From contig JWZX01003401.1 of NCBI GenBank assembly GCA_001275005.1, positions 1-64,000 on the forward strand: a DNA stretch of 64,000 bases. The letters run 5' to 3'. This document shows positions 1 to 64,000 of the stretch, in pieces. Origin of the DNA: Chrysochromulina tobinii (lineage: Eukaryota). Numbering within the stretch: position 1 is the stretch's first letter; each line of letters opens with the position of its first letter. The notes below the pieces were generated by a model that was given only the letters and a program-made list of their open reading frames with translations, was not told the origin of the DNA and ran no database searches. The translations under genes were made by a program, and so were the position numbers.

Positions 1-755
1 TGGCGGCGCTCCCAAGAGCAACCCCACGAAGCTCAGCGCAGCAGTCAGGGCCAACACACGTTCGCGTGTCCGGCGACTTTTCAGCGAAACCGCGGCTTTC
101 TAAATATTCAATCCCTTAACGAGCTCACGTACGAGAACTTGCATCATGGCGTGAACCGTGATATCCCGTCCTTGTGACACGACAGGGCACTAGCCACAGG
201 GGCGCGTGGCGAGGCTGACCCTGACCCGACACCCGAGTACCTCGCCCGTCCACGCGTCAGAACGGACGTGTCGGAAGAGCGCGCGGTACAACAGAAGGCG
301 AAGCAACAAAAGTCATGTTCAAAAGTGACTCGTGTGCGATCGCCCGGGTCGCGTCCATGCTCGTGTCATGGCTCGCGTCCGGTCCCCCGTGAGCAGCGAC
401 CGTGGATCGCCGTGGTGTTCTGGTGTACGAACAAGCTAGCTAGCTTCAACCTAGCTAGCTAGATCGCGGGCGGTCGATTCGGACGCGGAATATAGGGAAA
501 CAGGGGTAAAGGGTATAGGGAAAACGTGTAGTTGCTTTAGGATTTAGCTATGAGCGTATGTCTCGACGTGCTGCGGAGTGCGGGATCGCCGCCGCCTCCG
601 ACGTGACTGTCCGCTGTCCCGGGCCTCTCGCTCGACTCCCGCGTCCCGGCGCCAGAACGGGTTCCCGTGCCATGCTGCGGCGGCAGATCGAGCATGTTTG
701 GCGCGATGCGGCGCCATCAGCACAGCATCGCCAAGATGGTGTACACTGCTCATCA

Positions 756-1886
756 TCATGGCTGTGCTCCAGGGGTAGCTTCATCGGAAGCCGCATCGGC
801 TATTGGCAGGGCCGCTGGCACGGCGACGCGCTCGACGACGCTGCCACGGACCATCTCCGCGTTCTCTGCAATCTCCGCGATCGTGGCGGTGGCAGCGGCC
901 TCGAGAGTCGCATCGTCTTGCCGTGCAAGCTCGTCCTCCTCCGTAGGCAGCGCAAACCGGCACACGGGGCATGTGCTGCGCGTACCGAGCCACTGCTGCA
1001 GGCACGGGCGGTGGAAGGCATGCGAGACGGCAGGAGCGCTCGCATCTCGAGAGAGCTCGCGCGTGCAGGGCATCTCGAGCGCCTCGCTCAGATCCGTAAT
1101 CGGCTCGAGGCAGATTGGGCAGCTGGCCGGTGTCTGGTCGAGGCCGAAGGCTGGGCATGCGGGCGGCGATAGGGATGCAAGCGCCTTGGGGGATGCGGGA
1201 GAGAGCGGCGGACTCATGGCCATCTGCATGTCAAAAAGAACGAACGGCTCGGGCATCGAGCGCAACTCGATCGTCTGCAGCCGGCGCGCAGGAGACGAAA
1301 GAGCGCCTCCGGCGGCCGCGGGCTGATGCGGGTCGTTGAGCAAGGTCAAGAGCGAGACGACAGAGGATCGCACATCGGGCTGCTCGAGTATCGAGCCCTC
1401 CGCGGGCCCGACGCGACCATGTTCGGTGGCGTCCAGCCGCGCGCGCAGCACGTCGTCCTGAAGCACGTTGGCGGCCCGTGCGAAGCGACTATTGGCACCA
1501 AGGTGCTGCGATAGCCGGCCTAGGATGCCGAGCAAGCGATTGCCCGCGTCGCTGGAGATGAGTGAGAGTGGCTCCTCCTCATCCGGCTCCTCCGTGTCGT
1601 CTTCGGTGCCGTTCTGCTCGTTCTCGTCGTACTCCTGCGCGAGCGCGAGGGTGGCCGGCGCTGGTTCGTCGAAGTGCACAGGCGACATGTTGGAGTCATG
1701 CACCGGCTCCTCGTGCATCGGCTCGTCATCCGGCACGCCGATTTCGATTGGAGAGGCAGGCACGCCGACCTCGCTTGGAGAGGCAGGCGGAACATGCCAA
1801 TAGTTGAAGCTATTAAAGCGCTCCTCGGCGTCGCATGCCGGCTCATCTCTTCCTACCAACATCCGAGGCAACATCTGCCGGCTCAT
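756..1886 (-). CDS. RING-H2 finger protein (putative E3 ubiquitin ligase)
   Basis: CPICLE...C...HAFHRPCLQQWL...CPVCR is a RING-H2 pattern with an insertion. N-terminal FNSFNYWHVPP motif and an acidic linker. First ATG at 1886; the ORF track starts at a non-ATG codon. Confidence 0.85.
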   Translation of the reverse strand: MSRQMLPRMLVGRDEPACDAEERFNSFNYWHVPPASPSEVGVPASPIEIGVPDDEPMHEEPVHDSNMSPVHFDEPAPATLALAQEYDENEQNGTEDDTEEPDEEEPLSLISSDAGNRLLGILGRLSQHLGANSRFARAANVLQDDVLRARLDATEHGRVGPAEGSILEQPDVRSSVVSLLTLLNDPHQPAAAGGALSSPARRLQTIELRSMPEPFVLFDMQMAMSPPLSPASPKALASLSPPACPAFGLDQTPASCPICLEPITDLSEALEMPCTRELSRDASAPAVSHAFHRPCLQQWLGTRSTCPVCRFALPTEEDELARQDDATLEAAATATIAEIAENAEMVRGSVVERVAVPAALPIADAASDEATPGAQP

Positions 1887-2313
1887 CTTCCTACCAACAT
1901 CCGTCCTGGTGCCGTCGCCGAAAATGCTTTTTTGTTCAACACAACGCGCCGCGCGCGCGCGCGCGCATCGACCCCAAGTCAAGTCAAGTCAAGTCAAGTC
2001 GCGCATCGACCCCAAGCACGGGGGCCGCTATCGCGATGGACGGAGGCATGGCCGACACAGCCTGCTATACACAAAGTTCGCAGCGGCAGGCCGGCAGCTG
2101 CCGCGGCAGCGCAGCACGAAAATGCTTCGCTGTTCAGTACAACCACAACGCCCTTCGTTCGAAGTCGGCTTTTGAAGTCACGCCATCGGTCACCACTACA
2201 AATCCCTCAAATGAGTATTCATCGCAACGCGACGGACGGAAACTTGCAACGAAGTTTTGATTGAGTTGGGCCCGACAACTTTGCACCACTCCGCATCCAC
2301 CCGTACTGACTCA

Positions 2314-3935
2314 ATGCAGAACGTTGCAAGCCGTATGTCAGTGCGCGGCGCTTTCCGACCCAACGCTTCGCTGTACAGAAGTCGCAAACTGAGCTTCGAG
2401 CCGCCACAGAACAAAATGCAAGCCTTCCAGCTCGACAAGTGCCTAGAAAAGAAGAATCTTGACAAAGTCATTTACCAGCTGCAGTCCAGCGCGGACACAG
2501 CCGCCAAGAACAGACCAATCGTGACCAATGGCAGAGATAGCAGCGCCGGCAAGTCCTACATGTTCAACGTCGACGGATTTGCTGAGTTCCTCTCCACGCA
2601 GAAAGCTCTGGGCGTGCTGCTCTTCTGGAAGGACGCCGAGGACTACCGGATGATCTTTTGGCAACGAGGAACTCAGGGGAGCCGCGAAAAAGATCCACCA
2701 GCGCTACCTCAAGCAAGGTGCCGAATACGAAGTGTCGACCATACAGGCGGCCATGCGCACCAAGATCGAGGGCCGGCTCTCGAATCCGCCCGTCGACATT
2801 TTCGAGGAGCTGCAGATGGAGATGTACCAGGTGAGCGTCCCTCATGCGAGTTGACGTGCGTGTGGGCGGATATCCATGAATGCCTGTAAGAGTCTTCTAC
2901 TGATACGTGTCCGGCGCTACCATGTGACTCTATCCGGTCCCTCCTGATAACCAGGTAATGCTGCTCGAGCTCTTTCCGCGCTTCTGCGAGGCGTGTGCCA
3001 ACCGAGGCGAGGCGGATGGCACGGGCACTTCCACTTGCAACCTCAAAGCAGACACGACACTCAAAGAATTGTTCGAAGCGCAGGACATTGAGGTGTACCG
3101 CTTCTGCGAGTACTGCCGCACCATCATGTGCGATGACCTGGTAGTTTTCCTTCTCGAGGTGGGCGACTACCGGCTGCTCTTCTCGCCCGCGGACCTCCTC
3201 CATCAGGCGAAGAAGATCTCGACAAGATACCTCGCGGCCCAATCGGAGACGCGCATCGTCGTCCGCTCGGAGGAGAGGACGAGGCTCATCCATGCGCTCG
3301 AGACGCCTAATCCGATGGAGGCGCTGCCGCTCGACCTGTTCGACAAGCTGTACGACGAGGTGTTCATCATGCTCAACCTGGAGACGTGGCCCACGTACAA
3401 AGAGGCTGTACTCTCAGGGAAGCGATTGCATTCAAATTCAGCTGATAGGCTCCCATGTACTTCATCCGAAGACCTGGACAGCTTCTGGGCCTCTGGGACA
3501 GCTTCTCGCAAGGCGGTGGCGGAGGTACTCCGTTCGCCCGATAAGCTCGAGTGCATGCGCACCGCGGCGGCCAAGCAGGGCGTCAAGGAGAATGTTGACT
3601 TCTGCGTGGCGTGCCAGCAGTACAGCCTCCTCTTCTCAGCAGACGATCGGAAGCCAAAGGCCGAGATGATCTGGAACACGCACCTAGCGCCCGGCTGCGA
3701 CGCGCCCGTCAACCTGGCCGACCACATGATTAAGTTCATGAAGCCCAAGATCGACGAAGGCGAGACCGATGCCTTCGAGGTAGGCTACCAAGAGATGCTT
3801 TTGGTCCTATGCAACAACACCTTTAAGCAATACCTCAAGGAGCTTGCGAAGGTCAGGGATGCTGCAAATAGGCTGAAGCCCGCGCCAGAGGCACCCGCCA
3901 AGTCGGGTGGGTGTTGTCGCTGCCTGGTTCAGTGA
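2314..3935 (+). CDS. Triple-RGS-domain protein with C-terminal CaaX; intron 2831-2954; apparent 1-nt frameshift at 2656-2659
   Basis: Three RGS-like blocks: FAEFL..LLFWKDAEDYR..AKKIHQRYL..FPRF; FCEYC..VFLLEVGDYR..AKKISTRYL..WPTY; ENVDFCVACQQY..AEMIWNTHL..PVNL. The GT-AG intron joins MEMYQ|VMLLELFPRF in frame. Removing one T from TTTT restores the first domain. Ends GGCCRCLVQ*. Confidence 0.8.
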
Positions 3936-4906
3936 GCGGCCGATACTTGCGATTGGATGAAAAGCCTAGTTCTACGTACCTTTCGTGCTTGGGGGAGCTT
4001 GACACTCAGGTTACGGTCAGGCTACTCTGGACAGGACTCGGGCAGGACTCGGGAGAAACGCGAGCCTGAGCGCGCAACAGTACGTAACATGATGTGTGGG
4101 ATCCTGGTCATGAACGTTCATGGGCGGGGCCACATTCCAACCGAGCCAGAGACATGGCCAGAGAGTCGACCCAGCCACGAGAACCCGCACGCCGCAGGAG
4201 CAACACAGTGTCGCATGGCACAGCGCGATTTGCGAGAGCAGAACCAGTGCTCGCTTCTGCCGCCCCATTTGAACATTCTTGCTGACCATCGCTCAGCTTT
4301 CATTGAAATTGTATGACAAGCGTAACCAGCGACGCAGCGAGCCGAGGCGCAAGAGCATTTCGGTATTGAACAATTTGCATTACTCTCTGATCCAATTCAA
4401 AAAAACCTACCGTGCACAAATCCCCGACCGTCGCGTCGACATGCATATGGGTACCGTACCACCAGCACTACTTTCGCCGAGAGACTCCCGTCCTTGAGGG
4501 CGCTCGAGCCCTCTCTCTTGTCGCCGAGATGCCGACAAGCTCGCCGATGTTAAGGCCGATGTCGACGGTCGCGACGAGCCGAAAAACCCCGGCTGTCACT
4601 GGACACCGGACACTGGGGAGTGGAGTTACTGCTTACTACACAGAGCATACTAGTCACTTTGTGCCTTAGGCCCTTTCGTACGACAGGGTTTCGGATCTAT
4701 ATGATATCCTTACTCGCGGTACCGTTAGTCTTCACCAACACCATGTACTCCTGCGTACCCATAGACGAGAATACTTCACCCACTTTGCGGCCGATAGAAT
4801 ACTTCACAAACGTCCACCACCGCTCTCCGCAGTCCGCACAGAATATGCATACTTGTACTTAAATTGTACTCGGTGATTGTTAGGCGTTTCAGCTGTACGT
4901 AAAGAC

Positions 4907-5090
4907 CTCGACTGAGGTTTGTTGTTTGTACGGTAAGCCCAAAGCCGTTTCTTGTATATCTTCCTTCTTCGACTGCGAGTGTCAGTGTGATTTGTGCCCC
5001 CTAGTCTTTCTCGACTGAGGTGTTTGTACGGTAAGCCCAAAGCCGTTTCCATATCTTCGACTGCGATTGTGCCCTAATTGTGCCCCCTGG
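4907..5090. repeat. Imperfect tandem duplication (~100 nt unit) downstream of the SLOG-SLATT gene
   Basis: ctcgactgaggt...tgtttgtacggtaagcccaaagccgtttc...atatcttc..gactgcga...ttgtgccccct occurs from ~4907 and again from ~5010. Confidence 0.8.
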
Positions 5091-5093
5091 TCT

Positions 5094-8000
5094 CTAACCT
5101 TCTTCTTCGTCGGCACTCTTCTGGTTCGGCAGCGCTGGCGACAAGGCGGTGCGCGACGAGCAAATGGCAAGCACGGCGTCCTCGCAGCACTTGCAGATCT
5201 CCAACTTGACGGAGCGCGTCTTGCGCTGCACGAGCGAGAGTGACTCGTAGTAGTTGATCATCGCGTGGTTCTCTTGCAGCGCGCGGTTATTGGCCTCGAG
5301 CTGCGACGGGATGTAAAAATAGTCCTGAAGCGCCAGCAGCACCGAGGCGACGGCCACAGTTGCCGGAATCCAATTGCCCAACGCAATGACCCCGAGCACA
5401 GCGCCAGCAGTATTGGCGAGGAGCGATCCAACTTCAAAGATTTGTTGACGGCGGGAGATGATGGGAGCTCGACGCTCGAAAAGGGTGGCGAGGGGACGCA
5501 GGCGACATTCGACGTACGTTTCAATATCCAACTGGGTGAGTTAGGTGGAGGGGAGGGGAGGAGAGGGGAGGGGAGGAGATGGGAGGGGAGGGGAGGGGAG
5601 GGGGGTGAGGAGAGGAGGGAGGGGAGAGACATAAGGAAGGAGTTGGAGAGGTGCGGTTATGGGGTGGGGGAAGAGGAGATAGGATGTTAGTGGGGGATCT
5701 CGCACCTGAGAAGTGTAATCGTCGCGAAGCCCGAGGCCAGTGTCCTGACTCGGTTCAGACTTGCCAGCAGCAATTTCCGTGCCACCCATGGAATTCGCCG
5801 CGGCCGCCACGAGCTCGGTCGTAGAGACCTTACCATCGCCGTCCATGTCAATTGGGTGCACCTTCTTCTTCTTCTTCTTCGGCTTTGGCGGCGGCGGCTT
5901 GAGATAGAGCTTTTGCTCGACGTGGGCTCTCAATTGTATCTGAAAGTTCGTCTTAGCCGCCTCACTGGCGTGCGGCTGCATGCGCGACACGTTGTTCATC
6001 ATGAGCGCCGATCCCTTGGACACCTCAGTCGCGACCGCGTTCTTATAAATATCGCCCACCTGCGGGGAGGCAATCATGTGCTCATCAGTGCTCATCAGCA
6101 CTCATCAACGTGACGAACCACGTAGGATTGTGAGGAGGCAATCATGTACTCCTCATCAGTGCTCACAGTAGCGACGAACGCGAGGCGAGCATCCATGTTC
6201 CGCTGCTTGGGTGTTCTCGCCTCTTGGCCCTCCTCCAACACCTGAGGCGCCATCACGTCGTACACATCCGTGCGCAGTCGGTACTTATAGATCTGGTCGA
6301 CGACCTGATGCGCGGCCATCAGGCACGAGGCCCACTTTTCGCGAGGGCGCATCCGAGTGCGCAGCGTGCCGACGCCCGCCGAGAGGACGGGCAGCATCAC
6401 AACCGAGAGCCCCCACCAGGTCATACCGGCGATGACCTCGTTGGAGGCAGCTATAGGCGTTGCTTCTGAAGGCGGTGCTGGACCGCCTTCAATCTCGCCC
6501 TCGGATTCGGGTATGGGCGGGTCAGCGACACACGTAAACACCTCGCCACCAGGGCACATGAGCGACTGCAGCCGACGGAGAACTCTTCCTGAGGCTTCAG
6601 CAGCCACCTCGCCCTCTTGGCCCTCTTCGCCCTCTTCGCCGCCACCAAGTGCGGCCAGTGCCATCTCGCCAGTCTCCGCCGTGTACAAGATGGCCGCGAG
6701 GGTGGTGATGATGGCGAGGCTATAGAGGAGGAGCTGCAGACGGTCGGCAATGCGCTCAAACTTGTCGGCGTTGGCCCAGAGGGTCATATGGCGCTTCCAT
6801 GCAGTGAGCACGCAAAGCATCTCAGCCTCTCCCAAACCGAGCTCGGGGATGCCGCCACCGCCCGAGAAGCACGTCACCAGCACTGAGAGCACCTGCTCCG
6901 AGTTGTCCTCCATGAGGTCGACCGACACGATGGTGTTCTTGAGCAGCATCGGTGCGCGTTGGTTCAACTCTTTGAGCATGTGGATCTCGGGTAAGCCAAA
7001 CTGCCGCGTCCACTCAGCGGGTGAGGTCAGCTCACATAACTGTAGCAACTGAGCGGCGGGGGGCGGCGGCAGCGTCGACAGCATCCCCCGCCGCAGCGAG
7101 GTGAACCCATGTGTGACGCCGCCCGTCTTGTCGAGCATCACGATCGACTTGCCCGTTTGGATGAGTTTCTTGAGGCGCGGGAGAAAATCGCCACCCCCGT
7201 TGGCAGCGAGGTAACCAAAAGGGCCGAGCGCCGACAGGTCGGGTGCGTCGATCTCCGAGTCGAGCAGAATGTAGTGCGTTCCCGCGCCAAAGAAGGTCTT
7301 CTTATAATGGTAGCTCCACTTCTCTCGAGGTGGAATCTTGCCGTCGGGCCCGAGCATCGAGTCGTCAATTGATAACGGCAATTTCATGTCGAAGTATAAA
7401 TTCGGGTCCATGAAATCGTCTTCTTCGTAGAATTGTTCGATCAGCAATGCTTCGGGGGCATCGTCCACCCCGAGGGGAACGGCGCCCTGCTTGACCAGCT
7501 GGCACTTGTCGATGCAGCTCTGGGTAATCTCGCCTAGTCCTTCCCCATCCTGCCCCGTGAACTTCTTGAGCCGATCAAAGGAATCGATGACCACAATCGG
7601 TGGACGCGAGTCCGTCAGCTTCATCGCCGCCTCGATTAGAAGCTCCGCCGCCGGCGAGCAGCTCGAAATGCGATCGACGACCAGCCAGTTGGGCGTCTTG
7701 CTGCTGATCGCAGAAGCGTCGAGCACAGACGCGAATACGGTCACCAGTTTGGTAAACATGACCTCATTGATGATCTTCAGTGCAAACGCGTCACGCTCGC
7801 CCTCGTTCTGGACGCCTGCCCTTTCCGACTGCGCCCTGGCGTCTGTCCAGAATTCGTTGAAGGAAGGAAGTGCCACGAGCTGCGGCAGCGCGAGAGTCGA
7901 CAGCCAAGCGATCATACACAGAAAGAGAGCACCAACGCCTTGGGCGTGAGAGGCAGGGTAAGGGCAAGCAAGGCGTGTGTGCACTGCCGCGTACTCCCAT

Positions 8001-8960
8001 GACGGCAAAGGCTTTTGGATGGACATTGCCTGCGTCGGAGGCGATGAGCACGTTGGGCGGCTTCAACCGAGGGCACGTCGAGGCGATACCATCGGAGGCG
8101 ACGTCCCACTGCTCCCTAAGCGTCTGCAACTTGGCCGCATCAAGGCGCTTGTTCTCCGGCACGAAGCACACTTTGCATAACCTGCTCTGCTCCTTAAAGA
8201 TCATCTCTCCGCACACAGGCCCTTCTCGCCCGCCATCCTCGCCCTTCTCCTCCTCGATAACCTCGCCCGTCACCAACGCGCCGGTACTGAAGGCCGGATC
8301 TTCGACCGCGGGCGACAGCGGTGGGAGCTCCTCGTTCGTGTACAGGGGCATATACGGCTCGGGTGCAACGGCGGGCGGCTCGGGCTCAGGCGCGGCGGAG
8401 AGATAGCTGCCGACATGGCTTCTCGATCTCGCCACGTGCATTGGTGGCGAGGGTGCTGTATCCTCTGACGATGCGACGTTTACCCGCGGCTGCTCTGGCA
8501 TCCAGCTCGAACGTGCGGACTTCGAGACCATGACGCGCGGGGCTTCTGCCGCCTCCTCTACAACAATCTGCTCGGTCATCGTTGTCGGCGGCGAGCTGGA
8601 ATCGAGCAGCGCGATGACTGCAGCATGGCGCTCCCACCGCGCGAGGTCGAGCGCCGTCTTGCCGTCGTTGTCCTTCATTGCCTTGTTGGAGCCCGAGGCG
8701 AGCAGCCGCCTCACGATGTTCGGACGGTTGCCGCCTGCGGCGTAGTGGAGTGCCGTCCACTGCGTGAGGTCTGTAGCGTCCACTTGCACGCCGGCGGCAA
8801 GCAGCGTCTCGACGCAGGGCAAGTGCCCGTTGCCCGCGGCGATCATGAGTGGCGTCCATCCGCTCGCAGGACGCTTCCAGTTGATGTCGCCGCCACTGGC
8901 GATCAGTGCCTGCAGAGCGTCGTTATTGCCAGCCATAGCGGCATCGTACACATCCGACAT
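5094..8960 (-). CDS. Ankyrin repeats + SLOG (LSDAT/TRPM-type) + SLATT 2TM + EF-hand + SLATT/DUF4231-like 2TM protein, 1156 aa, 4 exons
   Basis: Exons 8960-7995, 7879-6167, 6059-5706 and 5531-5094 join in frame via GT-AG introns. ANK: GWTPLMIAA, WTALHYAA, GKTALDLA. SLOG-like: PNVLIASDAG, GTHYILLD, AANGG, IVMLDKTGG. SLATT-like: AWKRH..ANADK..TM..TM..EKWASCLMAAHQVVDQIYKYR. EF loop DMDGDGKVSTTE. Second 2TM unit: YVECRL..TM..TM..QLEANNRA. Confidence 0.75.
5545..5625. repeat. (GGGGA/GGAGA)n microsatellite in intron 3 of the SLOG-SLATT gene
   Basis: Purine pentamer run on the + strand, giving a pyrimidine tract on the sense strand upstream of the acceptor at 5532. Confidence 0.85.
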
Positions 8961-9281
8961 CAGAGCCTACGCGCCCGCTCTTGCCGGTGTGGTGAGATCG
9001 TCCTTGAACTGACCGCCTACAGGCAGAGCAGTGCCCTATTAGGGAACCCCCCCCCTCCAAAACGGCTTTTCCGTAAATAGTCAAGTCAAGGCACGTCAAG
9101 TCAAGTCAAGTCAAGTCAATTGGGTGTGGAGAAAAGCTCGAGCGTGGTGACGAAAAGCGGCAGCGTTTTTTGTTTGATCGCCCGCCTGCGCTCCGAAGAT
9201 GGGCGCGCCCCTCAAGTAGGAGAGCCGCTAGTATGTTGGGCCTCCCTACTATATTGCTATATTGGGCCTCCATCGCATGCA

Positions 9282-10808
9282 TCAGGGCTCTGCCTCGCAC
9301 GTGCTCGCCTCGGCAGGGTGCGCCCACTGCTCGAACACGGCAATTAACGTGAGGATGGAGACAGCGCACCCGAGGAAGAGGACGCAGGTTGGCCACGCAC
9401 GCTGAGTTAGCCACATGTAGAGGCTCCGCGGCCAGCGGTCAGCTGGGGCGGGTCTTCTGGCTCCACCGAGATCTTCCGGCAAGCACCAGAAAGAATAGAT
9501 CGGGAAGACGTAGCCGATCGCGCAGACGCCCGTCGCGCCTGTCAGAGCAAAGATCTGTGCGCTCGCGTCCGGCAGCACGGCGGCGACACCGAAGGATGAG
9601 CCCACGAGCGCCGCGGTGAACGCGGCGTTCTGCAACGGTGGTAGCACGGCGGACCGTGACGACGGCAGCATAGCATCCTCGTGCGAGCGCGACGGGTTCA
9701 GCGCCCGGCTGACCGTCGGTTTCGTCAGCGAGGAGTCCATCGGTTTCGTCAGCGATGAGTCCATCGGTTTCGTCAGCGAGGAGTCCATCGGTTTCGTCAG
9801 CGAGGAGTCCATGGGGCTCTCGTGATACAGCCTCACGAGCGTCTCACGTAGCGGCACGACATTCGGCGCGAAGCACAGCATCAGGTACAAGCAGAAGGCA
9901 CCCGCAAGCGTGCCTCCCACACGCCCGTGGAAGCCCTGCAGTACGTCCTGTGGCACATGCCCCTCGCCAAAGAGGAAGAGCCCGCCCAGCCCGACACTCA
10001 GGTAAGCCATCCCGGTGATGACGAAGGTGACGTGGAGCGCGGCCACGAGCGTTGCCGCGCCCTGCTCGCCCGGAGGCAGCGCGCGCAGCAGCGGCAAGGG
10101 ATATGGCTGCACGTACCAGGCGAAGCCGAAGATGGAAGCTGCCTCAGTCAGCTTCATGCTACCCTGCGGCAAACTCAAGAGTAGAGTATCGGCGTCCGCG
10201 TCCGTATCGCGCATGACGGCCGAGAAAACCAAGTACGCCGAGATGGCGACCATCAGCGCAACGCCGAGCAGCGAGACGAACATCATCTCGCCGAGCGAGG
10301 CCAGAGAGAGCGGGACTACAACGAAGACTGTGAGGATCACGAGGAGTGTGGTGCGCCCGAGAGGGTCTGAGGAGAGCCATTGCGGCACCCCGTAGCCTGT
10401 CTCGGTCGCCAGTTCTCCCATCGCCCGTGCACCCGTCTCTTGGATGGCGGCAAGGCTACCGCACATGGTGCCAAACAGCAGCACTATCAGTGCCACGCGA
10501 CACCATTGCAAGGCCTGCCTGCCGCCCGCGGCGAGCACGACTTCCTCGTAGCCGCTCACTCCGAGCCGCGAGGCGGCACGCACCATGAGCACGCTCGTGT
10601 AATTATTCGCGATTCCGATGACCAGAATCACGACTGTGCCGATCGAAACGCCCGAAAGTGAGAATGCGCATGCTAGCGGCGAAAGCCCGGAACCTGCGAT
10701 CGAAAGGAGCAGAGGTGCGGCGGTGGCAGCGACCGAACTGAATTGGAGACGAAAGCGTTGCGAAGGCAGCAATGAGGCCTTCAATCCGACGCCCGAGTTG
10801 TAGTCCAT
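9282..10808 (-). CDS. Amino-acid transporter (AAAP/SLC38-like)
   Basis: About 11 hydrophobic segments. SIAGSGLSPLACAF N-terminal signature, GYEEVV, LSLASL and GATGVCAIGYVFP resemble Aa_trans members. Confidence 0.8.
   Translation of the reverse strand: MDYNSGVGLKASLLPSQRFRLQFSSVAATAAPLLLSIAGSGLSPLACAFSLSGVSIGTVVILVIGIANNYTSVLMVRAASRLGVSGYEEVVLAAGGRQALQWCRVALIVLLFGTMCGSLAAIQETGARAMGELATETGYGVPQWLSSDPLGRTTLLVILTVFVVVPLSLASLGEMMFVSLLGVALMVAISAYLVFSAVMRDTDADADTLLLSLPQGSMKLTEAASIFGFAWYVQPYPLPLLRALPPGEQGAATLVAALHVTFVITGMAYLSVGLGGLFLFGEGHVPQDVLQGFHGRVGGTLAGAFCLYLMLCFAPNVVPLRETLVRLYHESPMDSSLTKPMDSSLTKPMDSSLTKPMDSSLTKPTVSRALNPSRSHEDAMLPSSRSAVLPPLQNAAFTAALVGSSFGVAAVLPDASAQIFALTGATGVCAIGYVFPIYSFWCLPEDLGGARRPAPADRWPRSLYMWLTQRAWPTCVLFLGCAVSILTLIAVFEQWAHPAEASTCEAEP
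9717..9812. repeat. 24-nt coding minisatellite x4 (MDSSLTKP)
   Basis: cggtttcgtcagcgaggagtccat repeated four times with one mismatch. Confidence 0.95.
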
Positions 10809-11239
10809 TCAGGGTTGCCGCCCTGGTCGCAGCGGCGGCGCTCTTTACAGAGTTCTCGTCCATATGTGGATAGCCTTCACGCGTCAAAAAAAGGTCTCAA
10901 AAGTGAAAAATCGCCGAAGTTTGTTTTTCATTTGAGTCTTAGAATAGGGAGTACATGTTTCCGGCAGAAGAATTCGGATGAGAGCTCCTGACATCACAAG
11001 CTCTGGTTCGCCACGAGCCCACGACAGGCAGGCCACGGGCGAGCTTGATGCAGCCGCGCCGCAATGGTGCAGACCGCCCCATCGCCAATTTTGACGTAGC
11101 CTAGCTTTCTTAATCAACGAGCGCCACTGAATGGCTGGACTTGACTTGAAGTAATTGAACTGAACTGAACTGAACTGAACTGACTTTAATCGTTGTGAAT
11201 ACAGAAAGTGATGAAAATTTGGAACGGGAGAGATAGGAG

Positions 11240-12508
11240 ATGCGTGCTCAAGTCCAGCAGCCTGTCGCGGCGTCGTCGTCCCGCAGTGCTGCTGCTGCCG
11301 CAACAGCGGCGGCTGTCACGGCCGCGCCACGATGGGCCGCGGCAGTCCTCGTCTCTGCGGCGCTCTCTCTGCAACCACCCTTGCCAGCGATCGCAGAGAC
11401 GACTACCGCTGGGTTTGAGGAGTTTGCCGCCGCAGGTGGCAAGATGAAAGCCGATCCGAATTGCTTCTTCACCGATTGCAAGGAGCCTACGAAGGCGTGC
11501 TTCACCAATCCTGCGTGCCTCAAAGGCATCACGTGCCTCGGCAACTGCCGTGGCGAGCAGCTGTGCGCAACCCAGTGCTTCGCACGCTTCGGGTCAGAGA
11601 AGCTCAACTCATGGCTGAGCTGCACCCTCGAAGAGAAGGAGTGCGTGAGCACGGGCGTGAAGCAAGACACGTCTAAATTCTATGCGAATGCGCCGCCAGT
11701 GGCTCCCGCGTTCAAGCCGTCGGACCTCGAGGGAAAGTGGTACAAAGTGCTCGGCTACAGCCCCAAGTACGACATGTACCCATGCCAGACAAACACCTTC
11801 ACTGCGCGCGCCGATGGTGGATTGGAAAACGACATCCTCTTCCGCGTCCCAAAGCCGGACGGCTCGGGCAGCTGGACGAACAACTTCAAGGAGACGATGG
11901 ATAACAGCAAGGGGCCACGCGGCACCGCCTCGATGGTGGTTGAGGGGAAGATGTTCGGTCTCACCTTCCATGAGGACTGGTACGTGATCGGAGTGGGCAA
12001 AGGATACCGCGTCGTTGCGTACAAGGGTGACACGCAGCAGGGTCCGTACGAAGGTGCCTTCGTCTTCACGGAGACGAAAGATGCGCTGCAAGGCAGCGCT
12101 AGCGATGCGATGAGGCTGGCCATCGACGCAGGTTGGTCCGAATCCCCACAGCACCGAATCCCCACAGCTCGCAGTTGATCCGTTTCTCATGCACGACCCA
12201 TGGACGCTCACCGTCCGTGTGCTGATGACCTCTGCTGATGACCTCTGATTGTTTCCCTCATCAGGCTCACCGTCCGTGTGCTGATCTCGCGCTCTGTGCT
12301 GTTCACAGACATTCGGCGCGGGGGGCTCGACCCCTCGCAGATGGCGCCCATCGACAACAGCTGCCCCGACGACACGATCGCCGCTGGAGTTTCGTCTACA
12401 GAAGCCTCCAAGGAGAAGCTCGAGTGGAAGGACGTCTTCGAACTGACGGAATGGTTCCGTCCGGGCACCCTCAAGAAAGACACTTCGTTCGACCCCAACA
12501 AAATGTAG
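11240..12508 (+). CDS. VDL: Violaxanthin de-epoxidase-like protein, probably plastid/lumen targeted; intron 12132-12308
   Basis: Cys-rich N-domain (CFFTDC..C..C..CLGNC..C..CFARFG..SC..CV) followed by a lipocalin region (GKWYKVLGYSPKYDMYPCQTNTF, FHEDWYV, YEGAFVF) and a terminal DNSC. The splice joins AIDA-D-IRRGGLDP. Ala-rich, hydrophobic presequence. VDL versus VDR subtype not resolved. Confidence 0.8.
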
Positions 12509-13380
12509 CAGAGCATTACCAGCACGCATTTTTGACGGCCAAATGCGTGAATTCGGTCGCGGATACGAACAAGCGAGGGGGAACAAGCTCGAAATGCCGT
12601 TACGACCATCCGCGCCCCGCCGGAGGGCCGCTCCCGCGCCGGACTCGGGCCGTGAGTGTTGATGATTTGTTTGATGATGACCTCGATGAATGGTTGAAGC
12701 GCATTTGAACTCAACACCGAACTTCCACACTCACGGACGGGATCGGGAACACGCTCCCGTCCGCTACGGTCAACGGTGGCACCGTCACCGGATGTCTATA
12801 ATCTGCGCTGGTCTCAAAATCGAATACATGTAGAATGTAAAGGTGAATATACTCAATCCGATCGTCTAAAAGTCAAAACGAAATCAAAATCACTCCTCGC
12901 TCGAGGCTAGGGTAGCGTCGCGCGTAGGTTCTAGGTATGTCGTTTCCTTGTGCGTGGTGCTGGCGTGGACCGTGGTCCACGGCCGCCGACCAGCGTGAGC
13001 GTCCCCGCGGTGCCGTTCTGCTGCGTTGAGCTCTTCACGTTCTCCTTCAGCGCAAACCCGCCGGCGTTCTCTGCACTCTTCTGCGCTGCCGTCACCAGTC
13101 TCTCCCCGCACCATGCACTCCTCTCTCTCTCTGGCCTCTCAATGCTCTCCTCCCCTGGGGCGCCTGCGCAATCGTGGCCCACATGCTCTCGGCTCTCTCG
13201 CGTCGCCTCTCTCGTCACCTCACACTGTGCAGCCCACACGTGAATGTGAACGCACTCTAGTGCAGATTGCCCAGCCGCCCCCACGCATGACCTCCGCTCC
13301 GCTGCACGCCATGCTTCACCACATGGATTGCGACAGGTGGCCTTTGCCGGAGAAAACGTCGAGCACGGACGGAGAGCTCT

Positions 13381-15876
13381 TCACATCGCACTCTCCGCTC
13401 CCGCCATCTCATTCTCCTTGGTCGTCGCTTTCACCTCCGCGATCAGTCGGCGCGTTGCCGCGCCCACGTCCTGGAGGAGAGCCGGCGCCGCCTCGCGCAG
13501 CTGCCCGAGGACCGAGCTCGCTCCCTTGGCCCTCTCGCTCGCCTCCCTCGCCAAGGTCTCAGAGGCGGCTCGCGCATGCTCGCCCGCGCCGCGCGCCCAG
13601 CTGCCCACCACTGCACCCGTCGACCTGGCGGCGGAGACGAATGAACTGGCGACGCTACAGTCGTCGCTGGCCGCCTCGGCGGCTGCCTCGCACGCCTCCG
13701 CACGCGCCAACGCCTGGCGAAGGCTGCGCGCGAGCAACCCTTTCTCGTCCGCAGCCGAACGCTCGGCCACCCGAAGTGCGTCGTCCCGCTCCCTTAGCTC
13801 GCGCTCCCTTAGCTCTGCAAGGGCTTGCGCCTGAATGAGCTGCCCTCGCACCTCTGCCAGTGCGTTCTCGTAGCGCGCAGTCAGCATCGCCTTCTCATGC
13901 CCCGAGCTTCCCCAACTGCTGCCGTGCGAGCTCCAGCTGCCGGCTGGCTGATAGGTCAGTGCCGGTGGCCCAGCGCACAGCGTGAGGCGCCATCGCGGCG
14001 CCCAGCGCGAGCAGGAGCACCAGCAACGTGCGTGCGGCGAGCTTGGGCGGCACACCGAGCGCTAGGCACACCTCCGCCGCCGTTGATCGCAAGCCTGCCG
14101 CCCGCCGTTGAATCCCGTGCACCCCGCGCGCGGCGCGCGAAACCACCGCTTTGGCAGCCAGCGCCGCTGCGGTCGTGGAGCGACGCGAGAGGGGCCGTGA
14201 AGCTCGCCAGATCTCATACCTATTGAGGGAGGCAATCAGATGCTATCAGAGGCAATTAATTAGAGGCAATCAGGGCCGTGAGCTCGCCAGATCTCGTACT
14301 TGGAGCGCGCGGCCATTTTAAGGTCGTGCCACTGGCCCGACCACATGAGCAGGTTGCGCAGCGCGGGCAGGTCCGAGTGCGCCGGCTCTGAGGAGAGCGC
14401 GTCGCCCCATGGGTACTTGCGTAGGTAGACCTGATGCCCGGCGTCGAGAAATGCGTCGGTCGAGCCGATCACGGCCCACGGCTGCTGGTATTCACACTTA
14501 TCCTGCGCCTCCATGGAGCGGATGACACCCTGGTCGAAGGCGTACGCCTCGATGCCCTCCCGCTGCAGCGTCTCGCGCAGCTGCTGCTTAAACTCCTCCT
14601 TCTCCTTGGTGGTCATCGTGTCGGACTTGGCGATGATCGGCACGATGTTCACCTTCTTGTGCAGCGCGCGCATGAAGGCGATGTCCATGTGCTTGAGACG
14701 ATGCGGCGCGATGAAGTACAGGCACACGTGTACGAGCGGGTCCTGCAGCCGCAGTCGCTCTGCGTCGCGAGGCGACCACGAAGATTCCGCTCGCAGCTGG
14801 CGCTCGAAGAGGCCGTCAATGTACTGCTCGACGACGTCAAACGACTCCTGGGCGTCGAGCGACTCGCCGTAGCCGGGCGTGTCGACGAGGGTGACCTGCA
14901 GCTCGTGCTTGCCCACCGTGATCGAGAAGGGGTCGAAGGCCTTGATGCACACCGTCGCGCTCGTGAGCGCGCGCCGGCTTCGTCGACTGCGTCGCTCAAT
15001 GGTGTCGTCGTCGTCGTCGGCGCCGTCGTCGTCGGCGCCACCCGGGCCGCCTGCCGGCTCGTCGGAGGCGCGGCGCATCTGCTTGAGTTGGATGTGCACT
15101 GCGTCGCACTCGCTCTGCAGGATGCTCGCCTCGAGCTGTCGCTCCGCCGCCGCCACGAAGTCGGCCTGGTCGGCCGCTCGCTTCATCTCGAGTCGCCTCC
15201 CGCGGCAGCACTCGCGCAGTGAGCGCAGCTCGTTGCGCTGGCGCTCGTCGGCGGCCGAGAGCTCCTTGAGCTTGGCGCCGAGCGCCGCCATCGACTGGCC
15301 CATCTGCTCGATCTCCGCCTGCTTGGCACTCGCCCTTGTGTACTGCGCCTTCTCGACCGCCGCCTGCAGCTCGCGCTCGGCCGCGTTGCGCTGCGCGCCC
15401 GCCTCGGCGAGCTGGCGGCGCGTCTCGATCTCGATGGCCGTCTCCTTGCGCTCGAAGAGGGCAAAAGAGGCCTCGTCGTCTTTGAATGACTGGAAGAAGG
15501 ATTCGAGCAGCGTCGTCTTGCCGAGGCCTGCCTCGCCCACCACCATCAGGTTGAAGGACTCCATCGCAGGCTCACGCAGCGTCTTGGGTTCGGTGATGCG
15601 ACCATGGTACGGATCGTGGTGCGGCGTGCTGCCGCTGCGCGGGGAGGCGACGTTCGCCGAGTAAGCCGCCTTCATCGTGCGGTACTCGATGCCGATCGAG
15701 CCATCAGGCACCAGATCGTCACCGCCCTGCCCAGTCTCACCGCCGCCGGTAGTGGTGGACGCCAAGTCCCATTCATGATCCGCTTCCCATGTCTCGAGCG
15801 GGAGTCCTGAGGCACCCGAGGCACCCGAGAGGTGGCGGAACGAGTCGGACAGCTGCTCGCTGCCTCTGGATTCCAT
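13381..15876 (-). CDS. Septin with UVR-like coiled-coil insertion and C-terminal TM + coiled coil; intron 14220-14299; apparent frameshift at 13900-13903
   Basis: G1 GEAGLGKTT, G3 DTPGYG, G4 AKSD, plus the septin motifs VHVCLYFI..HRLKHMDI and RKYPWG..HSDLPALR. The intron restores SK-YEIWRASRP in frame. Confidence 0.85.
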
Positions 15877-16211
15877 GCTGTCGCCGCTTTTCCCACGAAA
15901 GGCTGGACGGAGGGTTGATTACTTCTGCCAGTTCTGCAGCTTTGCAAAGTTCGATCGGCGAAGAACGCTTCGGACCCCACAGGGCCTCCTTCGCATGGAC
16001 GGAGGTGTGACCGATGGGGTTGAAATCGTACCAGGGTCCACACAATGTAGATATGGCGAGGCAACCACCTAACCCGTTAATTTCAGTCAGAACTGGAACA
16101 TCGGATCTACGCGAATGTCAGTTATTGTGCGTCGTGTGGTTGTGACCTACTAGTACTAACCTCCAGCTACTCTGCAAGCAGATCAATCCCGTCGCTCGCG
16201 TATCGCTCGCG

Positions 16212-18203
16212 TTAACGCTGCGATTCCGGCGTCCGTGCGTCTCGCAGCGTCAGCGGCACCTCCAAGCTCTCTAGTGGCGGCACCACCTCCATAGCCTGAG
16301 AGCACACCTTGGGGTTGGGTTTGGGGTTGGGCAGGCCCGGTGCCCTCTTGGGCTGGAGACCAGGCTGGACTCGGGGCTGGAGCGGTGCGTCGTCGTCGTA
16401 AAAGTCGTCCTCGTTGCAGATGCGGCAGACCTCAAAGGCGACACGGACGTCGACGTCCTCGCTCGCGCGCTGGGCGACAGGCGCCGTCGACAATGCCCCG
16501 TCACTGCCAGGGCTGCCTTGCCTGCCGGGGCTGCCTTGCCTGCCAGGGCTGCCTTGCCTGCCGGGGCTGCCTTGCCTGCCGGGGCTGCCTCGCAAGCTGC
16601 CTGGTCGGCCGGGGCTGTTCGGGCGCGAGTGCATAGTGGGCGTTAGTACCTGGGTTGGTACGTCGATCAGCTCGCGGTCGGGCAGCCCGCTATCGAGGCA
16701 CACGTGGCGGAAAACGTTCGTGTAGTACGAGGTGACGATACGAAGATCCGTCGAGATCGTGAAGCGCTTCGTAAAGCGGAGCGCAGCAGCGACACGCGGC
16801 GGGTGGAGCCGCTCAGGCATCTCGGCGAGCTTGGCGACACATTTCGCGGCCAGCTCGTCGTACGTCTTCAGTTTCGTCAACGGCAAGGGCATCTTTGCGA
16901 GATCGAGCCGATTGATACGAGGCTTGAGGAGCTCGCTCGCGCGCGCCTCCGTGTAGCACCAACCGCTCTGCTCGTACGTAGTCATCTCGGCGGGCGCGTC
17001 GGCCGGCAGTGCCGTATGCATCCAGATGAGCGTATGCGCGTGCCCGTACCACACCTTCGATGCCTCGAGCCCACGCAGGTAAAGAACCTTCTGTTTGGGC
17101 GAGCGCGCAGCGTGGCGTACTGGCTTGGGCTGGTAGAGCGACGCCCAATCCCAAAACAGGGCGAATTCCACCGCATCGAGGCCGAGGGGGGCGAAGATGA
17201 GCGCGCGCAGCCCGCTCGCAGAGCACTTGTTCTCCAGGTACAGTCGGCACGCCGCGCCTACTCGCTCCAGATGGAAGCAGTTCGGGTCGGGCTCGAACGT
17301 GGACAGCCAGCGGCAACTAACGGACACGAAGAGCTTACCGAAGCGGCGCGTCGCCTCTGGTGCACCGACGAGGGCCTTGAGCCCGTCGTAGATGCCCTGC
17401 AGCTCGCCCGCTGTCCAGAAGCGCTTATGTGGGATGTCCTGCCGGCACATGAGCTTCTGCCCATCGGCAGCGCACGCAGCGACATACGAGCCACGCACGG
17501 CGGCCACCGCGCCCGTCGACACCGATTCGATGAGCGCAGCCACATCGAAATAGTCGCGATGGCGTAGCCGGGCGAAGATCTTCGATTGGTGGTAGAAGCG
17601 CTGCACAAGCGCCGCCGCCGATGACTGGGCTCGAAAGAGCGCCTCTTCCTCGGCTACCCTCGCGCGCCGCTGTTGCTCGAGCTCCGCCCGTCGTTGCGCC
17701 GCTGACGCCGCCTCCGCTGCTGCTGCCGCCTCCGCTGCCGCGGCCTCTGCCGCCTCTGCCACCGCCGCCGCTGCGGACGCCGCCGCCGCCGCTGCCGCCT
17801 CCGCTGCTGCCGCCTCTGCCGCCTCTGCCGCCTCTGCCACCGCCGCTGCTGCCTCTGCTGCCGTCAGATGAGGCTGATGTCGCCTCTGCTGCCCAAGCTC
17901 ACGCCGCCGTCTGGGCGACACGCGCCCGGGAGAGAGAGGCCATCCCATCGTCTCGTCCAAGTTGGGCGGGCGCGCCGTCGGCAGGCACAGCTCGTAAGCA
18001 CGCTCCAGCTTCGCCTTCTTCTGCTTCTCCAGCTCCATCGCCTTGCGCTGCGCCTCCTTGCTGCTGCGTGAGGAGGCGGACCTAGTGGACCGAGGTTGGC
18101 GCGAGCTGGTGGACGGTGAGGAGATGAAGTTACGCGTCGGTGTCCTGCAGGGCCTCGAGCTAGGCTTCTTGGGCGCCGCGGCCACGGCCATCGACTGCCA
18201 CAT
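16212..18203 (-). CDS. IQ-motif + HET-like domain protein
   Basis: AALVQRFY is IQ-like. VSVSCRWL..PDP, LFWDWASLYQ, WYGH and Y..SGWCYTE match the HET-like pattern seen in protist proteins. Start uncertain (18281, 18203 or 18191). Confidence 0.65.
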   Translation of the reverse strand: MWQSMAVAAAPKKPSSRPCRTPTRNFISSPSTSSRQPRSTRSASSRSSKEAQRKAMELEKQKKAKLERAYELCLPTARPPNLDETMGWPLSPGRVSPRRRRELGQQRRHQPHLTAAEAAAAVAEAAEAAEAAAAEAAAAAAASAAAAVAEAAEAAAAEAAAAAEAASAAQRRAELEQQRRARVAEEEALFRAQSSAAALVQRFYHQSKIFARLRHRDYFDVAALIESVSTGAVAAVRGSYVAACAADGQKLMCRQDIPHKRFWTAGELQGIYDGLKALVGAPEATRRFGKLFVSVSCRWLSTFEPDPNCFHLERVGAACRLYLENKCSASGLRALIFAPLGLDAVEFALFWDWASLYQPKPVRHAARSPKQKVLYLRGLEASKVWYGHAHTLIWMHTALPADAPAEMTTYEQSGWCYTEARASELLKPRINRLDLAKMPLPLTKLKTYDELAAKCVAKLAEMPERLHPPRVAAALRFTKRFTISTDLRIVTSYYTNVFRHVCLDSGLPDRELIDVPTQVLTPTMHSRPNSPGRPGSLRGSPGRQGSPGRQGSPGRQGSPGRQGSPGSDGALSTAPVAQRASEDVDVRVAFEVCRICNEDDFYDDDAPLQPRVQPGLQPKRAPGLPNPKPNPKVCSQAMEVVPPLESLEVPLTLRDARTPESQR
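16504..16590. repeat. 18-nt coding minisatellite x~5 (GSPGRQ)
   Basis: ctgcc(a/g)gggctgccttgc repeated. Confidence 0.95.
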
Positions 18204-18326
18204 CGACAGTCCGTCCACACTTTTGTCGCTCAAAAAGTGCAGTTTTTTTCTTTTTTCTGATTCATTGCGTTCACTTTGCATGCGCTCGCAAGCAAGTCAG
18301 TTCAACGTACTAGCATCTCAAAGCTT

Positions 18327-20062
18327 TTAACGCCAGCTTCTTGGTTGCTTGACCACTCCGCCAAAGCGTCGTGTCGATGCCCCCGAAGACGATGCGCGAC
18401 GGGAAGACGCCGCGCCGGACGCGTCGTCCTGGGAGCTCGAGCTGCTGCGATGAGAACTCTGCACGCCCCCATGCACGCCTTCATCGATGGCGTTCGTGCT
18501 CGGTGGTGCCCCCTTGGTGCCTTGCCTGATTTGGATGCCTTGATCGGGGGGGTCGAGACTGGCTTCGGGGTTTGGATATTTGAGCATCATGGATTCGGGC
18601 CTTGCCTGATTTGGATGTCTCGGAAGGAGCATTTGGGGTTCAGGCCTGGGAATGAGCGGCTTCGTCTTCATGAGGGCCACCTCCCTCTTCATCAGGCCGA
18701 CAGTGGCTTGCATCTCGGAGACCATCTTCGCGAGCGAGCCGAGCTCGTCGACCTTGCCAAGCAGCTTCTCAAGTTTCGTCATCGCCTCGGCCGAAATCAC
18801 AGCTTGCGGCTCGTCGGAGGCTGTGAGCGCCGTCGCGGGCGACGCGGGAGACGGCGCGGTGGTCATTGCGGCCGCGGACAGCGCGGTCGGCTCGTCGACC
18901 ACATCGTCATCCTCATCCTCGCCGTCCCCTTTTCCGAAGCTGTCGAGCAGCACGGCCACGACCACGTTGAGCAGCACCACCTTCATCAAGATCCGGAAGG
19001 AGTAGAAGTACGTGAGGACGATGGGGTCGTCGCCGCCGCCCGTCGAGGTGAGGCCAAAGATGAGCGGGCGCGCAACCGCCTCCGACCATGACTCGCCCGA
19101 CTGCACTTGGAAGAGCGTGTACATGGCGCGCGAGAAGGTGCCGTAGTACTCCATCCCGTAGACGTATCCGCGCTTCGTCAAGCTCGTGATGACCAACGTG
19201 TCGTCCGTCACGTCATCATACGTTTCGTAGGAGCCGCCCGCGCCAAAGCCGCGGAAGAGCTCGACGGCGAGGATGGCGTAGATGGCGAAGAAGATGAACA
19301 TCACCACGAAGGCGTACGAGACGGCCGGGATCGACTTGAGGATCGACACGATGATCTGGTTGAGCTCCTTGACACGCTTGAAGAGGCGGAAGACGCGGAA
19401 GGCGCGCATGAGCTTGAGCTTGTCAAATGGCGGCCCAAGAACGTTTGCCATCGTCGCCACGCCCACCGCCACAATAATGGTATCGAAGATGTTCCAACCA
19501 GTGATCCACTCTTTGACAGGCCCGCCATACCCCCACACGTTGGCCCACAGCTCGAAGATGAAGATGATGTTGAAGAAGGTGTCGGCGCCGTACCACAATC
19601 CCGGGTATTGCAGATCATTGGCGTCGGGATCGATCTCCTTCTCGACGATGTTGATCACGAAGTTTGCCATGATGATGAGCGCGACTGCCCCGGCGGTCAC
19701 TGGGTGCTTGTAGAAGTCGTGCACCGCCTCTTGGAGGGGCAGCTGTTTCCCCGCGCCGAGCACGGAGCTTTCAATTCTCTGGGTGTCGTGGGCCACTTGG
19801 GTGATCACATCCAAGAATTCGGTCATCTTCAACACCTTCCTACCGGGAACTCGTCGAGCATTTCGTCGCTGATCTTGACGCAGCAGTCGAGCTTGGGGTT
19901 GAACATCGTGACGAGTGCCTTGTGCAACTCGCTCCTCCCGATACCACCGCTCCGATTCGTATCAAACTTGCGGAAGAGCTTTTCTGCTTCGTGCACTTTC
20001 ACGCTCACTTCCTTTTTCCGCGCCGGCGTCGTAGGGCGTCTGGCCGCGGCCACGGACGCCAT
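18327..20062 (-). CDS. Single-domain 6TM voltage-gated cation channel (EukCatB/BacNav-like) with N-terminal EF-hand; apparent frameshift at 19845-19847
   Basis: S3 WNIFDTIIV, S4 KLKLMRAFRVFRLFKR, pore TLFQVQSGESWSEAVARP, S6 LLNVVVAVLLDSF and a C-terminal coiled coil. The upstream ORF has the EF loop DTNRSGGIGRSE and joins if one C is added to CCC on the sense strand. Confidence 0.85.
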
Positions 20063-20334
20063 CTGGTGGCTAGGACGCTCACTCGAATCGCTGATGGGCG
20101 CGTGTGCCGCGTGCGCTCCTCGAGCAGCTGCACGAGGCTCTCCGTCGAAAAGTTAAAAAGCCAATTCGCAAAAATTGCATGCGATGGTCGCCTAATTTTT
20201 TTCGCTGCACAAAGAGTGAGGTGTGCATGCTTTGTCGCTTTCTACGAGTCGACCCCAATCCCAAACATGGTTCTCGCCGACAACACTAACACTTATTCCA
20301 CTCTCATACACGTAGTCTCATTCCTAAAACTGGA

Positions 20335-20467
20335 GTCAAGTCAAGTCAGTTCAAATCTATACAGAAACAACAGACAACCATACGGAAGCCTATCGAATGT
20401 GCTCCGGAAGCCAGCAGGGGAGGACGGGAGTCGATGGAGATGCCTTGACTTGACTTGTCTTGACTTG
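20335..20467. mobile_element. Small dispersed element, copy A: (TCAAG)n-core-(CTTGA)n
   Basis: The core aaacaacagacaaccatacggaagcctatcgaatgtgctccggaagccagc is shared exactly with copies B and C. Both ends carry inverted pentamer arrays. Confidence 0.65.
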
Positions 20468-20600
20468 TCAAGTCTAGTCAAGTCTATACATAAACAACAG
20501 ACAACCATACGGAAGCCTATCGAATGTGCTCCGGAAGCCAGCGCAGCAGTGAAGGACGGGAGTGGGCGGAGATTGACTTGACTTGACTTGACTTGACTTG
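20468..20600. mobile_element. Small dispersed element, copy B (head-to-tail with copy A)
   Basis: Same core as copy A. Ends in ~5 CTTGA units, 17 nt before the ATG at 20618. Confidence 0.65.
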
Positions 20601-20617
20601 CTCCCTCCAGCGGGGCG

Positions 20618-22661
20618 ATGACGGCGATGGCTACCGGGCCAGATGAGGACGATTCGTCGGACTCGGACGACGACGCGCTCTCCCTCGCGACCTCGCTCAA
20701 TTCCTCATTTTTGAGGGCACCTGCGCCGCCGCCGTCGCCGCCACCGGAAGACCCGCTCAAGCTCGTCGCGGTGCTCGGAGCCAATGGACTCTCACACCTT
20801 GCGGGCGCTGGCCGTGAGCGCTTGCTGCTGCGAAGCGGCGGCGTGGTCTGGACGCTCGGACCGTGCGACTCCGACCCGCCGCGCTTCTTGCCAGTCGGCG
20901 CCGCCGGTCGGCATGGCCCTGGTGGCGCGCCCGTCGAGGCGGCCGCCTGCAGCCCGGGAGGCTTGATTGTGCTCGCGCACGCTGCCGGGGCGGGCAAGCC
21001 TGCGTCGCTGACCGTGTGGAGCGCGCCGGCGCTCGGGCTACAGACGCCGCGCTGCCTCGCCAGCATACCCATCGGACGCGCTCTCGGGGGGGGCGGCGCA
21101 TCCGCCGTCGGCTTCGCTGGCGGTACTGGCGTCCCCTTCGTGTGGGTCGCCTCAAGGGCGGGCCGCGGCGCGGGCGTGCTCGTCTTCGATTGGCGGAGCG
21201 CGTACGAGCAGGCCGAGGCGGAGCAGACCGAGGTGGTGAGCGGCGGTGCGCTCGTGGCCGAATGGACACCCGGCGGTCCTGGCCGCGTCGTGCACCACGT
21301 CATCAGCGACGGCGGCGCCGCTGACGTGATTGCATGCGGTGCATCCTTCCTGTGCTTCCTCTCTCTCGAACGCTCCTACAACCCCTTCGCGACGCTGTCC
21401 GAACGGGCAGCCGCCATGGCGGGCGCGTCGTCGGCCACGGACAAGCGCACGCTCGCCGCCGGCGTCGACGGCGGCGTCGTGCCCGGCGGTATGTCCTCCA
21501 CTTGGAGGCCCAACGCACCTTGGGACACTTCGGTGCGTGTTCCTCAGCAGCGCGCCATCGGCGCCGGCGGGGCCGACGGCCTGGGCGGCGGATTCCGATG
21601 GGGCGGCGAGTACGAGGACGACGCGGAGGCGACGCTCGAACGCGCAGCGATGCCGCCACCCTCGACGCAGGCTCGACTCCTTCTGGATGCAGCCCACGCC
21701 GGCGGCCGCGGCGGCGGTGGCGTCGCAGTCGGCTCTGCTGCGGCGGAGGCCGCGACTGGCACGGTAGTGCTGGCGAGCACGGCGGGTGCGCCCCATGGCA
21801 GTGCACTCGGAAGCCACGTGCGCGCGGCGGTACTCCGTCCCACGTTCGCGCCGCACGGCGACATCGCCGCTCTGAAACCACTGCACTGCCTCGCGTGTGA
21901 GCCTTGTGTGGGGGGCTCGGGGGCGGTGCCTGCACCGACGGCGGCGGTGACCAGCGAGAGCGTGGCCGAAGCAGCACGCAGCCGGCGCGTGCTCGCGGGC
22001 GCGCTGGACGGGACAGTGCTCGAGGCGGCGCGCGGCCGCCTCGTAACCGTCGCTTGGGCTGCTCATAAGGGCGTCGTGAGTGCCGTCACCTATGCCGGCG
22101 GCGGTCGTCTGGCCCTCGCTGCGACTGTCGGTGAGGATGGGTACCTTCGGCTTTGGGCGCTCGGGGCGGCACGGGTGTCCTCGGCACAGCAGCGTCACGA
22201 CGAGGACGCCGCTCGCCGTGGCCGGCCAGCCAGCCGTCTTGGCTCACGCGATGCCACCCCGAAGCGCGGCGACAGCGGAGGCGCTTCCGCACCACCAACG
22301 GCCACTGCAACGCCGCAGCTGCTGGCGCAGTGGGACATGCGCGCCACCGGACTCGGCGGCCCCGCATCCGGCCTGGCCGGCGCCAGCGGTAGCGTCGCGG
22401 CCGCCTCCTCGCTTGCGTGGACGTCCGGTCGAGTGGACTTGCGCCGCGTCGCTCGAGCATGCCTCGCGTGCGTACCGTGCACCGCAGACGGCGCAGCCTT
22501 TGACCTCGTTCTGCAGTGCGGTGCCGGCGTGCATGCAATCACCGTGCGTCTGCCGACGAAGGCCACTCGCGTCAATGAGAACGGTCGGGGGAACGGCCGC
22601 GTCTATTCGCGTGAGCTCGATGGAGGGCCTCTCTCGCAACTGTCGGGCTCAATCGCGCAGA

Positions 22662-22693
<32 letters not shown>

Positions 22694-24700
22694 AGTGGCG
22701 GCAGGACCAATCCCACCGGGCCCCCGGCCCCTACCGCCCGAGCAGCCATCAGTGACGCAGAGGAGGTCCCGTGGTATTCGCGAGGCCTGCACGAGCTCCA
22801 CGGCCCTCCGCGGGAGAGCCTATTGCTGCCCGACGGCTGCGTGGCGGATGGACGAGCGCGAGTGCTCACCCAAGGTCACCGTACGCCTGTCCATCTCCTT
22901 CTCGTCCATCCGCACACGCAGGCTGTGCTGACCGTCGATGCGCTGCACGTGAGCGTCTATGACCTCTTGCCGGCGGGGGTGTCTCTTGCCGCATGCCCGC
23001 GCGTCTCGGCGCGCTTGCCGCCAGACGAAACGCCGAGCTGCGCCGCCATCGCACAGGCGGGTGACCGTTGGGCCATCGGACTGAGCGGTGGCGCAATCCT
23101 GCTTCTCGAAGAAGCCCCGTCGCGACCACATGGTGCAATCTTCACGCGGCTCGAGCGCCCCCCGGTGGCGAGTGGTCCACCGCCTGGCCCACGGCCGCTC
23201 CCGACGCTACTGACCCACCCGCTCGATCCGCCCACCGCCCTGCTCGCCTCAAGCACGAATCCCGAGTTCTTCCACCCAACAGCCCCTTCACATCCGCTCG
23301 AGCTGGACGACGCGACGTGCCTCGACGAGCGTTCCGGCGAGCTGCCCGCCGCCTCGTCGGAGTTTCGTCAGTGGAGCTCCAGCGTGCCAGCCTCGTCGGA
23401 GTTTCGTCAGGGGAGCTCCAGCGTGCCAGCCTCGTCGTCCGGAGTTTCGTCAGTGGCTTCGTCGTCCGCGTCGGTAGGCGCGCCGACTACATCGACGGCG
23501 GGGGCGACTGCAAGCCGCTCGACAGCCGCTCGGAAGCCGGTGCGCGCTCCCGACCGGAGCGTGGTGACGATCGCTTTCAATGCGGAGGGGACGATGCTCG
23601 CGTACGCATGCATGGACCATGTGGTGGGGTGCCATACGCTACCCCTGACCCACGCGCAACGCACGCGCCGCCACTTGCAGCGGGTGGCGCGTGGCCTCGC
23701 ACCCGATCCAGCACGGACCTCGCGGCTGACCGGGAGGCTCGCCAACGGAGAGCCACCGCTGCCTAATATGGGTGGCGTGGTGCCGGACGGCGCGGTGGAC
23801 GACGCGCGGGACGATGTGATCTGCAGCGCGGCTGTGTACATGCCTCCTCCGTGCCCGACCTCTGGATGGTCGACGGAGCCAACCCCGACCGTCGCACTAC
23901 TTTGGAGTGTCAGCTCCGCTCACGTCTTCGTGCTCAGCCGCGCACGCACCGCTCGCCCGGTGGCCGTGCACGCCAACGGCTCCCTGCGCCCTGTGCACGC
24001 GTCGGCGGTCGGGGCTGCCGAGTGGCCTGCGGACCTCGATGCCGCCATGACGCGTGCTCTCGCGGCATGCGACTCGGGTGCCCTGCTGGCGGCACGCTGG
24101 CACCCGCTGCCGCCGACGCGCGCGCCCTCAAAGCGCGCGTCGCTCGCGCCGCCAGCCGGTATGGCGAGCGAGCCGCGCTACGGCCAACCGCCCATCCGCC
24201 CGAAGTCGATCCGACCGCGCCACCTACCCGAACTGCTGTCACACGCAACGGTCAGCGGCGGTCTCGCAGTGATTGGCGGGCGGCTCGGTGAGCTTTCCGT
24301 GCACTCGGGGCTCAGCTGGCCGCTACGCTCGCACGAGGCGCTCGACACGGCCGGCGACGACGTGCCGAAGGCGTCGTACAACCCTTGGGCATCGGCGTAC
24401 AACCCAAAGTACGACATGGGCTCGTACTCCCCGTATGCAACCGCCGCCCACCTACTCAGAGCGGCCCGTAGCCAGCCAGGCTCTCGCACGCCGTCCCCTT
24501 CGGCCAGCTGTACGCGCGACCGTAGCCCCGGCGCCAGCCCCAAGGAGAGCCGGAGCAGCACTGGCCGCGGCGCCGGCACTGGCAGCACACCACCGCCGCT
24601 CGTCGCGCACGTGGCATGGACGCGGGGGGAGCGCTTCGCGTTGACGGGCGACAATCAACAGCCGTGCCTGTGCGTCTGGGCACGGCGAGAGCATGGTTGA
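20618..24700 (+). CDS. Large low-complexity WD40-repeat protein (EML-like)
   Basis: 1360-aa ORF with WD-like units: AHKGVVSAV..ATVGEDGYLRLW, LTQGH..HLLLVHP, VVTIAFNAEGTMLA..MDH, and terminal VAHVAWT..LTGD..CLCVW. Confidence 0.55.
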
Positions 24701-25332
24701 AAATAAAAACGAATCCAAAACGTCCCAGCAGTACAAGTAGTACTAGAAGTAGTTGTTACCATGAGTTGTTACCCAAGAGCGTATATATCATGTAAAATAC
24801 ATCGATACGCCGAAAGCATCTTACTACGATACGCGCCGCGCCGGCATGCGCCGGCAAGCGCCGGCCGGTTACGCGGGACCGGCGCCCGCGGCGGCAGAAG
24901 CCGCACCGTCCCGCGTCCGCACATGTTGTGGCGAGGGTCAGGACCAACGCAAGCATACACAGCGTGGGCGGTGGTTGAAAAACGTCCATGAAAACGTCCC
25001 AGTTTCCACGGCAGGCGGCAGGCCACGCAACCACGCCGCGCCGCCTCATCTCGTGCGAGCCCCACGGACTTTGACTGACCGTCTAAAGATTTTGGATTTT
25101 TGATAGATGTAGATGACTTGACGAGTCACGATCTGTCACAACCATTGGAATTTCACAATCGATGCACAGTAGTTAGTCTGCCGACTCTGCCTCTAGAAAC
25201 GACGACCGCGACGAAACTGACTTTCTGACTGAGAAACGACGACATGAGACGGTTTCACGCCTCGCAACCTCCTCTCCCCCGGCGTCGGCTCTCTCCTCTC
25301 TTTGGACCCTTCAGTACTTCCTATCTGTCGCC

Positions 25333-28300
25333 ATGGCCAAAGAGCCGCCGGTGATGGTGAACGAAGCGGCGATGGTGAACGAAGCGGCCGAATCAGCTGC
25401 GGAGTCCGCACGGCTGAGCACGGAAATGGCGGCCAAGCTGGACCAGGCGGCGACCAAGCTGCAGGCGGCCCATCGGGGCACCAGCACACGTAAACTTGGC
25501 GCGGCGGCGGCGGCTGGCAGGGCGGCATCGGCTCGCGACGTAACGCTCCGTTTCACGATCACGGTGCCTGCGAAGAAAAAAGCCGGGGACACGATCAAGA
25601 TGGAGCTTGGTGGCAACATCATCAGCGTCACCTGCCCCGAGACACTGCCTCCCAATCGAATTCTGATAGTTGATGGAACTGGCAAGGTCGTCGAAGAGGA
25701 AAAAGCCGACCAGCGTTTCACGATCACGGTGCCTGCGAAGAAAAAAGCCGGGGACACGATCAAGATGGAGCTTGGTGGTAACATCATCAACGTCACCTGC
25801 CCCGAGACACTGCCTCCCAATCGAATTCTGATAGTTGATGGAACTGGCAAGGTCGTCGAAGGTGAAGTCAGCACGTCAGCACGGGCTAATGCTCGTGAGA
25901 AGATCCGCAACTTGTCGCTCCAATTGGACTCCATTGTGGAACTTGAGAAACGGCAGCTGGACGCGATGCGTTTGTCGGCGACAGGCAAGAAGAAGAGAAA
26001 GGCCGTAGGAGACGTTGAGAATGACTCCACGGCGCGGCAGCCCAGCGCCGAAGAGCCCGAGATCCACAGCCAGGCCGACCTGGACAAGTGGAGAGTATGG
26101 GCGAAGACGGAGGCCAAGCTACAGGCGACACTCCTGCACCCGACGCGGGAGCAGTACAAGGACCCGAAGATGCGCAAGAAGCAGGGAAGAAAGGGCTCCA
26201 CCTTTGTGTCCGTCGTCGCCGCTCAGGCGGAGGAGCAGCCGCCGAGCGCCGAGCTTGAGACGACGCCGCTGCCGCTCAACTGCTCGCACGATGAGCTGAT
26301 GAACAACCTCGGCATCGGCATTCGTCTTTACTTCGACTTTTTGCTCTTCGTGACGTGCGTGGCGTTCTGTGGCATCCTCGTGTCCCTCCCGTCGCTGATC
26401 GCGTCGCTCAACTACCTGAATGCGGGCGCAGGTGGCCGGGACTACGACCAGGACGAGACGCGCTTCGACGTGAGCGCCATGAACTTTCCCCAAGTCCTCT
26501 CCATCTTCTCGCTCGGTGCGCGCGTCTCCTTCATCAACCCGACGACCAACGTGATGATCTTCGGGTGCAACGACGACTTCTGCAAGACCCTCAACTGGAT
26601 TCAGGCGCTCCTCGACTCCATCTTCTGCATCTTCTTCTTCTTTGCCACGAACAAGTTCATTGCCTACGCGCGGGCGATGGCTGACCACGACGACGCGATG
26701 AACCTGCGTGTCAACGACTACTCCATTTGGCTTCATGGGCTGTACGGCGTTCACAAGTATCGGCCCATGGAGACCTACACGCCGGCGATGCTCGGAGAGT
26801 ATATCGAGGGCGCGTTGACAGAGTACGCCAAGAGGTTGAGCCAGTCCTCGAACGAGCGGCTCGCCAAGAAGTGGAAGGAGTTCGAGCTGGGCGAGTCGTG
26901 GCGCGTGTGGGACGTGACGCTGATCGCGCACGACCGCGGCCTGCTTCGTGATCTGGTGCGCAACGTGCCCATCGAGCAGAAAGTGTTCGCGCTGAAGGCC
27001 CAGGCGCATCGGCGCCAGATGCTCGGCGAGAAGCCCGGTTGTTTCGAGAAGACCTCGGTCGACCTGGCCATCCAGCGGCGCGACAAGATGCGCGACCGGG
27101 TGGACAATAAGTCGACAAAGCCTCTCGAGCCTGTGGGGGCCTTTGTGACCTTCGAAGACGAGCGCGCGGTCCACGCAGCTCTGGAGCTGTGGGGATCAAT
27201 CCCGTTCTCTGAGGGCTGCTGCCGCGGCCCGCCCGAGTTCGCGCGCGTTCCTGTGCTCGACGCGACGGGAGAAAAGGTCGTGGCGCGCAAGCGGCTGCGT
27301 GCCAGAAAGGCGCCCATGCCGGGAGACGTCATTTACGAAGACATGGCCACGCACTACGACTACTCGACCAAGGTGCGCCGCTGCATCGCGTGGTGCGTCC
27401 TCGTCTGTGTGATCATCGTGAGCCTCGCCATCTCGATCACCGCCTTCACACTCTCGAGTGTTGGCGCATCCCTGTCGGTGATCGTCGAGCAAGAACTCCA
27501 GCGTGGGACTGCCCAATTCTCGAATGCGACCGCCCAAACCATCAAGCTCACCTGTACCGCGGACAAGAAGGCGTTGATTGGGAATGTGACCGACTACCTC
27601 GCCTTCTTCACTGCCGTGTACGAAGAGGTTGGCGCGGCCTTTTCGAGCAACAACACCGACGCGACGCTCGCGGCACTCGCGCGGAGCGATAACATCGACG
27701 TGGCACTGGACGTGATGGACTGCTACATTACCACCGCCCTGTCCGTCTTCACGTCCTTCATCACCATCATACTCAACTTGGTCATCACGTCCGTTGTCAG
27801 CAGCCTCGCCGATTTCAGCAATTTCTCTACATACACGGAGGTGAACATGTTCGTGGTCTTGGCGGTTGCGCTCGCGCAGTTCCTCAACACGGCCGTCGTC
27901 ATCTTCATCATCAACTGGTCAACTGGCATCCAGTACCCGTACCCGAGGGACCAGAACCTTTTCGTCCCGCAGGAAAACCACGGATGCTGGGGCTTTGACC
28001 CGATTGCGGACTATGAAGCCCGCTACGCGCTCAACCCCAACGTGAGTGCCGTGAGCCCCCTCCCGAGATTCACTTGCGCTTTCGGCCCGCACGGTATCTT
28101 CCTGCGCGGCAGCTTCTTTACCTTCGATCCAAAGTGGTACGTGCAAGTGGGCTCCTCCATCTGCTTCACGATGTTTCTGATGCCCTTCACGGCGCAAGTT
28201 GGTGCCTTTGTCGCAGCCCTCACTTCCAAAATCACTCGCTGCCTCTACTTCAAATCTGTGGCGTCCCTCGAAGATATGACCGCGCTCTTCGTGGGCCCGG

Positions 28301-29376
28301 AATGCGCACTGACAAAGTCGCTGGGCAAGCTCTACGCCTTCACGGGCGTTGTGCTCGTCTTCTCTTCGCTGATGCCCATCCTCTTCCTCTTCATGCTCGT
28401 CTTCTGCTTCCTCGCCTATTTCGTCGACAAGTGGGCCTTCCTGCGCATCTACCGCACGCCGCCGCCCTTCACGCACACGTACATCTCGGACACCCTGTTT
28501 TGGGTGCAATTCGCGCTCACGCTGAAGCTGCTCTTGGGCTGGTATGCCTTTTGGCAGATGCCTGGCTATACCCTCGCCGAGACGACAGCGGCCCTTCTCC
28601 GCGTTGCCTTCGCGGCGGCGGATGGCCTTGGCCAGGGAGCCCAGGCAAATAATGCTTTCGCGGGGGTGAATGCCACGAACGACAAAATTGGCGACTTTGA
28701 TTTAACGAACACGCTCGCGGCCGGCTGGTTCGACACGTCGCCAAAGGCCCTCTTCGCCGCGGGCTTCCTGCTCATGGGCGCGCTCATCGTCCTGCAGTTC
28801 CTGCTCGACAATCTGCCGAGCCATTGGCTCAAGTGCAAGGCCGATCCCCACGAGTGGCACCCGGCCCTCCCGCCGTTTTCGGCCGTGCTCAAGGGCTCGG
28901 TTCCCTACTCAGAGGTGCGCACCAAGGGGGAGGGCGTTCACGAGAAACTCTTCCTGCGCGGCGACGTGTACGAATCGACCGAGAATCACTGCTTCAAGCT
29001 CCTTGAGAGCGACTCGTTCTGCTACGTCTTCATGACGCCCGCGCGATTCGCGCGCCTCGCCGCGCGCTCGCCGATCGCGCTGCTGCTCTACGCGTTTGGC
29101 ATCAAAACGTGGCGCCCCCGGCTCACGCCCCAAGAGTTCGAGGCGCTCAAGCCGCAGGAGGTGACGATCACGGGCAAGCTCAATATGTCATATGCGCCCA
29201 TCTTCAACCCGCGCTATGAGCTTGCCTTCAAGTACGCCGAGGCCGATGCGAAGCTCGAGAAGAAGGCCGAGAAAAACAACGCGTCCGAGCTCGCGAATAG
29301 GGCGGGGGCTATTCTGAGCACGATCACGGCAGGTGCGGCCGCGGTGTCCATGGCCGTATCATCGACTGCGGAATAA
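25333..29376 (+). CDS. OSCA/TMEM63 (CSC1)/TMC-like multi-pass channel with N-terminal IQ motif and a duplicated domain
   Basis: GIGIRLYFDFL, DYSIWLHGL, AFVTFED, APMPGDVIYEDM, WYVQVGSSI, FSSLMPIL and YFVDKWAFLRIYRTPP. IQ motif AATKLQAAHRG..TRK. Confidence 0.75.
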   Translation: MAKEPPVMVNEAAMVNEAAESAAESARLSTEMAAKLDQAATKLQAAHRGTSTRKLGAAAAAGRAASARDVTLRFTITVPAKKKAGDTIKMELGGNIISVTCPETLPPNRILIVDGTGKVVEEEKADQRFTITVPAKKKAGDTIKMELGGNIINVTCPETLPPNRILIVDGTGKVVEGEVSTSARANAREKIRNLSLQLDSIVELEKRQLDAMRLSATGKKKRKAVGDVENDSTARQPSAEEPEIHSQADLDKWRVWAKTEAKLQATLLHPTREQYKDPKMRKKQGRKGSTFVSVVAAQAEEQPPSAELETTPLPLNCSHDELMNNLGIGIRLYFDFLLFVTCVAFCGILVSLPSLIASLNYLNAGAGGRDYDQDETRFDVSAMNFPQVLSIFSLGARVSFINPTTNVMIFGCNDDFCKTLNWIQALLDSIFCIFFFFATNKFIAYARAMADHDDAMNLRVNDYSIWLHGLYGVHKYRPMETYTPAMLGEYIEGALTEYAKRLSQSSNERLAKKWKEFELGESWRVWDVTLIAHDRGLLRDLVRNVPIEQKVFALKAQAHRRQMLGEKPGCFEKTSVDLAIQRRDKMRDRVDNKSTKPLEPVGAFVTFEDERAVHAALELWGSIPFSEGCCRGPPEFARVPVLDATGEKVVARKRLRARKAPMPGDVIYEDMATHYDYSTKVRRCIAWCVLVCVIIVSLAISITAFTLSSVGASLSVIVEQELQRGTAQFSNATAQTIKLTCTADKKALIGNVTDYLAFFTAVYEEVGAAFSSNNTDATLAALARSDNIDVALDVMDCYITTALSVFTSFITIILNLVITSVVSSLADFSNFSTYTEVNMFVVLAVALAQFLNTAVVIFIINWSTGIQYPYPRDQNLFVPQENHGCWGFDPIADYEARYALNPNVSAVSPLPRFTCAFGPHGIFLRGSFFTFDPKWYVQVGSSICFTMFLMPFTAQVGAFVAALTSKITRCLYFKSVASLEDMTALFVGPECALTKSLGKLYAFTGVVLVFSSLMPILFLFMLVFCFLAYFVDKWAFLRIYRTPPPFTHTYISDTLFWVQFALTLKLLLGWYAFWQMPGYTLAETTAALLRVAFAAADGLGQGAQANNAFAGVNATNDKIGDFDLTNTLAAGWFDTSPKALFAAGFLLMGALIVLQFLLDNLPSHWLKCKADPHEWHPALPPFSAVLKGSVPYSEVRTKGEGVHEKLFLRGDVYESTENHCFKLLESDSFCYVFMTPARFARLAARSPIALLLYAFGIKTWRPRLTPQEFEALKPQEVTITGKLNMSYAPIFNPRYELAFKYAEADAKLEKKAEKNNASELANRAGAILSTITAGAAAVSMAVSSTAE
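25549..25861 (+). repeat. Near-perfect 148-nt coding duplication (period 165 nt)
   Basis: RFTITVPAKKKAGDTIKMELGGNII(S/N)VTCPETLPPNRILIVDGTGKVVE occurs twice; only two nucleotide differences seen. Confidence 0.95.
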
Positions 29377-30025
29377 CATCCCCAGGTGATGTGGCAAAAG
29401 CATTCGATTGAGGTGCCGAGACAATCGTCGGCGTAAAACGTGAGAGTAGTGGCGAGCACTCTGCCTGCGGCGGCGGGTGCGTAAGAAGCCGTCGGGACAC
29501 TAGCGCTGCTCGGCGCCACTGGCCGCAGGTCCAGGGTGGGGAAACGGCGAGGGGAAATGGGACGGTGGCCGCGCAGGCGGGGTGCAGACGAGCGGAGTGT
29601 ATGCTGTGCAGTGCTGTGGCTTTGCTGGGCTCGGATGGACTGCCGGAGGTACTGCTTACCTCAGATAAGTCAAGTCAAGACAAGTCAATATACGGCGGGT
29701 ACGGCAGCACCGCATCCATACCATATCTCTGTAGTCCGGTCTAAGTTTGGGGTGAACGTTGAGCTCGGCTGTGTTCGATTCGCGTCGGGTTTATGTTTCG
29801 AGTACTGTACCGCCCGTTGTCATGCTTGTATGCCGAGTCATGCCATATTAGGATCCCGGGCTGTGCCCCGTGTGAGGTGTGACGGAAGCCACGGGGTCGA
29901 TAGACGAGATCGGCGGATACGGGATTACAAGAATGAAAAGTAGCTACCGAGGTACCGTACCGCTCAGCCATGTGGATGTGACCTCTTGCTCTTCAGAAAA
30001 GGCGTGCAGGGCACTCAGCATTTCT

Positions 30026-32086
30026 TCACCCGGCCACGCGCCTCGTGGCAGAAGCCGGCACGACCCGTTGCCTCGAACTTGAAGATAGCCTCGAGCTTGG
30101 GCGTGGCGCCTCACGGCTCGAGACAGCGCCCGAGACAGCGCCCCGTAACATGTCCTCATCTGCGACTCGCAGTATAGGCACCGACCTTGATTCGTCTTGA
30201 AGCTTGCCCTTGCCACCAGGCTGCCCTTGGGCGTGCGTGAGCTTACCCTTGACGGCGATGCGCACTACATCTCCTTTGACGGCGTTGCGCACCACTTCCT
30301 GAGTGATGACTCGTTCCTTTGCCTGCGCTTTCACCTTCCGGTTGCGCTCCTCCTTGCCGGCTTTAAAACGCTTGGTGGCGTCGCCTATGGGACCGACGCC
30401 AAGCTTGAGCCATCGAGCAAAAGTCACTGCCATGTCCAGGTCCGGTTGCGAGGTGCCCTTCCCAGCCGTGTGCAGCTTCTCGAAGGCTGCTTCTCGAAGG
30501 AGCGCGACGAATGAGGGCACCTGAGAAGGAGGCTCGCGAGCATCGGGCTGCACGGCGATGATGATTGTGTCGATGATGGCCCTCTTCGCTTCGTCTTCGC
30601 TTTGGTGGATGAGCGTGCTGAGCAGAGAGGCCGCGCCGATCGCTGCCTTGGATGCAATCTGCGGGTTGCTACCGGTTACCAGGCGCACGAGGGCAGCTAT
30701 CGGTCCGTCGATGCCCGCCATCGCATGACGCACCACGTCGGAGGAGTGCGACAAGTTCCAAAAGGTCCTTACCGCGTTGCTGACGGCCTCTGCGCGCTTC
30801 ATCGTTCCCGTCGCGTGCCCCGCTTGACCCATGGTCGCTTTGCTGTCTTCGCTGCTCAAGAACACCGCGCTGCTCGCCGTGGCCGAAGCAGCGCTGCTCG
30901 CCGCCTGTGCAGTATTGGCCGAAGCACTAGCGACCATGGCCGCGGCGGCAGCAGCCCTGATCATCTGGTGACCCGCTGCCGCGGTTAGATCGAGTGCGAG
31001 CTCCATGGCTTCATCCGCCAGGGCAACACTCGATGCCGCGGCGCGCACAGCTGCGGTGTTCGCCGCGGACGATGCATTCTTCGTAGCTTTTGCTGCATGC
31101 CTCATCGCGATCACCGCAGACTCCGCGGCTCGTGCCGCCTTGGTGGCTGACACAGAGCTGCCGGCCGCCACATACGCTGCGGCTGCCGACGCCCTCGCCG
31201 CTTCTGTGGCAGCCATCGCCGACGCGGCAGACGCAGTCTTTGCCGAGGTCTCCGTGTCAGTTTGCGTCGCAACACAAAGGGAGCTTCGTGCAAAGCTGTC
31301 CGTCCGCAGCAGCAGCCGCAGCGGATGCCGTACAGGTAACCGTGCAGGTGCCATTTCGGGCTCTCGCTCGACCTCCGCTGGACTCGACCTCGAGGGTACA
31401 GCCGCTGCTCGGGGGGACAGCGCCCGACCTGATGCTGGCGGAGGAGCGGCAGCACTGCTTGAAGGCTCCATGGACCGAGAATGAGAGAGCTCCATAGTCT
31501 CATGAGAAAGTTCATGAGAAAGTTCCCAAGGTGACGCCGCTGCAGCATCCGCCGCAGCGGCGGGGGCGACTATCGCATCGAGAGCGGAGGCGGAGTCGTT
31601 GGCGGCGTCACAGGTGGATGTGGGCGGACGCGCAGCATCAGGCGGCGTGGCTGGCGGCGAGATTGGCGGCGTGGCTGGCGGTGTGGCACGTGCATTACTT
31701 TCCGAAATCACCAAGCCAGACAGCAGTGGAAGTGCCTGAGACTGAATGAGAGCAATACAGGCACGCTCATTGCGAGTCATGGCGGCAATCGCATACGTCG
31801 CCTCAAGACCGCCTGCCTCCAAATTCTCCACAAGCACCTCAAGAGCACCAGCTTCCAAGAGTAGCTGACAGCTTGCCTCGTCGCTCTCCGCAATCTGGCC
31901 CAGAGCCATCGCGGCGCCGTTACGAACCAGTGCCGAAGTTGATGACAGCATGGGCACGAGTGGGCCAACCAGGTCCGTAAAGTTGAGCGTTGGCTGTTCA
32001 TGCGCGAGGGCCTGAACAACCCTGGCAAAGCTGCACAAAGCGCTCGTGCAGGCGCTATCCGTGGATGAGCGCTGCGACGGCAGCAT
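30026..32086 (-). CDS. Armadillo-repeat protein
   Basis: LVPMLSS..VRNGAAMALGQIA..EAGALEVLVENL, ALPLLSGLV, and AVRTFWNLS..GPIAALVRLV. Ala-rich linker. Start uncertain. Confidence 0.7.
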   Translation of the reverse strand: MLPSQRSSTDSACTSALCSFARVVQALAHEQPTLNFTDLVGPLVPMLSSTSALVRNGAAMALGQIAESDEASCQLLLEAGALEVLVENLEAGGLEATYAIAAMTRNERACIALIQSQALPLLSGLVISESNARATPPATPPISPPATPPDAARPPTSTCDAANDSASALDAIVAPAAAADAAAASPWELSHELSHETMELSHSRSMEPSSSAAAPPPASGRALSPRAAAVPSRSSPAEVEREPEMAPARLPVRHPLRLLLRTDSFARSSLCVATQTDTETSAKTASAASAMAATEAARASAAAAYVAAGSSVSATKAARAAESAVIAMRHAAKATKNASSAANTAAVRAAASSVALADEAMELALDLTAAAGHQMIRAAAAAAMVASASANTAQAASSAASATASSAVFLSSEDSKATMGQAGHATGTMKRAEAVSNAVRTFWNLSHSSDVVRHAMAGIDGPIAALVRLVTGSNPQIASKAAIGAASLLSTLIHQSEDEAKRAIIDTIIIAVQPDAREPPSQVPSFVALLREAAFEKLHTAGKGTSQPDLDMAVTFARWLKLGVGPIGDATKRFKAGKEERNRKVKAQAKERVITQEVVRNAVKGDVVRIAVKGKLTHAQGQPGGKGKLQDESRSVPILRVADEDMLRGAVSGAVSSREAPRPSSRLSSSSRQRVVPASATRRVAG

Positions 32087-32514
32087 GTCCTTCGCCAAAG
32101 CTTTCCTTTGGCGCTCGTGCAGGCGCTCCGTGTCCGTCAGGGGCGAGGGTAAAGCTCCTCCAGTTTGACGTTCAAGAGAAACCCAAAATGCCGTGCATGC
32201 ATGTTGAGCCCGGACAAACTTTCCCAAATCAAGGAACAGTCTTTGCCTGTGAAGAATTCGTTGCGATCGTGCCCACTCAGAACCAATTGCTCTGAACAGT
32301 TGACTTGACTCGACTTCGCGCCGTTTGCGTTACACATCGCGAACATTAAATGTAGAATGAAGCTGTTTGTGTGAACGTGTACGTGGTGGTGTGTGAACGT
32401 TAACACGACAGACGCGACAACCGGTGCTGCGGCACTGTTACTGCCCGCTCGTGTGCTGTGTCTCAAGAAGGTGTAGGCTACCATTAACAGCCAGTTCACA
32501 CAGCAGAAGGCAAA

Positions 32515-34734
32515 ATGGCCGCCCACGTCATCACGTCGGCCATCGAGATCAACGACCTGCGCGTCGACTGCATTGTGGGCATTCGCGAGCGCGAACAGCG
32601 CTCTTTGCAGCCCCTCATCATTGACGCGCGGCTCTCGCTGCCGCTCGACGGCCCTGCCAACACTGGTGACCTCACCACAAGCGTCAACTATTCGGCGATC
32701 TCAAAGCAGCTCGCGTTTGTCGCCGCGCACGGCCAATGGGGACTGCTTGAGAGTCTTGCGAGCGCGCTCGCCAGCCACATCCTGCTGCCGCCAGCCGGTG
32801 CCGAGGGCCGCGCGCAGGTGCGCGCCGTCGAGGTTCGCATCCGCAAGCCTGATGCACTCAAGGGACTTGCCGTGCCAGCAGTGCGCCTCTGCCGCACGGC
32901 TCCCGAGGACGGCGCGGGCGGCAACATTCAGGTACGCGAGGTGTGCGAGGGTGTGCGGCTCGACGTGCTGGAGGAGAGCCCCCTGGGTGCTGCGTATCGG
33001 CTGCGGCTCGCACCGAGCGCGTGCGTGCCGCTGCCCAACGACGACCTCGCCGCCCACGTCCTCGCCGGTGGCGCCTCCTTGAGCGACGGCAGCAAGCTCA
33101 AGGAGGGAGACGTGCTGCCACGTGGTTCGGGCGCTGTGCTGCACGCTGGCTCCGAGGGCCTCGCGCTGCTCCTCGTCGGGCGCCGGCTGCCGTCGGGCGC
33201 CCTCGGAGACACCAGCCTCACGACTGCGTACATCGCTCTCGGGAGTAATCTCGGAGATCGGGCAGCTCACGCAACGTCGGCGCTGCGCGAGCTGCGCACG
33301 CGCTGCGGCGAGGTGACGCGCGTCTCGCAGCTCTACGTCACCGCACCGCAGCACGTGATCGAGCAGCCCGACTTTCTCAACGCCGCGTGCGAGCTGCGCA
33401 CCGCCCTCTCGCCCGCCGCGCTCCTCGTCGCACTCAAGGGCATCGAGCGCGATCTCGGACGCTCCTCGGGCGGGGTGCGCTACGGGCCGCGCGTCATCGA
33501 CCTTGACCTGCTCCTGTACGGCGACCGCGTCGTCGAGTGCGACACGAGCGAGGGCCCCCTGAGCGTCCCTCACAAGCTCCTGCTCCAACGGACTTTTGTT
33601 CTCGCGCCTCTGTGCGACGTGGCGCCGGCCGTGCGGCATCCTCTCACAGGACGCTCGATCAGGCTCGAGTTCACGCGGCTATGCACGGCGGAGGCGACCA
33701 AGGGCGAGCGGCTGCCGCAGCGCGTGCTCCCCGTGCGCGCCGATGTGATCTGGCCACTGGGTGCCAGGACGTACGTCATGGCCATTCTGAATTTGACGCC
33801 CGACTCCTTCTCAGATGGAGGCCGTGCGCTGGACACAGACGTGCACGCGGCAGTGGCCGAGGCGAAGGCGCTCGTCGAGGCGGGAGCGGATGTGGTCGAT
33901 CTCGGCGCCGAATCCACTCGACCGGGCGCTGAGCGCGTCACTGAGCACGAGGAGATGCGTCGACTGCTGCCGGTGATTCGTGCCATACGGGACGCCGGGA
34001 AGGACGACGCGGCCGCAACGGCCGGCGCGGCGGGAGGAGCAGCAGGTGGCAGCGCTGGCGGCTGGGGCAAGCGGGTTGTGCTCTCGGTCGACACGACACG
34101 CGCGAGTGTGGCGGCGGCGGCGGTGGCGGCCGGAGCAGACATCATCAACGACATCTCGGGAGGCACGTTCGATGAAGGGATGGTCAAGACGGTGGCGACG
34201 CTCGGGGTGCCATACATCGCAATGCACACGCGCGGCACGCCAAAGACGATGCGCTCACTCGCCTCCTATCCCGGCGGTCAAGTCACAAGCATCGTGTGCG
34301 ACGAGCTGGAGCGTGTTGTGCGGGCGGCGCACGCTGCCGGCCTTGCGCCTTGGAGCTTGATCGCTGACCCGGGCATTGGATTCGCTAAGGATCCGCAGCA
34401 GTCGATGACGTTGCTGCACGAGCTGCCCGCCTTCGTTCAGCGCATCGTTGGCGCGCAGCCGGGCGGCGGCGGCGGCGGCGGCGGCGGCTGCTGTGCCTCG
34501 CTCGTGGGGGCCTCTCGGAAAGGATTCATTGGACAGGTACTCAGTCAACCCGACCCGCTCCAGCGCCAGTGGGGCAACGCCGCCACGACGGTCGCGGCCA
34601 CAGTCGCCGGGGTCGACATCGTCCGCGTGCACGAGGTGAGCGAGATGCGGCAGGTGGCGATGATGGCCGATGCTATCCACCGCCGCGCAGGGGGCAGCGG
34701 CGGCGCTGCTCCAACCCCGCTGGCAAAGTTGTAA
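32515..34734 (+). CDS. FOL1: Trifunctional folate enzyme DHNA (FolB) + cupin-like insert + HPPK (FolK) + DHPS (FolP)
   Basis: DHNA: VGIRERE, SVNY, LLESLA, IRKP. HPPK: YIALGSNLGDR, DFLNA, RYGPRVIDLDLLLY. DHPS: ILNLTPDSFSDGG, GAESTRPG, INDISGG, DPGIGFAK, GASRK, VRVHEV. Confidence 0.95.
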   Translation: MAAHVITSAIEINDLRVDCIVGIREREQRSLQPLIIDARLSLPLDGPANTGDLTTSVNYSAISKQLAFVAAHGQWGLLESLASALASHILLPPAGAEGRAQVRAVEVRIRKPDALKGLAVPAVRLCRTAPEDGAGGNIQVREVCEGVRLDVLEESPLGAAYRLRLAPSACVPLPNDDLAAHVLAGGASLSDGSKLKEGDVLPRGSGAVLHAGSEGLALLLVGRRLPSGALGDTSLTTAYIALGSNLGDRAAHATSALRELRTRCGEVTRVSQLYVTAPQHVIEQPDFLNAACELRTALSPAALLVALKGIERDLGRSSGGVRYGPRVIDLDLLLYGDRVVECDTSEGPLSVPHKLLLQRTFVLAPLCDVAPAVRHPLTGRSIRLEFTRLCTAEATKGERLPQRVLPVRADVIWPLGARTYVMAILNLTPDSFSDGGRALDTDVHAAVAEAKALVEAGADVVDLGAESTRPGAERVTEHEEMRRLLPVIRAIRDAGKDDAAATAGAAGGAAGGSAGGWGKRVVLSVDTTRASVAAAAVAAGADIINDISGGTFDEGMVKTVATLGVPYIAMHTRGTPKTMRSLASYPGGQVTSIVCDELERVVRAAHAAGLAPWSLIADPGIGFAKDPQQSMTLLHELPAFVQRIVGAQPGGGGGGGGGCCASLVGASRKGFIGQVLSQPDPLQRQWGNAATTVAATVAGVDIVRVHEVSEMRQVAMMADAIHRRAGGSGGAAPTPLAKL

Positions 34735-35078
34735 GACTAGCGCAGAAATCAAGTATGGAACGCGCCGCGACGCGGAGGTGGCGGCGGGTGGCAGCACGTG
34801 CGCGAGGGACGGCGGCGAGAAGGAAAGAGTGAGAGACTCCTACATGTGATCGCCGACCACGGCCACGTCGTCGCACGCGCAGCATTCTTGTTCGTCATTT
34901 GACGTAACCTAAGACGCCGAGGAATCCGCTCAATCGAATCACGAAGCGTCTACAGACGCGCCTGTAAAATGGTCACTGTGACTAATGAAACTCTATGTAA
35001 GACACTCGAACAGTAAACTATAAGGTCCTCGCCTTCCGATAGGACCTACACTGTCGTACTGAAGCTACGTAGTAGGTC

Positions 35079-36917
35079 TCACCCGCCAGCACATGGGCAG
35101 CCAAGCTGCTTGAGCAAGCTATGTATAATGGCCAAGTTGACTCCCTCGTGGAACCCGCTGTGATTCTGCAGCAGCGGCTCATCGGCGGACCGCTGGCCAC
35201 CCTCCCGTCGCTGCAGGCACTTTATATAATTTGCCATCCGCTCCTTGCCCGTCAAGTGCTCAAAGACAAAGTGGCACACATCAACGTGGATGCTATCGTG
35301 AAAGGCCGCGCTCGGCGCGCTCGCGGTCAGCAGCGCCGGCTCATCCCACACAGCCACGTCTGCATTACGCATGGCGATGCGCGCAATTTCATTCATGCGC
35401 TGTACGAGCACCGGGTAGCTTGTTGGGTATCCACTCTTGGCGCAGCCTTGCGCAGCCAGATTGGCATAGGTTGACTGACGCCAAATGAAATGGACAGGTG
35501 GGGCCAGCATAGTCTCTACGCCATACGTCACATTGGCCGCAGCGGTCGTGTTGGTTGCGTTGGTACTGTTCAGGGGGCTCCTGCGCTCGTCAATCCGCGT
35601 CAACAGCCTCCTGTGCTGGACGAGCAGCGAGGTGGTGTTGGTGGCGTTCCCAAGCGGCGTTTGTACGAGCTTCACGTTGGTCAGCATGGCGGCCCTAAGC
35701 CGCCGCGCCCGTTCAAAGACAAAAGCTAGTCGGCGAATGTTCAGACGATACCTCTCGAGGGGGGCGATCCGGAGCGTTTTCGACGCGCGTGGGCTCTTCG
35801 TGCCGTCGAGGTAGGTCAGGGGCGCGACGTCGTGTGCTGCGGAGCCGATGACGACCACCCAGCCGTGCAGCGAAGAGAAGAAGCAGCTCCATGCATCGAT
35901 GAGCCAGTCAGTGCCCACGACCAATTCAAGTCCATAGTGATTGGGGATGAGCAGGGGATCCGCCCACACGACCCGTGCATCATCAGCCTGCTGCCGCAAG
36001 TACTCAGCACCCCCAGTGCCGTTGCCCAAATGCTCCGCCAGCCTTTCCACACGCTTGCAAACCCCCTCGTGTTGGTTGCCGACGACGGCGCACAGCTCTA
36101 GGTAGTCGCCGAACAAGGTCGAATCCCCGAGGAGGAGGAGGCGGCGATTCGCGAGGCAGACGGCAGCCTCTTGCCGGCTGCAGGTGCCGCGTGACCCACA
36201 GGGCATAGGGGCGCTCAATTGCCACGCCCACCGCACGTCTTGATCTTCGCCAGTCGCACCGGCGTGCAGCCGCCCGCCGGCGTGTCGCCGGTGCATTGTA
36301 GACGATTGAATCCAAACACCCGCAGCCTCATCGCTGCTGCAAGGTGCGCCAGTCGTCTGTCGCTCTGGGAACTCGTCGAGCGTTATATTCAACGGTGGCA
36401 TCGATTGCGAGACGCACTGCATGCCTTCGCAGATCTCATCGCCCAAAGACGATGTTGTGCAGGTGCGGAAGCTGCGAAGGGTCACATCCGAGCCCCTATT
36501 GTAATCGAGGCTTTGTTGGTCCCAGCGTTGCTCAAGGAAGCTGTCGGACTTGGTAGTCCATAGGAGGGTCGGCAACGCCTGCAGCAAAGCCTCACCCCAG
36601 ATATGCGGACTTCCCACCGATGCAATGTAGATGCCTTGCCCAAGGTCTTCTGCCTGCACACGCCAGTGAGTTCTTTCCCCAGAGAATGCGACCTCCCATG
36701 CATCGCCGCCGGACAGCTTTCGGCGGCCGTCGTCAGAAAATGCCGTTATCTGCACTGCTTGAACGCCATCTGCAGCTCGGACCACTCGTGCAACGCTGCG
36801 CCACGGCGATGCTTCGCACACGGTGCACGAGGAGGCGTTACTTGCTCGAACCGGCACTAATCGGTCGCCGCCGTAAGCTCTCGCGCACACCACCAACGTC
36901 GCTGTCGACCGCAGCAT
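35079..36917 (-). CDS. NXPE/PC-esterase-like SGNH protein with Ig-like N-domain
   Basis: GRRKLSGGD..AEDLGQGIY resembles the filamin/NXPE Ig motif. CLANRRLLLLGDST provides the GDS motif and FHDSIH a C-terminal DxxH. ATG at 36917 chosen as start. Confidence 0.6.
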   Translation of the reverse strand: MLRSTATLVVCARAYGGDRLVPVRASNASSCTVCEASPWRSVARVVRAADGVQAVQITAFSDDGRRKLSGGDAWEVAFSGERTHWRVQAEDLGQGIYIASVGSPHIWGEALLQALPTLLWTTKSDSFLEQRWDQQSLDYNRGSDVTLRSFRTCTTSSLGDEICEGMQCVSQSMPPLNITLDEFPERQTTGAPCSSDEAAGVWIQSSTMHRRHAGGRLHAGATGEDQDVRWAWQLSAPMPCGSRGTCSRQEAAVCLANRRLLLLGDSTLFGDYLELCAVVGNQHEGVCKRVERLAEHLGNGTGGAEYLRQQADDARVVWADPLLIPNHYGLELVVGTDWLIDAWSCFFSSLHGWVVVIGSAAHDVAPLTYLDGTKSPRASKTLRIAPLERYRLNIRRLAFVFERARRLRAAMLTNVKLVQTPLGNATNTTSLLVQHRRLLTRIDERRSPLNSTNATNTTAAANVTYGVETMLAPPVHFIWRQSTYANLAAQGCAKSGYPTSYPVLVQRMNEIARIAMRNADVAVWDEPALLTASAPSAAFHDSIHVDVCHFVFEHLTGKERMANYIKCLQRREGGQRSADEPLLQNHSGFHEGVNLAIIHSLLKQLGCPCAGG

Positions 36918-37116
36918 GCGAAGTGTGGAAGATTCGCGCGGGGCAGGTCCAGGTGTGAAACCGTTAGCAGGACACAACCAGAAAAAAGGTTCCCTAAAAA
37001 TCCCGCGAGGAACTACATGTCCATGTAAAAGAGGGGACCGGCTTTCTCCCAATTTAGTCGACGTGTTTGGAGTTCCCAAAAGTCGAAGCGTTCGGACATA
37101 AAGCGCGCGCGCGACC

Positions 37117-38142
37117 ATGCCACAGTACATTGCAGGCGCCCGTGGGAACCGCGATAGCGGGATTTTCTCGAATGACAGCCCGTGGGCCCAGCCCGACAAG
37201 CCGGCGGCCTCTAAGGGAGGCGATCCCAGGCCCAAGGGCGGCGACTTCCTCGACCGGCTGGCGCAGGCTGAAGCCCGTGATGACTATCACACTGGCGCCC
37301 AGCAGGAGCAGGAGCGTCAGTACCAGATGCATCTCCAGCAGCAGATGAGGCAGCAACAGCAGGAAGCGGCGATGAGGCAGCAGCACATGCTCCAACAGCA
37401 GCAGGCGAAACACCAGCTGCAAATGCAACAGCAGCAGATGATGATCGCTCAAAAGCAGCAGCAGCAGCGGTATCAACAGGATCAGGAGATGATGGCACAG
37501 AGGCTCTCGATGCAGCAGGTGCAGCAGCAGCAGCAGCAGCAACGGCAGCAGCCGATGCGCGGCCGCGCGCCCTCGCCTCGCCCTGCAGAGAAATCCCCGA
37601 CTCCTCGTGCAAAGAAGTCTTCGATGGGTGATCACCTGGGCGGTGGCGTATGGGGAGCTGACCAGCCGTCGCCTCGCAACGCACGCCCAGGAAGCCGCAT
37701 GCGCGGGCGGGAATCGCCTCGCGCCAATGTGAACGCGCCCGCGGCCGGCGGATTCGCTCGCCTTGCGGCTGACGGGCATCGCGATGTGAACAGCCCTCCT
37801 CAAAACGAGCATGCGGAGCATGGGCGGCGCTCAACGATCAGCCTGGGCTCGGATGCCTGGGATGCCTCGGCCCCGGAGCAGCGCGGCCGGGGGCCAATGA
37901 ACGGCCGAGGAGGCATGGCTCGAGGCAACTCACCGCGTCGCGCTCCCGAGGACGAGTACGAGGCAGGCAGCACAGCAGCCCTCCGTGCGCGGCAGAAGCA
38001 GGCTCGCGCGTTCACGCCAGAGCGCCGCGCTCCCTCGCCGCGCGACCAGATGGGGTACGAGGAGCGGGCGGCCGGTGCTGGTCGCGCGCACGCGTCGGGC
38101 GGACGTGGGGCCCACCTGGCAAGCACCTTTGAATTTGGCTGA
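37117..38142 (+). CDS. Gln-rich disordered hypothetical protein
   Basis: 341-aa ORF with GC3-biased codons, a Q/M-rich helix and short motifs (STISLG, terminal STFEFG). Confidence 0.65.
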   Translation: MPQYIAGARGNRDSGIFSNDSPWAQPDKPAASKGGDPRPKGGDFLDRLAQAEARDDYHTGAQQEQERQYQMHLQQQMRQQQQEAAMRQQHMLQQQQAKHQLQMQQQQMMIAQKQQQQRYQQDQEMMAQRLSMQQVQQQQQQQRQQPMRGRAPSPRPAEKSPTPRAKKSSMGDHLGGGVWGADQPSPRNARPGSRMRGRESPRANVNAPAAGGFARLAADGHRDVNSPPQNEHAEHGRRSTISLGSDAWDASAPEQRGRGPMNGRGGMARGNSPRRAPEDEYEAGSTAALRARQKQARAFTPERRAPSPRDQMGYEERAAGAGRAHASGGRGAHLASTFEFG

Positions 38143-38938
38143 GTCCTCGAGCAGCCGAGGCGGCATCTTCTCGCGCGCATGGAACCGTCTCAACCGTACT
38201 TTGAGACACGCCACTGAATCGCGTGAATGTGAAGTGGGTCTGTTACGGGCTGCCCGATGTGTGTGTGTGTGCCTCCTATGTGAGATGTGAGTGTGACCTG
38301 TGGGGGTGTGTGCGCCAACGTCGCGTGATCATCCGCACGCGACGTCCGGTCGCGCCGTCCCGCTCGTCGGGGTGCCGTGGTGCGCCGCGCTCGGCGACGG
38401 CGGTGCGGGGCGGCATGGCGCAATTCAAGGATCAAGCTATCTTGGTATTCTGAACCCGCAACCAGCACAGGTGTCAACATGTGTCATGTCCAGCGTGCAG
38501 CGTCCACGGTCGCCAGTGCGGCCCGGGAGCGGGCAGGCCGGGCCGCGGGCGGTATGACGTATGTGGAGAATGGAAAGAGTGACAGTGACGAGCGATCAAC
38601 GCCGGCGGATTCATAATTCATAATTACGATATACGCTCGATGATAAAAGGAGGAGCACCGTAAATCGCGCGCCGCTCGGCGGCGGCGGCAGCGATCGATG
38701 CTGCAGCGCGCGCGCGCCGCACACAATCAATCGGACACCATGAGAGACCAAAACACTACCGGGGACTTGAGAGAAAGGGAAGCTTCCCGCGGGCCCATGA
38801 GAGACCATCGGCCCCCGCGGCGGCGAGGCCATCGGAGCCCCAAACGCCCAAAGCGCAAATGGCTAACGCCGATGCGCTACAAAGCAAACCACTTGCCACG
38901 GCCTAGCACACGAATGGAGATCACGGGCACGCCATGGC

Positions 38939-39727
38939 TCAAAACAGATCGTAGCCGTCCCGGCTCCGCCGGTAACTCCGGAGCATTCGCGGGTCACGGC
39001 GCGTCGGCCGCACCATGCCGTTGTAGTCGGGGGGGAGATTGGGTCCGTAGTACGGGTTGCCGCCATAGCCTTGGCTTTCGTACGGCGGCATGTCGAGCGG
39101 CATGCGGTAGCCACGACCCCTCAGGCCGAAGAAGTCCGAGAAACCGCCTACGAAGCCACGAATGGGACCGTCGTAGCCATCTCCATCTTGTGGCAAACCA
39201 ATGCCGGGGACAGGCAGGACATCACCGCGTGAAAAGGCATACTCGAGCGCAACGGCGGCGAACCCAAAGACGAGCCACCCCTCTCCAAAGTAGACGGCCA
39301 GCTGCTTTGTTAACGAGCTGTCCCAATAGTCCGAAGGAGGGAGAGATGCGATTGCGCGGCACAAAGCGAATGCGCCTACGGCGCCTTGCCTGAGCATGCT
39401 GTTGTCATCGCTGCGGACGGTGCAGCGATAGACTGCACCGAAGAGGCCTAGCTGCGCCAACAGCAACCCAACTTCGAAACCAACGTATTCTGAACTTATG
39501 TACTCGACCTGGTCGGTGAGGGACAAGGCCAACGGCGACAAAGGAATCGATGCCAGGCCGCCAGCGAGGGTCGAGATGGCACACGCCTTGACGGCCTCCG
39601 TTTTCTGCATTTCGAGGTAGAGCCGTACCGAACTTGTTGCCGAGCGTCGACCGGCCGATGGCCGCAGACGCGGCGCGTTCGGAACTGGCATGAGCGCTAG
39701 CAGCCCCACGCCTATTACGCCCAACAT
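38939..39727 (-). CDS. Putative plastid membrane protein of a conserved cyanobacterial/plant-type family
   Basis: Signal-like MLGVIGVGLLALM plus an Arg/Ser transit-like stretch. LFGAVYRCTVRSDDNSMLRQGAVGAFALCRA resembles a motif I recall from uncharacterised cyanobacterial and plastid proteins. Confidence 0.6.
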   Translation of the reverse strand: MLGVIGVGLLALMPVPNAPRLRPSAGRRSATSSVRLYLEMQKTEAVKACAISTLAGGLASIPLSPLALSLTDQVEYISSEYVGFEVGLLLAQLGLFGAVYRCTVRSDDNSMLRQGAVGAFALCRAIASLPPSDYWDSSLTKQLAVYFGEGWLVFGFAAVALEYAFSRGDVLPVPGIGLPQDGDGYDGPIRGFVGGFSDFFGLRGRGYRMPLDMPPYESQGYGGNPYYGPNLPPDYNGMVRPTRRDPRMLRSYRRSRDGYDLF

Positions 39728-39936
39728 CTGCGATGGAACACGTGTGCGGAAGGATGGGAGGGTGCTGGAAGTGGTGAATCTGAGATTCGGATTGTGCGTT
39801 TGACTAAACGCATCTTGCCGATAACACGATCGTCGGACGACACCCATGACCTTTTAAATATGACCCTCTTTTACGTTGCAGTGGGATGTGCTGTGGCCCT
39901 ACCACCTCTGCCCTGTCCTTGCTCTGCCTTCTCCTC

Positions 39937-40154
39937 CAAGTCAAGTCAAGTCTATACATAAACAACAGACAACCATACGGAAGCCTATCGAATGTGCTCC
40001 GGAAGCCAGCAGTGGAGGACGGGAGTGGGCGGAGATGGCGAAGGGGTCCGTAATGAGGTGACACGTCATAAGTGCTGACATACGTGCCCTCGGAGAACAA
40101 GTAGGTGAGAAGTAACGGGCCGATCTCGAGCCGACTTGACTTGACTTGACTTGA
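39937..40154. mobile_element. Small dispersed element, copy C (longest), with possible ctcctc target-site duplication
   Basis: (TCAAG)n, the shared core, ~100 nt of extra sequence, then ~4 CTTGA units. ctcctc at 39931-39936 and 40155-40160. Confidence 0.65.
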
Positions 40155-40381
40155 CTCCTCCATGCTGTATTCCTGTCTGAGCACCTTGCTCCTTGGGGAG
40201 GTTTCGTTGGGGTCCGTGCAGAGTATGGCAAGTAATTCTGAGCCTGCCCAGCCCGAGGGCCACGTGCAGTCCCCGGGTGGCGATAATGAGAAACAGAGAA
40301 AGCATCAGCGGGGGAGGCTTCGCAAAAATTCCCCCGACATCACACCGTCTTGGTTTGGGTTTGGTTTCGTCATTTATACCT

Positions 40382-42000
40382 TCAGACCACATGCGGTGTG
40401 AAGGCCCGCTGCAGGCGACGAAGGCGGCTCTCATTGTCCATCTGCTGCGAGCCCCCGTCGGCGGAAATAGCCTTGGAGGTCGGGACTCCACTTGGACAAA
40501 GATGGCTGGCCTGCTTGGGCTCCTTGGCCCCGTCCACCCCGTCCTGTGGCCCCGCCGCTCCGTGTTTGGAGTGGGCCGGCCCCTTGCATCGCCCCGCGGC
40601 CATCTGCAGGCGCTGGTAGAGGTGCTCCGACTTGGCGCTGAGGTGAGCGCTCGCTACGGCGCCCGCGCCCGCGTCCCCGAAGCCCCCCCGGTCCGCCGCT
40701 ACTGTGGCCACCGTCGCTGCCGGGGGCGCTCGAGAGGGCGCTCGAGAGGGTGTGCGCCTGCTGCGAGAGCACGCGGAAGGCGTGCGTGCTTGCCTCGGCA
40801 GCGCTCGACAACGCCTGCAGCTCCGGCGGCAGCGCACGCGCGCCCAGGAGCCCAGGCTGGGGCGACGCAGCGGCTGCGTGCATGGCTGCGTCGCCTGTCA
40901 CCGACGGGCCCGCCGCCGTGTCGAGCGTCGTGGCGAGCGTCGTGTCGGGCGTCCGCCACAATTGCACCCACGGTGCGCTCAGGCGAGCGCGACTCAGGCA
41001 GAGGAGCTGCGCGGCCGTTGACTGACCATACTCGAGGGCGCGCTGTAGTGGGCAGTGCCCATGCGCGTCGCGAGCGTCCCAGGGGCACCCAGGGCGCACG
41101 AGAAGCGCTGCGAGGGCCCGAGCAGCGCCGAGGGCCGCCAGATGGTGTAACGCACTCCACCCCATTTCGTCACGCGTACTGAGCAAGGCAGCGAGCGTCA
41201 CGGGCCGCCCGCGATGCGCCGACAATAGGTGGGCGTCAGTGGCATTGTCCGCAGGCTCGTCGGTTTCGTCCGCAGGCTCGTCGGTTTCGTCCGCAGGCTC
41301 GTCGGTTTCGTCCGCAGCCTCGTCGGTTTCGTCCGCAGGCTCGTCGGTTTCGTCCGCAGGCTCGTCGGTTTCGTCCGCAGGCTCGTCGGTTTCGTCCGCA
41401 GGCTCGTCGGTGGCGACGGCATCGAGAGCAGCAGCGTCGGCAAGAACAGCAGCGCCGTGGTGGGCACCCCACTCATCATACGCACCATTCACCATCGAGT
41501 CGTCGATGCGCTCGAGGATGGAGGCGAGTCGGCGTTTGAGGCTGAGCGCATCCGTGCGCCCACCTTGTCCGATGCCAACGCCGCCCATCTCGGCATCGCC
41601 TCCATCCGCCCCTCGAACACGCGTGCCATCAGCTCCATCCTCGTGTGGAGGCGCGAAGTACACAAAGGCGGAGGCTGCGAGCGTGAGCGCATCCGTGAGC
41701 ATGCATTCATCATCCTGCGCACCTGCCTCCACACCTCCGCGCGCACCGCCCGCGCCTTCGTCGGCAGCGGAGTGGATGATGCTCGTCATCAGGTTCACTT
41801 CGACCACCCGCTCAGCGAGGCGGCCCATGGCACATGGCGTTGTGGTGCACTTGAGCAGCGAAGGAGAGCACACGACGACGCGCACTGCCTCGCTCTCACC
41901 AAAGCACACCCGCACGCCTGGGTGCAGGTGTTCTCCATGTAACCACACCTCCGTGCCGCCGCTGCAAGACCCTCGCTTCGGACAGATGTCGAAGACGCGC

Positions 42001-42061
<61 letters not shown>

Positions 42062-43565
42062 GCAGCGTGGGCGTGGTGCGCACGGAGGAAGCGCTGCTCG
42101 AACCGCTGCTTCGGCGCGTATGAAGACTGGCTGGCTCCTCCGAAGAGGAAAGCTCCGAAGTCACAGAGAGGGAACCTGAGAACTGATCCGAAGTCACAGA
42201 GAGGGAACCTGAGAATCGACGAAACAGTAACGGCTGCCACTCGCCGCCCGCTTCGGCGCCCGTGACGGGGCCAAAGCTCGAGACCGTCTCTGACGGCGCC
42301 ACGCTGGAGCCCAGGTCGTTCAGGAGCGGTGCCCCGCGAGATTTCTTGGGCACGCTGCCGCCGCCTGCAACCTGGATGGTAGACGGCGCGGCGGCGGCGG
42401 CGGTGGCGGCGGCGGCGGCAGCATCACCTCCGGTGGGCGATGGCTTAGTGCGGCTATTGTACTCGCGGCGGAAGGCCTTCTCGGTCTCTGAGAGGGTATG
42501 GTACGAATTGCGCAGCGTCACCGCCGTCGGCTGGCGCACAGCGCACAGCACGCGGCGAGAGGCACGATGGACAAGCGTATACGTCAGCCCATACGCATTC
42601 TGCTGCATGCGTTGCTCATCGATGCTCGTCGCCTTCTTGCGTGCGGCGGAGGCGGGCTTGTGCTCAATGACGAGGTCCTTGAAGACCGCCACGTGCTGCG
42701 GGCTGCCGCCGGCGACGTCAGCCGCGCCGCCACCGGCACTGAGGACAAGGCCGCCGCGCAGAGCCTCCTCGGGAAGCACTGACCCAGTCGCTACATGGTA
42801 GAGCTGCGCCTGGAACTCGACCTCGGCAGCCTCGACGGGACCGTACGCAGTGACCTGCGGGGCGGGCACCACCGCTTTCTGCCACACCTGCTCGGATCGT
42901 GCCTCAGTCTCGAGGTCGAGCGCCCAGAGCGCCGCGTCTAGGAGGAGCACCATCCCGTGCGAGAAGGGCACCGCCCCGACGACGTGCGCGTGGCCGACGC
43001 GGGCCGGCCAGCCGTCATCGATGGTGCTCTCACCGTCGGTGCAGTGCACCGTGCCCTGGAGAGAGTGCATCGCGGCGCCCATGCCGCGAGTGCACACATG
43101 GGCCGAGCACAGCCGATAAAGCGCGGTGCGGTCAGCGAGCATCCGGGGCGGCAGTGTCTGCATCGCAGCATCAGACGGCGCTAGAATAATCAGACGCGGC
43201 CCGCCACTTGGCGGCTGGGTAAGACGTAGCTCGCTCGTCAGCCCGCACGATCCGAGCGCTTCCACGAAGCACGAAATCTTATGAGCGATCACACTCTCAA
43301 AGAGGGTGCAACACGCGGTCGCCTCGGCGGCCTCGGCAAGCGCGGCGGCCTCCACGGCCTCGTCAAGCTCAGCTTGAGCCACCTCGGACAGGTAGGAGAG
43401 GTCGAGTACGCTCAGGTCGAGCTCAGCTCCGAGTGATAGCTCGTGCAACGCCATCCAGGATCGGGAAGTGCTCGTGAAAGTGCAGTGGCGCGAAAGTGCT
43501 CTTTTGGGCGAATCCAGGATCACCTCCGGCTCCTGTGCTTCGGGGCCCGGAGAGTTGAACAGCAT
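40382..43565 (-). CDS. FAS1 + uncharacterised domain + IPT/TIG + ankyrin protein; possible frameshift at 40722-40726
   Basis: FAS1: IILAPSDAAM..LCSAHV..HGMVLLLDAAL. IPT: ICPKRGSCSGGTEVWLHGEHL..VCFG..SPSLLKCTTTP. ANK: DEMGWSALHHLA, DAHGHCPLQRA. The stop is 40431 as assembled, or 40382 in the better-looking shifted frame. Confidence 0.7.
41247..41411. repeat. 21-nt coding minisatellite x~8 (DEPADET)
   Basis: gtccgcaggctcgtcggtttc repeated with one variant unit. Confidence 0.95.
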
Positions 43566-43577
43566 GAGGGATTCGAC

Positions 43578-43622
43578 TGACTTGACTTGACTTGACTTGA
43601 CTTGACTTGACTTGACTTGACT
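43578..43622 (+). repeat. (CTTGA)n array between divergent genes
   Basis: About nine perfect pentamers, ending ~50 nt upstream of the LRRCC1 ATG. Confidence 0.95.
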
Positions 43623-43673
43623 TCGCGCGAAAGGCAGGGGGTTCTGCTTGCTCGCCACACTGGGCGCGCGACC

Positions 43674-46600
43674 ATGGCGTCGGCAGCCTCCGGCCCGCAC
43701 GACCAGATCTCGGAGCTCTCGCTGTACGATGCGGGGATTGTGAGCCTTGCAGAGCTTTCGGACTTGCCGCGCATGACGGCGCTTCGCTCGCTCAACCTGC
43801 ACTGCAATCGGATCGAGGCCATCTCCAACCTCGAGTCACTCGGCGGCCTGACGTACCTCAACCTATCATCCAACCACATCGAGGCAATGACCAACCTTCA
43901 CGGGCTTGTGCGTCTGCAGACGCTCGACCTCTCATGCAACCGAGTGCGCATCGTCGACGGCCTGGCGACGCTGCGTTCGCTCCGCCGGTTGCTGCTCGCA
44001 TACAACCGGATCACCTCACTCGCGGGCCTCGTGCAGTGCCACGGCGGCCAGCTCGCGCACTTCGAAGCGTACGGGAATCGTATCGCGCTCATACGCGAGG
44101 CCGAATACCTGCGCGGGCTTCCGATGCTCGCCGAAGTAGTACTGCGCCGGCACGGGCAAGACAATCCCGTCTGCCGCGAGCCGGGCTACCGCGAAAAGGT
44201 GCTCACGCTGCTGCCCGGCCTGCAGACGCTCGACGACGAGTCGACCACCGGCACCGCGCCCGTGCCCGACCGGCCCGGCGCCGCATACGCATGCGCGCTC
44301 GAGGCGCTCAGTCAACCAATGCCCTCTGCTTCCGCGGCGGGTGCGGGCGGCGCAGGCACCGCCACAGCGCACTCTGGAAGAGCGACTTCTGGCAGTCAAG
44401 GGCCCGGCAGCGCGGCAACGATGGCCCCGCCGCCGGTGGGCAGCGCCGCCGCCGTGTGCCTCGCTGCAGCTGCCGCAAGTGCGGCGCCAGGCGGCAGCGG
44501 CGGTGGTGCTGGTGGAGCTCTGCCGCTGCCCGCGGCCGCCGCCGCTGCCACCACCGCAGTGCCTCCAACAGTGTCGCCATCTGATGCGCTACATATAGTC
44601 GCTGAGGCGCTTCGACCCATCGCCACGCCGCACATCGACGCGACACTCCAGGCGGTCCAGTCGCGACGCCAGGCGGCCGCACGGGTGGCGGCGGCTGCAG
44701 CCACCGCGCATGCACCCTTAGTCGGGGCTCGACACGCCGGTGCCGTCCCCACCCCGCTGACCGCGGCGCCGCCCCCGCCGGCAGAGCGACGCCAGGACGC
44801 GGTGGCGTGGGAGTACGATGCGTCCGCGAGCGCCGCCCCTCCCCGCGGCACACTGTACGACAACACCAAGCGCGGCCCGCTGCCGGGGCTCGCGCCGCCA
44901 GCACCGACCGCCGCCACCGCCGCTGCTGCAGCACCGCCGCGGCAACCGGAGCAGCAGCAGCAGCAGCAGCAGCCGGCACAGCCGCCGCCGCTCCCGCAGC
45001 TGCCTCAGCAGCAGTGGCAAGCGCCCAACCCAGCCAACCCAGCCTATGCAGCCACGGCGCAGCATGTGCAATGGCAGGCAGTGCCGCGTGACCCGAGCGT
45101 CGTACCGAGCGTCCGGGGCGTGGGGCACGATGACGATCTCAATCCCGGCGTGGGCGCCTTCGGTCGAGTCTCCCCCGCCGCAGCCCATGAGCTGATGAGC
45201 TCACTGGAGCACGAGCTGCGGCTCGAGAGGATCGAATCCACGCTCGGCATTCACGCCCTCACGAGCGCGACCACCGCCGCTCTCCAAAGGGCCCATAGCA
45301 GTGTGAACGGGGAGTGTGAACGCGCCGGCTCACGCGCCAGCTCACGCGCCAGCCGAGCTGGCGAGGACAGAGCAGGCGAAGGCGAAGGCGAAGGCGATGG
45401 ACGCGGAGGTGCCGGTAAGGGTGACGGAGGTAGCCGCAACGGTGGCTTCGGTGGTGGTGGCTTCGGTGGTGGCAGCAGAAAGCCGGGTGTTCGCTCCATA
45501 GGCGAGGCGCGGCGGCGTGGCGCTGGTCCGTCGCGTGCACACGAGAGTGCTGGATCACACCGTAGGCTCGCGACGGTCGCACCTCGGGGGATGGGTCCGT
45601 CGAAACGTTGGCGGAAGGCTCTCGCGAGGCAGCCCGAGGAGGCGGAGGAGGCGGAGGAGGCGGGCGGGCGGTATACCGAGGGGGGCGGGCGGAATACCGA
45701 GGGACCTCGGTGTACCGAGGTGGAGGATCGCGACGAGGACGAGGACGAAGAGGGCTACTACGACGAGGGCGTCGAGGAGGAGGACGAGGAGGGCTTCGGC
45801 GTCAGCTTCGACGATGAGGCCGTCGACGACTATGAGAAGGGCGACGACTATGAGGAGGGCGAGGAGGAGGGCGAGGAGGAGTACTATGAGGAGGAAGAGA
45901 GCGAGGCGGAGACCGGGGATCCAGGATACGGCCTGCGGCATCCAGACGCGTATGACGACGAGGAGCAAGAGGAGGCGGAGGCGGAGGCGGAGGCAGAGGC
46001 GAACGAACGTGCAGATGATGACCTCGAACGAAGACGTGCGGCCAACGAGGCACTCGATCGACGCATCGGGCTGCGCGCTCACACAGACCGCGCGCGCGCT
46101 GCATGCGGCGGCGCGCACCGGCGCGGGACTTCCACGTCTGCACTCGGTGGGGCGCGCCGCCTTCAGGGCGAGGCCTCCGCGACGGCTGCGATGTCAGCGT
46201 CGGCATTAGGACGACGCCGAACAGCGGATGCTCACCACGGCGCGCTTACCATGGCGCGCCGAACAGCGGATGCGACCCGGCGTGTAACGGCCACCGCTGC
46301 CCTCGAAGCACCCAGAGGAGTAGGCGGAGGAGGCGGCGGAGGCGGCGGAGGAGGAGGCGGAGGAGGAGGAGGAGGAGGAGGAGGAGGAGGCGCAGGCGGC
46401 GGCGGAGGCGGCGGCGGCGGCGGCGGCGGCGGCGGCAGTGGCGGCGGCAGTGGCGGCGGCAGTGGCGGCGGTGCACATCGGAAGGTTCCCCCTGACGAAC
46501 CTCCCGAGGACAGGTCGCCTGGCCGTTACGATGGCGGCAGCTATGATGAGGCAGAACTCGACGACGACGACGACGACGATGATGACGACGACGACGACGA

Positions 46601-49246
46601 CGACGGTGGTGGTGGTGGTGACGCCCGCGGTGGCGACGTGGCTGCTGATCGCGGCTTCGTAGGCGGCGTGCAGCCGATCAAGCGGCCACGATCTTCTCTA
46701 CGGCCGCGTGTGGCCTCCAAGGCTTCAAAGAGCCTCGATGACGAGGTGAGAGAAGCCAGGGCCGCGGCCCTGATGACCTCTGATTGCATCTGATTGCATC
46801 TGATTGCGTCCCCCATCAGGTGAGAGAAGCCAGGGCCGCGGCCAGAGCCAGACTCCTCGCCGCGGGGGCGCCGCCGCCGCCAGCAACGGCGCACGGCGTG
46901 TTGGGCGCCCAACGCGGCGCGCAGCCTCTGACCGCGGCGACGCTCGCGACGCACACGAACGAGACGATCCGACAAGAGGTTGCGCGATTGCGTGCCGCGC
47001 TCGCGGTGACGGAGGCTGACGTGAAACGGCTCGCATCGCGCGCCGTATCGAGCGAGGCGGCGCGTGCCGAGGCTGAGGCGGCGCGCGAGCGAGCGGCGGC
47101 AGCCCTCGATCTGGAGAGATCCCAACGGCAAGAGGCCACGACGGCGCTCGAGGCGGCGCGCGCCGAGCAACAGAAGGCGATGGCGCAGCAGCAGGCGGCG
47201 ATGGCGCAGGCGGCACGTGCGGAGGCGGCGCGTGCGGAGGCGGCGGCGCGGGCAGAGCGGGCGGAGATGGACGCAGCCACGTGTCGACGGGAACTTGACC
47301 GGGCCGCTCATGCCGCCACGCTGGCCTCGAGGCGCGAGGCGCATGCCCGAGATGCTCTCGCGCAGCTCGGCGACCTCTCGTCGCGCAGGCTGCATGAGGC
47401 GGGTGCCGCCTCCGCCGAAGAGGCCGCGAGGCACGCGGCCATCGCGGCCGAGCTCGCCGCGGCCCAGACGGAGCTTGCGGCCGCGCGACCCGCGCTCATG
47501 AGCTTCGAGGCCTCGGCGCAGCGCGCGATGCAGACCGAAGCGCGGCTCTCTGCGGAGCTCAGAGATCTCCGAGCCCAGCTCGAGGCGGCCCAGAAGGATG
47601 CGGCGCAGCATGCGGCGGCGCACACGGCGGCGGCGCACGCCGAGGCGCAGCGTGAGGCACAGCTCCAATCGCGACGAAGCCTCGAAGAGACCTTACGGGC
47701 GAGGGAGGCGAAGCTTGAGGCGAAGCTCGAGGCGGCCGAGACGCGCGCAGAGGTGGCCGAGCCGCGCCCCCATTGAGTGCCTCTTGAGTGCCTCTAATTG
47801 CCTCCCTCATCATGTGGCCGAGCCGCGCCCCCATTGATTGCCTCTTGAGTGCCACTGAGTGCCACTGAGTGCCTCCCTCTTCAGGTCGCCGAGGCGCGCG
47901 CCGAGGCCGAGGCAGCCCGTGCGGAGGCGCTCGGCAGCGTCGCTGGTTACCGCGCACCGTTGCCGCCCGCGCCTGCGGCGCCGGCGAGCGACGCGGGCGG
48001 CGCACCCGCGCAACCCCTGACCCTCGCCGCGCTGCGGGCGCAGCTCGTGAGCGCCGTCCAGAAAGAGGTGGCGGCGCGCGGGGCGGCGCAGGAGATGGCC
48101 GAGCTGCTCCGCGAGCAGCAAACGAAGCTCTCGAGCCTTGCCGAAGGGCGCCGGCAGGCGCAGGCGGAGGCGGCGGCGGCGCGCGAGCAGGCGGGGGCGG
48201 ACTTGCGGGCAGCCCTCGAGCGTCAACGGCAGGTAGAGGCGCAGCATGCCTCCGATCTCAGCGCATCTCGGGCCATGGCGACGCGTGAGCAGCTCAAGGC
48301 CGCCCAGGCCGCCGAGGAGTTGGAGCAGGCGCTCGAGGCGGCGGCGCGCGACAAGGAGGCGCTTGCGACGGCGCATCGCGAGGAGCTGCGCGTCAAGGAG
48401 CTGATCCTCGCTGACCTCTCGTCGCAGCTCGTGCAAGCTCGTCAGGCGCTCAGCACTGCGCAGGAGGGCGCGAAAGGCGCGAGTGCGGCGCGTGACGTGG
48501 CAGAGCGCGAGACGGCGGCATGCCGAGAGGCGCGCGAGGCGCTGCGCGCGAGCGAGGCCAAACGCGAGCGGCTCGAGACGGCGCTTGAGGAGCTCGAGGC
48601 GGCGCGCGCCGAAGCGACGGCCGACGCGGAACATGCGTGGCAGCAGGTAACCCACAAGGATTGCATGCTGAGAGTGCCACTGATTGCCTCTGATGACGGA
48701 ACATGCGTGGCAGCAGGTAACCCACAAGGATTGCATGCTGAGAGTGCCACTGATTGCCTCTGATGACCGCTCACGAGTGCGAATGACTTCCCCCTTCAGG
48801 TGTCCCACAAGGAAGGCATGCTCGCCTTCGTCGAGCGCGAGGTGCATCAAGTCAAGGTGCTCTTCGCCGACAAGGAGCAGCAGCTGCAGGCGGAGCTGCG
48901 CGAGCGCTCGGGCATGCTCGAGGCCGAGGCGCGCCAGGCACGCGCCGCAACGGCCGAGGCTGAGAAGGCGACGGAGCGCGAGCGGCAGCGTGCCGACGAG
49001 GCCGAGCGCCAAAAGGCAGCCTCGGAGGCGAAGGCGCTGCTCGTGGCGGCCGAGAAGGAAGCCGCCGCCGAGCAGCTGAGCGCCAGGGTGGCTGAGCTGG
49101 CCAGCCTGCGCGCCGACAAGGAACGACTTGAGGGTGAGATGCGCCTTGTACTACGCGCGATGGATCAGCAGAAGACAGTGGCGCAGCGCAACATGGCGCA
49201 GCTGTCGCGCATCTACTCCGACTGGCACGAAGCAGTCAATGCTTAA
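43674..49246 (+). CDS. LRRCC1: LRR and coiled-coil centrosomal protein (LRRCC1/VFL1-like); introns 46746-46819, 47753-47884, 48647-48799
   Basis: N-terminal LRRs LNLHCNRI, LNLSSNHI and LDLSCNRV with the cap DNPVCREPGYR..LPGLQTLD, as in LRRCC1. Long C-terminal coiled coil. All three GT-AG introns are phase 0 and join consecutive ORFs. Confidence 0.85.
46315..46470 (+). repeat. GGC/GGA trinucleotide tract encoding poly-Gly
   Basis: Long Gly-codon run inside LRRCC1 exon 1. Confidence 0.9.
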
Positions 49247-49385
49247 AATGGGCCAGGAGAGGAGCGATCTACTTAAAGTGACACGCGTCTGTAGACTCTG
49301 TAAGACGTGCTGGCACCTCAGTGCTTTCCAGAAGATTATGTTGTGGCTCTGTGCGGGGTTTTGGACAATGTTGACAACGACCGAA

Positions 49386-49423
49386 GGAAGCCTATCGAAT
49401 GTGCTCTCGAACTTGAACTTGAC
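49386..49423. repeat. Fragment of the dispersed element core upstream of the kinase gene
   Basis: ggaagcctatcgaatgtgctc (21 nt, identical to copies A-C) followed by aacttgaacttgac. Confidence 0.75.
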
Positions 49424-49497
49424 TGTCGAACTTTCGGCACCCCGTTCGGACGTTCCGCAAGTTTCGACGAAACCAAAAATAAAGATTGGAGCCCATC

Positions 49498-50691
49498 ATG
49501 GGTTGCGGAGGTTCGAGGCCACTGTCGGCCGCGGAGCACCGCGCCGCGGCACTTAAGGCAGCCATGAAGAAGGCGGAGAAGGACCAGAACGCTCGCCTCG
49601 ATCGCCGTGAGAGCTTGGCCGTAGTCGTTGACATTGAGGACGAAGCTGAGAAACATGCCGGTACCGTCCGGCTGGACGGCGTCATATTTACCGATCACTA
49701 CCGGGTCATCGACAAGCTCGGTGAGGGCGCATTTGGGGTCGTCTCAAAGGTACAAAAAGTCACGGATGGCAAGGAATACGCGGCCAAGGAAGTGCTCCGT
49801 TCGCGGTGCCAGCACGCCCAGCAGTGGAAAGCGTCTGTGGACGAGATGACTCTGTGGTCGATTATCAGCTCGCCATACCATCCATCCATACTGCAGCTCA
49901 TCGAGGTCGTCTACTTGGAAGATGTGAGCTTTCATTTGGTGACGGAGGTCATGAAGGATGACCTGGCCGGCGCCTTCGGTCATTTCGAGATGTCCGAGCA
50001 GAACGCGCGAATGATCACCGTGCAGCTCGCCGCTGCCATCGCGCACTTGCACAAGAATCACTCGATGGCGCATCGCGACATCAAGCCCGAAAACGTCCTG
50101 TGCCGCCGACGCCACAACCCGATGCTGGTCGGAAGCCTCAAGCTCGCCGATTTCGGCTTCTGTGCGAAATTCAGTGGAGGGCCCAAAGAGCCTTGCTTCT
50201 CCCTTTATGCTGGCTCGGTCGACTACTTCGCGCCCGAGCTCGCGCAGATCGTGCGCGCGGTCAGAAAGAGGCAGTCACAGCAGGGCATGAAGTACGGCGC
50301 GGGGGTGGATTGCTACGCACTCGGCTGCGTGGTGTTCGAGATGTTTAATGGCTCGACACCGCATTACTTTCCCGATGAGAACAAGCAGATCGAGAAAATC
50401 ATCAAGGGTGGCCTGGCCTACCCGAAGGATTCGTTTGGTATGGTGAGCTCGACCGGAATGGACTTTATGAAGCGACTGCTCGAGCCAGATCAGCGGAAGC
50501 GGATGACTATCGAAGAGGCCATGCGCCACAAGTGGCTGCAGTCAGTGCACGATAGCGCGCTGAGCGTGCAGATGGATGAGCCGGCTGATGGGGCGGCTAG
50601 GAAGAGCAAATCTCCAGACGAGCTACTTCGCGCCAAGCGACGCTCCGAGAGGGCGCAGAGTAAGAAAGAGGGGCCTACTTTCGTCGTTTGA
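49498..50691 (+). CDS. Ser/Thr protein kinase (CAMK-like), predicted N-myristoylated
   Basis: MGCGGS start; GEGAFG, YAAKE, HRDIKPEN, DFG, YFAPE and DCYALG motifs. Confidence 0.92.
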   Translation: MGCGGSRPLSAAEHRAAALKAAMKKAEKDQNARLDRRESLAVVVDIEDEAEKHAGTVRLDGVIFTDHYRVIDKLGEGAFGVVSKVQKVTDGKEYAAKEVLRSRCQHAQQWKASVDEMTLWSIISSPYHPSILQLIEVVYLEDVSFHLVTEVMKDDLAGAFGHFEMSEQNARMITVQLAAAIAHLHKNHSMAHRDIKPENVLCRRRHNPMLVGSLKLADFGFCAKFSGGPKEPCFSLYAGSVDYFAPELAQIVRAVRKRQSQQGMKYGAGVDCYALGCVVFEMFNGSTPHYFPDENKQIEKIIKGGLAYPKDSFGMVSSTGMDFMKRLLEPDQRKRMTIEEAMRHKWLQSVHDSALSVQMDEPADGAARKSKSPDELLRAKRRSERAQSKKEGPTFVV

Positions 50692-50888
50692 TTGAAAGGC
50701 CAAGGCCATGTGGGTGTGCTGTGGGGCGTTGGGTGTGCTGTGAATAGAACCAACTCGTCCGCGCACCCATGCGGCCCGCAGTGCGTAAGATGACTTTAAC
50801 GGTAATGTCCACCCTGATGTCCGAGAAAAGTCCCCCCGGAGGGTTTTGTGAAAAGTGGTTTCGGGTTGCAGCCCTGTCGCCTCCGAAA

Positions 50889-52953
50889 ATGACGGAAGCG
50901 GACTCCGGACGAGCGTCGGAACCGTCCGACGCCTGCGCTCCGATTCCCGCGCCGGGCGCGCCGGCGTCCACCAAATGGACGCCTCCAGCGATTCAGGCGC
51001 GAAAGCGAAAGCTTACAAGGATCTTCTGGCTGCTCGCAACCGTCCAGATTATCATCAACCTGGATGGCGGCGCGGTGCCCGCCGGCCTGCTGCACATCGG
51101 CGCGACCTTCGACATGGGAACGTCCGAGCTCGGGCTCCTTGCGATGCTTGTCTACCAGGGCGTTGCGCTCGGCTGCCTCACGGTTGGCCCGGCGACGCGC
51201 TACATGTCGCCGCTGCGCTTTACGCAGTTGACGATGGCTCTGAACATTGCATGCACTTGCTTATTCGGAGCGGCTCAGTCGATGGGAATGCTCCTCGCCT
51301 TCCGCTTGCTGATCGGCTTCCTGCAGGCGATGCCCGCCGTGTACTTCCCCGTGTGGGTCGACGAGTTCGCACCCGCGGATGCTGTGACGTTCTGGATGGC
51401 TCTCATAAACGCGGGAGGACCGCTCGGCATCACCATCGGCTACGTCTTCTCGGGCGCGATGACGAGCGGCGAGCTGGACCCGACCTCGGAGGCCTTCGTC
51501 CCGTGCGCCACCTCCGACGTCAGCTGTGCGTGGCGGGTCCCTTTCTACCTGCAGTCCGGGGCGCTCGTGATGCTCTTCTTCGGCATGCTGCTCATCCCGA
51601 AGAGCCTCTTCGACCTGGGACAGGACAAGCCGCCTGCCGAGACCAAGGAGCCGGCAAACGCGCCAGTGGCTGCGCCAGGTCAGTCGCCGCGGCGCGAGTC
51701 GGCCGGCATGCCATCGCCGTCGCCCGACCGATCGCCAGGCAATTCGCCCAAGACAACGCCAGACCTCGCGCCCAAGACAACGCCCATGACAAGCGTTGAT
51801 CAGTCCGAGGCGCCCACCTCGTTGTCTGTCGCGGAGGTGGACGAAGAGAGGGGGGACGCGCCCGCCGGGACCACGCCCAAGACAACGCCCAAGAAGCGCA
51901 ACCTCATCTGTGAGCTGTTCGGCAACGGCCCGTACATTTTCACCGTCATGGGACTCTCATCGCTCTTCTTCGTCGTCACAGGGGTGCAGGTGTGAATTAC
52001 CTCGTACATCGTGGTGTTACGCGCTGCATGCGAGTGCTCACCACGACGCCCTCCTCTCCCCACAGGTGTGGGTGACCTCGTACATCGTGGTCGTCATCGG
52101 GAAGAGCCAGGCGGAGGTCACACCCGCGTTTGGCGTCACCTCCATCACCGCCCCCATCATCGGTGTGATCGCCGGCGGCATCTTCATTGACAAGATTGGC
52201 GGCTACAAGGGCGAGGCGGCGATGGCCCTCACGCTCAAGATTTGCTTCGCCTTCGCGTGCTTGGCGGCAACTTTTGCGATCACCTGCGCGTACGTACCCA
52301 AAGCCGTCGCCGACCAGGGCGTTAGTTGCATCACAAATACCAGCTCGCCCTTCTACGTGGCGCCCGACGACGCCCGCGCCACAGCCGGCTTCTGGTGGTG
52401 CATCGGGCTGATCTTTATCACGCTCGTCTTCGGCGGTGCCATCATCCCTGCGGCCATGGGCTGCCTTGTGTCGGCGGTCCCGCCCGACATGCGCAGCGTC
52501 GGATCGGCCTTGTCGATGTTCTGCTTCCAACAGTTTGGGTACGCTTTCTCGCCCCTCGCGTCTGCGCTCATCGGCGACTTGGCCACGTTTAGCCGTGAGG
52601 ACATCATCGACTGCCTCGCCCAAACTTGCGCGGGGGGCGTCCAGACAGCTGACTGCCCCTCCAGCGCCGTCATCGATTTCGAGATGAAGAACGCGCAGAC
52701 GAGGGCATCGCTCGAGCTGTGCTTCCAAGTAGTAATGCTGTGCGGCTTGCTAGGCGTCGCGTGCTTCTTCGCCTCGTGGCGCTTTGCCGTCGCTCATGCC
52801 AATCGTACCAGCGGAGAGGTACAGACCGCCAAGCCCAAGGTGGCCAACGTCAAGGTGGTGGAGGTGCGCACGGCAGAGGGCGAGATCGATATCTCTGAGA
52901 TATCGCCGAGGATCGATCCTAACGGACTCACTGTCATCGGCGACAAGATCTAG
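50889..52953 (+). CDS. MFS transporter (Spinster-like); intron 51990-52065
   Basis: INLDGGAVPA, FRLLIGF, YFPVWVDEFAP, WRVPF and FFVVTGVQ|VWVTSY, with about 12 TM segments. Start could be upstream (50769). Confidence 0.85.
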
Positions 52954-53061
52954 AGTGATGGAGAATGGTGCATGAAAGGTTTTTAATAGAAACTGAATTA
53001 ACACCTTTTACTATGAGGATTGGAGAATTCTGTACATGTGTCTATGACGGACGGAGGCCGA

Positions 53062-54438
53062 ATGATGATGGACTTGACCACAGCCATTGACACGATCAGC
53101 AAAAAGCGCAGGCTCGATCCGAGTGTGCAGAAGATTGACGAGCTCCTTGAGTTGCTCGAGGGCTGGGAAACACGTGTCCGCGGCGGCTCTGACGAGGCCG
53201 TCACCAAAGAGTTTGCTGCACTGCGCGAGCAGGTCCAGAGGCAGGAGACCAAGCAAGTGATCGCGGCGCACCACAAGGATGTGGTGTCAGCCGCGACGAA
53301 GCTGGGTAAGGTTGCAGATAAGGTCTACCCAAACTTGGAGCATGCAGTGCCACACTGCAGCTTCGCGCCAGAGCTCGTCTACCGAGCCATCTACGAGCAT
53401 CTTCTCGTCTCGGGCCGATTCGAGGCGGCGCGCGTCTTCAGCGCCGAGGCGGAGCTAGTTGACCAACACGCGCTCACTGAAGAAATGCAGCTTATGTACG
53501 CGGCGTGCCGCGAGCTCGAGGCGGGAGGGACGGAACTCGTGAGTGCCTGGCTCCAAGAGCACGGCCACGAGCTGCGCGACCATGGCGCCATGCTCGAACT
53601 TGAGGTACTCCAGCTGCGCTTCACGCAGCGCGTGCTGAGCGGCGACACAGCCGGGGCGCTGCAGACGCTCCGCGACTTCTCCACGCGCCAGCTGTTGCGG
53701 GCAGGTGCCTCGGACGACGGCTCGGGCCCTCGACCCGGAGTATGGAGCGCGCCTCGGATGGCTGGAACTAAGGGGGTAGCTCAGACCTACCCCCTTACCG
53801 GAACGTCCTTCGACGGTGCGCGCTGGCCGGTGCAGTCCTCTCAGCTGACGGCCGAAGCCCGGATGCGCAAGCTCGCGGGTGCGCTCGCGTACGCCCATCA
53901 GCCCGCGAGCTCGCCGTATGCTGAGATGCTCAATGAGCCAGCCCAGCGAGCTCAACTCCGAGATCTCTTCACGAAGGAGTACCTGCTGCGGCTGCGTCGG
54001 CCAGCGAGCTCATCACTCGAGACGCTAGTGGACGCGGGCACGCTCGCTCTGCCCAAGCTCGCAAAGCTTGCCAGCGTGCTCAAGGACAAGTACGCGCGCA
54101 TCTGCCTCGAGGGCGACACGCTGCCCCTCGAGATCGACCTTGGGCCACGCTTTGTACGCCACTCGGTCTTCACGTGCCCTATCTCCAAGGTGCGTTGATT
54201 GCCACTGATGATCTGCCTTGCATGCAATTGCTCACTACGGCGCTTCAAACCTTTGACGTGCCCTATCTCCAAGGAGGCTGGCACGCCCGACAATCCGCCG
54301 ATGCTGCTCCTGTGCGGCCACGTGCTCGGGCTCGCCTCGATCACCAAGCTCGCGCGCGGCTCGCGCTCGGCCCGGTTCAAATGCCCCTACTGCCCTGTCG
54401 AGAGCTCGATGGACGATGCCAAGGCGCTCGATCTGTGA
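53062..54438 (+). CDS. RMND5: CTLH/GID complex RING subunit RMND5/Gid2; intron 54190-54273
   Basis: LisH/CTLH-like region (AIYEHLLVSGRFEAA). LPLEIDLG..HSVFTCPISK|E..NPPMLLLCGHVL..KL..FKCPYCP is the Gid2-type RING. Confidence 0.9.
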
Positions 54439-54610
54439 CGACTCAAGCGTGTACACCCCGGGTATTGCTAAAAGAATTGTAACGCCTCTTCGTGGTTCGT
54501 AGTAAATATCAGAAGCCATCCAGCTACTTTTGGGGTGATGAAGCGTACATTGATGGATAGTACCGAGATGATAGTACCTAGAGCTAAAGATCTAATTCTA
54601 CTGAGTAAAC

Positions 54611-55516
54611 TTATGTGAATCGCCACCATCCGTCACGTTGCTGAACGAGGTCACATCTATCTACGCGCACAGAAGCCGCTGCCGTCCGTGTCAGCGAGAC
54701 GAGCCGTACGGGACGCTCAGGTGCCGCGCCTCCGTCCGCAGCGTCCGCACCTGCGACTAGTTCGGTCTGGCTGTCGAGGACAAACGCCGCGGGCGGCGCG
54801 CGCAGTATCTCGAGGAGCCGATCTGTGTGCGCGCTGCCATAAGGGCGGTCGGTGCCGTCGGTGAAGAGGAGCTTGCCGCCCGGCGCAAGCAGTATAGATG
54901 CAAGCTCGCCGAGCCGCTCGACGGCGGCCGAGTCGTACATGACGTCGGGCAGAAGTACCACGTCAAACGGTATCATGGAAGTGATGACGCCTCCGCGAGT
55001 CGGAGGCTTTTGCCAGTCCCATGCGACGGTGCATACGGCGCTCGCCACGTCATTGTCGCGAGCGCTCTGATCTGCGAAGGCCAGTGCAATGGGCTCAATG
55101 TCTATTGCGACCACGCGCTTCGCTCCGGCAATAGCAGCACTGACCGCAAGAAGCCCAAGCCCGGTTCCAAACTCTAATACGGTTCTCCCGCGAACGAGCT
55201 CGGCGTGAGCGAGGACGTGATTCGCGAGCGCAATGCCACCTGGCCATAGTTGATTCCAATACCATGGTTCAGCGTCGGTAAGCCGCGCGTACTCGAGCGT
55301 AAGGAGCTCAAGATAGCGCGACCCGGCAGACTCGCCCTCACACGCCTCTTGGGCAAAAGCGTGCGCTCTACGAATGTGGCTGCGCGTGATGAAATCCGAG
55401 GGCGGCACGCGTAGTGTCACACCGCGCAGCACCGCGCGTGCTTCGCACTGCTCCGGATCCGGCGGTGGAGACGCCAGCGCATCGGCTATTAGCCTTCGTC
55501 GATGTGCCCCATTCAT
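54611..55516 (-). CDS. Class I SAM-dependent methyltransferase (METTL20/21, Methyltransf_16-like)
   Basis: YWNQLWPGGIALA, VLEFGTGLGL, VAIDI and FDVVLLPDVMYD. Confidence 0.85.
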   Translation of the reverse strand: MNGAHRRRLIADALASPPPDPEQCEARAVLRGVTLRVPPSDFITRSHIRRAHAFAQEACEGESAGSRYLELLTLEYARLTDAEPWYWNQLWPGGIALANHVLAHAELVRGRTVLEFGTGLGLLAVSAAIAGAKRVVAIDIEPIALAFADQSARDNDVASAVCTVAWDWQKPPTRGGVITSMIPFDVVLLPDVMYDSAAVERLGELASILLAPGGKLLFTDGTDRPYGSAHTDRLLEILRAPPAAFVLDSQTELVAGADAADGGAAPERPVRLVSLTRTAAASVRVDRCDLVQQRDGWWRFT

Positions 55517-55648
55517 GGGTCAAGAAACATTCACAGTGGAAAGTCCCTGTGAATGTGATGGTCCCTCAACACAATCGTGGTGGGTTCCTAGGAGGCCCGC
55601 GGACAAGGGTCACTGACAGGAAACCGGACCAAACCTAGCTTGAGCGTT

Positions 55649-55797
55649 ACTCACTCACTCTCACTCACTCACTCACGTCACTCACTCACTCACGCGTCAC
55701 CACTCACCCTGAACCTAGCGCTCTCGATGCACCGCCATCGGGTTGGCGTGCCCCCCCAAGCCCTATCCCGCGACGATACTGACTGACTGACTGACTG
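55649..55797. repeat. (CACT)n and (GACT)n tetranucleotide microsatellites
   Basis: Runs at ~55649-55693 and ~55778-55797. Confidence 0.9.
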
Positions 55798-55962
55798 AGT
55801 TATCCCATTCCCTCCGTGCGGCCTACAGCTACACGCTCGGCAGAGAACCCGACGGTGTCGTGTGCTGGTCGTTCTCACAGGGGCTCGTGGGTGCTGAGAG
55901 GCGCCGAGGCACACGCAAGGCACACCGACGTGACGATGGACAGAAGTGTGATTCGCGCCGAC

Positions 55963-57870
55963 CTACGCGGGGTGCCCACCATGATCACTCCTCGCTAACG
56001 CTGTTGGAGCATCCATCAGCATCACTCCTCTCTGATCGATAATACGCTTGTTCGCAACGCGCACACAGAAGACGGCCGAGGTGGCGCCGATGGCCGCCCC
56101 AAAGCCGAGGGCAAGTAGGGCCACGAAGATCAGCCTGCCTATGTCGTCGCCGGGGGGGGGCGGAGAGACTTCGGGCGGTGTCGAGGGGGGGGGGCTGGGG
56201 GGGGCGGGAGGATTGACGAGACCGCCGGATTGGGCGTCGGCGTCACCGTGGCCATGGATAGTTGCGTTGTATTGCTCAATGCAGCGCTGCCGCGTCGCCG
56301 AGCTGCGCATGATCCACGCGCCGTCCTGGTTGGCGTACGGGTCCTCCGCATTGTCGGTTTTGGAACTCGAGCGCGACATGCAGCTCTCGGCATCGAGATT
56401 GATGTGAGCGAGTGACGGGTCGCCATTCGCGCCAGTGCCGTTGGCTGACATGCAACTGGAGCGCGACCAGTTGTACCACGCGTGGCTCTGGTTGACGATC
56501 GTGAGCAGACCTACGCCGAACGTCGCCTGACGAAACGCCGACCAACTGGGCTGCGACGGGAGCCACGGCATGTAGGCGCCTTCGTAGTTGCCCCCATCGC
56601 CTAAGTTGAGGTAGACGGGGCCGCACTCGTCCACGAGGCCCCGGTAGACGGGGAGGGTGCGCTCATACGCATGCACGTGGCCCGAGAGTACAAGGTCGAC
56701 TCCCGCCTCGTACAGGTCCGCCTCCATGTGCTGCCTCATGAGCTCCGCCTCGCCCTTGTGGCCCGAATTCGTGTTGTACCAAGGCGCGTGCATCATCACG
56801 ATCACCCACGGCGTCATGGACCGATCGATGCGCGCGAGGTCGCGGCGCAGCCAGCGGTGCTGAAGCGAGCCGGGCGCCGTCGCCGCGTACGAGCAGAGCG
56901 AGATCAGGTGCACTGGCCCGACGTCTATTGAGTACCACAAGTTCGTCGGTGAGCCGCTCGCGGTATGGGGCATCGGGTAGCGAGCGTTATACGACACAAA
57001 GCCCTCACCGGAACCGAGCTCGTGGTTGCCGGCGGTGGTCATCACTGGGACCGCGGCGGCGAGCGGCTCCATCATGCGTCCGTACGTGTCCCAGCGCGGT
57101 AGCCAGCCGTCCGCATAGCTCAGATCTCCCGCGAGGAGGACCACGCCGACCCCGACCGTCTCCGCCCGCCTGCGAAGCAGCTCCACGTTGGCACGAGAAG
57201 CGCGCGTCTGGCCGAGATCGGCGGTGAGGCCCACCGAGAACGGGTAGGTGCCCTCGCCACTCGTAGGATCGGGCGGCATCGTGAACGAATAGTCGCGCGT
57301 GTGGCCGGCGACGCGGTAGCCGTATGTGCGCCCCGCCAGAAGCCCCGACAGCGTGGCCGTGCAGATGAGAGGCGTTGCGTAGATCATCGCCGGATTCCTG
57401 TAGGACCCAAATTCGCCCGTTTTCAACGTCGTGGGTTCATAGTAGCTTTTTGACTGTCCAAACGGAAAGATGCTCAGCGCACTCGCCCAGCTGCTGGTGT
57501 TCTGCATCTGGAGGATTGCACGCTCATCCCATGGTGCACCCATACTGGGATGAATGAGTTCACTACCGACGTAGAGCAGCTGGCTGTATGCAGCAGCCGT
57601 GCCATTGACTGTCCTGCTGAACGAGTCGGGGCCCCAATAAACTACTGAAGGCCGAGTCTCATCATCAGCAGTCGCCCACGACACAACCATTTCACCCGGC
57701 CCCCCGAATGCGAGGTGCACCTGCTCCACGCAAAGCCGCTGCTGGTTGGTTAGGTTACAAACTGGCGGCGCGAGTCCATCGTCCGAGTCAGCGCTCAGCA
57801 GGCGCGAAGCTGGCGGCCGTGGAATATCCACCGTGATGGCAACAGCAGCAGCAAAACATGCCCACAGCAT
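55963..57870 (-). CDS. Purple acid phosphatase, secreted/membrane-anchored
   Basis: Metal-binding motifs ADLG, GDLSYAD, GNHE, MHAPWY and GHVHAYER. N-terminal EQVHLA..VSWAT, signal peptide and C-terminal TM helix. Confidence 0.92.
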   Translation of the reverse strand: MLWACFAAAVAITVDIPRPPASRLLSADSDDGLAPPVCNLTNQQRLCVEQVHLAFGGPGEMVVSWATADDETRPSVVYWGPDSFSRTVNGTAAAYSQLLYVGSELIHPSMGAPWDERAILQMQNTSSWASALSIFPFGQSKSYYEPTTLKTGEFGSYRNPAMIYATPLICTATLSGLLAGRTYGYRVAGHTRDYSFTMPPDPTSGEGTYPFSVGLTADLGQTRASRANVELLRRRAETVGVGVVLLAGDLSYADGWLPRWDTYGRMMEPLAAAVPVMTTAGNHELGSGEGFVSYNARYPMPHTASGSPTNLWYSIDVGPVHLISLCSYAATAPGSLQHRWLRRDLARIDRSMTPWVIVMMHAPWYNTNSGHKGEAELMRQHMEADLYEAGVDLVLSGHVHAYERTLPVYRGLVDECGPVYLNLGDGGNYEGAYMPWLPSQPSWSAFRQATFGVGLLTIVNQSHAWYNWSRSSCMSANGTGANGDPSLAHINLDAESCMSRSSSKTDNAEDPYANQDGAWIMRSSATRQRCIEQYNATIHGHGDADAQSGGLVNPPAPPSPPPSTPPEVSPPPPGDDIGRLIFVALLALGFGAAIGATSAVFCVRVANKRIIDQRGVMLMDAPTALARSDHGGHPA

Positions 57871-59887
57871 TTCCCACCGTCGGCAACACAGAAGATGACT
57901 CGTAATCAAGTTCAGTGGTGCTGCTGCTGCTGTGAAACAAACAAACGACTGTCGCGTCTGTCGTGTTAACGCACAAACGCGCACACTCTCCGGGCCCCCA
58001 AGCACGAGGGCCTCTATCGCAATGGACGGAGGTGTGGCCATTACCCGTTAATCGGCAAGGGGTGGATTCAAAACAACCGGCGCCTTCCTCGACGCGGCGG
58101 CGAGATTCCGCGATCCAGAGATTGAGGGCCGCAAGATGAAGGAGGTCGCGCGCCTCTTCAAGTGAATGGCTCGCCGCTTCGTTGGTGACACATTGGAGCA
58201 GCGCCTTGCCAGCGGTTTCAGGCTCGAGGGTGGTGCCAGGGCTCCTCGGCTGGCTGAGAACCTCTGACAGATCCGACAGGGCTGGAGCGAGTTTTTGCTC
58301 GAGACGGCGCCGTTGCTCGTCGAGCCTTTCAAGCAGAGGTGGATGGACGCGACTTGACGAAACTTGTCGAGGTGGATGGACGCCGGCCTTCGAACGAACC
58401 GGGCTGCCTCCCAGCCGTGGTATCCCTTCCGGCCCGGCCAGACGAACCGGGCTGCCTCCCAGCCGTGGTATCCCTCCCGGCCTACGAGCGAGCGGCGCCG
58501 ACCCAGACGCCGGTCGCGCTCGAAGTCGCTTCTGCCCCTCGTCCGGCTGATGTAACGGCTGATGTAACGGCTGATGTAACGGCTGATGTAACGGCTGATG
58601 TAACGGCTGATGTAACGGCTGATGTAACGGCTGATGTAACGGCTGATGGCCGGCCTCGCCAGCGCTCTCGTCCGAGTCGGAGTCCGTCGCCGAGTCGGCG
58701 CCTGCCGCCGAGTATGCGCCTGCCGCCGAGCCGCAGTCTATGGAGCCCGCAAGGGCGCCTGAATCGGCGCCGAGCCGCAGTCTATGCAACCATGACATAG
58801 AGCGGCGAGCTTGAACGGACGCATGGAGCTCGCCACTAGAGCGCTGCTGCGTCAGCTCGTGCTTAGTCGCCGTTCGCTCTGCATTGTTCTTGAAGAGCAG
58901 GGCGATCTTGATCCCTGCGCTGCGCTGCTGAGCTGTACTGCAAGTAGATCGCGAGATGGGAGGGGTTTCGTCACGTCGGGTTTCGTCACGTCGGAGGCAG
59001 CTGCATGTGGATGGCGAGATGGCACTTGATGAGGTTGGAGCCGCAGGACCTGCACGTGGAACTCCAAAACCATCGCCCGGTTCGGGATGACGCTCGTCTA
59101 TGTCGTCCTCGCCGTGCCCCCCAACTTCATCGTCCTCCCCTCTACCTCCTCGTCCCCGCCCCTGCTCTCGGCATTTCTCATCGGCATCGACAGCACCCCC
59201 CGTGAGGAGAAGGCTCGGTGGTGCAGGGGCGCTGTGGTTTGCCAGCTCGGCATAGCTGCGCTGCAAAGGCAAGTGCCCGCGCTGAGCATGCGCATGGCGC
59301 TGAAGGCAATCGTAGGCGATTCTGCGAGAGGCGATCATCGGAGCCGACAACGGGCGCGGAATAGACCGAGAGCGCGATGCCAATGGATACGTAGCCTGAG
59401 GAGGGGCGGCGACGAGAGCGGCAACAATGGCCCGTGCCTGGGTGGAGGCGGCTGTTGTTGCTGCCAATTCTGGAACTCGAGATGGAAGTGCGCTGCTGAT
59501 CACCGGCGAGGTCAAGTGGACCACCTCGCCATTCGGAGCATGTGACGAGTCGCTGTACACGCGGACTTCACCTTGGAAACTGAGCCCCGACTTGCTAGGC
59601 CGCCACCCAAATGCTCGAGGGTCGGCATTCGAACGCCAGGGTTTGCGTGTCCGAAAGGGCTGGGGCAGGATCAATGATGGCTTCGGCTTATGAATATGCG
59701 AGTTGCTGATTGAGAGCGTTTGCTGTACTCGCGCAGCTGATTGATCACTTGGTTGCAGGCCATCGAGTGAGACAGCGGTTGCCTTGGAGCTGGTGACGCG
59801 GCGTGATGGTCGCGAGTCGGAGCTGGCCCGTCGCGATAAAGTGTCGCCGAGCTGTCGATGCAGCGGCCCTTCACTGTGCGGGTTCAT
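57788..59887 (-). CDS. Low-complexity hypothetical protein
   Basis: Long ORF containing the in-frame (HQPL)n repeat; no recognisable domain. The 3' end overlaps the phosphatase start in another frame, so the true stop is uncertain. Confidence 0.4.
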   Translation of the reverse strand: MNPHSEGPLHRQLGDTLSRRASSDSRPSRRVTSSKATAVSLDGLQPSDQSAARVQQTLSISNSHIHKPKPSLILPQPFRTRKPWRSNADPRAFGWRPSKSGLSFQGEVRVYSDSSHAPNGEVVHLTSPVISSALPSRVPELAATTAASTQARAIVAALVAAPPQATYPLASRSRSIPRPLSAPMIASRRIAYDCLQRHAHAQRGHLPLQRSYAELANHSAPAPPSLLLTGGAVDADEKCREQGRGRGGRGEDDEVGGHGEDDIDERHPEPGDGFGVPRAGPAAPTSSSAISPSTCSCLRRDETRRDETPPISRSTCSTAQQRSAGIKIALLFKNNAERTATKHELTQQRSSGELHASVQARRSMSWLHRLRLGADSGALAGSIDCGSAAGAYSAAGADSATDSDSDESAGEAGHQPLHQPLHQPLHQPLHQPLHQPLHQPLHQPLHQPDEGQKRLRARPASGSAPLARRPGGIPRLGGSPVRLAGPEGIPRLGGSPVRSKAGVHPPRQVSSSRVHPPLLERLDEQRRRLEQKLAPALSDLSEVLSQPRSPGTTLEPETAGKALLQCVTNEAASHSLEEARDLLHLAALNLWIAESRRRVEEGAGCFESTPCRLTGNGHTSVHCDRGPRAWGPGECARLCVNTTDATVVCLFHSSSSTTELDYESSSVLPTVGNAVGMFCCCCCHHGGYSTAASFAPAER
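58544..58648. repeat. 12-nt perfect minisatellite x~8.7 (HQPL)
   Basis: cggctgatgtaa repeated. Confidence 0.95.
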
Positions 59888-60097
59888 GTGACCCTTGCTT
59901 CTTTGTCGTTCGCAAAGAAAATCTTGTAGCTGCCCTCGGCATGCAATTGAAGGGTTCGGATGACGCGTGTTCACACCTTGTTGGAAGTGTTGTGCGGGTG
60001 TGATCTCTAACACAAGGTCAAGGACCGGACCGAAAGGATCGAACGGCACCTAGCGTCCAAACACCACAAACACAGGCGCAACCGAAAAGGCTCGCAA

Positions 60098-63000
60098 TCA
60101 GCACGACCACGAGCAAGGGCGCAACGTGGAGCCCATCAACTCGATCTTATCCATCCCCTCGTCCCCTTTGACCGGAACTGCTCTCGGCTGGCCGCCCTCG
60201 AGCTCGCCGAAGGCGTTGCTCGCGGCAGTGGGCATTTCAAGCGATTGGCCGCTGCCGGCCCTGGAAATGTCCATGGCCATGCGTGGAAGGTTGCGCCCCC
60301 CGTGGGCAATCTGGCTGCAGCACGCTGCAGGCGCCCCTCGGCTGATTGGCCCGAGCTCGTCTGGAAACTTGCTGCACAGCCCCTTCCACACGCCAAGGCT
60401 TAGTCCAAACAAATGGCAGTGCGTCGTCGCCTCGACGTGCATTGCGCTCAGCACGGGAGCCAACGGCCCCGCTGAAAGCAAGCATCTCTGCCCCCACATA
60501 GTTCACACCCTCATTTCGGCCGATGAGGTAGGAAGAGAGCGCGGGCATGCCCGTGCTGCTGGCATCCCGGTCGGTAATTTTGCGGTTCGCCATGGACGAG
60601 CTGCTGCGGGGCGGCGCCTGCCGGAACATGTTCGGCAGGCGCCGACCCCCCGCACGGAGCTTGCCCAAATCAACAAGGTAGAGCTTGACGGCGGGATCAC
60701 CCTTCGTGATGACAGTATCGCCCTCCAGGAAGAGCTCCGGACGGAGCGCGACGCAGAGCTCGATGAGCGGGAAGAAGGTGAGGCTGCTGAGCGCTGGCAC
60801 ACAGAGAATGTTGTTGCGGTGCATCCAAAGGCCGATGTCGCGGAGCAAAAAGGGTGGGAGCGCCTCTGTCAAGGACGTGTGCGAGACGCGCGGGTTGGAC
60901 GAGATCAGCCGGTAGTAGGCAGTGATGCGCTGAACCAGATCCGATGGCAGCTGGTGATGCGTCGTGTAGTGCTGGAGGTAGTCAGTCTGTGTCTTGAACA
61001 TCTCCTCCTCGCCGTCGTTCAAGCGCACCAGCGAGGAGATGAGGCCGATGAGGCAGGCGAAGAGTGATGCCGAAATAAGCGTGAGCAACATCGCGAAGAC
61101 CGTCTCGAGCGCGTTCTGCGGCCGCACGTCGCCTAAGCCGACAGTGCTCATGTGCGACAGTGTGAAGTGGACTGCACGAAGGTACGAGAGGCCCACGTTC
61201 GAGTGCGCCCAATCGGCGTCTTTCCATGCGATGTCCTCGGTCATCCAGTTGCGCCCCAGCGCGGACTTGGGGAGCGCGTACGCGTCAAAGAGCCAGAGGC
61301 ATGCAAACCCATGGCAGACGTAGACCCAGAGGCACGTAACCACCGCGAGGCGCGCCTGGCCACTCGAGAGATGAAGTTGGGGTGGCAGCAAGGCGAAGGC
61401 CACGCGGCAGTGCTCGAGGATGCGCGAGCAGCGCAGCAGCCGCGGCAGGCGCAGTAGAGCCACCGCGAGGAGGATCGTCTTTGTGTCGCTCGTCACAGCC
61501 AGCCCGATCGGCGCCAAGGCTTCGTAGGGCAGCGAAGCGAGCAAGTCCAGGCGCAATTTGACCTGCACATAGTGCGTGCGAATCGCCATGTGTGTGAGCT
61601 CCGACTGCATGAACGTTTCGCGCCCTGGGGGGAGGAAGGGGAAGCAGTAGGCGCGCAGCAACGAGTCGCACAGAAGGATCACATCGATCGACCACTGCGG
61701 TACGAGCGCGGCCCATGCGTTGGCGACGCTCAAAGGACTTCGCGGCCCGAACACGGCGATGAGAAAGGGGATCGAGGTGGCTAGAATGGCCGTTGTCAGT
61801 GCCATAACGAGCTCCCACAGCTGCCTCGGCAGCGTCGAGGGTGGGAAGATGTATCCATGACTCGATGGCTGCTGGATGGGGACATCGCCGGTCGATGAGG
61901 ACCTCTTGGACGCCTCGGACATCTTGCATGGTTCAGCGTGCCCTGGAGTGCTGTCACCACGGAGGATGGCTTGCTCGCGGACGATGCGCTCGTTGGTTGA
62001 GCGGTAACAGGCATCGATGGATCGCACAAGGGACTCGAGTTTGGCAAGGTAAGCCGCGTCGCGATGCAGACCAAAGAGCGCGCACGCCGCGTCAAGCTGC
62101 GTGCGCGTGAGCTGAAGGACAACAGCACGCGTCACCGCGCGGACCGAGGCGTTGCGCGCCGTGCCTTGGAGAAAGAAGGAAACTTCACCGAGCACCGCGC
62201 CTGGGCCAACGGTGCCCACGACCGTCGACTTGGTCTGCTCAAAGTGGTCCTTGGCGAAGCCCATTTTCTCTCCCATAAGCGCTTCGGCTTTCCTTCGGCG
62301 ATGAACGGGCGCCGAGAGCGAGGGACGGCGACCGGCCGTGAGCACCTCGAAGACGCCCTCGACAATGATGTACATATCTTGCGTGCCTTTATCGCCCTCG
62401 AGCATGAGCAGCTCGCTAGGGGTGATGACGATGCCGCGCATCTCATTTGTAATGTGGCCGAGGACGGCCCGCGGCAGCAGGTCTGCTAGCTTCGTCTTCG
62501 AGAGCAGCTCGAGCCGAATTGCTTTGGAGGTCTCGAGCTGGAGCTGTGGCGGGAGCTTGTTGAGTACAGCTTTATCCTTGTCGGCGCCACGGTAGTGCGA
62601 CCAGACGAGGAAGCGGACGACGCGCTGCTGCAGTGGTGGCGGCACGGCGTAGCTCATCATGACCTTTTCCATGCTCGTCTGCACCATCGCATGCTCGTAC
62701 TCCTCCTGGTCGAGTCGCGCGATCGCGTTCACGATGACGCCAAGACCTGTCGACGACAATGTCGAACCAGCAACAATGAGGAAGATCATGTAGTACGTCT
62801 CGGGCATCGTGTCGGGAACCATATCACCAATTGGCACGACCACGAACGTGCCAATTGAGATGTAAAGACCGCGAAGCCATGCGAGCACCGCCAGAGGCTG
62901 GCAACGCGCCGCGCCCTCGAGGACGACGACGTCGCGCGCCCACCACGAGTACGCTTGCCACGTGTGCGCGCTCGTGTTCGTCACGAAAGAGGCATCGAAC

Positions 63001-64000
63001 TCGCGCCACCCGATGTACGCCCACACGCATGCCGAGAGGTGTGAGAGCATGATGACGATAAGCACGAGACGGCCGAGGCGCATATGCTGCATAGTCATGG
63101 CCGGCGACTGATTGAGCAGCCACACCTCGATGTTATACGTGTGGCGTGGCAGGAAGACGAGCAGTGGCAGCCGCAGCACCCAGATGATGCTCACAGCTGT
63201 CGTCATCGCGTCGGACACGGCGTCGCCGCCGTCGCGCACGCCAGCCATCGCAATGGAGAGGGCGTCGAGGACGAGCACGACGGCAAGAAGGAGCACCGCA
63301 AAGGGGAGCATGCCGTGTGCTTCATGCCACGCAGCAGTTGGCTTGTCCAACGTCTCCACCTTGCCCGCCGCGCTCCCGCCCAATGTACGCAACTGAACCC
63401 CAAGCAAGTCAACGCCAATCGCCACGTCGACAAGGAAATCGAAGATACACAGGCCGACCGTGTCAGAGTACGACTCCTGCGCGGCGACCGTACTCGGGTC
63501 ACAGCTGTCTGCGACATTAGGCAGTGGGTATATACTACTGCCGTTCTGAAGTGCCGCCGACCATTCGGCAGGCACGGCAAAGTGGTTGGAGAGAGACGCT
63601 CGGAACGGGTCGCCGCACAGCCGATAGAGGAGTAGCAGGCACAACAGGAGCGACCAAACGTGCGCAGAGCGCAGCTTCGCGGCCCAGCCATCTAGTGTTC
63701 GAAGAAGGCGCTGCGGTCGCAGCCCGCGCCCGCGTGCCGCCCCGACCTCGGCTGTGCCATCTGTCGCGATGAACAGGGCGGTCTCGTTGATGCGGCGTTC
63801 GGCGAAGCTGCTCGAGCCAAAAACATCGACGGCCCCCATGCACTTGAGGAGCTTTGGCGACTTGACGAGATTGCGGCAAATCGCCCTGTCACGCTCGCAG
63901 CTCGCTAGATACCCCTCACGTGCATGCTCCTTGATCGTGGTCTCGAGCTCGGGAAAGCGGCTCAGCAGATCATCAAAGGACTTACGGCGGAGCACCAGGC
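60098..64000 (-). CDS. Multi-repeat cyclic-nucleotide-gated/KCNH-like channel, 5' part outside the window; apparent frameshift at 60491-60495
   Basis: Tail of one CNBD (LRRKSFDDLLSRFPE), then two 6TM + C-linker + CNBD units. Pores TFVVVPIGD and STVGLGD; CNBD motif LGEVSF..ARNASVRA. Deleting one G gives YVGQRCLL..VEATTHCHLFGL..FP, completing the last CNBD. Confidence 0.85.

What the first reader, a model, noticed from the sequence alone, without database searches (positions are those of the whole stretch)
46746..46843. Intron-generating insertion family: long exon duplication + decamer filler + shared acceptor (type example)
Seen: the intron begins gtgagagaagccagggccgcggcc, an exact 24-nt copy of the start of the next exon (46820-46843). 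It continues with ~10-nt units (ctgatgacct, ctgattgcat, ctgattgcat, ctgattgcgt) and ends cccccatcag. The same layout recurs at 14220-14299, 47753-47884, 48647-48799 and, more decayed, 51990-52065; the filler and acceptor alone appear at 6060-6166. Established: Introner elements create introns but are typically TIR DNA transposons with short target-site duplications. Inference: here a 16-28 nt target duplication supplies the GT donor, while a TIR-less, variable-copy CTGATTGCCT-type filler supplies CTRAY-like branch points and the AG, so the insertion splices out cleanly. The variable repeat number suggests iterative templated synthesis at a staggered break. This may be an undescribed intron-gain mechanism.
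Basis: partly seen in the sequence, partly recalled or inferred. Interest (0 to 1): 0.9.

Follow-up and report, generated by a model that had tools for sequence, protein, structure and literature searches.

The report
Introns built from neighbours' half-introns
In a small freshwater alga, hundreds of short introns consist of a copy of 11-55 bases of the gene's own flanking exon joined to half of another intron, and they likely arise when a repair or replication polymerase briefly copies a neighbouring intron, which would be a route to new introns without a transposon.

Summary
Intron 46746-46819 starts with an exact 24-nt copy of the next exon; an RNA contig skips it exactly. The host is Chrysochromulina tobinii-like. 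In 130 metagenome loci plus the window, 91 of 215 family acceptors carry such a copy (controls 1/215, 0/645). New here: (1) a second acceptor family without decamers, and a mirror class (donor half plus copy of the upstream exon's end), all parts of one ~70-nt intron; (2) the inserted half resembles a neighbouring intron far more than chance (30 vs 7.1) and both junctions show microhomology; (3) gain is shown for intron 51990-52065, absent in sister lineages, and a site at 48857 differs among near-identical strains. Best reading, inferred: local template switching copies half an unspliced intron and re-copies target DNA. Main rival: priming on intron RNA ends. No enzyme, master element or raw reads were found. 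This scan noted the same footprint before on another piece of this genome (e1-2577349). Ten literature searches found no description.

The parts
46746..46819 (+). type intron, 74 nt, phase 0, GT-AG
   Evidence: open frame after removal; skipped in RNA contig of X14
46746..46769 (+). left copy of the next exon's first 24 nt; supplies the donor
   Evidence: 24 of 24 identical
46770..46819 (+). inserted 3' intron half: decamer units plus acceptor (family 1)
   Evidence: sequence; family of 215 acceptors
46820..46843 (+). right (exonic) copy, start of next exon
47753..47884 (+). family-1 intron, decayed 18-nt copy, internal 61-62-nt tandem unit
   Evidence: an X15 contig lacks one unit; not seen spliced
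48647..48799 (+). family-1 intron, 23-nt copy (19 identical), internal 70-nt tandem duplication
   Evidence: skipped in X14
48856..48857 (+). empty site (AAG|GTG): other strains have a family acceptor like that of intron 48647-48799 directly before 48857
   Evidence: 7 of 15 listed cluster members begin MS(V/L)NDFP(H/Y)Q-VLFADKE
51990..52065 (+). family-2 intron in an MFS transporter gene: 26-nt copy plus single core and pyrimidine-rich acceptor; shown to be a gain
   Evidence: skipped in X14, X17; absent in sister lineages
54190..54273 (+). mirror class: carries the donor half; acceptor is an exact 18-nt copy (54256-54273) of the upstream exon's end (54172-54189)
   Evidence: frame continuous after removal; no RNA joint seen
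14220..14299 (-). family-1 intron in a septin-domain gene, 27-28-nt copy with one indel
   Evidence: not tested with RNA
6060..6166 (-). family-1-like intron without a recognisable long copy
   Evidence: frame continuous after removal; not tested with RNA
12206..12285 (+). family-1 insert (12227-12264) with exact 21-nt duplication, lying inside an older intron (12132-12308) of the violaxanthin de-epoxidase gene, not at a splice junction
43671..49246 (+). host gene: N-terminal leucine-rich repeats, C-terminal coiled coil, three introns
   Evidence: orthologue P0217 reads through all three sites

Best explanation
These are recently gained spliceosomal introns, each made of a duplicated stretch of the host exon joined to half of another intron, and they likely form by local template switching. 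Inferred steps: a growing DNA end inside an exon pairs through 2-4 matching bases with the inside of a nearby unspliced intron (DNA or nascent pre-mRNA; not resolved), copies 20-80 nt through that intron's acceptor and a few bases of its next exon (typically AG|GT-R), then re-pairs with its own template 11-55 nt upstream at a matching G|GT-R. The target between the two switch points is copied twice, and its first bases become the donor. The mirror event copies a donor half and re-copies the end of the upstream exon, which becomes the acceptor. Because the return switch uses the splice-junction sequence itself, the product tends to be a clean intron; selection is inferred to keep products of at least ~60 nt and remove the rest from exons. 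Each new intron is a template for the next, so introns cluster. Afterwards slippage and unequal exchange between the two copies change the number of decamers and units. Shown: anatomy, removal in RNA contigs (3 introns), gain (1 intron well, 4 more weakly), neighbour resemblance, microhomology. Inferred: the copying reaction, its template and its enzyme.
For: Copy begins exactly at the junction, 11-55 nt, in 91 of 215 family-1 and 28 of 60 family-2 acceptors. Downstream exons start GT/GC in 188 of 215, consensus GT-R-C-G. Mirror class: 8 introns carry one conserved donor half that holds both family-1 units and the family-2 core; 4 have a scored copy of the upstream exon end, a fifth by eye. 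The best 3' match of an intron lies in the same locus 32.2 times vs 5.9 expected of 267, and 30.0 vs 7.1 (maximum 20.9 in 3000 permutations) among 209 culture-derived introns; pair rate 6 of 50 below 500 nt vs 143 of 13585 between loci. Neighbour pairs share >=4 nt of downstream exon in 6 of 13 vs 11% of all pairs, p=0.002; microhomology at the copy-insert junction 2.5 vs 1.6 nt in a corrected control, n=64, p=7e-5; copy and insert lengths anticorrelate, rho -0.49, n=109. One intron was copied whole, with its exon-derived head, 2.9 kb within a gene (L038). An insert with duplication sits inside an older intron. Gain.
Against: Only 13 neighbour pairs carry the downstream-exon test, and most introns have no identifiable donor. 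Units are almost all sense-oriented (216 of 259, calibration 123 of 142; neighbours under 1 kb on the same strand 229 of 238), and internal breaks cluster exactly at the AG (19 of 59, in 11 loci) with at most 1 nt of microhomology: both fit an RNA end better than blind DNA switching. Inverted or intergenic debris, expected from a DNA process, is scarce. No intron-less allele was seen as DNA sequence; absence is read from protein calls. Neighbour resemblance could partly come from later gene conversion between existing introns.
Confidence: 0.55

Rival explanations
1. The template is excised intron RNA: its 3' end (the AG) is joined to or primed on target DNA, by target-primed reverse transcription or by half a reverse-splicing reaction at an R-loop, copied part-way, and the gap is filled so that the target is duplicated.
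For: Fixed 3' end, variable 5' end, variable long duplication and 5' microhomology are the anatomy of target-primed insertions (established knowledge, recalled). Sense bias and gene-level clustering; 19 of 59 internal breaks exactly at AG. An R-loop reverse-splicing model is in print for Micromonas (PMC4540971, passages).
Against: Does not predict the mirror class with a fixed 5' end, nor shared downstream-exon bases between neighbour pairs. No reverse transcriptase among 44 of 191 long frames scanned in the loci (weak).
Confidence: 0.25
2. Old introns were remodelled, not gained: spliced cDNA or gene conversion overwrote one half of existing introns with flanking exon sequence and homogenised the other half.
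For: 37 of 91 left copies follow an earlier acceptor, so turnover inside introns is common; P0122 has a family-1-like filler at the site where the window has a family-2 core, which may be replacement.
Against: Intron 51990-52065 is absent in two lineages at 91-95% identity and in a 57% outgroup; exons after acceptors start GT/GC even where no copy is seen (103 of 124); duplications also occur away from junctions (12206-12285; L020, L103). No control set of non-family introns was available for the GT bias.
Confidence: 0.1
3. A conventional non-autonomous introner: one ~70-nt master element is moved by a transposase or retroelement and makes unusually long target-site duplications.
For: All parts overlap into one ~70-nt intron and one near-complete copy has a 6-nt flanking repeat (L010); a marine Chrysochromulina introner of 70 nt with 4-nt duplication is published (PMC9860276, passages). 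An earlier agent read it this way (e1-2577349).
Against: Published introner duplications are fixed and 3-9 nt; here 11-55 nt. Either end of the insert can be missing; private variants are shared by neighbours; no shared body upstream of the fillers; no stable hairpin (z -0.7 to -1.9).
Confidence: 0.08
4. Assembly artefact from short repeats.
For: Raw reads were not seen; the left copy at 46746 was not shown bridged in a second DNA run.
Against: Same layout in many independent assemblies; copies diverge by point changes; sister alleles read into the same copy at protein level; the 26-nt repeat is shorter than the 31-nt assembly word.
Confidence: 0.02

Closest known systems
Introners / introner-like elements with a splice site taken from the target duplication (Symbiodinium, Polarella classes 4/5 and 6/8/10; Chrysochromulina sp. 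MAG family 5)
   Same: Repeated intron family; one splice site carried, the other recruited from the duplicated target; genic, sense-biased (bioRxiv 10.1101/2020.10.14.339549 section 3 part 1; PMC9860276 passages).
   Different: Their duplications are fixed at 3-9 nt and elements are end-to-end similar, often with inverted repeats; here 11-55 nt, only half an intron is shared, both mirror forms occur, donors are local. C. tobinii is listed with 0 introner families in the 2025 survey (PMC12130899 supplement).
Intron gain at staggered double-strand breaks in Daphnia pulex
   Same: New ~78-nt introns with a direct repeat shared with the adjacent exon, secondary internal repeats, parallel gains (PMC4202315 passages).
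   Different: Repeats 4-12 nt; inserts AT-rich and mostly of unknown source; here the insert is a recognisable half of another, often neighbouring, intron.
Intron gain by tandem genomic duplication of an AGGT-containing exon segment
   Same: Duplicated exon supplies splice signals with no change to the mRNA (PMC3443670 passages).
   Different: There the intron is only duplicated exon; here foreign intron sequence brings branch point and one splice site.
Intron transposition / reverse splicing (Oikopleura, Micromonas, fungal ILEs)
   Same: Introns seed new introns (PMC4122922, PMC4540971 passages).
   Different: Whole introns without long target duplication are expected; here halves with long duplications dominate.

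Membership tests
TIR DNA-transposon introner | terminal inverted repeats | tested here: not met
   A 6-nt CTGATG/CATCAG match exists in the type insert but the 5' end of inserts varies and folding is no better than shuffles
TIR DNA-transposon introner | short target duplication of fixed length | tested here: not met
   11-55 nt in 91 introns; 10-46 nt in 28
Introner (broad sense) | repeated sequence family that forms spliceable introns | tested here: met
   RNA contigs
Introner (broad sense) | recent gain at previously intron-less positions | tested here: met
   one intron with outgroups; weaker for four more
Introner (broad sense) | end-to-end similar copies of one mobile element | tested here: not met
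   only a 5' or a 3' half is shared; the other end is host exon
Non-LTR retrotransposon / SINE insertion | fixed 3' end, variable 5' truncation, variable duplication | tested here: met
   holds for the common class, not for the mirror class
Non-LTR retrotransposon / SINE insertion | autonomous partner with reverse transcriptase sharing the 3' tail; poly(A) or simple-repeat tail at the 3' end | tested here: inconclusive
   no shared upstream body in 720 kb, no RT in 44 of 191 long frames, 3' end is a splice acceptor; no whole genome was held
Tandem genomic duplication intron gain | intron consists only of duplicated exon | tested here: not met
   median insert of non-exon sequence 51 nt
Staggered-break repair with filler DNA | direct repeat of flanking exon plus filler, microhomology at junctions | tested here: met
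Staggered-break repair with filler DNA | dependence on break-repair enzymes | not testable with these tools
   needs genetics or mutation-accumulation lines

The most novel reading that the evidence does not exclude
A transposon-free, self-propagating route of intron gain: introns seed new introns in their neighbourhood by template switching, the splice-junction sequence doubling as the microhomology that closes the event, so that the products are spliceable by construction; this has built most of the present introns of an intron-poor alga and is still running in natural populations, invisible to introner screens that need end-to-end similarity.
Probability: 0.4. Interest if true: 0.92.

Novelty: new variant of a known kind. 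Interest (0 to 1): 0.78.

Why it matters
Where new introns come from is a long-standing question; most large recent gains are credited to transposons, and the filler of break-repair introns is mostly untraced. Here the source of the inserted sequence can be traced, often to a neighbour, both junctions keep their footprints, and alleles with and without introns exist among close relatives of a cultured alga with a public genome. That makes the mechanism directly testable by strain comparison, and it points to a class of intron gain that similarity-based screens miss.

Tried and rejected
No whole genome was held and loci could not be extended, so all counts rest on the window plus 130 loci chosen by a family-1 pattern; family-1 counts are therefore not a genome frequency. 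Viral contigs: one match in an unrelated AT-rich context and none for a filler array. No intron-less homologous site among the loci. Protein search for longer homologues of the exon after the type intron found nothing (weak). No Rfam match in the window. No significant hairpin: a MITE reading was dropped. No sign that intron copies drift towards better donors: 21 of 310 mismatches at positions 2-6 vs 26 of 496 at 7-14, p=0.44. My first microhomology control ignored chance extension; the corrected one gives a smaller but still significant excess. A window-only shuffle (9 real vs 0-2) is confounded by coding repeats and is not used. The first pair-count test of neighbour resemblance was borderline (20 observed, permutation maximum 21); the best-hit statistic is the one relied on. 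Rows dropped: four chance matches (L089, L094, L099, L131) were in the 215 and removed from then on; four doubtful family-2 rows likewise; duplicate loci were removed. Read-through proteins on contigs under about 3 kb (P0164, P0173, P0175, P0188 and others) may be transcripts and were not counted as intron-less alleles. The tree is the quick method; the careful search did not finish.

Full report
Observation. The type intron is as described: an exact 26-nt direct repeat (AG plus 24 nt) at 46744 and 46818 brackets three to four decamers and the acceptor. Removing it and the introns at 47753-47884 and 48647-48799 gives one reading frame for a leucine-rich-repeat, coiled-coil protein. A contig of RNA run X14 skips exactly these 74 nt with 72 nt on the shorter side, another skips 48647-48799 (1 of 4 RNA runs), and X14 and X17 skip 51990-52065 (2 of 3 RNA runs). 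Contigs cannot separate splicing from an intron-less allele, and raw reads were not available. The violaxanthin de-epoxidase in the window is 100% identical over 246 residues to the Chrysochromulina tobinii protein; that species has about one intron per gene (PMC4580454, passages), and the window holds many long frames without introns.

Scale. No genome was held. A 20-nt acceptor pattern gave 137 stretches in metagenome contigs, about 2900 estimated in the collection, 130 stored. Among 215 non-redundant terminal acceptors in these loci and the window, 91 have a copy of the next exon's start anchored at the junction (score >=10), against 1 of 215 with sequence from further downstream and 0 of 645 with swapped exons. 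Copies are 11-55 nt (median about 23), 43 of 91 perfect by my count; 37 of 91 follow an earlier acceptor. The exon after the acceptor begins GT or GC in 85 of 91 with and 103 of 124 without a scored copy, consensus GT-R-C-G, that is, it looks like a donor. I had no set of non-family introns as a control for this bias.

More than one filler. A search for close repeats without decamers showed a second family with one 25-nt core and a pyrimidine-rich CCCACAG acceptor; 28 of 60 have the same kind of copy against 1 of 60 controls. Intron 51990-52065 belongs here. A third, mirror class of 8 introns carries a conserved donor half that contains both family-1 decamers and the family-2 core, and takes its acceptor from a copy of the upstream exon's end: scored in 4, seen by eye in a fifth, only 6 nt or unclear in the rest; window 54190-54273 has an exact 18-nt copy. 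The pieces overlap into one intron of about 70 nt. Inference: the 'filler' is half of an intron.

Where the half comes from. Neighbouring introns share private variants. The best 3'-anchored match lies in the same locus 32.2 times against 5.9 expected (267 introns), and 30.0 against 7.1 (maximum 20.9 in 3000 permutations) among 209 introns from culture-derived loci; the pair rate is 6 of 50 under 500 nt, 8 of 204 at 0.5-4 kb on the same strand, 3 of 60 on opposite strands at 4-21 kb, and 143 of 13585 between loci. A simpler pair count was borderline (20 against a permutation maximum of 21). In L038, a gene with about 20 such introns, one intron was copied whole, including its exon-derived head, to a site 2.9 kb away. 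Thirteen neighbour pairs share at least 4 nt of downstream exon in 6 cases against 11% of all pairs (p=0.002), which suggests an unspliced template read past the AG. The copy-insert junction has 2.5 nt of microhomology against 1.6 in a corrected control (n=64, p=7e-5). Copy and insert lengths anticorrelate (rho -0.49, n=109) around a total of 78 nt. In the de-epoxidase gene an insert with an exact 21-nt duplication lies inside an older intron, 12132-12308, whose position seems shared with a relative at 86% identity, so the event does not need a splice junction.

Gain. Metagenome gene calls in the protein collection are unspliced: P0146 on a 78-kb contig reads into intron 51990. Proteins of two lineages at 91-95% identity read straight through the site on contigs of 6-15 kb (P0123, P0124, P0177, P0180, P0181, P0183), as does a 57% outgroup on 7-kb contigs (P0126, P0193), whereas the window's own group (96-99%) reads into the intron, most with the copy intact. 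A quick tree needs one change for the intron (careful search unfinished). P0122 reads into a shorter copy followed by a family-1-like frame at the same site, a parallel gain or a replacement. In the host gene of the type intron, 7 of 15 listed members of the last-exon cluster begin with a translated family acceptor directly before 48857, where the window has no intron; it matches the neighbouring acceptor at 6 of 8 residues, as does only 1 of 275 others; a 57-nt deletion would look the same. A distant orthologue, P0217 (41-51% identity), is one frame on a 3452-nt contig across all three intron sites, though it aligns poorly at 46746. All of this is read from proteins, not DNA.

After insertion. 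Strains differ in decamer and unit number at shared introns, so the variable filler needs no iterative synthesis at birth. No drift towards stronger donors was found.

Mechanism. The best fit, inferred, is microhomology-driven template switching to a nearby unspliced intron and back to a point upstream; the return uses the junction sequence, which explains the donor-like target. Against it: nearly all units are sense-oriented (216 of 259; 229 of 238 close neighbours on one strand), and internal breaks cluster exactly at the AG (19 of 59, 11 loci, some probably of common descent), which favours an RNA end. Nascent pre-mRNA as template would reconcile most of this. No master element, reverse transcriptase (44 of 191 long frames, best five families shown for each), viral source or RNA family was found; these are weak negatives on about 1% of a genome.

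Comparison with print. Published introners have fixed duplications of 3-9 nt (PMC9860276, passages and supplement rows; bioRxiv 10.1101/2020.10.14.339549, abstract and section 3 part 1). The 2025 survey (PMC12130899, passages, section 6, supplements 1-12; files 13-14 not searched) lists C. tobinii with 0 families; an Emiliania family there has 10-nt terminal direct repeats. The sequence of the marine Chrysochromulina family 5 is in a figure I could not see, and the 2022 supplement was cut when stored, so kinship with it is open. Daphnia neointrons have 4-12-nt repeats and mostly untraced filler (PMC4202315, passages). Tandem duplication, intron transposition and break repair are reviewed in PMC3443670 and PMC3296678 (passages); reverse-splicing models in PMC4540971 and PMC4122922 (passages). 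Ten searches found no description of this layout; the library lacks most subscription papers. The anatomy of target-primed retro-insertion is recalled, not from a call.

Verdict. Real, widespread in this lineage, spliced where tested, recently gained where tested; works like break-repair or tandem-duplication intron gain with a traceable intron template; not a member of the TIR-introner kind. New variant of a known kind, interest 0.78.

Noticed in passing
window 20384, 20511, 39979, 49386 (+): A dispersed 21-nt motif within a ~70-nt repeat next to (CAAGT)n/(ACTTG)n arrays, four copies in the window but none in the other loci searched; the (ACTTG)n array at 43578 is very high-copy in DNA run X2.
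   Followed up: partly
L038:2980-10820: One gene with repeated AAA-type motifs holds about 20 family introns in 8 kb, while many genes have none; counts per 2 kb are over-dispersed (variance/mean 2.2).
   Followed up: partly
window 12138-12168 and proteins P0002, P0003: The 5' part of the old de-epoxidase intron carries a tandem unit that is expanded to different lengths in other strains.
   Followed up: no
window 1836-1903, 4923-5066, 18519-18617, 32040-32127, 58394-58475: Close direct repeats of 13-34 nt without family sequence; the genome seems prone to short local duplications in general.
   Followed up: no
window 32488-34734 (+): Single frame joining dihydroneopterin aldolase, HPPK and pterin-binding (DHPS-like) domains, a trifunctional folate enzyme.
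   Followed up: no
window 14260-15918 (-): Septin domain preceded by an AAA-type P-loop region in one frame.
   Followed up: no
L033:2246-5542 (-): A 1099-aa algal frame ending in a SLATT_1 two-transmembrane domain, a family better known from bacterial defence loci (association recalled).
   Followed up: no
protein P0205 versus window 43671-49246: The public C. tobinii model covers only the last 272 residues of what reads here as one ~1850-aa gene once the family introns are removed; these introns may break gene models.
   Followed up: partly
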